A stretch of DNA of 63,357 nt, filler included, from 6 parts of 6 records of this genome joined end to end with filler, not necessarily neighbours in it, one strand, 5' to 3'; shown: positions 1 through 63,357, counted from the whole stretch's first letter. Numbers and translations are program-made. Notes: generated by a model from the sequence alone, not told the origin.

Positions 1-30
1 AAAAAAGGATGCCGATCGGCATCCTTTTTT
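1..30. terminator. Intrinsic terminator hairpin, probably bidirectional
   Basis: AAAAAAGGATGCC-GATC-GGCATCCTTTTTT perfect inverted repeat with A and T tails. Confidence 0.75.
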
Positions 31-112
31 ATTACCTATCCAAGGTTTAAGACATTCCTTAACAAATGGTTAGAAATAATTTACTAGTTTTGGCACACTA
101 AAATTTAGAACA

Positions 113-817
113 ATGAAAAAAATTGTACTGATTCTGCTAGTTATGGCAGGATTTACAGCAAATGCACAGACAAAAAGTGATTTGCTTAAACATTATGAGG
201 CCTATTATGACCAAATGAGACAACAGGGGGATATAAATGGTGTAATTAGCGCCATAACCCACCTAAACATACTTTCCCCAAGCAAAGAGCGCAATGATAC
301 CTTGGCTTACATTTACACCACGGACAATCAACATTTACAGGCGCTAAACACAATCGGGATTGAAAAAAACGAATCTGACTCGGATTTGGCGGTCCAAGTA
401 AAAGCTATTTCCTTAAAGGCATTGAACCAACCAAAGAGGGCCTTGGAACAGTTTGAAATTCTTAATAAGAGAGGACCAAATCCGTATTTAGCATATGAAT
501 TGGCAGATTTAAAAATTCAGACCGGTGACAATGAAGGTGCAGCCGTCAATATTGAATATGGAATTGCCAATGCGAAAGACGATATGAAATATGCATTCTA
601 TGAAAGGCAACAGCCATACGAGGTTGCTTTAAAGGCTGCCTTTATCCATTTGAAGGCCCTGGTAGAATTCAATAAAGATCAAAACGACATAGATGGAGCT
701 CTGGCCACCATTGATGAAGCATTAAAAATAGATCCCAATTTTAATTTGGCCAGTCTAAGCAGACAAGCTTTACAGTCCAGAAAGGACAAACTTGAAAATA
801 AAGAAACCAAGGAATAG
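113..817 (+). CDS. Secreted tetratricopeptide-repeat-like protein
   Basis: Signal peptide MKKIVLILLVMAGFTANAQ; helical TPR-like segments (ALKIDPNF); Bacteroidota -7 promoter element TAGTTTTG at 85-92. Confidence 0.7.
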   Translation: MKKIVLILLVMAGFTANAQTKSDLLKHYEAYYDQMRQQGDINGVISAITHLNILSPSKERNDTLAYIYTTDNQHLQALNTIGIEKNESDSDLAVQVKAISLKALNQPKRALEQFEILNKRGPNPYLAYELADLKIQTGDNEGAAVNIEYGIANAKDDMKYAFYERQQPYEVALKAAFIHLKALVEFNKDQNDIDGALATIDEALKIDPNFNLASLSRQALQSRKDKLENKETKE

Positions 818-847
818 TCCAATAATTTTCTATCCCCATTTAGAAGC

Positions 848-877
848 AAAAAACCACTGTTGTACAGTGGTTTTTTT
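848..877. terminator. Bidirectional intrinsic terminator between convergent genes
   Basis: AAAAAACCACTGT-TGT-ACAGTGGTTTTTT. Confidence 0.8.
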
Positions 878-916
878 ATGCTTTAAAGATTATAAGCTCC
901 CCATTTTCACAGAGAT

Positions 917-1417
917 TTACTGTTTAATTAACTCTTCAATAATCCTGTCATCCTTTTCCTGTTTGATCAGGATTACCTCGGAGACATTTTTATTGGGAAT
1001 CACGATAGACAATACATAGTGTGCTATTTTCCAATCCCCGGACTCCTTTTTGAGCACCCCGGAGCCGCGACATAATTTCATCTGGGTATCCAACAATTCA
1101 TCAAACCAAGCATAATCCCCCTCATCATTGACGTATATTTGCCGTTCCACGGCTTTGAAGTTCCACGCCTTTCCCTTATCAAAATGAGGCTTTGCGTAGG
1201 CCTTAAATTCTTCGATCTGCCAATTCTCGGAAGCATCCGTACCAATAAACACGGCATCGGAAGTCATTAAATTAAAATAGGCATCAAAATCGGCACTTCC
1301 TGCCGCTCTATGCCAGCTATCCAAGATGTTCCCTATTTCTTTTTTATCCATTTGCACCTGAGACCTGAGCTGCAAGGACCAAAGGACTGCAAACACAAGC
1401 AGCAGGGCCCTACTCAC
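917..1417 (-). CDS. NTF2/SnoaL-like domain protein, secreted
   Basis: LDSWHRAA..ADFDAYF..FIGTD..E.W, AWFDELL, RGSGVL....WKIAHY pattern. Confidence 0.8.
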   Translation of the reverse strand: MSRALLLVFAVLWSLQLRSQVQMDKKEIGNILDSWHRAAGSADFDAYFNLMTSDAVFIGTDASENWQIEEFKAYAKPHFDKGKAWNFKAVERQIYVNDEGDYAWFDELLDTQMKLCRGSGVLKKESGDWKIAHYVLSIVIPNKNVSEVILIKQEKDDRIIEELIKQ

Positions 1418-1904
1418 TCAAAATTAGGGTAGTGTCCAATTGGCTATTGACAATAACATTGAACTGGTTCCTAAATGCATTATAAGCATCGATCATTTCT
1501 ATAGTGGAGGCTTTGGTACCCGACCTATACTCTAAATTTCCCTTTGTTTTAAGAATATAGGTCTTAAAGACCTTTTGCCTGCTCTTAATCTGGGGCTTAT
1601 CAAATGTTGCCGGATATGTAGATGCTTCCAGTGTTTTTTGTTTCTCGATCAAGTCTTCAATGACCAATTCCAAATCCTCCCTATTCGCCACCCTATACAA
1701 CGATTCAAAAGTAGTTTCCAAACCGTTGAATTCCTGCCATTCCTTTAGAATAGTCAGGGCCTGATCATTAATTTCATTGGGTTTGGGGAGTGAATCCACA
1801 CTGAAAAATTCTTCTGCCTTTTCTATAACGGCCTCTGTGCTTGCCTGCTGTTTACAAGAGCCCAACAATATGAAAACAATGAGGTAAAACAATATTCTTC
1901 CCAT
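1410..1904 (-). CDS. Hypothetical lipoprotein
   Basis: Likely start ATG 1904 (MGRILFYLIVFILLGSC, lipobox Cys), preceded by a -7-like TACCTTCG. Confidence 0.65.
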   Translation of the reverse strand: MGRILFYLIVFILLGSCKQQASTEAVIEKAEEFFSVDSLPKPNEINDQALTILKEWQEFNGLETTFESLYRVANREDLELVIEDLIEKQKTLEASTYPATFDKPQIKSRQKVFKTYILKTKGNLEYRSGTKASTIEMIDAYNAFRNQFNVIVNSQLDTTLILSE

Positions 1905-2004
1905 AGGGCGAAGGTACAAATTTTAATAAACGCCAGCTTTGGCAGCATTTAAATTTAACTAGGTTTTAATTCAAAAATCAGTCCAATCATTGAGTGATAT
2001 AGCC

Positions 2005-2045
2005 AAATTGGGAAGGCATGAACATTGGCCACACCTTCCCAATTT
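2005..2045. terminator. Hairpin downstream of rimK
   Basis: AAATTGGGAAGG...CCTTCCCAATTT 12-bp inverted repeat. Confidence 0.55.
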
Positions 2046-2071
2046 ATTTTATTTCCTCTTAAAACTAGCGG

Positions 2072-3448
2072 CTAGGAGTTAAATTTAATCTTAGTTTCTA
2101 TAGCCCTGATCATAATACTGGCAATATCCTTCCCTGTAGCATTTTCAATTCCCTCCAATCCCGGGGACGAATTTACTTCAAGCAACAAGGGCCCTTTGTT
2201 GGAACGGATGATGTCTACACCGGCAACTGCCAGGTTTAGGACTTTGGCCGCCTTTACCGCCAACTTCCTTTCCTCGGAAGTAATTTTTATAATTGATGCC
2301 TTGCCTCCTTGGTGCAGGTTAGCACGGAATTCCCCTTTTTCGGCTTGGCGCTGTATTGAGGCCACTACTTTTCCGTTGACCACAAAACAGCGGATATCCT
2401 GGCCGTTGGCTTCTTTTATGAACTCTTGTACCAAAATATTGGTCTGCACACTTTTAAAGGCGTTGATAACACTTTCAGCGGCCTTGTTTGTTTCTGCCAA
2501 AACTACGCCCTTACCTTGGGTACTTTCCAATAGTTTTATAATCAACGGAGCCCCGTTGACCATCCTGATAAGATCTTTGGTATCCATGGGAGATTTGGCA
2601 AAACCGGTAATAGGGATATGTATATCATTTTTGGAAAAAAGTTGGGATGCGAACAATTTATCCCTGGACTGGGTTATGGCTTCTGCCGAATTTAAACAAT
2701 ACACCCCAAGATTATCGAACTGCCTTATCAAGGCACAGCCGTAAAAGGTAACCGCCGGTTTTATCCTAGGAATAATGGCATCGAACTCATTTAATATGTT
2801 CCCTCCCCTATATCTGATCTCCGGTGAATTGGCATCCAGTTTCATATAGGCGTGCTCCACATTTAAAAAAACCATATCATGACCCAAGGCCTCACCGGCC
2901 TCCATTATTCGTTTGTTGCTGTACAACATTGGGTTACTGGCCAACAATGCAATTTTAAGCCCCGTTTTCTCCTTAAAATGAGAGGAATATCTCTGATTTA
3001 TTTCAGTTGCCGTGAACTCCCCCATATTAAAACTTATCGCGGGGTTTACCACAAAACGTTCATTTAGCGCCTCCCTGCCCAACAGCATACGGTATTCCAT
3101 AGTATCCCTGTTGGCCAAGGTGAGTTCAATTTCGAAGGTAAGGCTGCCTACCCTTACCGGGGTCCTTATCACATAACGCTCCTCTGATATCCCTGATGAA
3201 CTCTTAACCGTCCTTCTGTCTACCAAACGCGCCTTGCAGTCTATATTGATACCCCTATTGTCCTGTAAGGGGTTAACCTCGAACTTTACCCATTCGTGGG
3301 CCCCTTTGGTATACACTTTTATATTATTTGCCTGTATGGACGAGGTTTTTGCCCCGGAATCTACCCTGGCCTTTATAGCGGGAATCTCCAAATCCTCAAA
3401 TACACACCATTCCTCACTACCAATAATATCCAGGTCCTTATACTTCAT
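2072..3448 (-). CDS. rimK: RimK ATP-grasp glutamate ligase fused to an N-terminal retropepsin-like putative protease domain
   Basis: N-terminal [11 protein letters not shown] and MLLGR motifs; C-terminal RimK motifs [36 protein letters not shown]. Confidence 0.9.
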
Positions 3449-3569
3449 TTCTATGTCTAAATTTTCTTTTTAATTAATTGCAAAATAAAACACTTGACCC
3501 CTGGGAATCAAGAATTATTGATTATTAATTTATTAAATAACGGTTGGCTTTCGGAGATAATCCTGAAAA

Positions 3570-3986
3570 TCAGGACAAGAACATCTCTTTAGGCTTTTTG
3601 AAACATTTAAATTCTACCATGTGTCCATTTGGATCCTGAATAAAAAAGGACTTATGCTCCCCTATTTTGTCCTTTAAAAAAACGACCTCGGTGGTAAGTT
3701 CATATTCCGACTTTGTTAATTTGGCATGCAAATTATTCCAGGTACTTTCATCCACAATTACCCCAAAGTGAAAAGATGGAAGCACCGTATCTTCAAACTT
3801 ATAGGTCTTAAAGGTAAAATTAAAAATGCCGGCTTTGGTAAACGTAATCTGGTTTCCAAAGAGATTGATATCCAGCCATCGGGAAGAGTGCCTTCCCAAT
3901 TCGGCACCGATGACGTTTACGTAGAAATCTTCTGTTTTGCTTATGCTTAGGCAGGGCAGTGACATATGGAAGGGTGCATTTTTCAT
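3570..3986 (-). CDS. VOC/glyoxalase family protein
   Basis: FHMSLP, FYVNVIG, HFGVI, FFIQDPNGHMVEFK motifs. Confidence 0.8.
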   Translation of the reverse strand: MKNAPFHMSLPCLSISKTEDFYVNVIGAELGRHSSRWLDINLFGNQITFTKAGIFNFTFKTYKFEDTVLPSFHFGVIVDESTWNNLHAKLTKSEYELTTEVVFLKDKIGEHKSFFIQDPNGHMVEFKCFKKPKEMFLS

Positions 3987-4158
3987 CTATTTAAATTTAA
4001 TTTATAATAATTGAACCATCCCGACACCTAATCGGGTGCAATTCGCCATTAAACATCCACTCCCGCTAATTATTCGGTGCTTTAAGGTAGTATAAAGGCT
4101 TATTTCAAATGGCTTTATTATAATAATGATGCTTTAACTAAGGTAGTAAAAAGATCAA

Positions 4159-4947
4159 TTACAATTTACTCCACAATCTAAATACAAAAAGATCGAGAAC
4201 CTCTACCAAAATTAGGATAATAATGACCCACTCCAACCTACTGCTTTCCCTATGGTCCCAGATATCTTTGAACAACTCCAGGTTTTCCTTAATGATTCCC
4301 AATTGTTCGTGAATATTTCTATACCTTATCTTTAGGTCGAAGGTTTGTTTCAGTTCCAGGTTTAACCTATTCAGCTGCTCATTTTCCCAAGTACTTTCCG
4401 GCTCATCAAAAATATATAGGTTTTCTGAAATCTGATTTTTTATATTCAGGACCTTCCCTATAAACTTCTTGAGTTTGATTCCCGAAATGTTCAACTTTCC
4501 CTTTTTTTCCAAATATTGGGTGTGTTCATTGGTTTCTTCCAATAACTGTTGGGTAATTTCGGAATATTGGTCCAAGGCCACAGATTGGGAAGTATTCAGC
4601 ATTACCAATCTAATATACTCGGAATCAAAACTGGGCAGGATTACTTTATCGAAAGCCACCTTTTGGTGGCCTTCGATTATTTCTACTTGTATTGTTTCTG
4701 TAAATTGGGGAGCAATTTTCTCCTTGGTAATAGCGGAAAGGGCGTCTTGAACCTTTGCTTTTTCATCCTCGGAATGATTAAAAAAGGATACCAGACCATA
4801 TTGAAAGATATAGACGAATTTTTTTTCGCCATTTTTCAAATAGAGTTCATCACTGTCCGAAAACAATATTTTTAAAGGCAATTGGGATTTACATTGCCTA
4901 ATATTGATCGAAGATGCTATATGAACGGCAACAACCTCAAACATCAC
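4159..4947 (-). CDS. RMD1/YagE (DUF155) family protein
   Basis: YIFQYGLVSFFN, SQSVALDQY and C-terminal RLEWVIIILILVEV transmembrane segment. Confidence 0.8.
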   Translation of the reverse strand: MMFEVVAVHIASSINIRQCKSQLPLKILFSDSDELYLKNGEKKFVYIFQYGLVSFFNHSEDEKAKVQDALSAITKEKIAPQFTETIQVEIIEGHQKVAFDKVILPSFDSEYIRLVMLNTSQSVALDQYSEITQQLLEETNEHTQYLEKKGKLNISGIKLKKFIGKVLNIKNQISENLYIFDEPESTWENEQLNRLNLELKQTFDLKIRYRNIHEQLGIIKENLELFKDIWDHRESSRLEWVIIILILVEVLDLFVFRLWSKL

Positions 4948-4950
4948 GCG

Positions 4951-5265
4951 TTAATCATCGTCATCATCTCCCTCTACTCCTTCCAGATCCACATCTGGAA
5001 TGGCCTCTGGATCGTCATCGTCAAAATCCTCATAATCATCCTCATCGTAATTGGCCATAGTCTTTTCCAACTTGGCACTAATCTTGACAAGATATTTAGT
5101 ATCCTCGGTGGTCACCTCAACGGCCTCAATACGCTCTCCTTGCGCATTCTTGAAGGAGATGATATTAAGATCGTCGTACCCATCCGGATACTTCTCAACC
5201 AAAAGTTTCAAAACTTCGGGAGTAAGTTTTTTAAAGTCTACAATAACTCTTTTTAAATTGTCCAT
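4951..5265 (-). CDS. Small conserved hypothetical protein with an Asp/Glu-rich tail
   Basis: KRVIVDFKKLTPEVLKLLVEKYPDGY N-domain; acidic C-terminus; 3-nt gaps to both neighbours. Confidence 0.7.
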   Translation of the reverse strand: MDNLKRVIVDFKKLTPEVLKLLVEKYPDGYDDLNIISFKNAQGERIEAVEVTTEDTKYLVKISAKLEKTMANYDEDDYEDFDDDDPEAIPDVDLEGVEGDDDDD

Positions 5266-5268
5266 ATA

Positions 5269-6246
5269 CTACATGTCTAATAGGTACGCAAAAATTAAGG
5301 GCGCAACAATGGTTGCATCACTTTCAATTATAAACTTAGGGGTGTTTATATCCAATTTTCCCCAGGTAATTTTCTCATTCGGCACTGCCCCGGAGTAGGA
5401 ACCGTAACTTGTGGTAGAGTCACTAATTTGGCAAAAATAACTCCAAAACGGCGTATCTGTCCTTTCAAGATCTTGGTACAACATAGGCACCACACAAATT
5501 GGGAAATCTCCGGCAATTCCACCACCTATCTGAAAAAATCCGATCCCTTTTTCAGAATTGGCGGTATACCAATCTGCCAGAAAGGTCATATATTCAATCC
5601 CGGACTTCATGGTGCTGGCCTTTAACTCCCCCTTTACCACATAGGAGGCAAAGATATTCCCCATGGTACTGTCTTCCCAACCTGGGCAAACTATGGGCAA
5701 ATTCTTCTCGGCTGCGGCGTACATCCACGAATCCTTAAGATCTATCTCATAATACTCTTCCAAAACCCCGGAAAGCAACAATTTGTACATAAACTCATGT
5801 GGCAAATATCTTTCTCCGGCGTCCTCAGCTTTTTTCCAAATTTCAAAAATATGCTTTTGCAGCCTTCGGAAGGCTTCGTGCTCCGGAATACAGGTATCCG
5901 TTACCCTGTTCAAGCCTTTCTCCAACAGATCCCACTCGTCCTGAGGGGTTAGATCACGGTAATTGGGCACGCGCTTATAATGGGAGTGGGCTACCAGATT
6001 CATGATATCCTCTTCCAAATTGGCACCTGTACAGGATATTATATGCACCTTATCCTGACGGATAATCTCGGCAAATATCTTCCCCAATTCTGCAGTACTC
6101 ATGGCCCCAGCCAAAGAGACCAGCATTTTGGAACCCTGTTTTAGTTGATCTTCATATCCCTTGGCGGCATCCACCAAAGCGGCCGCGTTAAAATGTAAAT
6201 AATACTTTTCAATAAAATTGGAGATCTCTCCTTTAGTCTTCGTCAT
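5269..6246 (-). CDS. Deoxyhypusine synthase-like protein, probable homospermidine synthase
   Basis: LAGAMSTAELG, CTGANLEED, IGGGIAGDF, GSYSGAVPNEKITWGK motifs; likely start ATG 6246 overlapping the speB stop. Confidence 0.9.
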   Translation of the reverse strand: MTKTKGEISNFIEKYYLHFNAAALVDAAKGYEDQLKQGSKMLVSLAGAMSTAELGKIFAEIIRQDKVHIISCTGANLEEDIMNLVAHSHYKRVPNYRDLTPQDEWDLLEKGLNRVTDTCIPEHEAFRRLQKHIFEIWKKAEDAGERYLPHEFMYKLLLSGVLEEYYEIDLKDSWMYAAAEKNLPIVCPGWEDSTMGNIFASYVVKGELKASTMKSGIEYMTFLADWYTANSEKGIGFFQIGGGIAGDFPICVVPMLYQDLERTDTPFWSYFCQISDSTTSYGSYSGAVPNEKITWGKLDINTPKFIIESDATIVAPLIFAYLLDM

Positions 6247-7177
6247 CGTCGAATTTTGAATTATTATTGCCTCCCACTTTGGAATCAACGTCATAAGTGT
6301 TGTCGTATTCGTCTTCTACGGCCTCACCCATAAATTTATAGCTAAGCATTTTGTAATATAATTTGGCTGCAAGGAAATCGGAAGTTTTATCCGCTTTATT
6401 GGGACAAAGTTCCACAATATCAAATCCTACAACATTTTTATCCTCGAAAACCTGCTTTAGAAACTCCAAGGTCTCATAATAGAACAAGCCTCCCGGTTCC
6501 GGGGTTCCTGTAGATGGCATAATGGACGGATCCAATGCATCCAGGTCAAAAGTTATAAAAACATTGTCCGTCATAAGGTCTATTACCTTATCCGTCCAAT
6601 ACTCATCGTTCACCATATCATGGGCGAAGAATGTTTTCTCTTCGTCTATAAAGGTTTTTTCAATGGCATCCATACTGCGTATCCCAACTTGGATAAGATT
6701 GGTAGTCTGACTTGCCTCATGAACCGCACAGGCGTGATTAAATTTACTACCATTGTACGACTTCCTTATATCTGCATGGGCGTCTATATGCAACACGGTA
6801 AGGTTATCAAAACACTCATTAAAGGCCCTAATGGTGCCTATGGAAATTGAATGCTCGCCCCCGAAAAGAGTAACAAACTTATTCCGTTTAATATACTCCT
6901 TGGTAACCTTGTGTACCGCATTTACCATAGCCTCTGGAGAACTGTCCTCTTCTATGGCATTTGCCAAATATATCCCTTGCTGATAGACCTCCGTATCGGT
7001 TTCTATATCATACCATTCCATATTTTCCGATGCTTCCAAAAAAGCCTTTGGCCCCTTGTCCGCACCTTTTCCCCAGGTACTGGTTCCATCATAAGGCACA
7101 GGTATCAAAACAACCTTTGCCTTTTCCAATTGCGCAAACTCGTCTGGTATGCCAGCGTAATTGTTAGTTGTATTCAT
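6233..7177 (-). CDS. speB: Agmatinase
   Basis: Ureohydrolase motifs GGEHSIS, DAHAD, TFDLDALDP, TGTPEPGG. Confidence 0.93.
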   Translation of the reverse strand: MNTTNNYAGIPDEFAQLEKAKVVLIPVPYDGTSTWGKGADKGPKAFLEASENMEWYDIETDTEVYQQGIYLANAIEEDSSPEAMVNAVHKVTKEYIKRNKFVTLFGGEHSISIGTIRAFNECFDNLTVLHIDAHADIRKSYNGSKFNHACAVHEASQTTNLIQVGIRSMDAIEKTFIDEEKTFFAHDMVNDEYWTDKVIDLMTDNVFITFDLDALDPSIMPSTGTPEPGGLFYYETLEFLKQVFEDKNVVGFDIVELCPNKADKTSDFLAAKLYYKMLSYKFMGEAVEDEYDNTYDVDSKVGGNNNSKFDDDED

Positions 7178-7197
7178 TTGTTTAAAGTTTATTGATT

Positions 7198-8655
7198 TTA
7201 AAGGTCAGATTTAATTTGCTTCACAGGGCTTTGGCCAACTTTGGCTTTGGCACTGGGTTTCATTTCATATCCCAAAATTTTAAGCAGGTCCTCTGCCTTT
7301 TGTTGTTCACTAAATAATTTGGTTGTTATATTTCCGTTTTCGTCCCTATCTATTAAAATATGTTTTGGATGAGGTATTAAACAATGCTGCAACCCTCCAT
7401 ATCCTCCAATAGTTTCCTGATAGGCCCCTGTATTGAAAAATCCAATATAAAGCGGTTTATCCTTTCTATACTTGGGCAAATAAATGGCATTCATGTTTTG
7501 CTCACTATTGTAATAATCATCACTATCGCAGGTTAGTCCACCCAACAATACCCGCTCATATTCATCCTGCCAACGATTAATGGCCAACATAATAAAGCGT
7601 TTGTTAATGGCCCAGGTATCCGGTAATGTCGTAATGAAGGAGGAGTCGATCATATTCCACTTCTCCCTATCGTTCTGCTGCTTCTGATAAAGTATTTCAT
7701 AAATGGCCCCGCCACTCTCACCTACTGTAAAACTCCCAAATTCGGTAAAAATATTTGGCACTGCAACATCCGCTTCCTGACAGGCAATATTAATTTGGTT
7801 GATGATCTCATCTATCATATATTGATAATCGTAATCAAAAGCCAAAGAGTTTTTTATGGGGAACCCACCACCAATATTAAGACTGTCCAGGGATGGACAT
7901 ATCTTTTTAAGCCTCACATACACCTTTAAACATTTAACCAATTCGTTCCAATAATAGGCATTGTCACGTATCCCGGTATTAATGAAAAAGTGTAGCATTT
8001 TTAACTCTACCTTGTCATTGTCCTTAATTTGATTCTCATAAAAAGGTACAATATTTTTGTATCCGATTCCCAGTCGCGAGGTATAAAATTCGAATTTTGG
8101 CTCCTCCTCGGAGGCAATTCTGATCCCCACTTTAAAAGTATCGTTGATAGCATCCGACAAAAGGTCTATTTCCTCATAATTGTCAATAATAGGAATACAA
8201 TTCTGGTGTCCGCTGTTTATTAGATTGGCTATATTGGCAATATATTGATCCCTTTTAAAACCGTTACATATGATATAGGTATTGTCCTTGATCTTACCCT
8301 TTTCCTTTAATTTTTCAACTATATTTATATCAAAGGCCGAAGAGGTCTCAATATGAATATCATTTTTTAAGGCCTCGTTGAGAACCGGTTTAAAATGGGA
8401 ACTCTTGGTACAATAGCAATAATGGTATTTACCTTTGTAGTTATTTTTTTCCATGGCTATCTTGAACCATTCCTTCGCCTTATTGATATTTTCGGAAATT
8501 TTTGGCAAATAGGTAAACTTCAAAGGACTACCGTATTCCTCCACCAAATCCATTAATGGAATTCCATGGAACTTTAGGTTTTCACCCTCCAAGGTAAACT
8601 CCTCCTGTGGAAAATAGTAGGTTTGATCTATAAGATTAATGTACTTCGTGTTCAT
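7198..8655 (-). CDS. speA: Arginine decarboxylase (alanine-racemase fold, Bacteroidota type)
   Basis: YCTKSS (PLP Lys), LNIGGG, TEFG, LTCDSDD, GAYQE motifs; directly upstream of agmatinase. Confidence 0.88.
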   Translation of the reverse strand: MNTKYINLIDQTYYFPQEEFTLEGENLKFHGIPLMDLVEEYGSPLKFTYLPKISENINKAKEWFKIAMEKNNYKGKYHYCYCTKSSHFKPVLNEALKNDIHIETSSAFDINIVEKLKEKGKIKDNTYIICNGFKRDQYIANIANLINSGHQNCIPIIDNYEEIDLLSDAINDTFKVGIRIASEEEPKFEFYTSRLGIGYKNIVPFYENQIKDNDKVELKMLHFFINTGIRDNAYYWNELVKCLKVYVRLKKICPSLDSLNIGGGFPIKNSLAFDYDYQYMIDEIINQINIACQEADVAVPNIFTEFGSFTVGESGGAIYEILYQKQQNDREKWNMIDSSFITTLPDTWAINKRFIMLAINRWQDEYERVLLGGLTCDSDDYYNSEQNMNAIYLPKYRKDKPLYIGFFNTGAYQETIGGYGGLQHCLIPHPKHILIDRDENGNITTKLFSEQQKAEDLLKILGYEMKPSAKAKVGQSPVKQIKSDL

Positions 8656-8732
8656 TTAATTAAATATATGAATTGTAAATAAGTAAATAGCATCGCCAAA
8701 TGCAAATAATATTAGGAATTATAACTAAATCT

Positions 8733-8903
8733 CTAAACAATTATCTGCTTTTCAGTGGTGGGTATAAAAAAATAGTCGTGCTGACTGCACACGATAGAAG
8801 AAAAATTTGGAACACCAAGTAAATTTTGGCCACCTATACCTTTAAATTTCAGTTGCCTGAATCTTTCTGTTGCCAGAAGCCCAAATTTGTAAATATGGTT
8901 CAT
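8733..8903 (-). CDS. Putative 56-aa leader peptide (uORF) of the speA operon
   Basis: ATG 8903 to TAG 8733, MNHIYKFGLLATERFRQLKFKGIGGQNLLGVPNFSSIVCSQHDYFFIPTTEKQIIV; too short for the ORF track. Confidence 0.4.
   Translation of the reverse strand: MNHIYKFGLLATERFRQLKFKGIGGQNLLGVPNFSSIVCSQHDYFFIPTTEKQIIV
8766..8888 (-). ncRNA. Candidate cis-regulatory structured leader RNA ending in an intrinsic terminator
   Basis: Closing stem AAAUUUGG/CCAAAUUU; two GCAA-tetraloop hairpins; GCCAA/UUGGU hairpin; terminator-like UCGUG..CACGA followed by U7. Confidence 0.55.
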
Positions 8904-9117
8904 TGTACTCAACTAGATGCTAATATCAAGATAAAATTTAAGGCTAAATTGATGTGACAAATGAAAACAAAAAAAATGAAAAAACAAGCGTTTTAAAAAA
9001 TTTTACGTTGAAGTAAAAAATGAATTCACCCAACAGTAAAAAATTAACTAAAAATTAAATTTAAAGCGTTGATTTTTAACCTTTTCTTGACTATTTTTAA
9101 ATAAAAACCAGATAGTC

Positions 9118-9840
9118 ATGAAGCTTACAAAAATTAGTGTTTTTATTGGTCTTATTCTCTTCCTCTCTTTTTTTGATAGAATTACGGCCCAAATTCCGGC
9201 CAACGTCTATCATTTTGAGGAAAAAAGCAAGGATGGAACCCTTCATCACGAGTTGAAATTGGACGCGGATTATTATGTGCATACCGTCTATAAAGAGTCC
9301 CCTGCAGAATTTATAAAAACGATGGGGGGCTACTACAAGACCTCGGGCAATAACCTAATGGTTGATCTTGAATTTAATTCCAACCATAAAGAAGACAAAA
9401 TTACCAGTATAAATGTACCCTATAAGTTAAAAAAAGGAAACTTGATACTCGAAGGGGTCAAGCCCATGACTTTTACGCCCACTAAACTTGGCACCCAAGA
9501 TCTTGACGGCAAGTGGTTAATGACCGGCCGTGTAACGGACCAGGGCGAGCAAAGAAGGGATACCTCCAGGCCACGAAAGACTATGAAATACTTATTGAAC
9601 GGACATTTTCAATGGATTGCCTACAACACCGAAACCTTTGAGTTTTTTGGTAGCGGGGGAGGAACCTATGAGGCTACCAATGGCAAATACACAGAAAATA
9701 TAGGCTACTTCTCTAGGGACAATTCCCGAGTGGGAGCCGCCCTTTCCTTTGATTACGAATTAAACGGCAAGGATTGGCACCATACCGGCAAAAGCAGTAA
9801 GGGCGACCCCTTAAATGAAATTTGGACAATACGGGACTAA
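9118..9840 (+). CDS. Secreted protein with two lipocalin-like beta domains
   Basis: Signal peptide; repeated GGYY/GGGTY strands; LDGKWLM motif. Confidence 0.6.
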   Translation: MKLTKISVFIGLILFLSFFDRITAQIPANVYHFEEKSKDGTLHHELKLDADYYVHTVYKESPAEFIKTMGGYYKTSGNNLMVDLEFNSNHKEDKITSINVPYKLKKGNLILEGVKPMTFTPTKLGTQDLDGKWLMTGRVTDQGEQRRDTSRPRKTMKYLLNGHFQWIAYNTETFEFFGSGGGTYEATNGKYTENIGYFSRDNSRVGAALSFDYELNGKDWHHTGKSSKGDPLNEIWTIRD

Positions 9841-9874
9841 TTCTTAATCCTTTGCCTCCAAAAGTAAATCATAC

Positions 9875-9932
9875 AAAAAAAGAGCTATCTGTATTCCGAA
9901 AGGTCTATTTTCCAAAATACAGATTGCTCTTT
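9875..9932. terminator. Hairpin between convergent genes
   Basis: AAAGAGC-T-ATCTGTATT...AATACAGAT-T-GCTCTTT with an A-run on the left. Confidence 0.55.
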
Positions 9933-9962
9933 ACTCGATAATCGAGATTAAAACCTAATAAA

Positions 9963-10472
9963 TTAGGCCACCTGGTCCCGTTTAATGTTTGTTTTTAAAA
10001 CACCTGTAATGGCAGTATTCCATTTTTCGGCTCGGACAAGTTCATAATCCTCCATGTAAATACTGTTGATGTCATAAAAATTAAGAGCCTTAGTGGGCTT
10101 GTCATGGTCTAAAAAGCCGATCTCCAGATCCAATTTCTCCAAAACGGTCTCCTTCTTATTTTTGGACCTGAGCTCATAGTTTTTCTTTACGATTTTAACA
10201 TTGGACACCTCATTGAGATCTATATTTTCCAGCGCTACAACGCCGTCGAATACTTTGGAAAAAATAAGTTTCTTATTATTGGAATCCAGGCCGATAAAAG
10301 AATTGCCCCAACTTTCCTTTAAGTCGAATTTCAATTTTGTTTGGACCATTATGTTTTTAATTTCCTTTGACATTAATTTTAAATCCCCTTTTCCAGATTT
10401 ATTAAGGATTACAAAAGGTATGATGGTGCAAAGCACCAATAAAGCTGATACCAATAGCATTGATACATTCAT
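9963..10472 (-). CDS. Hypothetical membrane-anchored protein
   Basis: Likely start ATG 10472 (MNVSMLLVSALLVLCTIIPFVIL, hydrophobic N-terminus). Confidence 0.6.
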   Translation of the reverse strand: MNVSMLLVSALLVLCTIIPFVILNKSGKGDLKLMSKEIKNIMVQTKLKFDLKESWGNSFIGLDSNNKKLIFSKVFDGVVALENIDLNEVSNVKIVKKNYELRSKNKKETVLEKLDLEIGFLDHDKPTKALNFYDINSIYMEDYELVRAEKWNTAITGVLKTNIKRDQVA

Positions 10473-10593
10473 TGTATATTTTTTTAAATTATTCCATTTA
10501 CTAATTACATCCCCACTTAAAAATGTCAATTTATGGCATGGGGAAATTTCCAAAATTGCTTATTCTGGAATTACATATGACCTATGGAAAAAT

Positions 10594-10968
10594 TTATAAA
10601 AAAGTGTGAAAGGGATAGATAATGGTAAGCCCATCCAAACTAGCAATAATTTGGACCTCCCTTTTTAAGGACAAATGTTCCTTTTCCTTGAGTTCGGAGA
10701 GGCAACTTATGGCATTGGGATAAAATATATTGAGATTGGGCCTTAGTTCGTTGACCGTAGGCAATTGATAATTGCCTTCTACCAACAGCATGGTATGCCC
10801 AGAATTCGGCATCTCGTAGGTTAAATGATGGTCTGTTCGGATCTCACCATTAACCCTAGTCATAACTTCCTTGGCCTCCTTGGGGATAGCCAACGATACC
10901 TGGCCTATACCAAATAAGAGTATAACAACCAGAAACCTCAAAAGATGTAAGCACCTTGATACTTTCAT
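10594..10968 (-). CDS. Hypothetical exported protein ending IIYPFHTFL
   Basis: Signal-like N-terminus; exact TAnnTTTG element (TATCTTTG, 10973-10980) 4 nt before the ATG. Confidence 0.6.
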   Translation of the reverse strand: MKVSRCLHLLRFLVVILLFGIGQVSLAIPKEAKEVMTRVNGEIRTDHHLTYEMPNSGHTMLLVEGNYQLPTVNELRPNLNIFYPNAISCLSELKEKEHLSLKREVQIIASLDGLTIIYPFHTFL

Positions 10969-11024
10969 AGCACAAAGATATACAGAGTTATTCCAAAAGA
11001 TTTGTTAAAAATTAAAAGTGAGGA

Positions 11025-11456
11025 TTACTCATTTATGCCAATATCCGACTTACCCCCCGTTTTCTTTAACAGCTTAATATTTTGGATTTCAATTCCCTTG
11101 TCTATAGGCTTTAACATGTCGTACATATTAAGGGCCACTATACTGGCGCCGTGCATAGCCTCTACTTCCACCCCTGTCTTGTAAATGGTCTTCACCGTAA
11201 TCAAAACCGTAATCTTTAAACCGTCAATAGAGTAGGAAATATCGGTGTACTCTATGGGCAAGGGGTGACAGTCGGGCAATAGGTCTGCAGTCTTCTTTAC
11301 TCCCAATAAACCGGCAGCCTTGCTCATGGCAAATACATCGCCTTTTGGGACCGTATTATTTTTTATCGCCATTATAGTATCCTCCGTACTTACCTGGACT
11401 ATAGCCTGGGCAACAGCAGTGCGTAATGTGGCTTTCTTATGGGTAATATCTACCAT
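11025..11456 (-). CDS. moaC: Cyclic pyranopterin monophosphate synthase MoaC
   Basis: MVDITHK, KGDV, LLPDCHP, TGVEVEAM, YDMLK, KKTGGKS. Confidence 0.93.
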   Translation of the reverse strand: MVDITHKKATLRTAVAQAIVQVSTEDTIMAIKNNTVPKGDVFAMSKAAGLLGVKKTADLLPDCHPLPIEYTDISYSIDGLKITVLITVKTIYKTGVEVEAMHGASIVALNMYDMLKPIDKGIEIQNIKLLKKTGGKSDIGINE

Positions 11457-11458
11457 TG

Positions 11459-11902
11459 TTATTTATTTACTTTCCACTGATAGGAATCATCCTTAAAAAC
11501 TTCCTTTCCAAAAATAGGAACCTGATTTTTTATTTCCTCCACAACATGATGTAGGGCCTCAAAAACTTCTTTTCTATGGGGTGATGACACAAAAACAAAA
11601 AGACATATTTCTCCCGCGTTTACCCTTCCCGAACTGTGATAGATATGCATACAACTTAAGTTATATTTGGCAAAGGCAGCCTCCCTAATTTCGTGAAACT
11701 TTAGATTGGCCATTTCCTCATAGGCCGTGTATTCTATAGCGGCTACTTCCTGCCCGTCAATAAGATCTGCCCTTACTTGGCCCAAAAAAATATCGTGGGC
11801 GCCAATTGCGGTTTTGGATTGGTGCTTGGCAATGGAATTGGCAATGAACTCCGGGCTTATTGCACCTTCTACAAATACATTTTTGATTTTGCTCTTTTCC
11901 AT
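11459..11902 (-). CDS. moaE: Molybdopterin synthase catalytic subunit MoaE
   Basis: FLGQVR, EYTAYEEMA, SSPHRKE, KNQVPIFGKE; likely start ATG 11902. Confidence 0.9.
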   Translation of the reverse strand: MEKSKIKNVFVEGAISPEFIANSIAKHQSKTAIGAHDIFLGQVRADLIDGQEVAAIEYTAYEEMANLKFHEIREAAFAKYNLSCMHIYHSSGRVNAGEICLFVFVSSPHRKEVFEALHHVVEEIKNQVPIFGKEVFKDDSYQWKVNK

Positions 11903-12075
11903 GAAAAATACTTTAGTGCTAAGGTAATCAACATTCAGGAATTTTAGGGTATGAACAAAATGGTTTCCTAAGCCGATAAACTTCACCGGAACTACCCAAA
12001 TTCCCGTATTGAAAAGTCCTACAACTGGGAAACTTTTTGGCAGACCAAAGGTTCAAATTGGGTTGCTAGCTATAT

Positions 12076-13947
12076 TTACACCAATCTTGAAAAACGTGCA
12101 TTTGAATAAGGAAAATCCACACCCATGGCAAAAGCCGTAAAAAGCCCACCGACCAATGCAGATACCAAGGTTTCCCAACCAACAGTCGGTGTTATGTACA
12201 CTACATCTACAGGTAGGATGGTCATAAACATGCCAACAAGAACGGATGCGATTGCTGTCCATTGATATAGTCTTAACCCTTTTACAATAGGTGTTTGCAC
12301 CTCTCCCCTATATGCCTCCTCCACAAAACGGCCTATCCCTGTCAATATTAAATACAGGCCAAAAATAAATGGCGAAGGAAAATCATTATTATGAAGTGAT
12401 AAAAGAATAAACCCAACCAAAAAAAGCCAAATCATGGCATACAAAGGCGTTGGGTGAAGCAGTTCGCCCTTCAAATCTGAAATACCACAAACGCGAGAAC
12501 GATAACGGTAATATTTAATTCCAATGTCCGGGTTGTCTACCTTTCCACCATGGCAACATCCATTTACCAAACAACGAAAGCGACCAATGGCTTGGACCCA
12601 TGGCATAAATACCGATATTACTCCAATAACCACCCATACATTATACCCCAAAGCCCATACGGCTATACTTGCAAAAAGAATCCCCACCAAGGCACCATAA
12701 TAACCATAGGGTCTTTTCAATTTCTCCGAGCCTTCTATTATTTGCGCCCAAAGTGCAGAAAATACAATTACTATAAAAGAAAACACCAAGATTGCCCAAG
12801 CATAGGCATCACCCACTAAAATCCCAGAAAGAAAAATCCCAAAAAAGGTACCAAAGCCTACATAGAAACCATAATTTATCACCCTTAGCTTTCCAAATAC
12901 CCATTCCTGCCATGAATTGGCTATTTTTTCAGCTCTTTTCCTTAAAAAGGTCCAAATTTTAAAATAATTACCAGCTATTAGAAATATTAGGGCAGAACAA
13001 AGTAAATGAAGCTCTGCAGAATTGCTGAAAGATAATTGTATACAACTGAATACAATTGCCAATAGCCCAAATATAATACCCTTGGTCTTTGATTGTTTGT
13101 AAATAATCTTAACTGAAAGCAACATCAAAAAGATGGGAATATAATAGAAAAAGCCATTTTGACCCGGAAGATATTGTGCACATACACTAGGAAATAACAG
13201 TGCTGTATAGGAAGAAATAAATATAGCAAGGATAGATACAATTACCCAGTTCCTTAACAAATCCTTCCTCTCAATAAAAAGAGGCACTGCGATTAGAAAA
13301 AACAAACTCAATAAGAGCAAATACTGATTTTCAGTATTTATGGGCAAATTCAACGGTTTTCCCCATGCAGCCTTGCTGTCTCCTACCAAAAAGGATATAA
13401 CATAATTAGACAAAAATAAAAATACCAATACCCATAATATGGATACTAAACGCGAACTTTTATCAGCCAATCCGGTTGTACCCTCAGCAATATCCAAAAT
13501 TGTGGACTTGACCTCATTTGGAAATCTTTTCTTCAAATCTATGGCTTCGTACCCCAAAACAAGGGCTATCATAGAGAAGATGGTAATAGGTGTTACCAGC
13601 CAGAGACCACTTGCCGACTTGGTCAAAATAAAATACCCAATTACTAAAAGGCCGAAACCCCAATAAATAGGATGTTTCAGGAAATGGTATGGCCCTTTGG
13701 TTACAAATTTTCTTGGAGGATAGGCGTTCATAGGCAATCCTTCCCCATATTTTTTTAAATAGAACATGGCCGTTACCATTAGCAATGCGCCAAATCCAAT
13801 AAACATCCAACCTGTAAAGATTGATTCAATTGCAGGTAAGTCTATCACGTCTTCTGTATATTTTGCCCAAAGAACTAACATTAGGGGGATAATGATGAGA
13901 AAGAGGACGGCATATAGTGTTTTGTTTATTCGATTCCTTGTATTCAT
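12076..13947 (-). CDS. Polytopic membrane fusion: PEMT/ICMT-like methyltransferase domain plus C-terminal Lgt-like domain
   Basis: N-terminal GEGLPMNAYPPRKFVTKGPYHFLKHPIYWG; C-terminal IGRFRCLVNGCCHG, HPTPLY, GIGRFVEEAYR. Confidence 0.8.
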   Translation of the reverse strand: MNTRNRINKTLYAVLFLIIIPLMLVLWAKYTEDVIDLPAIESIFTGWMFIGFGALLMVTAMFYLKKYGEGLPMNAYPPRKFVTKGPYHFLKHPIYWGFGLLVIGYFILTKSASGLWLVTPITIFSMIALVLGYEAIDLKKRFPNEVKSTILDIAEGTTGLADKSSRLVSILWVLVFLFLSNYVISFLVGDSKAAWGKPLNLPINTENQYLLLLSLFFLIAVPLFIERKDLLRNWVIVSILAIFISSYTALLFPSVCAQYLPGQNGFFYYIPIFLMLLSVKIIYKQSKTKGIIFGLLAIVFSCIQLSFSNSAELHLLCSALIFLIAGNYFKIWTFLRKRAEKIANSWQEWVFGKLRVINYGFYVGFGTFFGIFLSGILVGDAYAWAILVFSFIVIVFSALWAQIIEGSEKLKRPYGYYGALVGILFASIAVWALGYNVWVVIGVISVFMPWVQAIGRFRCLVNGCCHGGKVDNPDIGIKYYRYRSRVCGISDLKGELLHPTPLYAMIWLFLVGFILLSLHNNDFPSPFIFGLYLILTGIGRFVEEAYRGEVQTPIVKGLRLYQWTAIASVLVGMFMTILPVDVVYITPTVGWETLVSALVGGLFTAFAMGVDFPYSNARFSRLV

Positions 13948-14705
13948 TTCATTCGCATTTTATAGAAAAAAATAAGCATGGAAATAACTGAAAAGCCGAA
14001 ACCATAAACCAAACTGTTCACAGTGGCTACAGTTGCAGAAAAATCTGTTACCGCGGTAATAATGGCCGATTGGGAAGGGAAATAGGCCGGGAGGAATTTT
14101 ATGATTACTTGATTTTGTGCTTCAGCATAAAACAAAGGGTTCTGCAGCCAACCTGCATCTATATTTACAAGCAGTACGATCAACAAAATACCTTCCAACT
14201 CTGCCTTGACAAGACTTCCAATGACCAGGCCGTAACTTCCGTAGACAAAGCCAATTAGTACTAACCCAATAATAAAACTACCAAGGTGATCAATGGAATA
14301 AAATACACTTGTAAGCAGCCCTGTATAAATAGCTATTATTACAATCACCAAAAACAAGGCAAGCAAAATAGAAATTAATAATTCTATGGGATGATAGCCG
14401 CAAAGAATAAGCCTACGGTTAACATCATTGTTTTTTTGAACTAGGTTTAAGGCCAAAAATGCAACCAGAAAACCAGATGAGGCTACGGCGAAAAAGATGA
14501 AGGAAATAGCTTTTTCACTAATATTAACAAAAACCTCCTCACCTACTGAAGCCAATTGAAAAGGAAGTATTCTGTCCGAAGTCGTAATCTGTACCATTGT
14601 CAAGAAAAATGCGGGAATGAGCAAAAGCAAAATAATCACGATCTTTTGGCGAACAAGCATTCTCAAAATCATGGATAAACCTATTGTGATCTTATTCAGC
14701 GTCAT
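13944..14705 (-). CDS. ABC-2 type exporter permease
   Basis: About six hydrophobic segments; overlaps the ATPase gene by 4 nt. Confidence 0.8.
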   Translation of the reverse strand: MTLNKITIGLSMILRMLVRQKIVIILLLLIPAFFLTMVQITTSDRILPFQLASVGEEVFVNISEKAISFIFFAVASSGFLVAFLALNLVQKNNDVNRRLILCGYHPIELLISILLALFLVIVIIAIYTGLLTSVFYSIDHLGSFIIGLVLIGFVYGSYGLVIGSLVKAELEGILLIVLLVNIDAGWLQNPLFYAEAQNQVIIKFLPAYFPSQSAIITAVTDFSATVATVNSLVYGFGFSVISMLIFFYKMRMK

Positions 14706-15301
14706 ACCAATATCCCGTTTTCAAGTTGATAAATTCGATCAAGTCTTTCCTTTTCATTCAGCAAATGGGTAACAATTAGTATGGCACAACCCCTGTTCTT
14801 AAGTTCAGTGGTATAATTCCAAAACCGTTGATAGGTGTCCCAATCAAAACCATTATACGGCTCATCCAATATCAATAAGTTTGGCTCATGCAGAAGAGCT
14901 ATTGAGAGGTTAAGTTTTTGTTGGGTACCCCCACTCAAATTAATAATTTTTTCATATTGGTACTTTTTATAATTGAAGTATAGGAGCAGTTCTTCATACC
15001 GCACCTTAGATAGCCCACTGTTAACACCGTAGGCCACAGAAAAATAATCGAAATGTTCCTGCACCGTAAGATGTGGAAAAACAACTGCCCTTTGTGGGCA
15101 ATAACCTATACTGCCAATAATTTTAACACTTCCCCTATGCGCACTGCGAAGTCCAACAATGATCTCCATTAAAACCGACTTCCCGGAACCATTTTCTCCA
15201 ACAATACCCGTGATAGATCCCGCCTCCAATTGAAAGGAGATATCTTTGAGGACATTTTTTCTTCCGAAGGATTTCGCGATATGTTCAGCCTTTAAAATCA
15301 T
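14702..15301 (-). CDS. ABC transporter ATP-binding protein
   Basis: Walker A GENGSGKS, signature LSGG, Walker B LILDEP, H-loop VTH. Confidence 0.93.
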   Translation of the reverse strand: MILKAEHIAKSFGRKNVLKDISFQLEAGSITGIVGENGSGKSVLMEIIVGLRSAHRGSVKIIGSIGYCPQRAVVFPHLTVQEHFDYFSVAYGVNSGLSKVRYEELLLYFNYKKYQYEKIINLSGGTQQKLNLSIALLHEPNLLILDEPYNGFDWDTYQRFWNYTTELKNRGCAILIVTHLLNEKERLDRIYQLENGILV

Positions 15302-16113
15302 TGATCCTGTACGTTAAAATCAACCCACTCATGGATGGCCATGCCATTTATAACAGGATCCCCATTTTTTTGAAATTCACCTTTACTTAACCACTTGTGA
15401 TTTTTAGCCATCAAAAACTTGGAGGGCATCAACTTATTAAATCCAGGTAAGTATCTTAGAAGTTTATACACTACCTGATGTATTTTTTTTTCGGATTCAA
15501 TAACTACACCTCTATCGAGCTTTAGTGAAAAAGCCCTTTCATCTGATGAAAGGCAATTGTCTTCTATACTACAATTTGTTATTTTTTCGCCATTAAGCCA
15601 TATCCATTGCTGTTGTTTTTCCGCTCGTAATTCTATCCAAACAATGGTATTGCCCAGCGAATGGAATCTCCCCCAACGCAGATCGTTCATAGGGATATGC
15701 CATGGAGGGGCGGTTAGAATCAATTGTTCAACGTATCCGTTGCCTTTAACAACCTTATCCCCAATATTCAGCTTCACCTTAGAAGCAGGCTGAAAACAGT
15801 TCCAGTCCAGAAACCCATGATCAGCATCATATATCCGGGCTTGTAGAGGTTTAGCAACAGATTCCCACAGTCCAGAAACCTTAAATTTGTCATCGCGCCA
15901 ACTGATCAATTTTTCCTTTTTCTTAGGTATTATTACATTTCGAAAATGGGAAGACACCTTAACCCCATTCTCGGAATCATATTGTATCCAACTTGCATAA
16001 TGGGCCGAGAATCCATTCCAAGTTAATTTTGCGGCGTAAAAGATCATTGCTTCACCTTTGTCCCCTATAAAATCGAGAAACCATTTGTTCAGATGAAAAT
16101 TGGATCTTGCCAC
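15298..16113 (-). CDS. Trp-rich hypothetical protein, possibly CrtC/AttH/tocopherol-cyclase-like fold
   Basis: KWFLDF near the N-terminus and GNGYVE..PPW..LRWGRF loosely resemble that family; inside a coupled operon. Confidence 0.45.
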   Translation of the reverse strand: MARSNFHLNKWFLDFIGDKGEAMIFYAAKLTWNGFSAHYASWIQYDSENGVKVSSHFRNVIIPKKKEKLISWRDDKFKVSGLWESVAKPLQARIYDADHGFLDWNCFQPASKVKLNIGDKVVKGNGYVEQLILTAPPWHIPMNDLRWGRFHSLGNTIVWIELRAEKQQQWIWLNGEKITNCSIEDNCLSSDERAFSLKLDRGVVIESEKKIHQVVYKLLRYLPGFNKLMPSKFLMAKNHKWLSKGEFQKNGDPVINGMAIHEWVDFNVQDQ

Positions 16114-16119
16114 TTGCTT

Positions 16120-16983
16120 TTAATTGTTTTGATTGTCCGAAATAATTTGTTTAAAAACCTTCTTCGCGGGAATCTCATAAACCAAGGTAAATGCCCATTT
16201 TTGCAATAGTGAAAAATTCCCCTCAGGCAATCTCCTATGATGCTCTTCAAGAAGTTGCATCCCATTTTCTGCACGTTCAAGTATCCATTTTTTTATTTTT
16301 ACAGAAGCGGGATTATTCAGATCTTCCTTGGAAATTTGGAGCCGTATGCATTCCTCCTGGGAGATATTAACATAACCTGCGGCCAAATCCGCAGCTATAT
16401 CCTCTATGTCATATTGGTACCTACAGGCCATCCCAAGTGGTTCCAATAAGGTATATTTCTCCGGATCATCCTTAAAAACCTTTAAAGTTGCTTTTATAGT
16501 ACCCCTGATATCCAATAAGTGGAAATGGTGTATTAAATCCACTTTGGGAAAAATGGTCATTTTACCGCGTCGATTTGCATCGAAAAGTAATGAGTTAAGG
16601 ATATCGGCAGTTTCTTCCCCGAAATCTTCACCAAATTTTTCTGCCAGCTTAAAACAATGAACCATTAAATGGTCTACTTCGTCTTTAGGGTGAATCGGAT
16701 TTTTTGAGAATTCTATTTTTTCCAATAAGTAATCCTTTCCACTTAAATACCCTTTTGGCATAGGCGCGTCACCATCAACAATATCATCTAGAAATCGCAT
16801 TAAAACGTAATAACATTCCAAGAATTCACCTCTTATCGGGGCAAAAGCGGCGTATTTAAAGAAACGCAGATAACGCAAAAAAATCCGGTACTTCCAATCG
16901 CGTGTTGCCAACATATGCTTAAAGACCCGATTACGAATTGCTATCGGCTCCATCGCAACGTCAGATTGCACAATCATGCTCAC
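16120..16983 (-). CDS. Squalene/phytoene synthase-like class I isoprenoid synthase
   Basis: First Asp motif YYVLMRFLDDIVDGD; second motif LGMACRYQYDIEDIAADLAAGYVNI; the start may be ATG 16977. Confidence 0.75.
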   Translation of the reverse strand: MSMIVQSDVAMEPIAIRNRVFKHMLATRDWKYRIFLRYLRFFKYAAFAPIRGEFLECYYVLMRFLDDIVDGDAPMPKGYLSGKDYLLEKIEFSKNPIHPKDEVDHLMVHCFKLAEKFGEDFGEETADILNSLLFDANRRGKMTIFPKVDLIHHFHLLDIRGTIKATLKVFKDDPEKYTLLEPLGMACRYQYDIEDIAADLAAGYVNISQEECIRLQISKEDLNNPASVKIKKWILERAENGMQLLEEHHRRLPEGNFSLLQKWAFTLVYEIPAKKVFKQIISDNQNN

Positions 16984-17427
16984 AATGTGTTTATTATACC
17001 TTTTACCATATAGCTTTTCTTTAGACCAAGGCCTAGATACTTGTTCAAAACTAAATAATGGGGAAACGCCCGAATAATTTCTGCGGGCTCATTAAATTTA
17101 TTAAAAGGCAGGAATTTCCCATTGGGAAATCCATTTGTTTTTGCGGATTTATACTATGCCTTTAGTACAATTTAGTAAAAAAATGGCCATAATCATTATC
17201 AATCTTAAGAAAGATACGGATTTAAAACATGTGAAGAAGGGTGTTATTAAGATATTCCCTTCAACTTTTATAGGTTCTAAGTATTAATTATTCAAATCCT
17301 CCCACAAAAATCCTCTAGGACTTCCCTTGGATCAGGAACCAGCCAGAATTGCCTTGGGTTATTTAAATATTATAAATCGTTTATTGTACCTGAGCACAAA
17401 TAAAAGGTATTAAACCTCAGGGCAAGC

Positions 17428-17527
17428 NNNNNNNNNNNNNNNNNNNNNNNNNNNNNNNNNNNNNNNNNNNNTTAATTAATTAANNNNNNNNNNNNNNNNN
17501 NNNNNNNNNNNNNNNNNNNNNNNNNNN
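17428..17527. other. Artificial contig spacer
   Basis: N-run + TTAATTAATTAA (stops in all six frames) + N-run, 100 nt. Confidence 0.98.
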
Positions 17528-17774
17528 TTAGTCTTTATTCTTTTTTCTTATAGCGAAGCGGTCTTTTATTTTTACTCAGAACAGGCTCTGGGGAATCCCC
17601 CTCAGTGAGGGATTTAATAGAAACTGAAATATTCTTTAAAAATGAAAGTATTCATACAAGCCTCATTTAAACAAAACCTTCTTTCACAATACAATTTAAA
17701 ATTCTTCTAAATTAAAAATTATATATAAGTTCTTATCTTGTATAACGACATATATTCTATAGCTAAATTAATAC

Positions 17775-19082
17775 ATGAAACATATTGCAATAATTGGAAA
17801 TGGAATTGCAGGAACTACTGCGGCAAGACATATCCGAAAACTAAGTAATTATAAAATAACCATTATTTCTGCGGAATCTAAATACTTTTTTTCAAGAACT
17901 GCATTGATGTATGTGTATATGGGGCATATGAAATTTGAACATACGCAACCTTATGAGAATTGGTTTTGGGAGAAAAATAACATAGCGCTTAAAGAAGGGT
18001 TTGTTACAGAAGTGGATACCGATAAAAATACACTTGTTTTTAAAGATGGCTCCACCCTAAGTTATGACAATTTAATTATTGCTTCAGGCTCTAAGCCTAA
18101 TAAATTTGGATGGCCTGGTCAAGATTTAAAGGGAGTTCAAGGTCTTTACTCCAAACAAGATTTAGAACTTTTAGAAGTTAATGCTCCTAATAATAAAGCT
18201 TGTAAAAAGGCTATTATTGTTGGTGGCGGACTTATAGGTATTGAACTTGCAGAAATGCTTCGTACCCGAGAAATTCCTGTTACATTTTTAGTGCGCGATA
18301 AAGATTTCTGGGGAAGTGTACTTCCTTCTGGCGATGCTAATTTGATAAGCAAACATATTAAAACTCACCATATCGATTTACGATTAGAAACAGAACTTAA
18401 AGAAATTATCGGAGACGAAAATGGTCGTGTAAAATCGGTAATTACTTCAAAGGGAGAGGAAATTGAATGCAATTTGGTAGGACTTACTGCTGGTGTTTCG
18501 CCTGCTGTAGACTTTTTAAAAAATAGTTCTATTGAAACTGGAAAAGGCGTAAAAGTTAATAAGTATTTAGAAACTAATATTCCAAACGTTTATGCCATTG
18601 GCGATTGTGCACAACAACTTGAACCCACAGGCTTACGAAATCCTGTTGAAGCTGTTTGGTACACTGGCCGTATGATGGGAGAAGTAGTAGCACAAACTAT
18701 CTGCGGAAATAAAACAGCATACAACCCTGGAGTTTGGTTTAACTCGGCTAAATTTTTTGATATTGAATACCAAACCTATGGTTGGGTGTGGGCAAAACCT
18801 AAAGATTATGAAGCTCATTTTTCATGGGAAGTTCCCAATGGAGAAAAGCGCATTACCTTGGCGTATCATAAAAACACCAATGCTATTCTTGGAGTAAACA
18901 CTTTCGGAATTCGTTTAAATCATAAAACTTTTGATTCTTGGATTTCAGAAGAAAAAAATATTGATTACGTAATAGAACATTTAGAGAAGGCTAATTTTGA
19001 TCCAGAATTTTACCATTCTCATTTTTCAGCCATCAAAAAAGCATTCAAAGAACAGTTAAAAACTGATAAAAATTGCATATGA
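17775..19082 (+). CDS. NAD(P)/FAD-dependent pyridine nucleotide-disulfide oxidoreductase family protein
   Basis: IIGNGIAG, IVGGGLIGIELA, TNIPNVYAIGD motifs. Confidence 0.9.
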   Translation: MKHIAIIGNGIAGTTAARHIRKLSNYKITIISAESKYFFSRTALMYVYMGHMKFEHTQPYENWFWEKNNIALKEGFVTEVDTDKNTLVFKDGSTLSYDNLIIASGSKPNKFGWPGQDLKGVQGLYSKQDLELLEVNAPNNKACKKAIIVGGGLIGIELAEMLRTREIPVTFLVRDKDFWGSVLPSGDANLISKHIKTHHIDLRLETELKEIIGDENGRVKSVITSKGEEIECNLVGLTAGVSPAVDFLKNSSIETGKGVKVNKYLETNIPNVYAIGDCAQQLEPTGLRNPVEAVWYTGRMMGEVVAQTICGNKTAYNPGVWFNSAKFFDIEYQTYGWVWAKPKDYEAHFSWEVPNGEKRITLAYHKNTNAILGVNTFGIRLNHKTFDSWISEEKNIDYVIEHLEKANFDPEFYHSHFSAIKKAFKEQLKTDKNCI

Positions 19083-20677
19083 ATACCACAGTACAAAGAA
19101 ACATGTCTTTAGCGGGAGAGCCTCCAGTAGCGCTTAATTTTCTTCAAAAACTAGCTGTTATTGTAGGAATGTTTGGTCTAGGAGTTTTACTGCTAGCTAT
19201 TTTTAATGTAAACTTTCCTAATAAAACCTTGTGGTTAACACTATCTCTTAGCTCCTTAATATTTGGAGTGCTACTATTTTCCTACGGAGCCTACAATAAC
19301 AAACACGCTGGAATTAAAAACGATGCTGTGTGGTTTAAATCCATTTCTTCAAGGGGCTTTTTAGCTTGGCTTTTAGGGATTGCCCTTACTGGCTTCTACA
19401 TTGTTTTATACTTTTACCCACAATATCTAGGATTACGAACAGAAGGAAGTAATGTAGGACTTATAGGATTATTTGATCCCTTAAGTACACTTTTAAGTGG
19501 TAATCCTGCCAGTCAATGGTTTGTATATGGAACGCTTTATACCGTTGCCATTCTAGCTTTCGGAATTAAATTTTTGTGGAAATATCGCCATAATCGCTAT
19601 GAAGTATTACGAACAATTAGTGTGATGTTTTTTCAATTATCCTTTGCGTTTATCATTCCAGAATTAATGGCACGTTTAAATAATTCTGAAGCTTATAATA
19701 TTCCGTATTACGATTTAAAAAATATTTGGCCACTAAGCTATTACAATTTTGACCAATATAGAGTTGATGGTTTTATAAGCTCCGGAGATATAGGTCTTGC
19801 TTTGCTTATATTTGGAATTGTTTCTATTTTAATTATTACTCCTATTTTAACTTATTTCTACGGAAAACGTTGGTATTGTTCTTGGGTTTGTGGTTGTGGC
19901 GGACTAGCTGAAACTTCTGGTGATTCTTTTAGACACTTGTCCGATAAAAGTTTAAAAGCATGGAAAATAGAACGTTGGTTGGTGCACAGTGTTTTGGTGT
20001 TTTCTGTATTGATGACCGTAGCTGTAGTGCATAGCTACCTCAATTATGACGCTAGTAAATACTGGCTTAATAAAGATGCTTTTTTAATAAGCGTAGCTGT
20101 TTTTCTAGGGGCATTATTTGCAGTAATCTGGTACTTTAAAAGAGACGAATTACAAAAAGATGCTCAATATGGAGCAATTGGATACTTGGCTATTATTCTC
20201 GGACTCATTGCTATTCATTATTTCAGCGGGAGTAATATCTTTATTTTCAATCCTGAAACTCTTCGTAAAACCTATTCATTTTTTATAGGTTCTATTTTTT
20301 CGGGAGTAATAGGCACTGGTTTTTATCCCATTTTAGGAAATCGAGTTTGGTGTCGTTTTGGTTGTCCTATGGCAGCAATTCTGGGACTGCAACAACGTTT
20401 ATTCTCAAAATTTAGAATTACAACCAATGGTGGGCAATGTATTTCCTGCGGAAACTGCTCTACTTATTGTGAAATGGGTATTGATGTTCGTGCATATGCA
20501 CAAAAAGGAGAGAACATTATTAGAGCGTCATGTGTTGGCTGCGGAATATGCTCTGCCGTTTGTCCACGAGGGGTCCTTAAATTAGAAAATGAAAGTCCCA
20601 AAGGACGTATCAACAGTGATGCGGTTTTACTAGGAAATGATGTGAATTTACTCGATTTAATTAAACAAAATAAATAA
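19079..20677 (+). CDS. Membrane 4Fe-4S binding protein (NapH/RdxA-like)
   Basis: WYCSWVCGCG and WCRFGCP motifs, two CxxCxxCxxxC clusters, many TM helices; ATGA overlap with the upstream gene. Confidence 0.85.
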   Translation: MNTTVQRNMSLAGEPPVALNFLQKLAVIVGMFGLGVLLLAIFNVNFPNKTLWLTLSLSSLIFGVLLFSYGAYNNKHAGIKNDAVWFKSISSRGFLAWLLGIALTGFYIVLYFYPQYLGLRTEGSNVGLIGLFDPLSTLLSGNPASQWFVYGTLYTVAILAFGIKFLWKYRHNRYEVLRTISVMFFQLSFAFIIPELMARLNNSEAYNIPYYDLKNIWPLSYYNFDQYRVDGFISSGDIGLALLIFGIVSILIITPILTYFYGKRWYCSWVCGCGGLAETSGDSFRHLSDKSLKAWKIERWLVHSVLVFSVLMTVAVVHSYLNYDASKYWLNKDAFLISVAVFLGALFAVIWYFKRDELQKDAQYGAIGYLAIILGLIAIHYFSGSNIFIFNPETLRKTYSFFIGSIFSGVIGTGFYPILGNRVWCRFGCPMAAILGLQQRLFSKFRITTNGGQCISCGNCSTYCEMGIDVRAYAQKGENIIRASCVGCGICSAVCPRGVLKLENESPKGRINSDAVLLGNDVNLLDLIKQNK

Positions 20678-20742
20678 TACTATAATTTCTGTGCGACTCA
20701 ACATTAGATAGTATTTTTGCAACCTAATTTAGGCGATTGTAA

Positions 20743-21432
20743 ATGAAGCTCATTAAAGTTATTATTCCTGCTTATAACGAAGAAAAATCTATTGCTCATG
20801 TTATAAATGAAATTCCTGAAGTTGTTGAGGAAGTTATTGTTGTAAATAATAACTCTACCGACACTACAGAATTTGTTGCTAAAAAAGCAGGAGCTACTGT
20901 CCTTACTGAAAATAAAAAAGGATATGGGTATGCTTGTTTGAAAGGCATGGATTACATTGCAAAACAAAAAAAACAACCTGATATTATTGTTTTTCTTGAT
21001 GGCGATTATTCCGATTACCCAGAAGAACTTACCAAAATTGTTGCCCCCATTATTGAAAATGATATTGATTTTGTTATTGGCGCCCGTGTTGAAGAATTCC
21101 GCGCAAAAAACTCAATGACTCCACAACAAATTTTTGGAAATTGGCTAGCTACAACCCTTATGAGGATATTTTTTAATGCTAAGTTTACCGATTTAGGTCC
21201 GTTTAGAGCTATTAAATACAATAAGCTAATTGCTTTAAACATGGAAGATAAAACCTATGGTTGGACAGTAGAAATGCAATTAAAAGCAATAAAAAAGAAC
21301 TACTCGTATGTAGAAATTCCAGTACGTTACAAAAACCGAATCGGAGTTTCTAAAGTATCTGGCACTGTAAAAGGAAGCGTTATGGCAGGTATCAAAATAT
21401 TAGGTTGGATTTTTAAATATAGTTTTAAATGA
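20743..21432 (+). CDS. GT2 glycosyltransferase (DPM1-like polyprenol-phosphate sugar synthase)
   Basis: IIPAYNEE, NNSTD, FLDGDYSD motifs; -7 element TATTTTTG at 20712-20719. Confidence 0.88.
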   Translation: MKLIKVIIPAYNEEKSIAHVINEIPEVVEEVIVVNNNSTDTTEFVAKKAGATVLTENKKGYGYACLKGMDYIAKQKKQPDIIVFLDGDYSDYPEELTKIVAPIIENDIDFVIGARVEEFRAKNSMTPQQIFGNWLATTLMRIFFNAKFTDLGPFRAIKYNKLIALNMEDKTYGWTVEMQLKAIKKNYSYVEIPVRYKNRIGVSKVSGTVKGSVMAGIKILGWIFKYSFK

Positions 21433-22916
21433 TTTTAGAAATTGTTTCCTATACTATTTTAGTCATCTACGTTACTTCTTTGCTGCTTATTCTTTTTTAT
21501 AGTTTAACACAATTGAATTTATTGATAAACTATTTAACCTATAAAAAAGCCCCGGAAAACGAACCGAAATTTAATTTAACACAACCCGAAGAAGTTCCAA
21601 AAGTTACCATTCAACTTCCAATATACAATGAAGAATATGTAGTAGATAGATTACTTAAAAACATTATAAAACTAAAATATCCTTCTGATAAATTAGAAAT
21701 TCAGGTGCTAGATGATTCTACAGATGAATCTATTACAAAAACTTCAGAAATAATAAATAAATTTCAGCAAGAAGGAGTTGATATAAAACATATCACTAGA
21801 AAAAATCGTGTTGGATTTAAAGCTGGGGCTTTGAAAGAAGGTTTAGAGGTAGCTTCGGGAGAATTCATAGCTATTTTTGATGCCGATTTTCTTCCAGCTC
21901 CTCATTGGCTTCAAAAAACTGTCCCCTATTTTAAAGATCCTGAAATTGGAGTGGTACAAACCCGCTGGGGACATCTTAATCGAAATTATTCTTTGCTTAC
22001 CAAAATTCAAGCTTTTGCGTTAGATATGCATTTTACTATTGAGCAAGTTGGAAGAAGTGCTAAAGGTCACTTTATCAATTTTAATGGAACAGCTGGTATT
22101 TGGAGAAAAGCATGTATTCTAGACGCAGGGAATTGGGAAGGAGATACACTTACCGAAGATTTAGACCTGAGCTACCGAGCGCAAATAAAACACTGGAAGT
22201 TTAAATATTTAGAAGATGTAGAAACCCCCGCCGAACTTCCTGTTATTATTAGTGCGGCACGTACACAACAATTTAGATGGAATAAAGGAGGTGCTGAGAA
22301 TTTCAGAAAAACAGTTCGTAATTTATTAGCTTCCAAAAACATTTCTAACAAAACAAAGTTCCACGGATTCATACACTTACTCAATAGTTCTATGTTTTTG
22401 TGTGCATTTCTCATTTCAGTTTTAAGTGTTCCTATTCTCTTTATAAAACAACAAGATTTTATTCCAAATTGGGTTTTCAACCTTACTGGAATTTTTATTT
22501 TAAGCACCTTAATTCTTTATGTTTGTTATTGGTTTACTTATAAAAATATCCAAGGAAAGAGTTGGAAAAACATCCTTAGCTACACCAAAACATTCCTTAC
22601 TTTTTTTACTGTTATTTTAGGTTTTACGCTTCATAACAGTTTTGCAGTTATAGAAGGCCACCGAGGAAAACGAAGTGAATTTGTACGTACTCCTAAATTT
22701 AATATCAAAAATATATCAGATTCATGGAGGGGAAATAAATATATTTCTAAATCAATTTCTAGAAATATTATTTTAGAGGCCCTGCTAATTCTCTACTTTG
22801 CTTTTGGGATATTTAGTGCCTTTAAATTGAATGATTTTAGCCTATTTCCTTTTCACTTAATGCTGGTTATTGGTTTTGGTTTTGTATTTTTCCATTCAAT
22901 TAGGTCAAGAATATAA
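21429..22916 (+). CDS. Processive GT2 glycosyltransferase (cellulose-synthase-like, CslA/CslC-like)
   Basis: QLPIYNE, DDSTD, KAGAL, FDAD, TEDLD, QQFRW, FVRTPK. Confidence 0.9.
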   Translation: MILEIVSYTILVIYVTSLLLILFYSLTQLNLLINYLTYKKAPENEPKFNLTQPEEVPKVTIQLPIYNEEYVVDRLLKNIIKLKYPSDKLEIQVLDDSTDESITKTSEIINKFQQEGVDIKHITRKNRVGFKAGALKEGLEVASGEFIAIFDADFLPAPHWLQKTVPYFKDPEIGVVQTRWGHLNRNYSLLTKIQAFALDMHFTIEQVGRSAKGHFINFNGTAGIWRKACILDAGNWEGDTLTEDLDLSYRAQIKHWKFKYLEDVETPAELPVIISAARTQQFRWNKGGAENFRKTVRNLLASKNISNKTKFHGFIHLLNSSMFLCAFLISVLSVPILFIKQQDFIPNWVFNLTGIFILSTLILYVCYWFTYKNIQGKSWKNILSYTKTFLTFFTVILGFTLHNSFAVIEGHRGKRSEFVRTPKFNIKNISDSWRGNKYISKSISRNIILEALLILYFAFGIFSAFKLNDFSLFPFHLMLVIGFGFVFFHSIRSRI

Positions 22917-24272
22917 ATGTTAGATTATTGGAAAGCACATAAATTTCCGTTGTTATTTGTACTTGCATCCCTTCTATTTTATGCAAGCTTTGCGTACGAT
23001 TTACAACGTGCAGACACTACAAAACTTTTAGGCTTATATATAGGCCTTTTTTTCTTTTTCTATAAAATAATTCAATTTGAGAAAAATAACTTTAGGTTTC
23101 TCTTGCTATTTGGAATTGCCTCTCGATTTGTATTTTTTGCAGCAACGCCCAATTTGTCACAAGACTTTTATCGGTTTATTTGGGATGGTAAATTACTTCT
23201 AGATGGAATAAATCCCTTTCAATATACCGTTGAGCAATTACTAGCTTCCGATTTTTTTTCTGCGGAAAATTATAAAGGCTTACAAGAAGGTATGGGAAAC
23301 CTCAACGCATCTCATTACAGCAATTACCCTCCTATTAATCAATTGTTTTTTTATTTAAGTGCACTGCTTGGTGGAAAAACAATTTTAGGAAATATTATCG
23401 TTTTACGAAGTTTCATCATTTTATCCGACATTGGGATTTTATATTTTGGGCGTAAGATTTTACAATTATTACAGCTCCCAAAACATCAAATATTTTGGTA
23501 TTTTTTAAATCCGTTTATAATTATAGAACTTACCGGAAATCTTCATTTTGAAGGCATTATGTTATTCTTCTTTGTAGTTTCCTTATACTTCCTTCTTCAG
23601 CAAAAATGGATCATAGCCGCACTATTTTTATCTATATCTATTTCAACTAAGTTAGTGCCTCTGCTCTTCTTACCACTTTTTTTACGTTGGTTTTTAAAAG
23701 ATTTTCAGCAAATAAAAGGAAATGCATTTCAGCTCATCGGGTTTTATTCAATCCCTATTTTAGGCTTTATTGCTTCATTTCTTCCCTTTCTTTCCTCAGA
23801 ATTAATAACTAATTATGCGGAAACAATTGGACTCTGGTTTCAAAAATTTGAGTTCAATGCAAGTATCTATTATATCGTTCGAGAAATAGGATTTTACAGA
23901 AAAGGTTATAATATTATCGAAACAGCAGGAACACGAATGGCCATTGGAGTATTTATTTTTATATGGCTTTTAGGATTCTTAAGAAAAAATAATCAGCCAA
24001 AAACATTGTTTATTTCCATGCTTTTGGCTGTTAGTTTTTACCTTTTTATGAGTACTACAATACACCCTTGGTATATTGCTACGCCTCTATTATTGGGTGT
24101 TTTTACTAGCTATAAATATCCAATTATATGGTCTGCGGCTACTGTGTTAAGCTACCATGCCTACGCTCATCCAATTTTTCAAGAAAATTTATGGATTGTA
24201 ACGCTTGAATACTTAATAATTTATAGCTGTTTTATATACGAAGTGTTTTTTAACAAACGCCTAATCAAGTAA
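22917..24272 (+). CDS. GT-C fold membrane glycosyltransferase (mannosyltransferase-like)
   Basis: LSQDFYRFIWDG, NYPP, LNP, HFEG, HPWY motifs; polytopic. Confidence 0.8.
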   Translation: MLDYWKAHKFPLLFVLASLLFYASFAYDLQRADTTKLLGLYIGLFFFFYKIIQFEKNNFRFLLLFGIASRFVFFAATPNLSQDFYRFIWDGKLLLDGINPFQYTVEQLLASDFFSAENYKGLQEGMGNLNASHYSNYPPINQLFFYLSALLGGKTILGNIIVLRSFIILSDIGILYFGRKILQLLQLPKHQIFWYFLNPFIIIELTGNLHFEGIMLFFFVVSLYFLLQQKWIIAALFLSISISTKLVPLLFLPLFLRWFLKDFQQIKGNAFQLIGFYSIPILGFIASFLPFLSSELITNYAETIGLWFQKFEFNASIYYIVREIGFYRKGYNIIETAGTRMAIGVFIFIWLLGFLRKNNQPKTLFISMLLAVSFYLFMSTTIHPWYIATPLLLGVFTSYKYPIIWSAATVLSYHAYAHPIFQENLWIVTLEYLIIYSCFIYEVFFNKRLIK

Positions 24273-24320
24273 CTCGGAATAAGCTACAAGGTATTCAAAC
24301 AAAATAAATTTAACTCATTT

Positions 24321-24365
24321 CAACGCAGAGTCCTTAGGCAAACTCAGGACAGGCTTTGGGGAATT
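24321..24365. repeat. REP-like intergenic repeat, second copy at 17574-17596
   Basis: ACTCAGGACAGGCTTTGGGGAAT (24342-24364) vs ACTCAGAACAGGCTCTGGGGAAT (17574-17596), 21/23 identical. Confidence 0.6.
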
Positions 24366-25236
24366 AAAGCATTTTTAAATTGATAACTTCTTGTTTTGTA
24401 AGATGTCTCCAAGTCCCTCTAGGCAAGTCTTTCTTTGTAAGTCCGCCATAAGCAACTCTATCTATCTTCAATATTTCATAGTCTAAATGCTTGAAAATAC
24501 GAGTAACTATCTTATTTCTATTACTGAAGATTTTAATTCCTACCTCATTTTTATTTCCTCCTTCAATAAAAGTAATCTCTTCTACTTTTACCTCTTTTTC
24601 ATCAATAACCAACCCTTCTCTCACTTTATGAAGGTCTTCATGACGGAAACTTTTATCTAGGGTAACATGATAAATTTTTCTAAATCCTTGTCCTTGCGTA
24701 AGACGTTTAGAAAGCTCTATATCATTAGTAAACAATATTAATCCTGTGGAGTTTCTCTCCAACATTCCTACAGTTGCAATTCTACTTTTTGTGGAGTTTC
24801 TTACCAAATCCATTACAGTACGTTTTCCTTTTTCTTCGGAATTTCCAGTAATAAATCCTTTTGGCTTATTCAATAAAACATATGCTTTCTTCTCTGGAGT
24901 AATGTTCTGTCCATCAAATTTTACTTCATCAGACAACTTTACCTTATAACCCATTTCGGTTATAACTTCACCATTTACAGTTACATTACCAGATGCAATA
25001 TAAATATCTGCATCTCTACGAGAGCAAACACCGCTATTAGCTATGTATTTATTCAATCGTATTTCATCTGGAGATAACTGACTTTTCTTCTGTGTAGGAG
25101 TATTTTTTACTGGAGCATTTCCTCTAGCAAAACTCTTACTCTTCATATTCCCACCTTGCCTTCCTGAGAACTTTTTACTACCACCACCTTGCCTACTAGA
25201 ACTCTTTCCTTTTCTGGATTTATCCTCTCTACTCAT
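24364..25236 (-). CDS. rRNA pseudouridine synthase, RsuA/RluB/RluF family with S4 domain
   Basis: RLNKYIANSGVCSRR S4 domain, LLNKPKG; catalytic motif reads VGMLERNSTGL instead of GRLD; -7 element at 25251-25258. Confidence 0.85.
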   Translation of the reverse strand: MSREDKSRKGKSSSRQGGGSKKFSGRQGGNMKSKSFARGNAPVKNTPTQKKSQLSPDEIRLNKYIANSGVCSRRDADIYIASGNVTVNGEVITEMGYKVKLSDEVKFDGQNITPEKKAYVLLNKPKGFITGNSEEKGKRTVMDLVRNSTKSRIATVGMLERNSTGLILFTNDIELSKRLTQGQGFRKIYHVTLDKSFRHEDLHKVREGLVIDEKEVKVEEITFIEGGNKNEVGIKIFSNRNKIVTRIFKHLDYEILKIDRVAYGGLTKKDLPRGTWRHLTKQEVINLKML

Positions 25237-25342
25237 AAACTTATTTTTTGCAAAGATATGGTAATCAAAATCAAATAATAAAAGATTGTCAAAAGATAAT
25301 TATAATTGGAAATATTGTTGTGTTATAAAAGTTAACGGAATT

Positions 25343-25442
25343 NNNNNNNNNNNNNNNNNNNNNNNNNNNNNNNNNNNNNNNNNNNNTTAATTAATTAANN
25401 NNNNNNNNNNNNNNNNNNNNNNNNNNNNNNNNNNNNNNNNNN
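25343..25442. other. Artificial contig spacer
   Basis: Same N/TTAATTAATTAA/N linker. Confidence 0.98.
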
Positions 25443-25618
25443 CTGGAACAAAGGTGCTCCCGGAGGATGGGCTATCTGCAATTTGGCGATGAGAAAATAT
25501 TCTCACCAGAATCCCATAAGTTTACTGTAGGTTCAACCATTAATGTATATACCAATAGACAGAGCAGGTACACTCCCCAACCCATAAGGGTGGTCCATTT
25601 GTTATAGTTAATGGTCAC
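25443..25618 (-). pseudogene. Frameshifted N-terminus of a DUF2723/TMEM260-like glycosyltransferase, cut by the contig end
   Basis: YTLMVEPTVNLWDSGE in one frame, then AKLQIAHPPGAPLFQ in a shifted frame. Confidence 0.7.
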
Positions 25619-25857
25619 ACTTCTTCATGGTTCCAGTGAATCCGGCCATTGACCTTTTTTGCGTCATGTATCAAATGGTGGTGGTTTCTCCAATAAATGC
25701 TCAAACATGGATGAACCGGATGGTTGAGGCCATCATAAACGGAAAATTTGCTTCATCCAATTTTCTGAGGTATTGAATGGAAATTCAAATCTTTGTGTTG
25801 TGTTGGGGTTGCTCAATTTTATCCGACGAAGGAGGTTACTATTTTTGGCGTTTTCAC

Positions 25858-26121
25858 TTAGTCTTGCTTTTTAAAGCGCACCATTAAATATAGCATAATC
25901 ATGTTGAGTCCCAAGGAGAGTCCATTTGTCGCAATAATGGGAAAGTCATTTTTAATAATGCCATACCCCACCCACATACCCACCCCAAGAATAAGTATAC
26001 CGAACATCACAGGTGAAACATCTTCCACTTTCTTGGTCTTCCATGCCTTTTTTATCTGTGGGATGACTGCTGAAGTAGTACAGATTCCCGCAACAAGCCC
26101 CAGTATTTCGGTCCAGTCCAT
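25858..26121 (-). CDS. SemiSWEET/PQ-loop sugar transporter
   Basis: 87 aa, three TM helices, TTSAVIPQIKKAWKTK..DVS, W..YG, PII..N. Confidence 0.9.
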   Translation of the reverse strand: MDWTEILGLVAGICTTSAVIPQIKKAWKTKKVEDVSPVMFGILILGVGMWVGYGIIKNDFPIIATNGLSLGLNMIMLYLMVRFKKQD

Positions 26122-26124
26122 AAA

Positions 26125-26649
26125 TTATTCTTCCTTTACGTCCTGTACAAGCCAGCCTTCTAGCTTGTTATTGTCATCAGTTGAATGAAGTACAGAAATA
26201 TCTCCAGTAGTTTCAAAGACAACGGCTCGAATCTGTTTCAATTCAATTACATTCGACTCCCGTAATTTTGATCGAAGGTCCGATTCGGTAACTCGGGCCT
26301 TTCTTAAGTTGTCGTGCAGGATTTTCTTCCCATCCATGAGCAATAGCGGTGTGTTGTCTATTGCTTTTTGAAAGCGTTTGTTGCGCCGAAACACCGCTGC
26401 GGTCAATTGAAGCACATACACCGAGAGAAGTCCGATTACACCTTGTAATAAACTCACCGAGGAACTCAGTACAGTTGTGGCAATTATGGAACCTACTGCA
26501 ACTGTCATTGCAAAGTCGAAACTGGACATTTTGGAAAAACTTCGTTTTCCAAAGATGCGTGTATAGACAATGACAGCCACATAAATTCCCAAAGCAGAAA
26601 TTGTAATGGCAAATAAAGAAGTCAACGATGCGTCAAACCATTTTTCCAT
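26125..26649 (-). CDS. DUF421 (YetF) membrane protein
   Basis: GKRSFSKMSSFDF, PLLLMDG, LRKARVT, FETTGDISV; likely start ATG 26649. Confidence 0.85.
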   Translation of the reverse strand: MEKWFDASLTSLFAITISALGIYVAVIVYTRIFGKRSFSKMSSFDFAMTVAVGSIIATTVLSSSVSLLQGVIGLLSVYVLQLTAAVFRRNKRFQKAIDNTPLLLMDGKKILHDNLRKARVTESDLRSKLRESNVIELKQIRAVVFETTGDISVLHSTDDNNKLEGWLVQDVKEE

Positions 26650-26798
26650 AATCATGTGTGGAGGGTTGGTGTCAATACTATATTGAATCTTTGGATACCA
26701 CCATATAATAGTGATCGGATGGCGTCCAGGAAGTAATCCGTAAGCAAGGGTTCCCAATCCTTTTTCAACTTGGGCGAGTTCGCAGCCCAAAAAAGCGC

Positions 26799-26824
26799 AA
26801 AAGTCGGCTCTTGGCCGACTTTTT
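26799..26824. terminator. Intrinsic terminator
   Basis: AAAAGTCGGC-TCTTG-GCCGACTTTT. Confidence 0.8.
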
Positions 26825-26842
26825 ATTTATTGGACCGATGAC

Positions 26843-27290
26843 TTACCTTACATCCTCCATTGATTTAATCTCGCTGAGATCCTTTTTGATTCGATCTCTC
26901 TGTTTACTAATGATGTTGGCTGCTTCAATGGGCAAATCCCCATCGGCCAGTACTTCGTTATATTCCTTGTAAGCAGCTCTATCCCCTCGTATGGCCTTCC
27001 AACATCGATTCATCATTGTCCGTTGAAAAGAAAGCTTTTACGTCCATCCAAGCTCGGTGCATGGCTCCGGTTGTGCTGCCATCCATGTCGCTCTTGGGCG
27101 TTAATGATGGGGCTGCCCCCCTTAATTCAGCCAGAAAATTGCTGCGCTCTCTGACTTTGTTCCTAAAATAGGTTTGTAGGCCCATTTCATTGGCATTTTC
27201 GGCTGCTTTTTCATACCCTTTGATGGCATCTTCATTTTTTTGGATAATGTCATTCAAATTGTTCTCGATTTCTTTGATTCTATTGTTCAT
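26843..27290 (-). pseudogene. PA2169/DUF2383 four-helix-bundle protein with a frameshift
   Basis: LNDIIQKNEDAIKGYEKAAE..GAMHRAWMDVK; after MLE the family C-terminus AIRGDRAAYKEYNEVL..MEDVR continues in another frame to TAA 26843. Confidence 0.8.
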
Positions 27291-28038
27291 AATATATAAG
27301 GTTATCGGTAACCCATATGCCTACCGAATGGCATTTTCCCTAAAATTACTATTGTGGGGGCTATTTGTTTAATGCAATAAATTTCATTATGAACTCATTT
27401 AGTTACTTTGCCAGAGGGTCATACAGAATAAATATCTGAGGGTGATGTCTTTGCAGAACGCGTTAATGGAATGGTTCAATCGTCTTCAGATTTGAAATAT
27501 TTCATGATCTGTAGGAAACACTTTCGTTGGCTAAACAATAGATAAGCTAGGAAGCCATGTGGGCCTTTGGGATTCAATGCATATCATCTTGAAAAAGAAT
27601 TCAACCTATTGGGTTATCGTCTAAACCACAGTCTTGGAAGTGGGTGGTTTCGGGGTAGTAAGGGATAATCCATTGAAACCGTGCTTTTCAAAGTAATCCG
27701 TTTAAATAAATCAAGAAAGTCAAATCATACCTTTTTAACCTATGACAAAACCCATGTTGTATGGGAATATAAAATTATTAAAGACACAGATTGTGGTTCT
27801 TCTTTTTTAAAATCAAAAAATCGAAAACAAAATACAATTGTTGTACATTTTCAACTCCTTATGGTAGCCAGGAACAATCAAAATGTCTCGCTTCTTAAGT
27901 ATTTTAGTTGGGATTCACTTGGTTACGATCATCATAATCATAAGCTCGTTGTTGAGCTTTTACTTTTTTTTAACTTCTTCATTATCTATGAAACTCTTTT
28001 TTCTGTTCATCATTTTATATGATAAGGCTGTTGTACCC

Positions 28039-28362
28039 TTACTTAATGGCTGCATACGTTCTGCATTCATGGGCACAGGTCAAACAGGAGGCTGCACATA
28101 CTTTACAATGGTCATGTTCGTGTTGTTGACATTGTTCGGCACACCACTTACATACTTTGGCACACAATAGACAGTATTCTTTTGTGAACTTAATGCCACC
28201 CACCAAGAACTTAATGCATAGAAGACATGCATCCATGCACTGTATGCAACAGTAGGGACAATCGTTGTCACTTTGTTTTCCAGCCATTTGTGTTAAACAG
28301 ATTTGACAATCGATAAAACATTGTTGGCAGGCTCTTATACAACTTTCATGATTGGAAATCAT
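28039..28362 (-). CDS. Cys-rich four-helix-bundle copper storage protein (DUF326/Csp3-like)
   Basis: Repeated CxxxCxxC motifs; CQQHEHDHCKVCAASCLTCAHEC. Confidence 0.85.
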   Translation of the reverse strand: MISNHESCIRACQQCFIDCQICLTQMAGKQSDNDCPYCCIQCMDACLLCIKFLVGGIKFTKEYCLLCAKVCKWCAEQCQQHEHDHCKVCAASCLTCAHECRTYAAIK

Positions 28363-28816
28363 AACTCATTTTTTATTAATATGGATAAACACTGCACCCC
28401 AGAGACCCAATGTTTGTTGTTCAGATTACCAAAATGCAATGGAGGGTCGTAAGATTAATTTAAATGTAATCTTACCATGAAGGTTTCATTTGCTCAATCG
28501 AAAAAATGTTGGATGATATCGAATAGCCGCTAATTTTCCTTGGTATCTAAGATTCTGGACTGGCTTGGAAGTTTTCTAATTTGATGTGAATTAAAAATGA
28601 GCTCGTTACCCAATAGGTAGCAAAGTGTGACGGATAGTGAATTTGAGTTAAAAAATTATGACCATTACAGAAAACAAAAGAAAAGTAAATTAGCACAATC
28701 CCACAAACAGAAAAAGAACATCGCTATCAAAACCAGCAAGCTCGATAGTGACAAAAAGACCATAAAAAAATAAAATGGTCTAGGGTTTTTATATCAATCA
28801 GTCAAAAATTGTTCTG

Positions 28817-29296
28817 TCACGTATTCCTTTTGTAGATTTTAACCTGTAAATCAATTATCAATCCCAACAGCAGGTCGTTCAATTCTTCCGTTTGTGACTG
28901 GAGAATGGAAATAGTTACCCCGGGAAGATTTTGATAAATCAAGACTTTTTGATAGGATTGGACAAGTTCCCGCTCTTTGTGAAAGATAAGGACATCTACT
29001 TCATCATTGGACATGGATTTCTCCAAAATCGTGGTTCCCATAGACTCAAAAATGCTGTCCTTGGCTATATCGGGTCTCGTATATCGACCTCCTGTAATGG
29101 TATCAAGTTCATCTTCCAATACTAAGGCATTGTATGCCATTTTAAAATGGCGCCTTTTAAAATATGGCCGTTTATGAGGATATACATCTGCCGTTACAAG
29201 AGTACCATATGTCTCTTCTGCAGCCTTTAATTCTGCCAGTAGGGTTTCAATATTGGGTAGCCAATCGTTGTTTTTGTTCAATTTCATGATTCTCAT
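28817..29296 (-). CDS. Hypothetical helical protein, possibly ferritin-like
   Basis: 159-aa ORF; C-terminal ERELVQSYQKVL..LP....IL..Q resembles the PA2169-type helix. Confidence 0.45.
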   Translation of the reverse strand: MRIMKLNKNNDWLPNIETLLAELKAAEETYGTLVTADVYPHKRPYFKRRHFKMAYNALVLEDELDTITGGRYTRPDIAKDSIFESMGTTILEKSMSNDEVDVLIFHKERELVQSYQKVLIYQNLPGVTISILQSQTEELNDLLLGLIIDLQVKIYKRNT

Positions 29297-29458
29297 TTTT
29301 TAAGATTTTCAATTCAACTAGCCAAAGGCCGATATAATGGAACCCGCATCAATTTTACAAGTGCTCTCATTGATAAGGCTTGCTCAATCTTTCACTTGCT
29401 CTATCGAGACCTGTAGCTACTGCTGTTTTTCCCTGTATGCCCGTTCAAAATATTCTTT

Positions 29459-30277
29459 TTAGCCATTTGTTGCAAAGCCCGGATAGCAGGTCATTCCACC
29501 ATCCACAAAAATCGTGGTGCCATTGATGTACTCGGATTCATCTGATGCCAACCAGCTTGCCACGCTCCCAATATCTTCTGGAATCCCGATTCTCTGATAG
29601 GGTATGAGCTTAAGCAATTCTTTCTTCTTTTTTTCATCTTCCCAAACTTTTTTGTTGATGTTCGTTTTGATAGCTCCGGGTGCAATGCTGTTACATCTGA
29701 TTTTTTTGGATGCATATTCCTGACAGATGCTTTCCATCAACATAGGCAAAGCGCCTTTTGATGCGGCATAATTTGCATGGCCAGCCCAAGGTATTTCCTC
29801 ATGTACCGAGCTCATATGGATTATTTTTCCCAAAGATTTTGAAACTTCCTTGCGCATGCCCCGTCTTAAGAATTCCTTGATGGCTTCCCGGGCACATAAA
29901 AATTGTCCTGTTAGATTGACATCGATTACTTTTTGCCAAGCATCCAACGGCATTTCATGCAAAGGATGGTCAATTTGGATGCCCGCATTGGCCACGCAGA
30001 CGTCTAAAGTGCCAAAATGGGAAATCGTTTTTTTGAACATTACTGTCACCTCTTTCTCGTTGCTGACATCACATTGGATGACTATAGCTTCACCACACCT
30101 GGATTCTTTATTGATCCAATTGGCAACATCTTCTGCTTCTTTTTTTTCCCTATGATAATTAACAACGATATTGGCACCTTCCATTCCCATGGATTTGGCA
30201 ATGGCTTTTCCAATCCCGGAACTTGAACCGGTTACAATACAAGTCTGATTTTTGAGTCTTTTATTGGGCTTTTGCAT
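29459..30277 (-). CDS. Glucose 1-dehydrogenase-like SDR oxidoreductase
   Basis: TGSSSGIG, NAG, SSVHEEIPW, YAASK, PGAIKT; likely start ATG 30277. Confidence 0.9.
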   Translation of the reverse strand: MQKPNKRLKNQTCIVTGSSSGIGKAIAKSMGMEGANIVVNYHREKKEAEDVANWINKESRCGEAIVIQCDVSNEKEVTVMFKKTISHFGTLDVCVANAGIQIDHPLHEMPLDAWQKVIDVNLTGQFLCAREAIKEFLRRGMRKEVSKSLGKIIHMSSVHEEIPWAGHANYAASKGALPMLMESICQEYASKKIRCNSIAPGAIKTNINKKVWEDEKKKKELLKLIPYQRIGIPEDIGSVASWLASDESEYINGTTIFVDGGMTCYPGFATNG

Positions 30278-30502
30278 TTTTATGGAATTGAGATTAAAAA
30301 TACCTCTATTGGTATTGTTTCTGTGACGCAATCCAATCAAATAGGTGTGCAAATCAACATGTTATTATTTTAGCCCTATCGGTTTTATACCACCAGAGGT
30401 TTCTTTCCAACAACTAGAAAGAATCGAAACCACTGCCCCTGTAACCGCTCGATTTAAGCAGATGATACATCTTCTATTTATTTGGTACTGAGCAAGATGT
30501 GC

Positions 30503-30728
30503 TCAAAGGTTTTGCAAAGCCGTTAGAAGTGCCTATTTTGACATTATTGAACGGCCTCTAATACTTAATTTATTAGCTTTTCATAAAGTTCGTCTTTTGT
30601 CCATTCCTTATAGGGGGCTTGCTTTTCCAACTTTTTTGTATTGGCAATCCTAGCCGTTTTTCCCTACTGTAACTTCTATCGTACAAAACCTCATATTGTC
30701 CTTCGTTCTTTATACTGGGATTTAGCAT
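30503..30728 (-). pseudogene. Degraded small protein with a Rho-termination-factor N-terminal-like domain
   Basis: MLNPSIKNEGQYEVL..YSREKTARIAN, then YKEWTKDELYE, then IRGRSIMSK, each in a shifted frame. Confidence 0.65.
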
Positions 30729-31157
30729 GATAAAAAAATGATTTAGTGCTAAAACCTCTTTACGTTTTACTAAATGGTATAAATGTACTGGGTAAGCTTA
30801 TCTCGTTTACCTTTGAAAAATAGAAAATTGTCAACATCTTCAACTGAGGCCACAGGGGGCTTTAGCGTCAATATTTTGGTTTTCTACGATAAGTCAGCGG
30901 AAGTAAAAAGTGTAGCTTAATCCATTATAAATCTAAAAATTTCAAAATTAGGACCGCAATCAATAGAGAGGTAAAAGAAAGCAGGTCAATGATTGGTTGA
31001 AAAAAGTACGGGGTTACCTCCTATAGTTACCATAAATTATCCGAAGATAGTTTTTATGAAATGTAGGGAAGGGGCACTAAAATACCGGAAAGTAATATAA
31101 GGAGGAACTGAAAATGGAGATTGAAAGCTAGTAGAGGTTTTTTTAATAGATTTTGTT

Positions 31158-31619
31158 ATGATAGAAATATTTACCTATGACTCGACGCAAATCATAAATT
31201 TCAGCCTTAGGGTGGGCTTGGCCACGATGGCGGGACTCTTGATTGGTTTGGAACGGGAGTACAAAGGAAAACATGCAGGATTAAAGACCAATACCCTCGT
31301 AGCCATTGGAGCGGCTGTCTTTGTTCTGATTTCCTTGAGATATTATGGTGAGGATTATGCCGACGTTACCAGGGTGCTGAGCCAAGTTGTAACGGGAATA
31401 GGATTCTTGGGCGCAGGGGTTATTCTCCAAAAGGAAAAAGAGGACAGGGTTAAGGGCCTTACAACTGCCGCTACACTTTGGTGCAGTGCTGGAGCTGGCA
31501 GTTTGGCGGCCACATCAATGTTTGTGGAACTGGGCATACTTACATTTTTAGTAGTAATCATAAACATCGTTTTTGGTTACATAGATGATAAGATAGAGGG
31601 TGGAAAAAAAGATAGATAG
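31158..31619 (+). CDS. MgtC/SapB family membrane protein
   Basis: IGLERE, AGLKTNTLV, QVVTGIGFLGAG, GLTTAATLW. Confidence 0.9.
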   Translation: MIEIFTYDSTQIINFSLRVGLATMAGLLIGLEREYKGKHAGLKTNTLVAIGAAVFVLISLRYYGEDYADVTRVLSQVVTGIGFLGAGVILQKEKEDRVKGLTTAATLWCSAGAGSLAATSMFVELGILTFLVVIINIVFGYIDDKIEGGKKDR

Positions 31620-32185
31620 TACTGGAAATCAATTATAGGGATAGTGTCAGGGAAATCGATTTTTATTGAATGGATCAATAGGTTTTCCACTCCCTTATTG
31701 TTTTCTTGTCTTGTTTCCCTTGAGACTTGTAATGTATAATGTAACTGAAGCCTTTTCATCACTGTTATAAAAAATGAAAGTTCCGCTGATCCATTGATTT
31801 CTGAGAGTACATCGCTATAAAAACCTTGGTTATCTTTATCGTAATCCACAAAAAAATACTCAATCGTTCCGTGGGAGAATCGATTATGTTCTCTCTTTTA
31901 ATGAGTCAAATCAAAATTTCAAAATGTTTAAAAAGGGGCGACACCATTCTTCATATCAATGGTTGGAAGCAAAATTTTCCATTGCGTTAATTTTTTCTTT
32001 GAAAAAGATCGTTTAAACGCATTACATGCTCTAGCTTCACAGAAGAATCCACAGGGGTATTACTCCCATCTTGATCCCAAAGACTTAATTAAATCTTTTA
32101 GAAGAAACAAAGCTTGGACGGTATTGGAGAAAAAACTCATATGGATGAAAATAATAATTGTATAACCCTTTTAAAATGAAATGTT

Positions 32186-32395
32186 ATGAAAATTATCAAA
32201 GTTATAGAAATAATTGCAAGTTCAGAGACAAGTTTTGATGATGCTGCCAAGAATGCGATAAACGAAGCATCCAAAAGTATCCAGAACATACAATCGCTGT
32301 ACATCAAGGAGATGAACGCAAAGGTGGAAAACAATCAGATTATCTCCTTTGGGATAATAGCGAAAATTTCTTTTGAAGTGGATAATGGGAAATAA
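32186..32395 (+). CDS. Dodecin family protein
   Basis: KVIEIIASSETSFDDAAKNAINEASKS..KISFEV, 69 aa. Confidence 0.88.
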   Translation: MKIIKVIEIIASSETSFDDAAKNAINEASKSIQNIQSLYIKEMNAKVENNQIISFGIIAKISFEVDNGK

Positions 32396-32711
32396 GGGTC
32401 CTGAAAATTCATTAATCGAAATCGAGCGAAAAAAGAATGGTTAAATTCTTTTTTCGCTTACTTGTTAACTACCATCTGTGGAACTGTTTTCATACAGTTC
32501 TTATGAAACTACAATCCGGTCGTTGGGAGGATTATCATTTAATTATTTTTTGGCATATATTTTTGGTAGATGCTTTCCAAAACATCAGCATTACGCATTT
32601 TGATACCACATACAAGGTATGGCTCTTCCGGGGGATTTTTTTTATGCTTGAGGATTGATTTTATATTTAAACCTGATGCTGGACTCCAAACATCACACTG
32701 GTGGATTGTTA

Positions 32712-33179
32712 TTACAATCGTAACAAGAAGTTGTCCCGATTGGGGGTGGAGGCATGGTGTTGCCCGCTAATCTTTAAGATCTTATTTATTGATTCCCGTA
32801 ATTTACCAAAGCTATTGGGCTTGTTCAAGAAAATATTTGAACCATTTACAAAGCTATCCTCAATGTCTTTTTTTGAGCACGAGGTAGAGAAAATGGCAAT
32901 ATAAACATGGTCCATGGTTGTGTTGCTCCGAATTTCCTTTAGGCACTGCATCCCATTTTTTATAGGCATGTTTAAATCCAAAAAAATTAAATCGGGCAAG
33001 ATGATTTTGGGGTGGCTGAGATAATTCATCAATTCCTCTCCATTCTCAAACAAAGACAGTTTGGTGTGTACACAGATATCCTCCATGGCCTCTTGAAAAA
33101 ATTGGCGGTCATCATCATCATCATCGGCAAGAATAACGTTCAAGAATTTGTTGACTTCATTTATAGGATTTGTTTTCAT
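32712..33179 (-). CDS. Stand-alone response regulator receiver
   Basis: LADDDDDD, FLDLNMP..NG, FSTS, NKP. Confidence 0.9.
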   Translation of the reverse strand: MKTNPINEVNKFLNVILADDDDDDRQFFQEAMEDICVHTKLSLFENGEELMNYLSHPKIILPDLIFLDLNMPIKNGMQCLKEIRSNTTMDHVYIAIFSTSCSKKDIEDSFVNGSNIFLNKPNSFGKLRESINKILKISGQHHASTPNRDNFLLRL

Positions 33180-34061
33180 AGGGTCTGTCTTAATGTTTTA
33201 AAAATTTAATCTTGGACCCATAAAAAAACTATGGTTCCATGTTCCAAATAGTCGTAATAGAAATGTTGTTGGACCCTGTTATGATCAGTGGCCAAAATCC
33301 GTGAAGATTGTTTGGATATTCAATGCCTGCACAATTTTCTATTTTGATGGAATTCATATACCATTTTTCAGCATATACTCCAAACAAAACAAAAGCTTGA
33401 CAGTTAGTTAGGTTGTGTTGAAATAGATAATCCGTTTTACATTTCCCAAATCCTGTTATTGAATATTTATGGGGCGGTCAAATCCATGCTTATCGTTACC
33501 GGATTGTTGACAAACGCTCCATAAAACCAAACAAGCTTTTAATGGGATAAAAAGGGTTGCTACTTCCACATCTTATATTTTAAAGGTAAGCATAATAATT
33601 GATAATCAAATATTTATGGCGCCTTATTTTAAAAAAATAGCTGGGCCACGCTGTTACAGTCGATTTGGGTTCGATGCACCTTAGGTGGATAACAGTTAAA
33701 AAGCAAAATATTCCTTTTCCCAGCGGTTAGTATCCTTCATTTACCGCTGCTCGTATTGCGTATTTCCAATAAGAACATGGCACGGGAGAGATTGTATTAA
33801 AAAAGGATGGGGTCCCTACAGACCTCTTTTCAATATGTTGAGGAGCATTCCGGTAGGGAATGCTTGTTTTCCCCTTCCGAAGCCGCCATGCTCAAAATCA
33901 TAAAGGATTTTTGCCCAAACCTGGAATAATTCTTAATCTATCGGGGGGAAAATGGTGCTAGGTCCAGGGTTGGTAGTGATTTGTTTGTCAACGTATTCTA
34001 CGGAATCCTATCGAAAACGGGGGCTGATACGGTGTATCACCTTAAAAATTCCAGCGGTAAA

Positions 34062-34526
34062 CTATAATGTATGCTTTTTACCTTCCCTAGTGTTCCAAGA
34101 CCTCTTGAACAGCTGCATATAAGCCAGGGAAAGCACCAAGCTGGTGGAAAATCCCATCAATGCCAAACCAAGGATGACCGTTCCAGGCTTTACATTATGG
34201 TCTTCTTTCCACATGGTGAGCATTTCCTGCAAAAAACCATCATTGAGTTCGGTAATATAGAGGAGAAAAAAACCTGTAATGATTAATGTGGCAATGATAC
34301 CTGCCCTGAACATGGCCCAAAACCCTTCTTGGTATTTGAATATTCCTTCTGTTCTTTCCTTGAATTTTGTAATCAATAGAAAAAATCCTATCCCATAGAA
34401 AAGTATGTTTACAGCGCTGAAAAAAGGATTCTCGTGAAGACCCAATAAGGACAACAAAAGAAAGTAGACAATTGCAGCAGCTCCAATACCTATGCCATAT
34501 ATTAGGTGAAGACGAGATCGTTTCAT
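34062..34526 (-). CDS. DUF4199-like four-TM membrane protein
   Basis: YFLLLSLLGLHENP, FKYQEGF pattern. Confidence 0.65.
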   Translation of the reverse strand: MKRSRLHLIYGIGIGAAAIVYFLLLSLLGLHENPFFSAVNILFYGIGFFLLITKFKERTEGIFKYQEGFWAMFRAGIIATLIITGFFLLYITELNDGFLQEMLTMWKEDHNVKPGTVILGLALMGFSTSLVLSLAYMQLFKRSWNTREGKKHTL

Positions 34527-35280
34527 TGTTCATTTCTTGTGAAGATGGACCTTCATTTATCTTAAGATCAAATCTTCTTTTATCAATAGTTTGTGTTCTT
34601 TTTCATAATTACCATTGGCTCCAAGGGAAGCCATTCCAGCAAAATCAATTGGTATTGAGGCATAGGGAAGTCAATTTTGGCCAACTTATCCCAAAGCCCA
34701 TTATTACTGTCCCCAAACCTACCTTTTAAAGTTTGATTTTTTTATCGCTTTCGATTTAATTTTTAGCCCGAAGGGTAAAACACATACTTTAAAGAAAGCT
34801 TAGAAATTACTTTGCCCTTCAACAAGTTTTCCAGTACAAAGTGGGGCAAGCCTTTCTGGATTTCCATTATAAGAGTGAATGAACTTTTGGTTCCTTAGAC
34901 GAAAAACGAGCCCAAACCAATTTCAATTTAACCGATAAAAAATACTTGAGGAAAACAGTTAAATAGTGGGATTGGGAAGGCTTTTCCTTCACGAAGAGAA
35001 ACCATTAAAGTAGGTAGTACGCTGGATTTGTAAAGGCATTAAAAGTACAAAGGGAACTCAATATGAAAACATATGTAAGCTCCCTTTGCTTTTTCATAAA
35101 ATCCTTGGCCAGTATTACCTGTCCAGTCATCGGGTATATTCTCAGCCTAGAATTGGGCACCCCGTTTATGATAGTTCTAAAGTATGAAAATTGTTTCACC
35201 TGGTAAAGCACCTTTACCGATTGCGTCAAGGATTTGATCAATAGAGTCCACAATCATTTGGATTCCACTATTTGGCCGCT

Positions 35281-36756
35281 TCACTTTATAAAACGATCCC
35301 ATAATCCATATTGCTCCCGAACCATGCCCCTCGGTAAAGAAAGCACCATTGTAACCAGGCCCATTCCAGCTCCAGTTATGGCGATTTGCATTCCAAACGG
35401 TGATACCCACCACGGCGCCACCACCAAAAAGAGGACTGGAATAAGATTAAAAAACCGCGCTGTCCTTACGATTTCACCCATGCTGATGACCGAAATCACC
35501 ACAATCAACGCCCCAGCCAAATGAAAAATGTGTGCCATGTCGGTTTTAATGCCAACTCCAAAAAGAGCGGGTACAAATAGGGCCCCTATCCCGATCAACG
35601 TGGCCAAGGCCAGGTTCCAAGGCACTGTCATTCCCCAAACCGAGGCCTTAAAAACGGACCATGGTTTTTTTGGAAACTCCACAAGGGGGACGTTTCGGGT
35701 ATCCTTGTTTTTCTCAAAGGGCTCAGCACCTTTCCAGAAAACCTTCCATAGATTATTGCCCCGCCTTTTGGACTGAACCAAATGCTGGCCCATGGCAATG
35801 ACCTCATCAAATTCCAAGGGAATCATGGGCAGCATAATGGCCGCTGCCATCAAACAGAAAAAACACCAGTGCCCTACCACAATAGGTTGGGAAATGACCA
35901 AAAAGATATGTACCAACCCCAAAGGGATCACCAATATGCCAAAAAAGGTGACCATCCATGGCATGGTGCGCCAACGGGAAGGGCTGCCCATCCATCCCAT
36001 TAAAAATTCAAAGGTGTAAGCCAATGCTCCCAAGGCGCCATCCGAAATGGGCAACGAATGCGACATATCGGAATCAAGGACCAAGAGGGAACTTTCCCCA
36101 AAAAAGGGGTCCCAAACCGAATCGGAGTAACCCAGTTGGTAAGTGGCAAGGTAACGGGACACCAGCCATCCCATAAAACCCAATACGATCATGATCCAGC
36201 GTTGGGGCCAGCTTGATGGGTTATAGGACCATCCGGGAGGAACTTCCGAACCCATCTTCATATAAGTGATCATGTTGGGCATGCCTGGAATTAAAATGGT
36301 AAGGGCAATCACCAAAGTACCCACCAAGATCTCGTTCATATAGATAAATGCCGAAGGTGCCCAAAAGATTACCGGGGCCATGTTGAGCCACACACCTACC
36401 CCACAGGCCAACCATAGGCTTATGGGCCTATTGGCCCGGAGAGACCTCCATCCTAATATGATGAGCAACAGACCTGAGATCAAATCAGTCCAAAGGGAAG
36501 CATTTACCCTCAGGGTATCGGAGAGCCATAGTTCTCTACCCCCCGAGGGATCTACAATGTCCTTTCCATAGTCAAAGGTGGCCGGAGATACCAAAAGCCA
36601 AACGCCCAAAATAATGAGCGTCCAATAAACCCATAACGTATTCTTATGGTGATCTTTAAGCATCTTCATTCTATCCATTCCCCCACCTTCATTTTCAGAA
36701 GTTCCACTCATGGGCCTGGTAACCCCTCGATTTCCCATACTATGCTTTTTCTCCAT
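35281..36756 (-). CDS. Vitamin K epoxide reductase family protein with flanking SPW-like repeats
   Basis: PPGWSYNPSSWPQR, YQLG, WDPFF, PISDG.LG, WCFFC redox motif; G.WL..SP/AP repeats. Confidence 0.8.
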   Translation of the reverse strand: MEKKHSMGNRGVTRPMSGTSENEGGGMDRMKMLKDHHKNTLWVYWTLIILGVWLLVSPATFDYGKDIVDPSGGRELWLSDTLRVNASLWTDLISGLLLIILGWRSLRANRPISLWLACGVGVWLNMAPVIFWAPSAFIYMNEILVGTLVIALTILIPGMPNMITYMKMGSEVPPGWSYNPSSWPQRWIMIVLGFMGWLVSRYLATYQLGYSDSVWDPFFGESSLLVLDSDMSHSLPISDGALGALAYTFEFLMGWMGSPSRWRTMPWMVTFFGILVIPLGLVHIFLVISQPIVVGHWCFFCLMAAAIMLPMIPLEFDEVIAMGQHLVQSKRRGNNLWKVFWKGAEPFEKNKDTRNVPLVEFPKKPWSVFKASVWGMTVPWNLALATLIGIGALFVPALFGVGIKTDMAHIFHLAGALIVVISVISMGEIVRTARFFNLIPVLFLVVAPWWVSPFGMQIAITGAGMGLVTMVLSLPRGMVREQYGLWDRFIK

Positions 36757-36979
36757 TTTTAAGGATTTTGTGAGGACGAAAATGATACCTTTTGGCAGTT
36801 GTGTCGCAACCCCATGATCAAGCCCTCAGTTTATTAATGATCATGTAGGTTATAAAAGAAGAAGTAACGAGCCTTTAAAAGATCAACTGGGCCTTTAAAA
36901 AACCAAAACCCATCCTTTTGGCATAAAATATACCTAAGGGATGAGCCTCGTAAGTAAATCATTCAAAAATAACAGGGAC

Positions 36980-37477
36980 TTACGCCTTGTCCTCCATGGC
37001 CTTTCTGTTCAACCGGCTCTCCGCCATATTGTTCAACTTAGTGTCGGCATGGTACTCCTCATCCAAAGTGGTCTGTAGTCTCTCGGCAATATCGGAAAGA
37101 CCCAATTCCTTGGCATAGCGTACGGCGGTTCCATACCCGGATATCTCATAATGCTCCACACGTTGTGCCTCGGCAATCAATCCTGCATCCATCACATCAT
37201 CTTCCTTTCCGGCTTCCTCGATAAAATCCTTGGCCTCTCTGATCAACCCCTCCATGGCCTTGCAGGTTTCACCGCTTGGGGTTATGCCCAATTCCTTACA
37301 AATGGTCTCAATTCTGTCTTTGTGCTCCTTGGTTTCTTCCAAATGTTTTTCAAAAGCCTCTTTTAGCTTACTATCCTTGGCATTCCTGGCCATTTTTGGC
37401 AAAGCGTCCACCAATTGGGTTTCAGCACTGTGCAAATCTTTCAGTTGATGTTCGAACAAATCTTTCAATGTTTTCAT
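36980..37477 (-). CDS. Ferritin-like YciE/YciF (DUF892) stress protein
   Basis: LKDLHSAETQL..ALPKMA, HLEETKEH, CKAMEGLI, AQRVEHYEISGYG. Confidence 0.92.
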   Translation of the reverse strand: MKTLKDLFEHQLKDLHSAETQLVDALPKMARNAKDSKLKEAFEKHLEETKEHKDRIETICKELGITPSGETCKAMEGLIREAKDFIEEAGKEDDVMDAGLIAEAQRVEHYEISGYGTAVRYAKELGLSDIAERLQTTLDEEYHADTKLNNMAESRLNRKAMEDKA

Positions 37478-37720
37478 AATAGTGTCTTTTAAGGATTATC
37501 TTCTTTTTAAACTCCCTCGAAAGTACATAGCAATATCCCGCTTTTTTGACCGCATCGAACAAAACATTGAACTAATAAGATGGTATGTGTTCTTGGGCCT
37601 ATACTTTACATCACATCGAATCCGAAATCTACTCTTTATCAGTCAAAAAGTTTTTCAAATAGGTCAATATCAAACAATTATCATGTGTAGTTTTAAATGA
37701 ACACCAGTATTTGAGGGAAT

Positions 37721-37948
37721 ATAAAAAATGATTACGAGAGTAAAAGGGATTTTAGTAAGACAAGTGAGCCCAAAATGTCACTTAAAAAGCAAAAACGGGC
37801 CAATCCGATATCTGTGATTCAAAAACACGATGCAACAATTTTGCATTACGATTTTTGTCTTGAAATTGATGGTGTGTTGAAGCCAGGGTTGGTGCCAAAA
37901 GGACTCATCAACAATCCCAGAGTAAAAAGAATGGCATCGTCGGTATAG
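37721..37948 (+). pseudogene. Truncated LigD 3'-phosphoesterase domain remnant
   Basis: [48 protein letters not shown], then a premature TAG; ATA at the expected start. Confidence 0.75.
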
Positions 37949-38073
37949 CAAACAGCAGCAGAAATTGGTCACCTTAAGATATATACGACCAAAGAAAATC
38001 TATATGAATCAACGGCCCATCAAAACAAAACTGCATTCCATTTGCAGAAACCAAGGGAAAGACCGCCTTTTTC

Positions 38074-38373
38074 CTAGGATTTCATGCTTTCCTTGCGCTT
38101 TCTCAATTGTCGTTCCAAATCATTGATGGATTCAGCTATCGATTGTGCAAAGTTCCCGTTGCTGGATTCGGCAAACAGTCGGGGACCTGGAAGGCTCAAC
38201 CTTATGTTGCAGATTCTTCCCGTTTCATCGGAAGTGGTGTTCTCTTCCTTGAAAAATACATCTGCACGGATGACCATATCGAATTTGCTTGCAAGTTTTT
38301 CCAACTTTTCCCTAGCCAATTGTTCCAAACGATCGCTTTGGGCAATATCATGGGATTCAAATATTATTTGCAT
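38074..38373 (-). CDS. Ribosome hibernation factor HPF/RaiA family
   Basis: ADVFFK, IRLSLPGPRLFAE, LERQLRKRK. Confidence 0.85.
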   Translation of the reverse strand: MQIIFESHDIAQSDRLEQLAREKLEKLASKFDMVIRADVFFKEENTTSDETGRICNIRLSLPGPRLFAESSNGNFAQSIAESINDLERQLRKRKESMKS

Positions 38374-38581
38374 GTCAATTTTTATTTTAGAACATTATTT
38401 ATTAAATCTTGCGTAACCTACTGACTGAGGTCAATTTTACGGTTTCATTCCTTCGTTGTTGATGGGTTGTCTCCTGTGGCTTCTTCAAATCCATCATCGG
38501 GGTTTTATAAGGACATTAAAACAACTCTTCATTCAATTGATGTGCATGAATCCCCCTTGTCCATGGATGTTGAAGCATAGC

Positions 38582-39013
38582 TTACACCACTATATTAATG
38601 ATTGCATTTCCACCCAATGCATTTCGTTTCAATGAGTTGATCGTTGCACTGATAGATGCGACCAAGGAATCAAATGAATCAGGTTTCCGCAGATATCTAT
38701 TGGCTCCCTTAAGAAACAATTGCGCGATGCGTTCCATATCAAGTTCGGTGGAATAGATAACAATTGGAATGGATTTTAAACTACTATTTTTACGTAGGAT
38801 CTCAAGGCACTCTTCCCCATCCATGATGGGCATATGCAGGTCCAAGTAAATCATATCCGGTTTGTTGTCCTTGGTACAAAAGGCCCTAAGGAGCTCGTCG
38901 CCACTATTAAAAATTGAAAGTTCCACTGCTTCATTAATTTTAGAAAGTGCATCACTGAAAAATTCTTGATCATCTTTATCATCATCAACTAAAAAAATAC
39001 CTAGGCCATCCAT
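38582..39013 (-). CDS. Stand-alone response regulator receiver
   Basis: LVDDDKDD, YLDLHMP.MDG, YST, RKP. Confidence 0.9.
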   Translation of the reverse strand: MDGLGIFLVDDDKDDQEFFSDALSKINEAVELSIFNSGDELLRAFCTKDNKPDMIYLDLHMPIMDGEECLEILRKNSSLKSIPIVIYSTELDMERIAQLFLKGANRYLRKPDSFDSLVASISATINSLKRNALGGNAIINIVV

Positions 39014-39280
39014 ACAAGAATCTATCTTATTTTATAATTTTTTTGTGGTAATCCCTTAAATGTGATTGTTTAAAATATTCCCTCACTTTCTTTATTGTGC
39101 CCTATTGGGTTTCGGTACCGTATACTGAATGGTGAAATGTTGGCAATCAAAAATGAGAAATACGGTGGAAAATTCGTACTCCAATAAAAGGAAAAATTGG
39201 CTCTAACCATAAAATTGTAGACGGCCAATTGGTTGACGAGGCCCTGCTCTACGTAAAAATGAAAATCAAGAAATGAGAGC

Positions 39281-39658
39281 TTACCTTTCATAAGAAATAC
39301 GGTAAATTTTTCCGTCGCTGTCGTCAGACATCAAAAGGGACCCATCCGGTAATTGGGCAAGGCCTACAGGACGACCAAAATAACTTTGGCCACCATTGGT
39401 CAAAAACCCAGTAAGGAAATCTGATTGTGAGACAGGCCTTCCATTCTCAAAAGTAATGCTCATTACTTTATATCCCTTTGGTTCTTTTCGATTCCAAGAA
39501 CCATGGAAGGAGGCAAAGGCCACACTCCGATAGGTCTCCGGAAACATTTTTCCCGTATAAAATTTCAAGTCCATCGGTGCGCTGTGAGCGGCAAAGCCCA
39601 TAACGGGGTCGGTACATTTTGATGCATACGTTTTCCAATCCCCGTTTGGTGGCTGGTC
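39281..39658 (-). CDS. PQQ-dependent sugar/sorbosone dehydrogenase, C-terminal part (5'-truncated)
   Basis: AHSAP, FHGSWNR..P.GYKV, GRPVGL, DGSLLMSDD. Confidence 0.85.
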   Translation of the reverse strand, partial: DQPPNGDWKTYASKCTDPVMGFAAHSAPMDLKFYTGKMFPETYRSVAFASFHGSWNRKEPKGYKVMSITFENGRPVSQSDFLTGFLTNGGQSYFGRPVGLAQLPDGSLLMSDDSDGKIYRISYER

Positions 39659-39758
39659 NNNNNNNNNNNNNNNNNNNNNNNNNNNNNNNNNNNNNNNNNN
39701 NNTTAATTAATTAANNNNNNNNNNNNNNNNNNNNNNNNNNNNNNNNNNNNNNNNNNNN
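39659..39758. other. Artificial contig spacer
   Basis: Same linker. Confidence 0.98.
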
Positions 39759-40019
39759 GCGCTGTACTTCGCCAGTGCTAGAGGAGATCAATGGGCAGAC
39801 CCAAAAGGCGAGTATATATCCATGCAATTGGGATCTCGGGTATATTCTGAAATCTATCAGCAGGAAGTAAGTTTCCCTCTAGCTTTCGAAGAAATCGCTT
39901 CCCCCATAATTCAACCTTTTGCCGGCTATCATATCCGTGACGGCAAGCATAATTTAACCTGGGAGGATTGGAAAAATTTTATAGATTTTGCTGAAATTCA
40001 GTGGAAGCAAATCAGGTAA
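39759..40019 (+). CDS. CE15-like carbohydrate esterase, C-terminal fragment
   Basis: YFASA.GDQWADPKGE and GYHIRDGKH..T..DW. Confidence 0.7.
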   Translation, partial: ALYFASARGDQWADPKGEYISMQLGSRVYSEIYQQEVSFPLAFEEIASPIIQPFAGYHIRDGKHNLTWEDWKNFIDFAEIQWKQIR

Positions 40020-40080
40020 GCACCGGACACCATCTCTTTTTCTAAATAGTAACTTATCTAATCAAACCCATAATTAGCCC

Positions 40081-41082
40081 ATGAAAACCTTACTTTTCAT
40101 TTTATCTCTCTTCAGCTTTTTCCCTAAAACAGAAAAACCGAATGTGAAAATCCTAAGCTCTGGCTTCATCTACGAAGAAGCTCCTTACCCATCCTGCCAT
40201 GCGTCTACTTTAGTGGAGACAGACCGAGGAATAATGGCTTCCTGGTTTGGCGGGAGTTACGAAAGACATCCAGACGTTAGTATTTATACATCTCTTTTAG
40301 ACAAAGGAACTTGGTCTACTCCCAAAATGGTGGCTGACGGAATAGAAAATAAAGACTTCCGAAATCCTACTTGGAACCCGGTTCTATATCAGAACCCAAA
40401 TGGACAACTCGTACTTTTCTACAAGGAAGGTCCAAATCCCAAAGAATGGTGGGGACTATACAAAACTTCAGATAACGGAGGGAAGACCTGGTCTAAAGCC
40501 ATTCAAATTCCCCCAGGAATGCTGGGTCCTGTAAAAAACAAAGCCGTCACTTTGTCGGACGGAACACTGCTACATCCAAGTAGCTTCGAAACAAATGGCA
40601 TATGGAGCATGCATGTGGAAACTACTACCTCTGATATCACAAATTGGAAGAAAATTGAAATCGACAACGGCGCTTTTCATGCAATTCAGCCAACGATATT
40701 AACTTATCCAAATGGAAAACTCCAAATGCTTGCCCGAACTCAAGAAGATGTGATCGGAACGACCTGGTCCTCAGATAATGGTAAAACTTGGTCTACTGTA
40801 GAATCCACAGGATTGGTTCATAACAATTCAGGCATAGACGCAGTCACCTTAAAAAGTGGTGTACAATTATTGCTTTGCAATCCTATTAAAAAAGGCAGAA
40901 ACAAGCTCTCTCTGATGATGTCCATGGACGGAGTAAAGTGGGAAGAGCTATATGTATTAGAAGATCAACCTAAAGGTGAGTTCAGTTACCCAGCTATCAT
41001 TCAGGCGAAGGATGGCTCAGTTCACATGACCTACACTTATAATAGGGAGAAAATAAAATACGTTTCCTTAAACCTGGAATAA
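40081..41082 (+). CDS. BNR/Asp-box sialidase-like protein
   Basis: SCHASTL, SDNGGKTW and SSDNGKTW Asp-boxes, SYPAIIQ; signal peptide. Confidence 0.85.
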   Translation: MKTLLFILSLFSFFPKTEKPNVKILSSGFIYEEAPYPSCHASTLVETDRGIMASWFGGSYERHPDVSIYTSLLDKGTWSTPKMVADGIENKDFRNPTWNPVLYQNPNGQLVLFYKEGPNPKEWWGLYKTSDNGGKTWSKAIQIPPGMLGPVKNKAVTLSDGTLLHPSSFETNGIWSMHVETTTSDITNWKKIEIDNGAFHAIQPTILTYPNGKLQMLARTQEDVIGTTWSSDNGKTWSTVESTGLVHNNSGIDAVTLKSGVQLLLCNPIKKGRNKLSLMMSMDGVKWEELYVLEDQPKGEFSYPAIIQAKDGSVHMTYTYNREKIKYVSLNLE

Positions 41083-41104
41083 CCACTCCTCTTCAAACCT
41101 AGCC

Positions 41105-42031
41105 ATGTCTTTTCCCAAACCCTTGCGCGGAATTATCCCGCCATTGATTACTCCTATTCACGAAGATTTCACGCTTGATCATACCAGTTTGATCAAAATT
41201 CTAGAGCATACTATTTCTGCTGGTGTTCATGGGATCTTTATTCTTGGGACTACGGGAGAGTTTGCTAGTCTAAGCTCCATCGTAAAACATGAGCTGATTT
41301 CTATGACCTGCGCCAAGGTTGATGGCCAAATCCCTGTTCTTGTAGGGATCACTGACTGCTCCTTCAATGAAAGCCTAAATCTAGCAGCAAAAGCCTTGGA
41401 TTCAGGCGCAAGCGCTGTGGTAGCTACGTCGCCATTCTACATGAATATAGGCCAAGAAGAATTGGTTAATTATTACCAAAAACTGGCTGACAGAGTTGAG
41501 TTACCTCTTCTGCTCTATAATATGCCATCCCACACAGGGATGGCTATAGAGCTCAGTTCCGTGGCAATTCTGGCTGAGCACCCCAATATCATTGGCATCA
41601 AAGACAGTTCGGGAGATCTATCGTATTTCGAGTCTTTGTGCGATTTATTTAAAGAAAAACCCGATTTCACCATACTCGTAGGCCCCGAAGAATATCTGGT
41701 AGAAACGATGAATATGGGCGGGCATGGCGCTGTAGCTGGAGGAGCCAATTTATTCCCGGAGTTGTATGTCAAGCTTTATGAAGCCATTCTGGCAAAAAAC
41801 TATGAACAGGTTGAAGCGCTACAGGTGACAGTTTTATTTCTGAGTAAGAATCTATACGGTCATGGCACCTACAAATCGAATTACCTTAAAGGACTCAAGG
41901 CTTCCATGTCATTTTCAGGATTGTGCAAGGGCATTTTAGCTTTGCCACTTTTTCCATATAGTGAGGACGAAAAAACAAGTCTCAAAGATAAATATGATGC
42001 GGTCTTAGCGAGAGTGACTTCAGTACTTTAA
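41105..42031 (+). CDS. Dihydrodipicolinate synthase / N-acetylneuraminate lyase family aldolase
   Basis: LGTTGE, LYNMP, GIKDSSG. Confidence 0.9.
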   Translation: MSFPKPLRGIIPPLITPIHEDFTLDHTSLIKILEHTISAGVHGIFILGTTGEFASLSSIVKHELISMTCAKVDGQIPVLVGITDCSFNESLNLAAKALDSGASAVVATSPFYMNIGQEELVNYYQKLADRVELPLLLYNMPSHTGMAIELSSVAILAEHPNIIGIKDSSGDLSYFESLCDLFKEKPDFTILVGPEEYLVETMNMGGHGAVAGGANLFPELYVKLYEAILAKNYEQVEALQVTVLFLSKNLYGHGTYKSNYLKGLKASMSFSGLCKGILALPLFPYSEDEKTSLKDKYDAVLARVTSVL

Positions 42032-42487
42032 TTAGCTTTCAAAGCCCGGTTTCACCATTTCCCAAAACTCATCCAAGGCTATAATCCTTGGTTTGAGAAA
42101 GGAAATAATTTCTGGCCAATCCATCTCATCCATCACATTCACTGCTGGCAATATTTTCTCTATCCTAGAGACCGTCTGCCCAAATTCATTGATCTGATGT
42201 AGTTTCCAGCTCCATTCCTCTCCTAGAGTTGACTCCAATATCTTCCGAAGTTGCCCAAATTGATCAAAGTACAGTTCCTGCAACTCTTCATCGGGATGAC
42301 CTAATTCAATTCCTATAGAAGCAAAGTCACGCTCGGCCTTCATCCTAAAATAAATGTTTCGAACTCCCGTCTTGTAGTTAGGCCAATTTATCCTTCTTCC
42401 CTCTGCATTCGGAATTGGCTTCATGTATTGCCCGAAAGCAATCCAAAACTCCGAACGGATTCTCGATGTTTCAGCTTTGCTGTACAA
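42032..42487 (-). CDS. DUF4268-like protein
   Basis: EFWIAFG..NWPNYKTG..ALDEFW pattern. Confidence 0.7.
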   Translation of the reverse strand: MYSKAETSRIRSEFWIAFGQYMKPIPNAEGRRINWPNYKTGVRNIYFRMKAERDFASIGIELGHPDEELQELYFDQFGQLRKILESTLGEEWSWKLHQINEFGQTVSRIEKILPAVNVMDEMDWPEIISFLKPRIIALDEFWEMVKPGFES

Positions 42488-42489
42488 GA

Positions 42490-43353
42490 CTAATAGGTGG
42501 TATGACTGTCGCTTGGTAGGACAAGAATAATCTCCCCAGAAGTTGCATTCGCATCTTCCAGCTTGTCAATCTGATCTTGAGTCACCATGTGAATATTGAA
42601 AATCTTAATAGCAGGAAACTCCTTTTTCAGGTACCAAAGTATCCCCTCTCCATCTTTGGAATGATAAGATCCATTGATATGATAAACCTTCTTACCCTTG
42701 GACAGAGGTTCAAAAAGTGACTCGGCCATGGTTGCGTCTTTCAATGCCTGCGCTTGAATCATCAAATCTGGATTCCCTGGCGCACCATGCATCATATCCT
42801 TCATCGCCACATATCCTGGCATGCTCATATCCACTTCCATTGGGAGCTTCGCAAAGTACCTTTTAGCCTCTGGTGAAAGAGAATCCAAACCTGCTAAGCC
42901 TGCCTTACTGACAAGAGAAGCATATTTCCGCGGAACATTCGTTGCTATAAATCTCAGTCCTTTCTCTTTCGCGTAGCGCAACACAGGACGGTAATCAGTA
43001 TTATAATTCTTCCAAAGATTAGCTTCTGCTTCGAAGTTACTTTCTGTTATTTGACCGGCAAACCATTGGTCCAAGTTCAGCTGATCTTCACGCTCAAAAA
43101 TCTCTGACCCCACGACAAGATCTGAGTGTTCCGTCTGCAATCCTTTCAGTACTTGCAACTGCAACCAATGACCCACGCTGTTATTATGAAGTTCTCCGAA
43201 GAAAACAGCATCTGCTTTTGCCGCTTCTTTCAGCACTTGTTGGAGATCTACTTTTTTGCCTTTGCTAGTAAAAAACTGATAGGCTTCTCCTTGTGCTTTA
43301 AGTGTTCCTATAGAACACAGCACCAGTAGGACAGCCAAGAAATAATTACGCAT
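42490..43353 (-). CDS. ChaN-like (DUF399) putative heme/iron uptake protein
   Basis: FFGELHNN, EIFER, ATNVPR, QALKDATMA, NGSYHS. Confidence 0.8.
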   Translation of the reverse strand: MRNYFLAVLLVLCSIGTLKAQGEAYQFFTSKGKKVDLQQVLKEAAKADAVFFGELHNNSVGHWLQLQVLKGLQTEHSDLVVGSEIFEREDQLNLDQWFAGQITESNFEAEANLWKNYNTDYRPVLRYAKEKGLRFIATNVPRKYASLVSKAGLAGLDSLSPEAKRYFAKLPMEVDMSMPGYVAMKDMMHGAPGNPDLMIQAQALKDATMAESLFEPLSKGKKVYHINGSYHSKDGEGILWYLKKEFPAIKIFNIHMVTQDQIDKLEDANATSGEIILVLPSDSHTTY

Positions 43354-43711
43354 AATCTTCAGGATATTGAATTTGCACGGAGGAGAAACTTACTAACCCA
43401 CCGAGTGCGGGGTGATGCTTTTTGAGCGTTAATCTAATTTTGGTGGTTTTGGGATATGCTTCCAGAATATCTGTCACGATCATATGGCCTAGATGCTCCA
43501 GGAGCTTCACCTTTACATCCATTCTGGCTTTGATCAGTTTGTACAACTTGGAATAATCCACCGTCGCACTGAGATCATCATGAAGCATCGCCTGGCGAAA
43601 ATTTGTTTCCAGTTCAAGATCCAACGTGAAGCGATTCCCTAAGACAGATTCCTCTGGATAGGCACCGTGATACGCATGAAATTCAATCCCTTCGAGACTC
43701 ACTTTTCCCAT
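43346..43711 (-). CDS. folB: Dihydroneopterin aldolase
   Basis: FHAYHG..EE..GNRF, DDLSATVDY, LLE. Confidence 0.93.
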   Translation of the reverse strand: MGKVSLEGIEFHAYHGAYPEESVLGNRFTLDLELETNFRQAMLHDDLSATVDYSKLYKLIKARMDVKVKLLEHLGHMIVTDILEAYPKTTKIRLTLKKHHPALGGLVSFSSVQIQYPEDYA

Positions 43712-44670
43712 TAGTCAAATTGGTCAAAAAATGATCCCGATTGGTTCTTCGGATCTTCCGTAGGTTTTTGAGGGGAAGCTTGCGGCTTTAATTCCTCCAC
43801 AATTGGCTTTTGCTTCACCTCTTCCAATTCTTCTATATCCTCCTCAAGAGCCTCATCTTCCAGTTGCATCTTGGTGTCTTCTAATTCTAGCTCCTCTATT
43901 TCCTCTTCATTGATTTCCATTTCCAAATCAGGCGTAGAATCATGCTCTTCAAGTTCTAAGTCCTCTTCGATAACTTCCATCTCAGCCATTGGATTCTCTT
44001 CGATTTCCTCCTCTATTATCTCTTCTTCATATCCAAGATTCTCCAAATTGCCAAAAGTAAAAGTCTGAGATCTACTCAATTCATCTATAGCACGCGCATG
44101 TGCTTTGGCATCTATTCTGGAAAAATGCGCTTCTGAAAGATCGATTTGATTGGCGGTATCCTGTGCAATTCTTCTCAGGCTTTTCACCATAGATTCTCTT
44201 TGCTCAGCTAGCCCTTCATACGAACGCACCAAGCCCTGCATGCTTTCTCGCAACTCTACGATAGTTTCTTTTGCTTTGGTCTCAGCAGCATTTATAAGTG
44301 CTGCAGCCTGCTCTTCGGTCTGTCTTCTAGAATCGGCTACCATCTGGTCTAAATGTCTGGTAGCATTTGCTGCGATCTCATTTGCATCTGCGATGATCAA
44401 ATCAGCCGCTTCGTTAGCTTCCACAATGATCGCTGCACCAGTATCCTCTGCTGTTTTCAGTGTACGGAAAAGTGAGTCCTCCACATCCTTCAAGCGCTTT
44501 GCCTCCGCTTCTGTATTTTGAAGCTTAGTCTTAAGCTCCATATTTTCTTTGTGAAGCTGATCGACTACTTCAGAGATTTCATCCAAAAATAGGGTAACTT
44601 CTTTTTTCTCATATCCTCTGAATCCAACTTCAAAGGTTTTTTGCCGAATGGCTGCTGGTGTGATCTTCAT
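43711..44670 (-). CDS. DivIVA domain protein
   Basis: ITP..I.QK.F..GFRGY...EV..FL N-terminus, coiled coil, acidic tail. Confidence 0.85.
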   Translation of the reverse strand: MKITPAAIRQKTFEVGFRGYEKKEVTLFLDEISEVVDQLHKENMELKTKLQNTEAEAKRLKDVEDSLFRTLKTAEDTGAAIIVEANEAADLIIADANEIAANATRHLDQMVADSRRQTEEQAAALINAAETKAKETIVELRESMQGLVRSYEGLAEQRESMVKSLRRIAQDTANQIDLSEAHFSRIDAKAHARAIDELSRSQTFTFGNLENLGYEEEIIEEEIEENPMAEMEVIEEDLELEEHDSTPDLEMEINEEEIEELELEDTKMQLEDEALEEDIEELEEVKQKPIVEELKPQASPQKPTEDPKNQSGSFFDQFD

Positions 44671-44673
44671 GTG

Positions 44674-45588
44674 TTAATTCGCTTCAATTTGCCAAATAGA
44701 AATAGTACGGTCGTCTGACACGGAAATAACGTTGCCTTGATAGCTACTCCAAATTACCTTGTTAATTGAAGTACCGTGGCCTGCATTTCTTGCTTTGTCG
44801 ATGACCTTGAGGAGTTTTTTCTCACCTGCATCCCAAATCTTTATCGATTTGTCCATAGAGCAGGTGACTAGGAGATTCCCGTCCTCCTTGAAATATAAAT
44901 AATTAATGGCATACATATGTGCCACAATGTTCTCTTGTAAGGAATAGCTATCAGTTTCCCAAAATTTTAATCGTGCATCCCTTCCAGCGCTCACCAAAAT
45001 TGATTCATCTGGGGAATAAGAAAGTGCGAAAACTGAGTTGGTATGTCCAGTCAAATTGGCAACAGGATGAAAATCGTTTGATAAATCAAGAACCTTCACG
45101 GTATGATCACTCAAGCCCACAGCCAGCTGACGTTTGTCTTTAGCCAAAGACATAACTCGAATACTCTTCGTGCTCAGCTTGATATGTTTTTTAATCGTTT
45201 TGGAATTGATATCCACCACGATCAATACCCCATCTCCTGTACCAATATAGGCTTCATCGCCGAATATTTTGATATCAAAGATCGCCTGATCAGTCAACTT
45301 AAGTGACCACACTTCCTTGCTTTCATTCAGGTCGATGACATGGATGCCTTCAAAATTATGCCCGATAAAAAGCAGGTTTCTGCTAAAATCTACCGACAAG
45401 GCATACACTGAGTGCGGAAGTCTGGCGATCAACTTACCATCTTTGGGATGATCTAAATCCCACTCCACCACCATTCCATCTCCGGCTCCGGTATAAAAAT
45501 ATCTGGGATCACAACCTTCAGTCAACGCATAAATGCAGTCATTGTGCCCTGTTAGTGTTTGTAATTTATTAACTTCTATTTTTGACAT
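44674..45588 (-). CDS. WD40 repeat protein
   Basis: GH..WD/WE repeats (LTGHND, LTGHTN, DKSIKIWD). Confidence 0.9.
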   Translation of the reverse strand: MSKIEVNKLQTLTGHNDCIYALTEGCDPRYFYTGAGDGMVVEWDLDHPKDGKLIARLPHSVYALSVDFSRNLLFIGHNFEGIHVIDLNESKEVWSLKLTDQAIFDIKIFGDEAYIGTGDGVLIVVDINSKTIKKHIKLSTKSIRVMSLAKDKRQLAVGLSDHTVKVLDLSNDFHPVANLTGHTNSVFALSYSPDESILVSAGRDARLKFWETDSYSLQENIVAHMYAINYLYFKEDGNLLVTCSMDKSIKIWDAGEKKLLKVIDKARNAGHGTSINKVIWSSYQGNVISVSDDRTISIWQIEAN

Positions 45589-45623
45589 ATATTGGACGGA
45601 GACTTTCGGTGCCCTTCTGGCCT

Positions 45624-46253
45624 ATGCAAACAAAAATAGAAAAAATAGATTCTTCCTCGGCTTTAGCTATCAAGATTATCGAAACTCAGGATGAAAATGA
45701 GCTGGATTTCCTGAGCTTTCGTGAAAAACTATCCTACGCCAATATTTCTCATCAGGAAAAAAAGCGAGAATGGGCTACTGCCCGCATGGCAATCCGGGAT
45801 GCTTTGGATGTATTGCACGTTCCTTATCCAGGTTTTTTCAAAGATGAACATGGTAAATCTCAAACGATGAACGGGCATGGCTACATGTCACTATCGCACA
45901 CGATGGGCTATGCAGGGGCAATTTATCATCGCGACAATCCAGTCGGAATAGATATGGACTTGATCAGGGAAAAAATACTGAGAATTGGATTCCGGTTTCT
46001 GGACCAGTCAGAATTAGATTTTCTAGCAAAAGACCCACTTGATTACACGATGGCTTGGTCGGCAAAAGAATCTATCTTTAAGTGTCAGGGAAAAAGAGGC
46101 GTATCCTTCAGAGAGAACATCCTTTTAGAACCATTTGACTCGAAGACTGGAATCATCAAAGGTAAGATCCGAGGTACGGACTTTACGGATCATCATTACA
46201 CAGTACAAGTTCGGGTGATCTCGGATGTTGTGCTCACTTACACTATCTGGTAA
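45624..46253 (+). CDS. 4'-phosphopantetheinyl transferase family protein
   Basis: SLSHT, VGIDMD, WSAKESIFK; likely start ATG 45624. Confidence 0.88.
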   Translation: MQTKIEKIDSSSALAIKIIETQDENELDFLSFREKLSYANISHQEKKREWATARMAIRDALDVLHVPYPGFFKDEHGKSQTMNGHGYMSLSHTMGYAGAIYHRDNPVGIDMDLIREKILRIGFRFLDQSELDFLAKDPLDYTMAWSAKESIFKCQGKRGVSFRENILLEPFDSKTGIIKGKIRGTDFTDHHYTVQVRVISDVVLTYTIW

Positions 46254-46832
46254 ATGAAAAAATTAAGCTTAGTATTCCTCTTTCTGCTTTTCACTTCTGT
46301 ATCTCTTTCAGCTCAAGGTCTAGAAGGAATAAATCTAACTGATGCAGTCACGGGCAAAGCCATCAATATTCAGTCTCAGGTGAAAGGCAAAGGCTTAGTA
46401 CTGATCTTCCATAGTTTGGCATGTCCTTTTGCCAAACTATATGAAGCTCGATTGATTGCTTTGCGCAGCAAATACCAAAGTCAAGGTTTTACTTTTATAC
46501 TTGTGAATCCTGAGGTCAGCGGGAGTGAAGAAGATAAAACCACGCTCCGAAACTACATTGATCAATCGGACATCAATATGCCCTACTTGATAGATGAAAA
46601 TCAAACGCTCAGCAAATTCTACAAAATCACCAAAATCCCTGAAGTAGTTCTGATTACTCCTGGTTCGACTGGAAACACAATTAGCTATAGGGGTGCAATT
46701 GATAATAATCCTCAGGCCGAAACTGCCGTATCCGCAAAACATCTAGACAGGGCTATGGACTCTTTACTGAAAGGCGAAGCGCCAAGTCCAGGGCAAGCTA
46801 GAGCTGTAGGCTGTAACCTACGTACCTATTAA
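46254..46832 (+). CDS. Thioredoxin-like / AhpC-TSA family protein, exported
   Basis: ACPFA, PYLIDE, YRGAIDN, AVGC. Confidence 0.8.
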   Translation: MKKLSLVFLFLLFTSVSLSAQGLEGINLTDAVTGKAINIQSQVKGKGLVLIFHSLACPFAKLYEARLIALRSKYQSQGFTFILVNPEVSGSEEDKTTLRNYIDQSDINMPYLIDENQTLSKFYKITKIPEVVLITPGSTGNTISYRGAIDNNPQAETAVSAKHLDRAMDSLLKGEAPSPGQARAVGCNLRTY

Positions 46833-47671
46833 GAATTTAACAGATTGATAAGCTCCTGAATTTCTTGCACTTTATCGGATTCCCCTAGTTTCTCGAAGGA
46901 GTTTTCCAGATTCCTAAACATCCGCAGCATAATCTGAAGATGAGCACATGGCTCAAAGTAATCCTCCTTGGGATCGATCTTCAGTTGCTCCAAGTAGTTA
47001 AAAATATCTTTTCTACTGAATATCAAACCCTTATTAAAAGCATTGATGTAGAAAGTGACATCGGCTGATTTATAGGTAAGTACAAAGAGATTTGGAAGAT
47101 TCACACCGTAAATCGGCAACCCAAGTTTTTTCGCTACGAGCAAATAAATAGAACATAATGTCAGTGGATTTCCACGCTTGGAATCCAGCACAGACGAGAG
47201 CATGCTATTAGCCGGAGAATGAAAATTCTTGGTATTTGCAGAGAATCGAAGCGTATTATACAAGACATTGTTGATGGCCCGCACCTGCTCGTAGGGAGTC
47301 AAATCATTTTTGAAAGCAGTCCATACATCGAAGTAAATCTGATGCATTTCAGCATTCAGTTTGGAGTATTCCAAATCTGGATATTGGTAGGTATTGATGA
47401 TCCATAGCCCCGTGAGCAGGTCTCGGTCATCCGTATCTCTCCAGTCTGTCAATCGTGCTTTGAGAAGAGAAAACTGGAGCTCGTGCACCAGATCCTCTAT
47501 CTCTTTTTGTATATCAGGGTTAAAGCTATTTTCCCACTTTTTCTCCAGAAACGGAATAATCTCATTTCCAAGAGAAGTAATCCGGTCCCGCACGTGAATT
47601 CTCACTTCGCGATCGGTATCGTCCAATAAGGAAACTAAGGCATTTAATTCACTGGGAGTCAAATCACTCAT
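46829..47671 (-). CDS. SirB1/transglutaminase-like protein
   Basis: ALVSLLDD, VLDSKRGNP..L, GVNLP..F. Confidence 0.8.
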   Translation of the reverse strand: MSDLTPSELNALVSLLDDTDREVRIHVRDRITSLGNEIIPFLEKKWENSFNPDIQKEIEDLVHELQFSLLKARLTDWRDTDDRDLLTGLWIINTYQYPDLEYSKLNAEMHQIYFDVWTAFKNDLTPYEQVRAINNVLYNTLRFSANTKNFHSPANSMLSSVLDSKRGNPLTLCSIYLLVAKKLGLPIYGVNLPNLFVLTYKSADVTFYINAFNKGLIFSRKDIFNYLEQLKIDPKEDYFEPCAHLQIMLRMFRNLENSFEKLGESDKVQEIQELINLLNS

Positions 47672-47727
47672 TGTTAAAACCTAGGGATATTGAATTAAAA
47701 CTATAAAATAAGATACTAAAAAATATC

Positions 47728-49356
47728 TTAAGTCTGAATCACACCTACGTTGAATCTTTCTGTAATGGGTGCATGATTCGCAGCTTCTATGCCCATGCTG
47801 ATCACTTTTCTGGTCTCCCGAGGATCAATCACGCCATCTACCCAAAGTCTGGATGCCGCATAGTAAGGGCTCAATTCCTCGTTGTATTTTGAAGTGATTT
47901 CGTCTAGCAATTCCTTTTCATCTTCAGGAGATATTTCCAGACCTTTCTTCTTCAATCCAGCAACCTTGATTTGCAAAAGCGTATTTGCTGCTGCTGCTCC
48001 AGACATCACTGCCATCTGAGCTGTAGGCCAAGAGTAAATCAATCGAGGATCATAGGCTTTTCCGCACATCGCATAGTTTCCTGCTCCGTATGAATTACCT
48101 AGAAGAAAAGTGAATTTCGGTACCACTGAATTCGCCATGGTGTTTACCATTTTCGCTCCATCCTTGATGATGCCTCCATGCTCAGCTTTGCTGCCCACCA
48201 TAAATCCACTTACGTCCTGAAGGAAAACTAAAGGGATTTTGCGCTGATTGCAATTCATAATAAATCGAGCGGCCTTATCTGCTGAGTCTGAATAAATCAC
48301 CCCTCCCATCTGCATTTCGCCTTTGGAAGTTTTAACGATCTTTCGCTGATTAGCCACTATCCCTACTGCCCAACCATCAACTCTGGCGGTTCCGCAAATC
48401 AGCGTTTTACCATAGTCCTCCTTGTATTCGTCGAAGTCTCCAGCGTCTACTAAACCCTTGATGATTTCAAGCATGTCATACGGCTTAACGCGCTCTGTAG
48501 GAAAGACCTCTACTAGCTTTTCACCCGACATTCCAGGATCTCGAGCTTCTGCTCTATCAAAACCTGCTGTGGGATTGTGCCCTATTTTATCAAAAATCTT
48601 ACGGATCGCATCCAGGCAATCCTGATCTGTATCGTATTTATTATCTGTCACTCCTGAGATTTCGCAGTGCGTAGTTGCTCCACCGAGTGTTTCATTGTCT
48701 ATCGTCTCGCCTATAGCTGACTTCACCAGATAAGAACCTGCCAAGAATATAGATCCCGTCTTATCTACAATCATCGCCTCGTCCGACATAATAGGAAGAT
48801 ATGCCCCTCCTGCCACACAACTACCCATGATCGCAGCAACTTGCACAATCCCCATTGCCGACATTTTTGCATTATTGCGGAATTGACGACCAAAATGCTC
48901 TTTGTCGGGGAAAATCTCATTTTGCATAGGCAGAAAAACTCCTGCGCTATCGACTAAGTAAATCACAGGAATTTGATTCTCCATGGCGATCTCCTGAGCT
49001 CGAAGGTTTTTCTTGGCTGTCATCGGAAACCATGCCCCAGCCTTTACCGTGGCATCGTTGGCAACGATCATACACATTCTTCCGCTCACATAGCCAATAC
49101 CCGTGACTACGCCACCAGAAGGACAACCGCCTTCTTCAGCGTACATTCCATCGGCTACAAATGCGCCAACTTCTAAAAAATCTGTGTCTTTATCACGCAA
49201 ATAGTCTATACGCTCACGTGCAGTGAGCTTGCCTTTCGCATGTTCTTTTTCTATCCTTTTGGCTCCTCCTCCTAGCTTTACCTGCTCATATTTCGCCTGT
49301 AAATTCTGAAGTAAATTTTCCATGCTTGGATTAGAATTTCCGGTAGTTGTGGTCAT
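47728..49356 (-). CDS. Acyl-CoA carboxylase beta subunit (methylcrotonyl-CoA carboxylase-like)
   Basis: GKLTARERI, ANDATVKAG, GSCVAGGAY, GFMVG, GNYAMCG. Confidence 0.92.
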   Translation of the reverse strand: MTTTTGNSNPSMENLLQNLQAKYEQVKLGGGAKRIEKEHAKGKLTARERIDYLRDKDTDFLEVGAFVADGMYAEEGGCPSGGVVTGIGYVSGRMCMIVANDATVKAGAWFPMTAKKNLRAQEIAMENQIPVIYLVDSAGVFLPMQNEIFPDKEHFGRQFRNNAKMSAMGIVQVAAIMGSCVAGGAYLPIMSDEAMIVDKTGSIFLAGSYLVKSAIGETIDNETLGGATTHCEISGVTDNKYDTDQDCLDAIRKIFDKIGHNPTAGFDRAEARDPGMSGEKLVEVFPTERVKPYDMLEIIKGLVDAGDFDEYKEDYGKTLICGTARVDGWAVGIVANQRKIVKTSKGEMQMGGVIYSDSADKAARFIMNCNQRKIPLVFLQDVSGFMVGSKAEHGGIIKDGAKMVNTMANSVVPKFTFLLGNSYGAGNYAMCGKAYDPRLIYSWPTAQMAVMSGAAAANTLLQIKVAGLKKKGLEISPEDEKELLDEITSKYNEELSPYYAASRLWVDGVIDPRETRKVISMGIEAANHAPITERFNVGVIQT

Positions 49357-49625
49357 TAGTCAAATTTGGGTTTAGTCAGTTAAACCATTGCTTTCAGCAA
49401 ATAGTTTATGCCTCTAAGTTAAAAAAGAAAAAGCTAACAGTCGCAGTCCTTAGGCTCACAGTCGCAGTATTCAGTTTCCGAAAAGCAGACTAGAGAGCAT
49501 TTTCATTAACAGGAAAATGCAAGCGGATAGGAGCAAAAACAAGCTAGATTAAATATCATTTTCCAGCTTCTGGAGAAGCAGGACAACTGTATTCATTTGT
49601 GCCCACCGCGGTGAAAGCAATCCAT

Positions 49626-49657
49626 AAAAAAGCCCTCTTCCGATACAGAAAAGGGCT
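49626..49657 (-). terminator. Terminator downstream of the amidase gene
   Basis: AGCCCTCTTC...GAAAAGGGCT hairpin with an A-run (U-run on the minus strand). Confidence 0.6.
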
Positions 49658-49680
49658 AAGTATTATGCGAAAACTAGAAA

Positions 49681-50481
49681 TTAATTTTTCTCTATTGATT
49701 CTTTGTAGTCTCTGATCGATCTGTAAATAGCCGAAGCCATATACTCTTTACCTTCCTGACTCATTAGAAATCTCTCTTCCTCCGTATTGGAAAGAAAGCC
49801 AAGCTCCACCAAAACTGATGGCATAGAAGGAGTCCAAAGCACGTAGAATGGACCTTGCTTTACACCACGGCTTTTTCTACCTACTCTATCTTTAAACTGA
49901 GCTTCAACATTAGCCGCTAAAGTTACAGAATTCTCAAAGTGAACTTTTGACATTAAGTTAAACATCATGTAGGATTCCGGAGAGGAAGGATCGAATCCTT
50001 CGTAGTTCTCCTCGTAATTATCCTCTAGGAGGATTACAGAGTTTTCTCGTTTTACAATGTCAAAGTTGGCATCAAAGTGTTTTGTACCCATCACAAATGT
50101 CTCTGTCCCAAAGGCAGATTTATTTGGCGCTGAGTTGGAATGAATCGAGACAAATAGATCTGCTTTGTTGTTATTTGCAATCATAGGCCTTTCCTTCAAC
50201 GTAGGAAAGCTATCATCCTTTCGGGTGTAGACTACTTCCACATCAGGCATATTTTCCTTGATATATTTCCCAACCAGCAGAGTTACAGCTAGATTGATGT
50301 CTTTTTCCTTAGCCCTTGATCCTACATTACCTGGATCTTTTCCACCGTGTCCGGCATCGAGAACGATTTTTTTCATCCGAAACTTCGGCATCATCGTTTC
50401 GTTGTTGATAAATCCGCCAAACACAAAGGGAATGCATAAAATCAGACTAAGAAGAATTTTTTTGTTTTTGGACCGTTCCAT
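49681..50481 (-). CDS. N-acetylmuramoyl-L-alanine amidase (Amidase_3)
   Basis: LDAGHGGKDPG, EK, SIHSN, VLVELGF; likely start ATG 50481. Confidence 0.92.
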   Translation of the reverse strand: MERSKNKKILLSLILCIPFVFGGFINNETMMPKFRMKKIVLDAGHGGKDPGNVGSRAKEKDINLAVTLLVGKYIKENMPDVEVVYTRKDDSFPTLKERPMIANNNKADLFVSIHSNSAPNKSAFGTETFVMGTKHFDANFDIVKRENSVILLEDNYEENYEGFDPSSPESYMMFNLMSKVHFENSVTLAANVEAQFKDRVGRKSRGVKQGPFYVLWTPSMPSVLVELGFLSNTEEERFLMSQEGKEYMASAIYRSIRDYKESIEKN

Positions 50482-50542
50482 GAGGGCAATAAAATTAACT
50501 TTACACGAAATTTCACTCAAATTAAATAAAGCGTAAGCAACA

Positions 50543-53281
50543 GTGCAGGGATTCAGGCTCTTTTTATTTTGCTTTTTTGGGCTATTGATCGTTCCGCTAC
50601 TAGCGACTGCGCAAAACCCCGTTCGACAGCGTCAAGAGAAGCCTCTGACGCTTCCAGATACATTAATGCCACCTTCGGGAGATCTGGTAGCTCTGGATAC
50701 TGTACCTAACCCTGTTGATACGCTTGCGCTATCTGATTCGACAAAAATTATGCCCAGGAGTGATATCTCTACAGATATTAATTATTATGGGGAAGATAGC
50801 ATGGTTACAAATTTCGAGGAGAACAAAATTTACCTCCACAAACAAGCCTGGTTTGAGTACGGAACGATGAGACTGGAAGCAGACCTTATTGTGATCGACT
50901 GGGGAAATTCCGAATTGTATGCCTCAGGTGTGACTGATAGTTTGGGGAATGTTACCGGGAATCCATTTTTTAAAGACGGATCTGCCTCCTATGAAATCAG
51001 GAAGGAAATGCGCTATAATTTCAAAACCCAAAAAGCCATCATCAAAGATGTAGTCACCGAGCAGCAAGATGGAATCCTGAGAGGGGAAACTATTAAGAAA
51101 ATGGAAGACGGCAGTGTGTACCTCGCAGATGGGTATTACACTACCTGTACACTCACCACACCTCACTACCACGTTTCTTCCAAAAAAATCAAATCTGTGG
51201 AGGGCGGCCAGGTAGTCTCGGGCCCTTTCAACCTTTATTTTAACGGCATTCCTACTCCGCTAGGCTTACCTTTTGGCATCATCCCAAACACACCTGAGGA
51301 GAAAGCCTCGGGACTTATATTTCCTTCTTATGGACAGGAACAGAGACGTGGTCTATATCTGAGGGATTTGGGATACTATTTTGCCATCAATGACTATGTG
51401 CACAGCAGGGTAACAGGCGATATCTATTCCAACGGAGGTTGGGGCTTAAAGTCCCAAACTGTCTACAAAAAGCGATACAGATTTGGAGGATCTTTCAATA
51501 TTGACTTCCAAAAATTCAAATCTCCAGAAACGGAATTGAATCCTGTGGACTACAATACATTCCGAATCCAATGGTCTCACACTCCTGTATCCCGTGGAAA
51601 CAGCAATTTTTCTGCTTCTGTAAATGCTGGTTCTACCAGTTATTTCAACAACATCATCAACCCAAACAGCTACATTAACAATGTGACTTCGGATTTGTCC
51701 TCGAATGTCAATTACACCAAAACTTTTACCGGAACTCCATTCTCTTTATCAACGAGTATGAGGCATTCCCAAAGTGTACAGACTGGCGAAGTGCAGCTGA
51801 GTTTGCCGACTATGAACCTGAGTATGAATAGGCAAAGCCCATTCAAAAACGTGAAATTTGAGCCTCTGAAAACGTTGAATATTGCATACTCTTTTGATAT
51901 GCAAAATACGATTACCAATAAGGTCGAGCAGAATTTCGGTGTAGATCCTGACTTGGTGGAAAATTTTGATGAGCCAGAATTGGTAGATTTCACTCCAGCT
52001 AACTTTGGCTACTTGCTGGAAAACGCAAATAATGGCGCTAGAAATAGAATTCCTGTCAGCTCTAACTTCACACTTTTCAAGTATTTCACTGGAACAGCTT
52101 CTACCAGCTTAACGGAACTGTGGTACCTCAAGCGCATCAATTACTTCTATAATCCTGAGGAGGAGCGTGTAGATAAAATCTTGGAAGATGGCTTTAACAG
52201 AGTAACATTTTATTCCAGTTCATTCAGTCTGGCTACCAATATCTACGGGTACTTTGACTTCAAAAAAGGCAAGATTAAAACTATACGTCAGCATATTCAA
52301 CCATCGGTTAGTTTCAGTTTCACCCCTGATTTTTCAGATCCTTCTTTTGGATATTATCAGGAGGTGCAGACTAATGCGGAAGGAGATACGCGCTTAATGT
52401 CCCGACATGCTGGATTCGCTTACAGCGGTGCTCCATTGGGTGAAAGCAGGTCCATGAGTTTTAATATTCGTAGTGTGGTGGAGGCAAAAATCCTAGACAA
52501 AACCGATTCCATCGAAGGTACTGCCACCAAGAAAATCTCCTTATTGGAAAATATAGACTTTGGCTCCAGCTATAATTTTGCTGCTGATTCATTCAATCTT
52601 GCCCCGATTCGGATCAGTGCACGGACAAGTTTTTTCAACAGAAAATTATCTGTGAACATGAGCTCCTCGCTTGATCCCTATGCTACGACGGCTTACACCA
52701 ATACAAGTGGTGGTGAATCCTTTCGCTCCGTCAATAAGTTTGCATGGAAAAATGGACAGGGACTGGGAACAATCCGAAGTGCATCATTGAATATGAATGC
52801 CTCTATCAATCCCAATTCTGCCCAAAACCAAGGAGAGGTCAGGGATCAACTCACCGACAGTTTTATGCAGACAGGTGGAGTGATGAATGATTTTGTGGAA
52901 AGTGAAATCAATCGAATTGCCACAGATCCTAGCCAATACATCGATTGGGATATTCCTTGGAATGTCTCTTTTGGGTATGTCCTATCCTATAGCAATCAAG
53001 TGACTACCGGAAGAAAAAACATCACCCAAACGATCAGTATGAATGGGGATTTCTCTTTGTCTGAAAAGTGGAAAATCAACTTCAACACTGGTTTGGATAT
53101 GCAGACCAGAGAGCTTACCCAAACCATGGTAGGGATTGCCAGAGATCTTCACTGCTGGCAGATGAATGTGAACTGGATTCCCTTTGGGCGATTTACTTCC
53201 TATAATATCGACATTCGCGTGAAATCAACCATCCTTCAGGATTTGAAAGTATCTAGGAGAAGGTCGTTTTTTGATCAATAA
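50543..53281 (+). CDS. lptD: Putative LPS assembly protein LptD (Bacteroidota type)
   Basis: Signal peptide, YTTC motif, large beta-barrel, RDLHCW; divergent from the amidase gene. Confidence 0.8.
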   Translation: MQGFRLFLFCFFGLLIVPLLATAQNPVRQRQEKPLTLPDTLMPPSGDLVALDTVPNPVDTLALSDSTKIMPRSDISTDINYYGEDSMVTNFEENKIYLHKQAWFEYGTMRLEADLIVIDWGNSELYASGVTDSLGNVTGNPFFKDGSASYEIRKEMRYNFKTQKAIIKDVVTEQQDGILRGETIKKMEDGSVYLADGYYTTCTLTTPHYHVSSKKIKSVEGGQVVSGPFNLYFNGIPTPLGLPFGIIPNTPEEKASGLIFPSYGQEQRRGLYLRDLGYYFAINDYVHSRVTGDIYSNGGWGLKSQTVYKKRYRFGGSFNIDFQKFKSPETELNPVDYNTFRIQWSHTPVSRGNSNFSASVNAGSTSYFNNIINPNSYINNVTSDLSSNVNYTKTFTGTPFSLSTSMRHSQSVQTGEVQLSLPTMNLSMNRQSPFKNVKFEPLKTLNIAYSFDMQNTITNKVEQNFGVDPDLVENFDEPELVDFTPANFGYLLENANNGARNRIPVSSNFTLFKYFTGTASTSLTELWYLKRINYFYNPEEERVDKILEDGFNRVTFYSSSFSLATNIYGYFDFKKGKIKTIRQHIQPSVSFSFTPDFSDPSFGYYQEVQTNAEGDTRLMSRHAGFAYSGAPLGESRSMSFNIRSVVEAKILDKTDSIEGTATKKISLLENIDFGSSYNFAADSFNLAPIRISARTSFFNRKLSVNMSSSLDPYATTAYTNTSGGESFRSVNKFAWKNGQGLGTIRSASLNMNASINPNSAQNQGEVRDQLTDSFMQTGGVMNDFVESEINRIATDPSQYIDWDIPWNVSFGYVLSYSNQVTTGRKNITQTISMNGDFSLSEKWKINFNTGLDMQTRELTQTMVGIARDLHCWQMNVNWIPFGRFTSYNIDIRVKSTILQDLKVSRRRSFFDQ

Positions 53282-53291
53282 TCCGACATCG

Positions 53292-54506
53292 CTAAACTCT
53301 CGACCTGCTAATCGGCATGGTCATACATCGTGGGCCGCCGAGACCTCGGGAAAGCTCAGAAGAAGGAATCTCCAATACTTCTACTCCCATTTGTCTTAAT
53401 GCCCGATTCGTGTGAACGTTTCGATTGTAAGAAATCACCCGGCGTGGTCCTATCGCAAATACGTTAGCCCCATCAAACCACTGCTCGCGCATCGCATAAT
53501 CTGGATTGCCAGCTGCTGTGTGCAGGATCTCCAAATGTGGAATTTCCCGTTCCAAAACGGTGAGTAATGATTCCTTCAGCACTTCACGCTTGATATGCAC
53601 TTTGTCATCTTTGATCTCTTTCAAGGTATAAAGGGAAGTCTGAAGCACTGCATTCATCGCATCAGGATAGGTTAGCACCAGATTTTCATCCAAAATAGTA
53701 AACACCGTATCCAAGTGCATAAACTGTCGCTTTTGTGGTAAATGCACCTCATACACACGCTCTACAGTCCCTTCGGCTAGCATCGCTTTAGCTGCATGAT
53801 AGATAGCCTTTTCATCCGTACGCTCCGAATTACCGATTGCTACGGCCTTTTGCGATAACACTATGATGTCACCACCTTCAATACTTGGAGGATTGTCATG
53901 CCCGAGAATTGGGTATAGTTTGTTGATATTATCTTTAAAATCCGGATGATTTTCGAAAATTGTACGAAGCAAATCCGCCTCACGCTGTCTTCCTTCCATC
54001 CGCATACTTGAGAAAATAATTCCTCCCGGAGTCAGAGCCATGGGATCTCGCTGAAAGTACAAGTTGGGACAAGGGGAAATAACAAAAGCATATTCCATCA
54101 ATTCACCGACATTAAGGTTTGGAAGCTTTTTTCTGAGTTCGTGAACTTTCAAGCCTGCAGTCAAAATGCCCGCACATTCCGCCGTAGAATATCGCACCAA
54201 AATAGCTTCAGCTAAATGCACCATTCCTGAGCGCTTCAGCGATTCTTGTAAGAGCTTAAGTAAAACCTCCTGATCATAAAGGACCCGAATCAACAACTCC
54301 CGTAATTGGTAAACTTTCGCTCCAGTGGATTCCTTAATCAAATTTGAAAACACATCATGTTCTTTTTGCAATGCTTCTAAGTAAGGCACATCGTCAAAAA
54401 GCAGAAATTCCTTATTGTAGGGAGTCAACCTATCAATTTCCTTTCCGGGTCTATGCATCAAAACAGCTTTGAGCGTTCCGAATTCTGAATTAAGTCTAAG
54501 ATTCAT
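53292..54506 (-). CDS. arcA: Arginine deiminase
   Basis: SEFGTLK.V.MHRPG.E, LLFDD, NLYFQRD, IEGGD, MHLDTV, GGPRCM. Confidence 0.9.
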   Translation of the reverse strand: MNLRLNSEFGTLKAVLMHRPGKEIDRLTPYNKEFLLFDDVPYLEALQKEHDVFSNLIKESTGAKVYQLRELLIRVLYDQEVLLKLLQESLKRSGMVHLAEAILVRYSTAECAGILTAGLKVHELRKKLPNLNVGELMEYAFVISPCPNLYFQRDPMALTPGGIIFSSMRMEGRQREADLLRTIFENHPDFKDNINKLYPILGHDNPPSIEGGDIIVLSQKAVAIGNSERTDEKAIYHAAKAMLAEGTVERVYEVHLPQKRQFMHLDTVFTILDENLVLTYPDAMNAVLQTSLYTLKEIKDDKVHIKREVLKESLLTVLEREIPHLEILHTAAGNPDYAMREQWFDGANVFAIGPRRVISYNRNVHTNRALRQMGVEVLEIPSSELSRGLGGPRCMTMPISRSRV

Positions 54507-54735
54507 GGAATTATGTATTTTACATCAATTGAATTTATAAATTATCAATAATTCAATAAATAACCTAAATCAATAACAATTCAATAACGTAAATTTTATC
54601 CTCCACTTGGAGATGTACATCCAGGTTGATCCTTCCTCGTTGTTGGACTCAGGAAAATACTCGTAAACTGAGCAGTCAAATCAAAGCCCAGCACTTTTGA
54701 TTTTCTCCGCTATTCCCTAAAAAACCAACCCCACT

Positions 54736-56011
54736 TCAGTTAAGCTTGATCTGACTTTTTCTTGTTGAATAAAGTCCATTTTGATAGTCTCCATCACATG
54801 CTTCCAAAAGGGCTGTCTTTAGTGATGCTAATTTATCTGGATGAAGTGCAGACAGATCATTTTCTTCCTTCAAATCCTCAGGTAAAAAGAACAATTCAAA
54901 AACATTTTTTGATAAAATCGTCCTCAATTTCCATCCATCCTGTGTAATCAAGGTCGGGCCAGTAAAGGAAGAATAAACCACAAAATCATGTTGCAAATCT
55001 TCTATCCCTTCTCCAACCAATTCATTATAAAATGAAAGCCCATCTGATTCAAAGGGTTTTGAATAGCCAGTGATTTCGGCAATTGTGGGGAGCAAATCAT
55101 AATTAGCCGTAAGACGTTGGCTGACTGCGCCCTTCCCTATTTTTTCAGGCCATTTGATAATTAATGGGACTCTAATTCCACCTTCTAAATTACTCCGCTT
55201 CATTCCAGCCTGACCTCCATTACCATCAAAAACATCCCCAGCCAACTCACTGTAATATTTATTGGTGTGATCATCAAATCTTTCCCCGGTTTGGATATTG
55301 GTATAAGGTTTTTCTATCCGGCCTTCTTTGCTGTAGTAAATCTCATGTCCATTGTCAGACGTGAAAATCACCAGCGTATTCTCTTCAAGATTTAATTCTC
55401 TAAGCTTTTCTACAATCTGCCCCACGTTGTCATCCAGCATTTTGACCATGGAAGCATATTCCTTCTCAATGGAAGTCAATCGATCATCGTTAGCAAAATC
55501 AGGATGAATTTCCGGTATAGACACTGGTCCATGGGGTAATTGAGTTGGGAAATAAATGAAAAATGGATTCTCCTTATTGGATTCAATAAAACCCAGTAGC
55601 CCTTGCATAAAAATATCCTGAGAATAGGTTTCCTTTCCGTTTTTATCCCAGCGTTCCTTGTAACTGGCTTCTGTCTCGGGCTCTATGGATTTCCCTGCGT
55701 TAGGCAGCGTATTACCATCATAGTGTACCATTTTTCCATTTTCAAACAAAAAAGGAGGATAAAAACCATGTGCTCTACCATGATCCAGATATCCCAAATA
55801 ATAATCCCACCCATGTCTAACTAATTGCTGATGAGTGGTAGAAAAGCCCCATTCCAATTTACCAAACTGAGCAGTTTTATACCCCATACCTTGAGCCACT
55901 TGCCCCATAAACACCTGGTCCTTTGAAACTTCAGGCAACTTTTCATTTACAGATTTCTCTATAGCTGACAACGTAGATTCTTCTGCGCGCACATATGCTC
56001 CTGCATTGGAA
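54736..56011 (-). CDS. Sulfatase family protein (5'-truncated)
   Basis: GYKTAQFGK, PH, FTSDNG, EGGIRVP, DLLPT. Confidence 0.85.
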
Positions 56012-56111
56012 NNNNNNNNNNNNNNNNNNNNNNNNNNNNNNNNNNNNNNNNNNNNTTAATTAATTAANNNNNNNNNNNNNNNNNNNNNNNNNNNNNNNNN
56101 NNNNNNNNNNN
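56012..56111. other. Artificial contig spacer
   Basis: Same linker. Confidence 0.98.
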
Positions 56112-57118
56112 TCTGAGATATTTATATCGAATAATAAATAAAACGTTTATATTATTTTATTAGAAACATATTTTATAATATGAAAAATAAAGTAAGATCC
56201 TCAGAGACTACACGCGAAAAATCCAATTTATATAATATGCAAAATAAAAACTTTAATTTTAACCAATTTTATAAACACTTATTACAACATAAGACGCAAA
56301 AACAATTAAATGAAGATTATTTAACTTGATTTATAGGTTTTTTTGAAGCTGATGGTTCTTTTGAATCGGACGGAAGAATTAATATTACTCAAAGTAGTAC
56401 TGATATTCAAGTCTTATATAATATTAAAACTACACTCGGATTTGGACAAGTAACTTGTCACAACAAAAATAGTACTCACCGTTGACGTACTAAAAGATCC
56501 GATTATTATATAGCTGCTTTAATTACTTTGTTATTCAATGATAATTTAATTACTACTTCTAAATTAGAAAGCTTTAAAAAATGACATTATTATTGAAAAC
56601 AGAATGAAAAATACAATAAAATATTAGGCAATGAGTTTATTTTACAAGAAAAAGTTAATCCTGATTTAATATCATTAAATAACGCTTGATTGTCAGGTTA
56701 TATTGATGGAAATGGATGTTGAGCGATATCTTTATACGAAACTTCTTTAAAAAAGAAAAAATGTACATCAATGAGATTAATGATATCAGCACAAAATGAT
56801 ATTGAATGAATTTATAGTGCTATAAATACACTTAAAATAGGAAGAAAAGAACCTAAATTAAATGATATAAATGCAAAATGAACAGTAGGTAAATTTTCCG
56901 AAGTAAACTTATTAATCGATTATATTGAAAAGTTTCGTCATAAAACTAAAAAATCTATTTCATTTAAACGTTTTTGTCAAGTTAGAAGACGTATTATAAA
57001 AGAAGAACATAAAAGTTCAGATGGTTTTTTAAAAATAAAAAAACTTGCAGAAAAAATTAATATATAAGTTGGATTATGATATAGTCCACGGAGTTACTAA
57101 TTAAAGTAACTTTATTAG
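56112..57118 (+). mobile_element. Group I intron in mitochondrial nad5 (3' part; site equivalent to nad5-717)
   Basis: R element TCAGAGACTA near 56200, S element GATATAGTCC 57078-57087, P9 hairpin, terminal G57118 followed by CCA ACC CCA (PTP). Confidence 0.85.
56180..57067 (+). CDS. Intron-encoded double-motif LAGLIDADG endonuclease/maturase (TGA=Trp)
   Basis: 295-aa ORF under code 4 with WFIGFFEADGSF and WLSGYIDGNGC; alternative start ATG 56237. Confidence 0.85.
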
Positions 57119-57159
57119 CCAACCCCAGTATCTGCATTAATACATGCTGCGACAATGGT
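57119..57159 (+). CDS. nad5: nad5 internal 41-nt exon
   Basis: Encodes the invariant PTPVSALIHAATM(V). Confidence 0.9.
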
Positions 57160-58187
57160 AAGTTTAAGTTGCCGTTTTGCGTTGCGAAACGCATTATAAT
57201 GACTTTGCTATATGCGAAAATATCCTGATATTAGTTAACTACACCCTATTGCAAAAGATAGGTCGTAACAACGTTATCTAAAATGGACAATTCGCAGGAA
57301 ACTTTAAAATATAAAATTATGTCACACTTTGATACCAATTTTAGGATTAAAAAAGGATCCTCAGAGACTACATGCAAAGAAACTTATTTAGATTGATTTA
57401 TTGGGTTTACCGAAGGTGATGGTTCTTTTGTTATTCCACAAAAAGATAATAAACCCCCACAATTTGAAATAACTCAGCATATCAATGATATACATGTTCT
57501 ATATAAAATTAAATCCTTTTTAAATTTTGGTACTGTTATAAAACGTAAAGAACGTAATGTAGCTGTATACCAAGTTATAGGTAATTATAAAAACCTTATT
57601 AAATTAGCACATCTTTTTAATGGTAGATTAAGATGTCCAAGACGAGAATTACAGTTTAGAAATTGAATTATAAAACTACAAAAACATCAACCTTTTAATA
57701 TGGAATATAAACCAATTATCTTAAATGTAACATTAAAAGATGCGTGATTAAGTGGTTTTACTGATGCAGAGGGCTGTTTTATGGCAAGACTTAAGCCATG
57801 TAAAACATCTAAACTAGGTTATCAATTAGTCTTAACATATGGTTTAGCACAAAAAACTCCTGAAATTTTATTAGAAATAAAAAAAGCACTTGATTTAGAT
57901 AATAATGTTAGTTATGATCAATCTTGAGATGGTTATAGAATTTCAACAGAAAGTTTAAAAAAGCAAAAAATTATAGTAAGATATTTTAATAGATTTACTT
58001 TAAAAACTCAAAAAAAGATAAATTATTTAAAATATGTTAATTTAATGAGAGATAAAATAAATAAATTACATTTAACAGAAAAAGGATTAAAAATAATAAA
58101 TAGAAAAATAAATAAGTTTAAGGTATAGTCCGATCTACGTCGTAAGGCGTAGCGCTTTTTCATTAAAAAATGAAAAACAACATAATG
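57160..58187 (+). mobile_element. Complete group I intron in nad5
   Basis: Exon ends in U57159, which pairs with G57171 in P1 (AAUGGU/GCCGUU); Q-like AATTCGCAGG; R TCAGAGACTA 57361; S AAGGTATAGTCC 58120; P9 with GUAA loop; terminal G; splicing restores MV-TAGVFL. Confidence 0.9.
57319..58128 (+). CDS. Intron-encoded double-motif LAGLIDADG homing endonuclease (TGA=Trp)
   Basis: 269-aa ORF under code 4 with WFIGFTEGDGSF and WLSGFTDAEGCF; its stop codon lies inside the S element. Confidence 0.88.
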
Positions 58188-59403
58188 AACCGCAGGTGTA
58201 TTCTTAATTGCAAGATGTTCACCTTTATTTGAATACGCTCCAACAGCTTTAATGGTAGTAACTTTCGTAGGTGCAATGACAGCATTTTTTGCAGCTACAA
58301 CAGGTATGTTACAAAACGATTTAAAACGAGTAATTGCTTATTCTACTTGTAGTCAGTTAGGGTATATGGTATTTGCTTGTGGAATATCTAATTATTCTGT
58401 AGGTGTATTTCATTTATCAAACCATGCTTTTTTTAAAGCATTATTATTCCTAAGTGCAGGATCAGTTATCCATGCTATGTCTGATGAACAAGATATGCGT
58501 AAGATGGGTGGTTTAATGAATCTTATCCCATATTCTTACAGTATGATGGTTATAGGGTCACTTTCATTAATGGGTTTTCCATTTTTAACAGGATTCTATT
58601 CTAAAGATGTTATCTTAGAATTAGCATATGCTAAGTACACAATTAATGGTACCTTTGCACATTGATTAGGTACATTATCTGCATTATTTACAGCTTTCTA
58701 TTCATTTAGATTGTTATATCTAACTTTTTTACATAAAACTAATAGTTATAAAACCTTTATATTAAATGCTCATGACGCACCTCCTGTTATGGCAATACCT
58801 TTATTTTTATTATCTTTAGGTAGTATTTTTATAGGTTATTTAACTAAAGATATGATTATTGGTTTAGGTACTAACTTTTGAGGTAATGCGATATTCATTC
58901 TACCCAAAAATGTGATAATGATTGATGCTGAATTTATTCCTCATTCTATCAAATTATTACCAGTATGCTTTAGTTTATTTGGTGCTGGTTTAGCATTATT
59001 CTTATATGATACTTCTAAACACACTTTATATTCTTTAAAGGTAAATCCTTCTAATTCTTTTGGACGTCAATTATATTGATTCTTAAGCCGTAAATGATAT
59101 TTTGATAAAGTTTACAACGAATATCTTGCTTTAAATTCTTTAAAATTTGGTTATAATGTTTCTTTCAAACTTTTTGATAGAGGGATGATTGAAATTTTAG
59201 GGCCACATGGTTTAGCTTATTCAGTTGGAGATTTTTCTCGTAAAGTAAGCCGTTTTCAAACAGGTTATATTTATCATTATGCTTTTGTAATGTTAATTGG
59301 TGTAACTTTCTTAATTACATTTGTTGCATTATGAAATATCTTAACCTTCTATATTGATTATCGTCTATATTTTATTTTCCTTGTAGCATTACTAGTTACT
59401 TAG
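58188..59403 (+). CDS. nad5: NADH dehydrogenase subunit 5, last exon (mitochondrial, TGA=Trp)
   Basis: [50 protein letters not shown]; reads through in-frame TGA codons to TAG 59403. Confidence 0.95.
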
Positions 59404-59596
59404 ATAAACAGTAACGTAATTTATAAGAAATAATATTTTTTAAGAATTATTATTTTACCATATATATATAAGTATATATCAAAATTTATTGGTTATATAC
59501 TTTATATATATATTTTATTAACTAAAATTTCAACTATAATATAACTTATATATATATATATAAGTATTTCTATTGTAAATATAATTAAGAATAATA

Positions 59597-60166
59597 ATGA
59601 CGAAAGAGAGTAAAAAATATGATGACCAGAAATTTTTGTGAGCAGTTTATATGTTTAGTGTTATTATATTAATGATTGGATTAGCTTATGCTTCTGTGCC
59701 ATTGTATCGTCTATTTTGTCAAACAACTGGCTTTGGAGGAACTATTAAAAAAACTCCATCAATTCCAGATATTTCTAATATAAATTTAGAAGGAAATAGA
59801 AAAAAAACTTATACTATTCAATTTAACAGTGATGTAAGTGATGACATGCCTTGGACCTTTAAACCTACTCAAAATGAAATCAAGGTAAAATCAGGAGAAA
59901 CAGCGCTAGCATTTTACACTGCATCTAATCCTACTGATAAACCTATCATCGGTATTTCTACTTATAATGTAACACCACAAAAAGTCGGATTATATTTTAA
60001 TAAAATTCAATGTTTTTGTTTTGAAGAGCAATTATTAAAGCCAAATGAAAAAATTGAAATGCCAGTTTTATTTTTCGTAGACCCTGAAATTGATTCAGAT
60101 CCACGAATGGCTGAAATTGAGAGTATTACTTTATCTTATACATTTTTTGCTGTTAATGAGAAATAA
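59597..60166 (+). CDS. cox11: Cytochrome c oxidase assembly protein Cox11 (mitochondrion-encoded)
   Basis: YASVPLYRLFCQTTG.GG, PW.FKP, YFNKIQCFCFEEQ, LSYTFF; extends to ATG 59597 with TGA=Trp. Confidence 0.93.
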
Positions 60167-60220
60167 TATTTATATTGTATCGCGTATCTCATACGCATTA
60201 TATAAATATATATCAAAATA

Positions 60221-60320
60221 NNNNNNNNNNNNNNNNNNNNNNNNNNNNNNNNNNNNNNNNNNNNTTAATTAATTAANNNNNNNNNNNNNNNNNNNNNNNN
60301 NNNNNNNNNNNNNNNNNNNN
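60221..60320. other. Artificial contig spacer
   Basis: Same linker. Confidence 0.98.
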
Positions 60321-61377
60321 CCACGACCTGCGCCCGCGCACGCACCCATACCCATTGCCCGTCGGCGCGCTTCATCCGGAAGACGCGGTCCACGTGATCA
60401 ATCTCACGCGCCATGATGCGGTTGGCCAGTTCGAAGAGATCGCCATCGTCAGGATGGATGATCGCCGCCACCTCGCCGAATGAGAGCATTTCGTCGGTGG
60501 TTTCATAACCGAGCATTTCAAACATGGAGCGCGACCAGAACATCTTGCCGCGGACCATATCCCAGTCCCACAGGCCGCATTTGCCGCGCACCATGGCCAT
60601 ATCGATGCGCTGATGGGCCTCCATATAGATGCGGTCGGCCGCCTGCGCGCGGGCTGCCTGGCTGAAGTATGCATAGAGGATGACCATCAGGATGCCCGCC
60701 GTCAGGGCAAACAGCGATACATTCATCGAGACGGAGCGGCGCCAGTCGGCAAAGAGGCTATCGCGGGAGGTGAGGGCGACCGCAGCGCCATCCTGGCCTG
60801 CGACATGGACAAGCGAGGCGAGCCACTGTTCTCCCCCGATTTCAACATTCATCACTCCGGCGCGCGCGCCGAACAGGAAGAGCGGCTGCCCGCCCGTCAA
60901 AACGTCTTCCAGCGAGCGGCCGACCAGCTTTTGTCCGTTGGGCGAACTCGCCAGAACTTCAAACTGTTCGTCGGTAATGGCAAGTACACGCTCATCCTCA
61001 GAACCGGCGCGCCGCATTGCCTCTTCGATAAGCATGCGTGCCCTGTGCTCGGGCGCCATCTCGCTGGTGTCGATTGCTGCGTTTGCGGCCAGGGAGTCCG
61101 CGGCCAGCGCCAGCATGGTCCGGGCATCGCGCTCGATATCGTCGCGCCAGGTGAAGAGAGAAAGAAGCCGGGCTGCCGCCAGAACCAAAAGAAAGATGAT
61201 GATCAGAACGGGAATGGAACGGCGCAGATACGGCTCAATCGCCAAAAGACGTTCATAGGCCGGAGCTGCAATAATCTTGGCGTTGCCTGCCAGTCCCATG
61301 CGCCTAGCGCGTCGGGTTCGCGGCCCGGCTGCCATGCCCGCAATCAGGGGCAAAGCCCATCCCCCTGCCTTCGCCAT
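60321..61377 (-). CDS. pleC: PAS-domain sensor histidine kinase, PleC-like, N-terminal part (3'-truncated)
   Basis: Two TM helices, RGKCGLWDWD..RG.MFWS PAS, IIHPDD; downstream of pepN; the kinase domain is not in view. Confidence 0.6.
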
Positions 61378-61408
61378 CCGACGGGCTCCCTCGTTCCTCG
61401 TTAAGTTC

Positions 61409-61497
61409 GGTGATTCGGCTCCGCCTGCTGCCGAATCACCTATAAGGAATCAAAGGTGATTCGCCTTGTCCAGAGGCCTTGGTAAAAAAGATATTAA
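61409..61497 (-). promoter_or_regulatory. Putative cell-cycle regulated promoter region
   Basis: 11-bp inverted repeat, four GANTC sites, and TTAA-N7-TTTAC on the minus strand. Confidence 0.45.
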
Positions 61498-61505
61498 TGG
61501 ACCGC

Positions 61506-63357
61506 TCAGGCGAGGGTTCGTTCCAGAATATCCGCCAGGTCTCGAGAGAGATCGTCGCGCTTGGCAATCTCCGAGAGGAGCTTGCGTGCATGCTCACGTC
61601 TGCCCTTTTCCAGCGAGCGCCAGGAACGGAACGCGGTGGCCAGACGTGCCGCCACCTGCGGGTTGTGCCCGTCAAGCGCAGTGACCGTTTCTGCAACGAG
61701 GCGATACCCTTCGCCATCGGCGCTGTGGAAGGCCGTCTGGTTCGCCATCGAGAATGTACCCACCAGGGCGCGCACCCTGTTTGGATTGGCGAGCGAAAAA
61801 TGCGGATGCTTCATCAGGTGGCGGATCAATGAAACCGTTTCTGCGGCAGGGATCATCGCCTGGATCTGGAACCACTTGTCGAGCACCAGCGGATTATCGC
61901 CATAGCGTTTCTCGAATGCCGCCAATGCGGCTCTGCCCTCGTCGGTATCATGAAAATGCTGAGCAAGAACCGTGAGCGCACCGGCGCGCTCTGTCATGTT
62001 GTCGGCGTCCTCAAACTGCCTGTATGCGGCGGTAGGAGTGGCGGCACCCAGCGTCAGAAACTCAATCAGTGTATTGCGCAGCGCGCGGCGCCCTGCGCTG
62101 CGGGCGTCCGGCGAGAACGGCGCATTGTCGAGCAGACCCTCGTAAATCTCGCGGAAGGTTTCACCGCCCGCCTGCGCAATGGCAAGGAGAAGCGCTTTGC
62201 GGGCGGCGTGGATCGCATCCGGGTCGATATCCCCCCCGAGTTCACGCGCCACATCGGCCTCGCCAGGAAGGCTCAGGGTCAAAGCCCGAAAAGCCTCCTC
62301 CAGCGTTTCATCGGAGGCGAGGTCTGTCGTGACCGAGATAATCTCGTCATCGAACACCGGTTTCTTGCCACCGCGCACTGCCTTGCTGGCGGCAATCAAA
62401 GCGCCGGTTAGCAGCGTGTTCAGCGCCTGCCAGCGGGAGAACGGATCGCTGTCATGACGAGCGAGGAACAGTTGCTCGTCGGCCCTGCTCTCGATTGAGA
62501 GGGTGACTGGAGCGGAGAAGCCCCGGTTGATCGACAAGACCGGCCGCGCCTTCACGCCCTTGAAGGTGATCTGGTGCCGGCGTTTCCGCAGGTGGATCAC
62601 ACCGTTTTCGACACTCGCCCCCTCCACACTCTCGTAGTCGAGATCTGTTCCGTCCGGACCGACCAGGCCGAAGGCGAGAGGAATGTGCATCAGGCGTTTG
62701 CGGTTTTCGGAGGGCGTTGGCGATACCGACTGCTCGATCTCTACCGTCAGCGTCTTCTCCTTGGCATCGTAGCGTGAGGAGAGTGCAACATTGGGGGTCC
62801 CGGCCTGATGGTACCAAAGCGAAAACTGGCTGAGGTCCTGCCCGGAAGCGTCCTCGAAAGCCTTTACGAAATCTTCGATGGTCACGGCTTGACCGTCATG
62901 CCGATCGAAATAGAGATCCATCCCGGCCCGGAACGCGTCCTCGCCCAGAATTGTGCGCAGCATGCGGACAACCTCCGAGCCCTTCTCGTAGACCGTCGCC
63001 GTATAGAAATTGTTGATCTCACGATAACGGCGCGGCCGCACCGGATGCGCGAGAGGCCCCTGGTCCTCGGGAAACTGATGTGCGCGCAGGCCACGCACTT
63101 CGGCGATACGCTTGACCGCACGCGAGCGCTGATCAGCGGAGAACTCATGATCGCGGAAAACGGTGAGGCCTTCCTTCAGGCAGAGCTGGAACCAATCCCG
63201 GCAAGTGATTCTGTTGCCTGTCCAATTGTGAAAATACTCATGCGCGATGATTGCCTCGATATTGGCGAAATCGGCATCGGTGGCTGTGTCATCGTCTGCG
63301 AGAACGTACTTGTCGTTGAAGACGTTGAGCCCCTTGTTTTCCATCGCGCCCATGTTG
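61506..63357 (-). CDS. pepN: Aminopeptidase N (M1), 5'-truncated
   Basis: GAMENKGLN, HEYFHNW, LKEGLTVFRD, NFYTATVYEKG, NPNRVRAL, NPQVAARL. Confidence 0.95.
   Translation of the reverse strand, partial: NMGAMENKGLNVFNDKYVLADDDTATDADFANIEAIIAHEYFHNWTGNRITCRDWFQLCLKEGLTVFRDHEFSADQRSRAVKRIAEVRGLRAHQFPEDQGPLAHPVRPRRYREINNFYTATVYEKGSEVVRMLRTILGEDAFRAGMDLYFDRHDGQAVTIEDFVKAFEDASGQDLSQFSLWYHQAGTPNVALSSRYDAKEKTLTVEIEQSVSPTPSENRKRLMHIPLAFGLVGPDGTDLDYESVEGASVENGVIHLRKRRHQITFKGVKARPVLSINRGFSAPVTLSIESRADEQLFLARHDSDPFSRWQALNTLLTGALIAASKAVRGGKKPVFDDEIISVTTDLASDETLEEAFRALTLSLPGEADVARELGGDIDPDAIHAARKALLLAIAQAGGETFREIYEGLLDNAPFSPDARSAGRRALRNTLIEFLTLGAATPTAAYRQFEDADNMTERAGALTVLAQHFHDTDEGRAALAAFEKRYGDNPLVLDKWFQIQAMIPAAETVSLIRHLMKHPHFSLANPNRVRALVGTFSMANQTAFHSADGEGYRLVAETVTALDGHNPQVAARLATAFRSWRSLEKGRREHARKLLSEIAKRDDLSRDLADILERTLA

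Follow-up and report, generated by a model that had tools for sequence, protein, structure and literature searches.

An upstream reading frame with an embedded RNA fold heads the speA operon in Flavobacteriaceae: a candidate leader for polyamine synthesis genes

Leaders of polyamine genes and the speA locus

Polyamine genes of proteobacteria are controlled by upstream open reading frames (uORFs), according to the excerpts of two reports drawn on here (PMC7815308, PMC8632094). The odc1 motif (uORF-25-1) of α-proteobacteria combines an extended hairpin with a conserved uORF of 11 codons that ends 2 nt from the main start codon (PMC8632094, in excerpt). It is located upstream of ornithine decarboxylase, and a cis effect on translation is assumed for it (Brewer et al. 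2021, PMC8632094, in excerpt). The excerpted account of the E. coli mdtUJI operon describes MdtU, a 34-codon uORF with the strongest conservation at its C-terminus and a stop 106 nt before mdtJ (PMC7815308); the response is to a polyamine (spermidine) and involves premature Rho termination (Adams et al. 2021, PMC7815308). In the same excerpt, the SpeFL/orf34 leader of speF senses ornithine, and ribosome stalling close to its stop is reported to have effects on Rho access and on mRNA structure; the yqgB-speA leader of E. coli contains a validated uORF and has a 3' end downstream of it (PMC7815308). The ldcC motif is a bulged hairpin of Firmicutes and Spirochaetes (Weinberg et al. 2017, PMC5737381, in excerpt). 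It was described there as an orphan candidate cis-RNA before arginine, ornithine and SAM decarboxylase genes, and a role in polyamine homeostasis was proposed (PMC5737381). The main texts of PMC11109978 and PMC5737381 make no mention of speA or Flavobacteria. In the literature searched, no speA leader, uORF or RNA motif was described for Flavobacteria or Bacteroidetes. To our knowledge, the control of polyamine synthesis in Bacteroidota is uncharted; eukaryotes place polyamine synthesis under the control of upstream reading frames.

The locus was studied in a stretch of DNA of 63,357 nucleotides (the window), and all positions are counted from its first letter. Four genes on the minus strand form the operon. 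The first encodes a speA-like PLP-dependent decarboxylase of 485 aa (7198..8655; Pfam Orn_Arg_deC_N), which shares 99% identity with an Arenibacter echinorum protein; its best NCBIfam matches are arginine decarboxylase models, with scores below their cut-offs. It is followed by an agmatinase (6233-7177; NCBIfam score above the cut-off), a deoxyhypusine-synthase-like (DHS-like) gene (5269-6294; NCBIfam score below the cut-off), and a last gene for a 104-aa protein without known family (4951-5265). The leader is located in a 462-nt spacer between divergent genes. The speA ATG is at 8655 on the minus strand, and the stop codon of the uORF described below lies 77 nt upstream of it.

Used as a DNA query against 41 genomes, the 462-nt spacer matched nothing useful. 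Homologous leaders were collected in two sets. For the first set, the speA upstream regions of 110 loci were searched with a DNA profile, and 43 positive loci plus the window gave 44 leaders. All 43 belong to the 80 Flavobacteriaceae loci; the element was found in 0/30 loci of genus g1, in which speA has about 60% protein identity. Genome G001 of that genus is only 64-68% identical to the window at the speA locus and is not a relative there. For the second set, a covariance model built on the 5' part of the element was run on 151 sampled Flavobacteriaceae genomes. The element was present in 74/151, single-copy in 73 of these 74; the 74 matches were fetched and 72 were analysable. Five whole genomes gave one significant match each, at the speA locus. 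A class-wide sample of 150 other genomes gave no match (1/151, the one being the centre genome itself). The gene directly 3' of the leader is speA in 67/72. In three other genomes, which have no adjacent speA, a homologue of the 104-aa protein adjoins the leader directly 3', and in one genome two inserted genes separate the element from speA. The element is single-copy and exclusively cis-linked to the speA operon.

An earlier sequence-only reading of this DNA had placed a structured RNA in cis at the head of the speA-speB-DHS-like operon and had assigned it to no named RNA family. Both statements hold, and the RNA is conserved. Covariance-model searches were made against Rfam 15, which includes odc1, ldcC, potC and the known riboswitch classes. 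For 8000-9800 of the window, only chance matches were obtained at E<=10, the best scoring 22.9 bits where the gathering score is 42; ten related loci gave only a tRNA at E<=0.5.

These analyses identify an undescribed, Flavobacteriaceae-specific leader, in which a pseudoknotted junction and a conserved nascent peptide are combined in one uORF. The closest analogues are odc1, SpeFL and MdtU; judged by their descriptions and the library searches, none appears to be related to it in sequence or structure. As excerpted, odc1 likewise places an RNA structure and a conserved-peptide uORF of fixed length before a polyamine-pathway decarboxylase. However, odc1 is one hairpin, whereas the present leader is a three-way junction with a pseudoknot within a uORF of about 56 codons, and is found in Flavobacteriaceae. 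MdtU has similar C-terminal conservation and a stop about 100 nt upstream (106 vs 77 nt), but it belongs to γ-proteobacteria and controls an exporter, and its excerpted account describes no embedded covarying three-way junction. With SpeFL, too, a leader peptide precedes a decarboxylase of polyamine synthesis; it differs in being γ-proteobacterial and in sensing ornithine, and its peptide appears unrelated. The window peptide matched no NCBIfam or Pfam model. In yqgB-speA, speA itself has a uORF leader, but in a different phylum and, as far as the excerpted source goes, with no known comparable structured domain. For ldcC, no uORF is described in the excerpt, and the sequences of the present leader have no Rfam match.

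A conserved reading frame with an embedded RNA fold

The region 8733-8912 of the minus strand is one open reading frame, which was absent from the sequence-only reading. Within it, a uORF of 56 codons (8733..8903) begins with ATG (8903-8901) and ends with the stop TAG (8735-8733); its product is MNHIYKFGLLATERFRQLKFKGIGGQNLLGVPNFSSIVCSQHDYFFIPTTEKQIIV. In the first set, 44/44 leaders keep the aligned frame open over 50-60 codons; across both sets, the open length is 48-60 codons in all but a few leaders. The other two frames reach 48 codons in 0/44 and 2/44, and close at a median of 0 and 11 codons. In the second set, the frame is open for at least 48 codons in 72/72 and the other frames in 0 and 3, with a slight bias toward open frames, as the start codon was taken from the longest frame within +/-4 nt. 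The start codons share one alignment column, which holds ATG, TTG or GTG (ATG 26 and TTG 18 in the first set; ATG 20, TTG 47 and GTG 5 in the second). Bacteroidota largely lack Shine-Dalgarno-based initiation. A length of about 55-57 codons is kept, with the stop about 70-90 nt upstream of speA. A conserved short reading frame on the same strand, upstream of the regulated gene, is the arrangement of a leader peptide, and this frame is presumably translated.

A putative promoter of Bacteroidota type was predicted on the minus strand at 8958..8987, with a -33 TTG (8987-8985), a 19-nt spacer and the -7 element TTCATTTG (8965-8958). Most of 113 leaders have a T[TA]CATTTG-like box upstream of the uORF. 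Its first base is at -28 to -30 in 55/113 and, for leaders of the Arenibacter/Maribacter group, at -62 to -65. We take this box, together with the upstream TTG, to resemble the Bacteroidota -7/-33 promoter consensus. From the predicted promoter position, the transcript of the window would start at about 8951, upstream of the whole element. Among the public RNA runs, available as contigs only, none spans the leader stretch. A single run of uncertain kind, "probably DNA" (X2), from one study, holds a 194-nt contig equal to 8760-8953, which is not evidence of a short transcript; its ends fall near the predicted start and a little beyond the U7 run discussed below.

The 5' part of the uORF contains a structured RNA domain (8803..8888, minus strand), within codons ~6-34, which shows covariation and no codon periodicity. 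In the family fold, helix P1 encloses the hairpins P2 and P3, and the P2 loop forms a pseudoknot with the 3' tail. The family P1, which starts 18-19 nt downstream of the uORF start codon, is UUCGG/CCGAA; in the pseudoknot, GGAAGU of the P2 loop pairs with ACUUCC of the 3' tail. Two alignments were analysed, A1 (the first set) and A3 (113 distinct sequences). In A3, the P1, P2, P3 and pseudoknot positions are 91.5% paired, compared with 82.4% in shuffles, and double-change cells number 272 vs 76 +/- 7. None of 500 shuffles was as high on any pairing or covariation measure. Compensated changes occur in 24/26 pairs, and slid controls gave 32-55% pairing. The same covariation tests on the first alignment set also support the four helices. 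The pseudoknot is absent from the search model, and 5/6 of its pairs have compensated changes. Single-sequence minimum free energy (MFE) folds of two leaders (L070 and L059) are P1-P2-P3.

Over the 5' half of the uORF (about the first 32 codons), pairwise differences at codon positions 1/2/3 are 0.36/0.34/0.33, without codon periodicity. Many compensations alter amino acids, which points to constraint at the RNA rather than the protein level. For example, UUGAAG/UAUUCAA vs UUGGGA/AACCCAA encode Lys..Tyr-Ser vs Gly..Asn-Pro. Covariation analysis identifies the 5' half of the uORF as a conserved RNA fold, with RNA-like evolution over codons ~7-33, and the RNA-constrained part begins at the leading edge of the initiating ribosome. 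A conserved 5' box at 8905..8916 (minus strand; CTAGTTGAGTAC in the window, consensus UUAGCUGAACA) has nearly invariant columns in both A1 and A3. Its part 8912-8907 would form the 5' strand of P0, a possible helix in competition with P1. RNAalifold proposed P0, in which CUGAAC (-9 to -4) pairs with GUUCGG (+18 to +23), so that the start codon would lie inside it. It is 92% paired, mostly by conservation, with weak covariation (double-change cells 11 vs 3.2 in shuffles). Another pairing, between UUAGCU of the 5' box and AGCUAA of the 3' tail, was rejected (83.6% paired vs 82.9% in shuffles, with covariation below the shuffle mean).

The fold drawn in the sequence-only reading is unremarkable by folding energy. 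Both 8756-8900 (z -0.62) and 8796-8892 (z -0.70) are folded as well by 46/200 shuffles. Since the folding energy is modest, a partner could be needed for the fold, and one may ask whether the fold, rather than sensing a small molecule, is an operator. It would be bound by a trans-acting factor, protein or other, be it a ribosomal component or a product of the operon (the 104-aa protein or the decarboxylase, for example), which would repress or activate uORF translation. The structured domain and the translation start region overlap, and the small 104-aa protein is always in the regulated unit, behind the leader even without adjacent speA. However, no protein has been tied to the RNA, and the conserved junction bases and pseudoknot are equally typical of aptamers; we regard an operator as unlikely. 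The 5' domain could also be an aptamer that binds a metabolite (agmatine, arginine or a polyamine) and is placed, unusually, inside the reading frame, where it would gate an arrest-peptide uORF. We put this possibility forward tentatively, at well below even confidence. We know of no natural riboswitch established for agmatine, polyamines or arginine. If the possibility is true, the leader would combine two sensors for setting polyamine synthesis, an RNA and, within the ribosome tunnel, a nascent peptide, in roughly half of the Flavobacteriaceae.

The C-terminal peptide, terminator-like sites and a possible coupling

The 3' part of the uORF evolves in a different manner. The C-terminal peptide codons of the window (8736..8786, minus strand) encode SQHDYFFIPTTEKQIIV followed by the stop, and belong to the largest class, A, with the motif SQHxYxFxPTT..QIx[VIL]. 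For the last ~18-19 codons of class A (34 distinct sequences), a mean pairwise difference of 0.30/0.25/0.56 was obtained for codon positions 1/2/3. Codons for S, Q, H, F, P and T hardly change at their first two positions and vary freely at the third. This pattern places the 3' part of the uORF under protein-type purifying selection, in class A only, and selection of this kind on the C-terminal part is what characterizes arrest and leader peptides. The class A motif was found in about 70/116 leaders. The remaining leaders have other tails, such as ..RLAYWLNPIRI, ..QYKLCFVPKxQYQIMI and ..TIFIFRI, which have in common only a final hydrophobic-x-hydrophobic-stop. Compared with A. algicola (L034), the window has two synonymous changes (Ile, Pro) and zero amino-acid changes in the C-terminal 25 codons, and 7 amino-acid changes in the N-terminal 31.

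The purifying selection on the peptide motif and the constant linkage of the uORF to the operon would also suit a small protein acting in trans, for instance an antizyme-like modulator of the decarboxylase, with the fold merely tuning its translation. Against such a protein, the N-terminal 33 residues lack protein-type constraint, and the C-terminal tails fall into unrelated classes, although the ORF length and RNA fold are kept. The uORF also stays 5' of the operon in every case, and its distance from speA is fixed. The window peptide has no family match in Pfam or NCBIfam, and only 1 matching protein was found among 5.8 billion protein clusters. A trans-acting product is therefore considered quite unlikely.

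The conserved codons overlap a terminator-like site. On the minus strand, hairpin P4/T1 (8766..8794) pairs TCGTG (8794-8790) with CACGA (8780-8776), and is followed by U7 (8772-8766), 110 nt upstream of the speA ATG and inside the uORF. It was noticed in the sequence-only reading, and the terminator scan also recovered it. A G+C-containing hairpin followed by a U-run, the form of an intrinsic terminator, is thus present in the window, in which the scan found 2 sites vs 0.6 +/- 0.7 in shuffles. However, because the frame is conserved and the last ~18 codons evolve like protein, the "terminator + U7" lies inside conserved codons and spells IVCSQHDYFFI, a conserved peptide subject to protein-type selection.

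This overlap bears on the earlier proposal of a classical untranslated riboswitch, with an aptamer at 8888-8803, an intrinsic terminator at 8794-8766 and an incidental ORF. A conserved covarying domain does occupy the 5' leader; its many conserved unpaired bases, covarying junction and pseudoknot are aptamer-like, and in the window a hairpin with U7 lies downstream. Since there is no Rfam match, such a riboswitch would be a new class. However, an aptamer with an expression platform in untranslated RNA was not found in this leader, as the whole domain is inside the conserved uORF, whose frame stays open in every leader of both sets while the other frames close. The supposed terminator varies at third codon positions, with first and second positions invariant, and outside the YFF subgroup ..GGCTTTGT.. 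stands where the U-run lies. An untranslated riboswitch is accordingly judged very unlikely. The original observation is real, but it was misread. This is a caution for riboswitch hunting, because an apparent "terminator" may be conserved as coding sequence.

Terminator-like sites are nevertheless enriched in this family over shuffles. They occur within the last 28 uORF codons in 36/115 leaders, vs 8.5 +/- 2.6 in dinucleotide shuffles. The P4 stem, in which the Gln-His codons pair with codons upstream of them, has a length of 3.75 vs 2.91 +/- 0.12 for permuted partners (0/1000), and has at least 5 pairs in 26/67 leaders. A second candidate, spacer hairpin T2 (8677..8703, minus strand), pairs GCATT (8703-8699) across a TGGC loop with GATGC (8694-8690), followed by a T-rich run (8689-8677); with 5 pairs, it is weak in the window. 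Terminator-like sites in the spacer were found in 28/107 leaders vs 5.3 +/- 2.4 in shuffles, and they cluster +20 to +45 nt past the uORF stop, with the window site at +29 to +43. The MFE folds of the spacers retain the hairpin; the region from the uORF end to the spacer hairpin was inspected for an antiterminator by eye only. The terminator-like sites and P4 are consistent with transcription attenuation, though not universal. No single family-wide termination mechanism is claimed, because the sites occur in a quarter to a third of the leaders and P4 in 26/67.

The operon consumes arginine, and the uORF has 2-3 Arg codons (R14 and R16 in the window; R13, R22 and R26 in the consensus) with terminator-like hairpins following. 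Classical attenuation might thus be considered, in which a ribosome would pause at Arg codons when charged tRNA-Arg is scarce. However, there are no tandem runs of Arg codons, as in an amino-acid attenuator. The Arg codons sit within helices and loops that are constrained as RNA (AGG in the loop of P2, CGA in the 3' strand of P1), and the protein-conserved part has no Arg in class A. Attenuation by tRNA-Arg is thus highly improbable.

The most likely function is that of a leader linking uORF translation to premature termination before speA. With a little over even confidence, 8733-8951 is proposed to be a cis-acting leader of two layers in the speA/agmatinase/DHS-like/small-protein mRNA, which would couple uORF translation to termination. 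The first layer would be the 56-codon uORF, whose C-terminal ~18 residues are kept as a peptide in the largest class. The second would be the RNA fold, with P1 around P2 and P3 and the P2 loop pseudoknotted to the 3' tail. This fold, or P0 enclosing the start codon, might set ribosome entry and the rate of crossing on the uORF. Stalling of the ribosome near the stop may come from the conserved C-terminal peptide, by analogy with SpeFL and as proposed for MdtU. Ribosome occupancy would then decide between early termination and read-through into speA, and the candidates for termination are the hairpin with U7 (8794-8766), the spacer hairpin (8703-8677), or Rho. The signal is probably a metabolite of the polyamine pathway (arginine, agmatine, putrescine or homospermidine). 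We infer the translation of the uORF, the stalling, the controlled termination and the kind of ligand. The sensing of polyamines or arginine, which had been put forward from the gene context, is a reasonable guess.

The element is widespread (74/151 Flavobacteriaceae genomes), has strong comparative support, and is missing from annotation and from Rfam. It offers a concrete candidate sensor of polyamines, agmatine or arginine. It may also serve as a natural case in which RNA-level and protein-level selection overlap.

The divergent leader of Arenibacter

The base pairings reported for the window in the sequence-only reading are present on the minus strand. They include an 8-bp stem, AAATTTGG (8888-8881) with CCAAATTT (8810-8803); the tandem hairpins TTCTG-GCAA-CAGAA (8878-8865) and TTCAG-GCAA-CTGAA (8861-8848); and a third hairpin, GCCAA (8830-8826) with TTGGT (8818-8814). 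The pairing TCGTG..CACGA (8794-8776) followed by T7 is likewise there. The drawing is an exact match to the MFE fold of 8796-8892. However, it does not correspond to the conserved core of the family, which has P1, a single P2 hairpin, P3 and the pseudoknot instead. The two tandem 14-nt GCAA hairpins (8848..8878, minus strand) are lineage-specific, and occupy the place of the single P2 of the family.

Covariation among relatives was found for one fold and not for the other. The family fold covaries strongly, but the tandem hairpins decay without compensation. In two Arenibacter leaders (L034 and L035), each tandem GCAA hairpin has uncompensated pair losses, and in A. nanhaiticus (L036) a different single hairpin stands in their place. 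The U-A to A-U swap, which had been called compensatory, is a difference between two neighbouring copies within one sequence, and is not an evolutionary covariation. A further pairing, GGTATA (8840-8835) with TATACC (8766-8761), is present and occurs in one MFE fold, but its complementarity is lost in relatives, judged by inspection only; there, the partners of GGUAUA/UAUACC are a P3 strand and Ile-Pro codons.

The window lacks the P2 loop and the pseudoknot motif of the family, and because Arenibacter lacks them, the window's own fold is uncertain. By sequence comparison, Arenibacter is an atypical, divergent member of the leader family. The window homologue of P1 appears to be TTTGG (8885-8881) with CCAAA (8829-8825), and the 8-bp stem places CCAAATTT at the position of the 3' strand of the pseudoknot. 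The closing stem in the window is either the P1 homologue or the 8-bp stem, and five close sequences fit both.

Enzymes of the operon and its fourth gene

The decarboxylase, agmatinase-like, and DHS-like genes of the speA operon (window 5269-7177, minus strand) were compared with the NCBIfam models. The trio gave weak matches, both below the cut-off, to the "homospermidine biosynthesis protein" and the "1,9-bis(guanidino)-5-aza-nonane synthase". These sequence matches are a hint of a route from agmatine to homospermidine. The fourth gene of the operon (4951-5265, minus strand) encodes an acidic protein of 104 aa, which was assigned to no Pfam family.

The leader element in other genomes

Homologues of the 104-aa protein were found in three other genomes (loci L195, L196, and L201), with 61-66% identity across the aligned 70 residues. 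At all three loci, the homologue lies directly 3' of the same leader element, and speA is not adjoining; at L196, the uORF frame continues into the homologue gene. The next gene after the leader and the small protein at L196 (886-2409, plus strand) is a fusion of a GNAT acetyltransferase with a carbon-nitrogen hydrolase. The fused gene may be polyamine-related, through a presumed family link to N-carbamoylputrescine amidase.

In one genome, G231, the RNA domain occurs a second time with a weaker match (C1:2671044-2671174, L190/L199; E 1.4e-7). No uORF start could be recognised at this copy, and the ORF that comes after it, of 113 aa, belongs to no known family.

A block shared with comparison genome G001

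A block of about 16.25 kb (window ~39760-56011) is 98-99% identical to a single unbroken stretch, C30:225296-241549, on a contig of G001, the comparison genome labelled nearest; whereas the rest of the window, including the speA locus, shares only 64-72% identity with G001. This difference in identity suggests either that the block moved recently between genera by horizontal transfer or that the contig is chimeric. A word of ~26-35 nt at window ~49559-49596 recurs with 94-100% identity in at least 14 further places over several G001 contigs, and looks like a dispersed, REP-like short repeat.

Follow-up and report, generated by a model that had tools for sequence, protein, structure and literature searches.

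What could be made by a locus in which an enzyme with the fold of squalene and phytoene synthases is encoded together with an ABC exporter and a multidomain membrane protein? The original prediction proposed a self-contained five-gene pathway for an isoprenoid-derived lipid or lipidated metabolite. Here, the locus was analyzed in the window (the whole stretch of DNA studied, 63,357 nucleotides with filler) and in related loci of other genomes.

Layout and conservation of the cassette

The five genes all lie on the minus strand and, by their ORF coordinates, are spaced by one 6-nt gap and then three 4-nt overlaps, as first described. They code for a synthase-fold enzyme, hereafter SYN (16120..16983; listed ORF of 287 aa), a double β-barrel protein of the AttH/CrtC type without signal peptide (15298..16113; 271 aa), an ABC transporter ATPase (14702..15301; 199 aa; PF00005, ABC_tran, E 3e-27), an ABC-2 type permease (13944..14705; 253 aa; PF12698, ABC2_membrane_3, E 8e-7, its 28.9 bits lying below the Pfam cut-off of 31.6), and a membrane fusion protein of PEMT/ICMT, decayed PAP2 and Lgt-like domains (12076..13947; 623 aa). 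The listed SYN start is a GTG; the start is probably the ATG at 16977, two codons later, because the closest relative aligned begins at this ATG (residue 3).

Downstream of the cassette, Pfam recognized moaE and moaC and no crt, hpn or shc gene. The upstream context is not readable in the window because an N-linker (contig join, 17428..17527, no strand) begins 445 bp from the SYN gene. The locus of Arenibacter palladensis (L001) is 96-98% identical to the window cassette, and in its upstream 8 kb (10 ORFs of at least 100 aa, read by eye) no carotenoid or hopanoid gene was recognizable, and mobilization-like ORFs were seen. The absence of adjacent crtI, crtY, hpn and shc genes noted at first was thus upheld, on the upstream side by eye in L001 only. 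Between the window and L001, pN/pS was 0.14-0.55 across the five genes, with few differences. A promoter/terminator scan gave 20 promoter-like sites against 10.7±6.5, none of them assignable. A search with the PADLOC models of anti-phage defense systems (2023 library), run with four proteins of the window and an intact fusion, returned 0 families at E≤0.001. A count of 1 in 61 genomes was set aside because it does not concern the host genus: moaE (68%) is all that G001 shares with the region. Among the 22 sequencing runs listed, 17 contain at least half of the words, and one RNA run only 0.06.

In the loci fetched with SYN, all five genes were kept in order in 19 of 21 cases, at 40-98% identity. 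This exceeds chance, and we conclude that the cassette is real and conserved; the genes do co-occur in other genomes. The notion of a self-contained five-gene unit stood in this respect and failed in another: the conserved core is formed by the barrel and the fusion, and most of the distant loci lack an isoprenoid synthase. SYN and the ABC exporter are additions to this core, as are the genes for a sulfotransferase and for radical SAM enzymes. Barrel and fusion are joined as one polypeptide in P0446 and P0479. The ATPase is missing from many core loci, and the permease also accompanies three cores with an intact PAP2 domain (L087, L096 and L100). A sulfotransferase gene directly follows the fusion in 22/95 loci, and therefore the product would carry a free OH or NH group. 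Radical SAM/SPASM genes adjoin 14 of these 95 loci, and a PLP decarboxylase gene adjoins four. The idea that a radical SAM gene replaces SYN was dropped, since such genes also adjoin seven SYN-bearing loci. No regulator or uptake gene recurred among the neighbor clusters, and none of the small intergenic ORFs (393 ORFs of 20-99 aa with ATG starts, from 79 loci) recurred in more than 2 of the 80 locus groups, as the conserved precursor peptide of a RiPP or lipopeptide cluster would. The first small-ORF clusters were shadows of cassette genes.

Occurrence is patchy. The cassette was matched in 1/25 genomes of the L001 genus (24/25 had none), strong matches numbered 11 in 401 genomes of the phylum, and no plasmid match was found. 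Most likely it is an accessory, horizontally moving element scattered in marine and sediment bacteria. In accordance with the original prediction, no characterized cluster matching it was found, nor was a description in the literature searched (few subscription journals).

The synthase-fold enzyme and the double barrel

Both predicted Asp-rich motifs, the second of them divergent, were located in SYN (R63-D70 and R188-D195). The AF2 model (pLDDT 88.5) matched best the HpnC structure 4hd1 (Z 20.2, rmsd 3.6, 250 residues aligned), followed by the CrtM-like 8is6 (Z 19.5), the carbazole prenyltransferase CqsB4 (Z 18.7) and CrtM (Z 17.8); the top four rows had rmsd 3.2-3.7 over ∼250 residues, and YisP scored Z 14.0. 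Foldseek placed the model in the SQS/PSY fold with E 2e-4. SYN is thus predicted to have the all-α fold of class I isoprenoid synthases that work head-to-head (SQS/PSY superfamily). At the sequence level, neither an SQS_PSY model in Pfam nor any NCBIfam family matched at E≤0.1; control genes of the same phylum exceeded the HpnC and HpnD NCBIfam cut-offs where SYN fails. A comparison with the sequences of solved structures gave nothing significant (best E 0.97 for the single sequence and 0.12 for the profile). Against 14 CrtB/HpnC/HpnD-type references, SYN showed 15-19% identity and formed a separate clade (branch 3.5, support 1.0). SYN is therefore not an ordinary CrtB, HpnC or HpnD, in agreement with what had been suspected, and belongs to a distinct subfamily.

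Residues Y59, R63, D66, D70, D135, D195 and D199 were kept in 125/125 SYN relatives, and D67 in 124. SYN thus shares with HpnC, CrtM and CrtB (PF00494) the fold (Z 17.8-20.2), the first motif with its Tyr and Arg, and the aspartates of the second. It differs in that the canonical Asn, two Arg, Gln and a pocket Tyr are replaced, and in having no crt or hpn neighbors. The second motif carries R188, Y/F191 and E194 where the references have Gln, Asn and Arg; a later Tyr/Phe-x-Asn replaces their Arg-x-Tyr, and a pocket-lining helix carries the invariant H153 and D158. Since each of the 125 relatives examined has other residues at several of the canonical positions, head-to-head condensation by SYN is doubtful. 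The weak profile matches of the SYN family were ordinary CrtB/HpnD-type genes, and crtB-type genes were present elsewhere in 5/5 genomes tested. CqsB4/LvqB4 and YisP share the fold with SYN (Z 18.7 and 14.0), but only 8-11% identity and no gene context. They show that on this fold the acceptor can be water or a molecule other than a prenyl chain: CqsB4/LvqB4 by their entry titles, and YisP as a farnesyl diphosphate phosphatase described in PMC10148934.

The second protein had been called unknown. It indeed has no Pfam name, but its fold is recognizable: the AF2 model (pLDDT 91.2) gave six rows with Z 19.2-22.3 (CghA, Fsa2, Phm7, AttH NE1406, 25-phosphosteroid lyase and kievitone hydratase), and the next row scored 8.6. 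Diels-Alderases are as well represented among these best matches as hydratases, all rows lying about 3 Z units apart or less. The model points to a duplicated lipocalin-like fold of the AttH/CrtC superfamily, and the protein aligns to a CrtC-like protein with E 2.4e-6. Its family comprises 1032 clusters at 50% identity. None of 10 members scanned had a Pfam name for the barrel, and a Pfam scan of 31 relatives gave only weak, inconsistent matches (DUF2625 in 9/31, best E 9e-4). According to PMC4717167, CrtC requires His, Trp, Tyr and Asp. This set of His-x-Trp and Tyr-x-Asp is incomplete in the barrel: W104 (131/131 diverse relatives), Y127 (130/131) and E129 (130/131) are kept, and the His is replaced by Leu; the mapping is inferred through a CrtC-like protein (L045), not a characterized enzyme. 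The double-barrel fold is shared with CrtC, kievitone hydratase, AttH, archaeal Hgs and CghA/Fsa2, and by the same mapping the Trp, Tyr and acid positions are those of the CrtC set. The barrel differs from this group in being shorter, in lacking the His, in having Glu for Asp, in having no Pfam match and in its partner, which is a PEMT-PAP2-Lgt protein and not a set of crt genes. According to 10.1101/2025.10.20.683597, proteins of the AttH family add water to isoprene double bonds, also in membrane lipids. On its modeled fold, the barrel is probably an acid-catalysis, hydratase-like enzyme.

The fusion protein and its decayed PAP2 domain

The fifth gene was described as a methyltransferase-Lgt fusion. 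Both domains are present, but a third domain between them, PAP2, had been overlooked. The PEMT/ICMT-type methyltransferase domain (residues 43-130, 13558..13821, minus strand) scored 36 bits with PF04191 (cut-off 25), and 13/13 fusion relatives scanned matched this family. H92, P93, Y95 and E134 are nearly invariant. The His-Pro-x-Tyr and Glu are thus kept, and the C-terminal element typical of ICMT is only partly recognizable.

The Lgt-like diacylglyceryl-transferase domain is of a paralogue type (residues about 340-623, 12079..12930, minus strand; PF01790 73.9 bits, cut-off 24.9). It lies far below the equivalog cut-offs (TIGR00544, 39.3 vs 118.9; PRK00052, 57.2 vs 334), and a search against the sequences of solved structures gave nothing significant. 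It keeps R456, R540, E544 and R547, and R456 and R540 (equivalents of Arg143 and Arg239) occur in all rows covering them. In common with Lgt and MSMEG_5408-type proteins, the fusions keep the equivalents of Arg143, Gly154, Arg239, Glu243 and Arg246, and carry Cys in place of Asn146, Tyr in place of His103 and, in 92/96, His in place of Tyr26; at the last of these sites the window strain has Tyr. Unlike Lgt, the domain is fused behind PEMT and PAP2, and is a second copy beside the canonical lgt found elsewhere in 5/5 genomes tested. Tyr at the His103 site was at first taken to exclude Lgt activity, an argument given up since L132, a canonical Lgt, has Tyr there as well; PMC13251419 likewise reports that the substitutions seen here also occur in working protein-lipidating Lgts.

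The middle domain (residues about 160-330, 12958..13470, minus strand) could be aligned with its intact relatives by hhalign at a probability of 93.7% (E 1.9e-7, 166 columns; the control alignment of this domain against the permease gave 0.26%). By this alignment it descends from PAP2. An active PAP2 has two catalytic His and one Asp. In the window all three are gone and 17 residues are deleted, leaving a segment of 62 instead of 79 residues; PAP2_3 matched 7/13 fusion relatives and not the window fusion. The catalytic residues are present in 27/95 loci, and are absent from the window and from all 43 SYN-bearing loci. The domain drifts in SYN loci (median identity 39%, vs 67% and 74.5% for the neighboring domains), and not in PAP2-intact loci (47%, vs 49% and 58%).

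The presence of SYN was then compared with the PAP2 state, grouped by the fusion tree and the catalytic motifs, in 75 loci chosen without SYN, of which 25 were too short to score and 2 had point lesions. SYN adjoined 23/29 scorable loci of the PAP2-decayed clade and 0/19 PAP2-intact loci. At the level of whole genomes, 0/11 PAP2-intact genomes and 3/3 PAP2-decayed genomes that had been selected without regard to SYN gave a strong SYN match. Since all decayed forms fall into one clade (support 0.996), and hence trace to one ancestral event, these counts are not independent and could reflect hitch-hiking. Six decayed-clade loci (L070, L078, L079, L081, L083 and L084; loci only) lacked SYN in 5.7-7 kb upstream, and a damaged PAP2 with no SYN seen was also found in L041 (whose genome, G313, has none), L105, L108 and P0446. 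From these comparisons, SYN seems to have replaced a PAP2 domain that decayed in the same lineage.

A putative lipid-tailoring module

All four enzyme domains have folds whose characterized members act on lipids or prenyl groups. We consider it somewhat better than an even chance that the cassette is a lipid-tailoring module with an isoprenoid part; that SYN stands in for PAP2 within it is somewhat short of even. The cassette most likely builds and exports a membrane lipid, which we infer to be isoprenoid-derived. SYN would bind a prenyl diphosphate via Mg2+ and release diphosphate, and the cation would pass to water or a polar acceptor instead of a second prenyl chain, a phosphatase- or prenyltransferase-like chemistry as in YisP or CqsB4. 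The barrel would add water to a double bond of an isoprene unit, giving a tertiary alcohol, with Glu129 as the acid, and the PEMT domain would methylate the lipid with SAM, or the accessory sulfotransferase, in lineages having one, would sulfate it. The exporter would move the intermediate to the outer leaflet, and the Lgt-like domain may transfer diacylglycerol to it from phosphatidylglycerol. PAP2 would have taken off the phosphate group in the ancestral core of two genes, and once SYN did so in the cytoplasm PAP2 could have decayed to a membrane scaffold. For the exact order of steps and for the product, our confidence is far lower. A prenyl substrate for the PAP2-intact core is only assumed, because no isoprenoid gene lies near it. 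A similar known logic is that of the purple-bacterial crtB-crtC-crtF methoxy-carotenoid cluster, where CrtF is the methyltransferase. There, too, a synthase-fold enzyme, a hydratase and a methyltransferase are found together, but the cassette has no desaturase, its methyltransferase is of the membrane PEMT/ICMT type, and its Lgt-like and PAP2 domains are without counterpart.

The best fold matches (HpnC, CrtM-like and CrtM), both intact metal sites and the CrtB/HpnD-type profile matches would suit a true head-to-head synthase, in line with the original prediction. Its product, a hydrocarbon resembling squalene or phytoene, would be hydrated by the barrel and be methylated and lipidated by the fusion, a CrtB-CrtC-CrtF scheme made of new parts, and PAP2 decay would be incidental or due to a product without phosphate. 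We hold this to be rather unlikely, given the Asn to Tyr/Phe, Arg to Glu and preceding Gln to Arg replacements in the second motif, the altered Arg-x-Tyr, the invariant pocket residues and the branch of 3.5 to all references; moreover, CqsB4 is as close in fold as CrtM, and the core works without SYN. Lgt and ICMT both act on cysteine-linked lipids, so a protein or peptide could be the target, with diacylglycerol added to Cys by the Lgt-like domain, methylation by the ICMT-like domain, prenylation by SYN, maturation by the radical SAM/SPASM enzymes found beside some loci, and export by the ABC proteins. The Tyr and Cys substitutions found in real Lgts, and the residual Lgt activity suggested for the Y26H/N146C type MSMEG_5408, speak for it. 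Such a target could be encoded elsewhere; nevertheless no shared small ORF was found, lipobox-like starts occur in 2/270 barrel and 0/120 SYN relatives, a normal Lgt is present in 5/5 genomes, and the barrel, PAP2 and sulfotransferase suit a small molecule better, so that we regard lipidation of this kind as improbable.

Equally improbable, in our estimate, is a cassette for detoxification or catabolism, in which a hydrophobic compound from outside (a terpenoid, steroid or antimicrobial) is exported after hydration, methylation, sulfation or lipidation. Its very patchy occurrence, the mobilization-like ORFs of L001, the interchangeable tailoring genes, and the fold shared with kievitone hydratase and 25-phosphosteroid lyase would fit, but a diphosphate-ionizing enzyme points to an internal prenyl donor, and no regulator or uptake gene recurs. 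PAP2_3 and Lgt act on glycerophospholipids, the widespread core has no isoprenoid gene, and a PLP decarboxylase gene adjoins a few loci; a non-isoprenoid glycerolipid could thus be envisaged, in which PAP2 and Lgt would exchange the head group, PEMT would carry out N-methylation, and SYN would be a repurposed or non-catalytic partner. It is the least probable of these readings: SYN keeps all metal-binding aspartates, and among the characterized hydratases the fold of the barrel goes together with isoprene chemistry.

Returning to the lipid-tailoring module, a bolder form, which we hold to be somewhat unlikely, is that the core of barrel and PEMT-PAP2-Lgt fusion would be an undescribed but widespread route to ether lipids of a new class. 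The Lgt fold would join diacylglycerol to a small alcohol of isoprenoid origin and not to a Cys of a protein, an enzyme of the SYN type would have displaced PAP2 in Bacteroidota, and plug-in sulfation, radical-SAM and decarboxylation steps would yield a family of products. The cassette offers a small, self-contained gene set for finding a new bacterial lipid, two genes at minimum and five in the window strain, and A. palladensis L001 is a named isolate that carries it. Its study could show if a substrate other than a protein can be lipidated by the Lgt fold, and with it the role of the Y26H/N146C type Lgt paralogues, as well as new chemistry on the squalene-synthase and AttH folds. If real, the exchange of PAP2 for SYN would clearly exemplify how, within a fusion protein, one fold takes the place of another.

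Organization and distribution of the cassette

The five genes lie on the minus strand, co-oriented as originally predicted; the first two are 6 nt apart, and neighbours overlap by 4 nt at each of the other three junctions. The ORF listing gives, in order, a protein with the squalene/phytoene synthase fold (hereafter the synthase; 16120-16983), an AttH/CrtC-type double-barrel protein (the barrel; 15298-16113), an ABC ATPase (14702-15301), an ABC permease (13944-14705) and a multidomain fusion (12076-13947). The genes downstream are moaE and moaC, and upstream an N-linker begins 445 bp from the synthase gene. The nearest named locus, from Arenibacter palladensis (L001), shows 96-98% identity across all five proteins, and its cassette also precedes moaE-moaC. 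ORFs resembling, by eye, a virulence-associated-E-type ATPase, a primase-like protein and a relaxase are located 4-8 kb upstream of that cassette (L001, 60-3741); judging from these ORFs, a mobilisable element may have carried it.

The window consists of six contigs, and genes across an N-linker (17428-17527, 25343-25442, 39659-39758, 56012-56111 and 60221-60320) are not true neighbours; the start of the ORF listed at 60265-61377 falls within a linker. The next contig carries, in a single run unrelated to the cassette (17775-24272), genes for an FAD oxidoreductase, a 4Fe-4S membrane protein, two family-2 glycosyltransferases and a GT87 protein. The last two contigs (56112-63357), which bear CtaG/Cox11 and aminopeptidase N genes, have a GC content of 0.26 and 0.61 versus 0.33-0.42 elsewhere, and are probably assembly contamination from other organisms.

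Among 21 genome loci found via the synthase, 19 carried all five genes in order, one of them (L003) with an inserted PLP-decarboxylase gene. Of the other two, one stops within the synthase at a contig end, and the other has no ATPase gene and an incomplete permease gene. According to record titles, the 21 loci belong to Flavobacteriaceae, Algoriphagus, Prolixibacteraceae and other Bacteroidales. Few genomes carry the cassette. Its barrel gene was found in 1 of 25 Arenibacter genomes, and in a sample of 401 genomes from the phylum, 11 gave strong barrel matches. Two additional weak matches in the phylum set were CrtC-like genes (one of the two was checked). The prediction that the five genes form a self-contained unit was not borne out. 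In each of the 11 strong phylum loci the fusion gene lies immediately next to the barrel gene: nine consist of this pair only, the full set of five occurs once, and in the remaining locus the synthase accompanies the pair. Among 150 distant barrel relatives listed, two join barrel and fusion in a single polypeptide (P0446, 854 aa; P0479, 906 aa) with a four-domain barrel-PEMT-PAP2-Lgt architecture, PAP2 being intact in P0479 and largely deleted in P0446.

We surveyed the neighbours of the fusion in 95 loci (80 groups at 90% identity, window included). The genes that recurred beside it were the barrel, the ABC pair, the synthase (43/95), a directly downstream sulfotransferase (22/95), a radical SAM/SPASM gene (14/95; a second radical SAM type in 3/95), an adenylylsulfate kinase (7/95) and a PLP decarboxylase (4/95). 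In Bacteroidales, a longer version with the sulfotransferase downstream of the fusion (L013, L014, L020, L063, L064, L068, L112 and L154), often with an added adenylylsulfate kinase and a divergent radical SAM/SPASM gene, likely makes a sulfated product. The PLP decarboxylase, LysA-like and below the lysA cut-off, is part of the cassette in three distinct lineages (L003, 4061-5254; L037, L076, L099), and one insertion sits between synthase and barrel. Look-alike barrel clusters were commonest in Gemmatimonadota, Planctomycetota, Acidobacteriota and Myxococcota (few members with taxa), Acidobacteria being named a second time elsewhere in the analysis, and synteny of the cassette beyond Bacteroidota is likely. 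A synthase look-alike cluster in the ESM Atlas (score 0.95) had Candidatus Woesearchaeota as its commonest phylum. CrtC-like barrel genes at two loci (L045, 6820-7896; L046, 6385-7479), labelled by Pfam with the Diels-Alderase N-terminal domain only, adjoin a family-2 glycosyltransferase and an acyltransferase; these loci are probably involved in carotenoid glycoside-ester tailoring.

The fusion protein and the exclusion of synthase and PAP2

The window's fusion matched the Pfam models PEMT and LGT, in agreement with the predicted methyltransferase-Lgt fusion; the prediction had overlooked a third, PAP2-derived domain between them. PAP2_3 matched 7 of 13 aligned fusion members, and these seven do not include any protein of the window's type. 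In synthase-bearing fusions, a middle segment of 170 residues aligns to intact PAP2 (probability 93.7, E 1.9e-7; control 0.26). At these loci the decayed domain lacks both histidines and the aspartate, and that of the window has 17 further residues missing. Drift of the PAP2 region exceeds that of the adjacent domains solely in the synthase clade.

The exclusion was scored on 75 loci picked via the fusion or barrel, not the synthase; 25 of them had too little upstream sequence for this. When the rest were grouped by the fusion tree and the PAP2 motifs, the synthase gene adjoined the cassette core in 23 of 29 decayed-clade loci, in 0 of 19 PAP2-intact loci and in 0 of 2 point-lesion loci. In genomes found without using the synthase (G648 was too fragmented for scoring), a strong synthase match was absent from 11/11 PAP2-intact genomes (G162, G182, G234, G250, G290, G306, G312, G330, G557, G591 and G682) and present in 3/3 PAP2-decayed ones (G061, G092 and G590); G313, whose PAP2 is split and damaged, has no synthase. 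The new Bacteroidales genomes, added after the exclusion idea had formed, agree with it. In a tree of 82 fusions (middle domain excluded, 14 partial rows omitted), the decayed type is a single clade (support 0.996). Its deep branches carry the synthase, and the six loci without a synthase are nested among loci that have one. Judged from this topology, the exclusion goes back to a single event followed by losses and does not represent many independent events.

The Lgt part retains the arginines described as essential in the E. coli structure paper (PMC4728403). The Tyr26 site is His in 92 of 96 members, and the window protein and one further member have Tyr there; the His103 site holds Tyr and the Asn146 site Cys. 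This pattern is reported for distant Lgts and the paralogue MSMEG_5408 (PMC13251419; 10.1101/2025.01.07.631728). Given the arginines and this pattern, the domain is probably a working transferase. It failed the membership test for housekeeping Lgt. Canonical lgt and crtB-type genes were found elsewhere in 5/5 genomes tested, hence the cassette genes are extra copies.

The synthase, the barrel and a proposed lipid-tailoring line

Both Asp-rich motifs of the synthase are present in the predicted form. Its model (pLDDT 88.5) matched HpnC, a CrtM-like protein, the carbazole prenyltransferase CqsB4 and CrtM (Z 20.2-17.8). Identity to 14 CrtB/HpnC/HpnD-type references was 15-19%; the protein forms its own long branch and failed the membership tests for CrtB, HpnC and HpnD. 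Among 125 relatives the metal-binding aspartates are invariant, as are His153 and Asp158 (125/125), and the replaced positions are Gln, Asn and Arg of the second motif, a later Arg and Tyr, and a pocket Tyr. The roles given to these positions are those they have in CrtM. From its residues, the synthase should still ionise a prenyl diphosphate, and its polar pocket would suit water or a polar acceptor over a second prenyl chain. Section 8 of a review (PMC7839719) treats the reactions rather than these residues. Diphosphate release on the same fold has a precedent in the farnesyl diphosphate phosphatase YisP (PMC10148934).

The barrel model (pLDDT 91.2) matched CghA, Fsa2, Phm7, AttH, 25-phosphosteroid lyase and kievitone hydratase (Z 22.3-19.2; next, 8.6). 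CrtC is reported to require His, Trp, Tyr and Asp (PMC4717167); aligned via a CrtC-like protein, these would correspond to Leu102, Trp104, Tyr127 and Glu129, and the barrel failed the CrtC membership test. An AttH-like enzyme is reported to hydrate archaeal membrane lipids (10.1101/2025.10.20.683597). No signal peptide pattern was seen in barrel relatives (hydrophobic N-terminus in 1/270), so the barrel would be cytoplasmic or membrane-peripheral.

The most economical reading, which we hold tentatively, is a lipid-tailoring line in which the synthase-fold enzyme stands in for PAP2; we infer its reactions from the folds, motif states and co-occurrence observed. Diphosphate would be released from a prenyl donor by PAP2 in the ancestral barrel-fusion core and by the synthase here, as YisP does. 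The barrel would then hydrate the prenyl lipid, methylation or sulfation would come next, and after export the Lgt-like domain would transfer a diacylglyceryl group on the outer face. For PAP2 the usual sidedness in the membrane is assumed. That of Lgt follows the structure paper (PMC4728403).

A true head-to-head synthase, which the fold would allow and the polar pocket would disfavour, is rather unlikely. Lipidation of a protein or peptide would give the Lgt-like domain a familiar acceptor, but a precursor was not found and we consider it improbable; a role of the same genes in detoxification has a similarly small chance. That the product is a non-isoprenoid glycerolipid seems very unlikely. 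The lipid-tailoring line shares the synthase-hydratase-methyltransferase logic of carotenoid tailoring. No account of the gene set or of a PEMT-PAP2-Lgt fusion was found in the literature covered, which left most subscription journals outside. We conclude that the cassette is real, conserved and uncharacterised.
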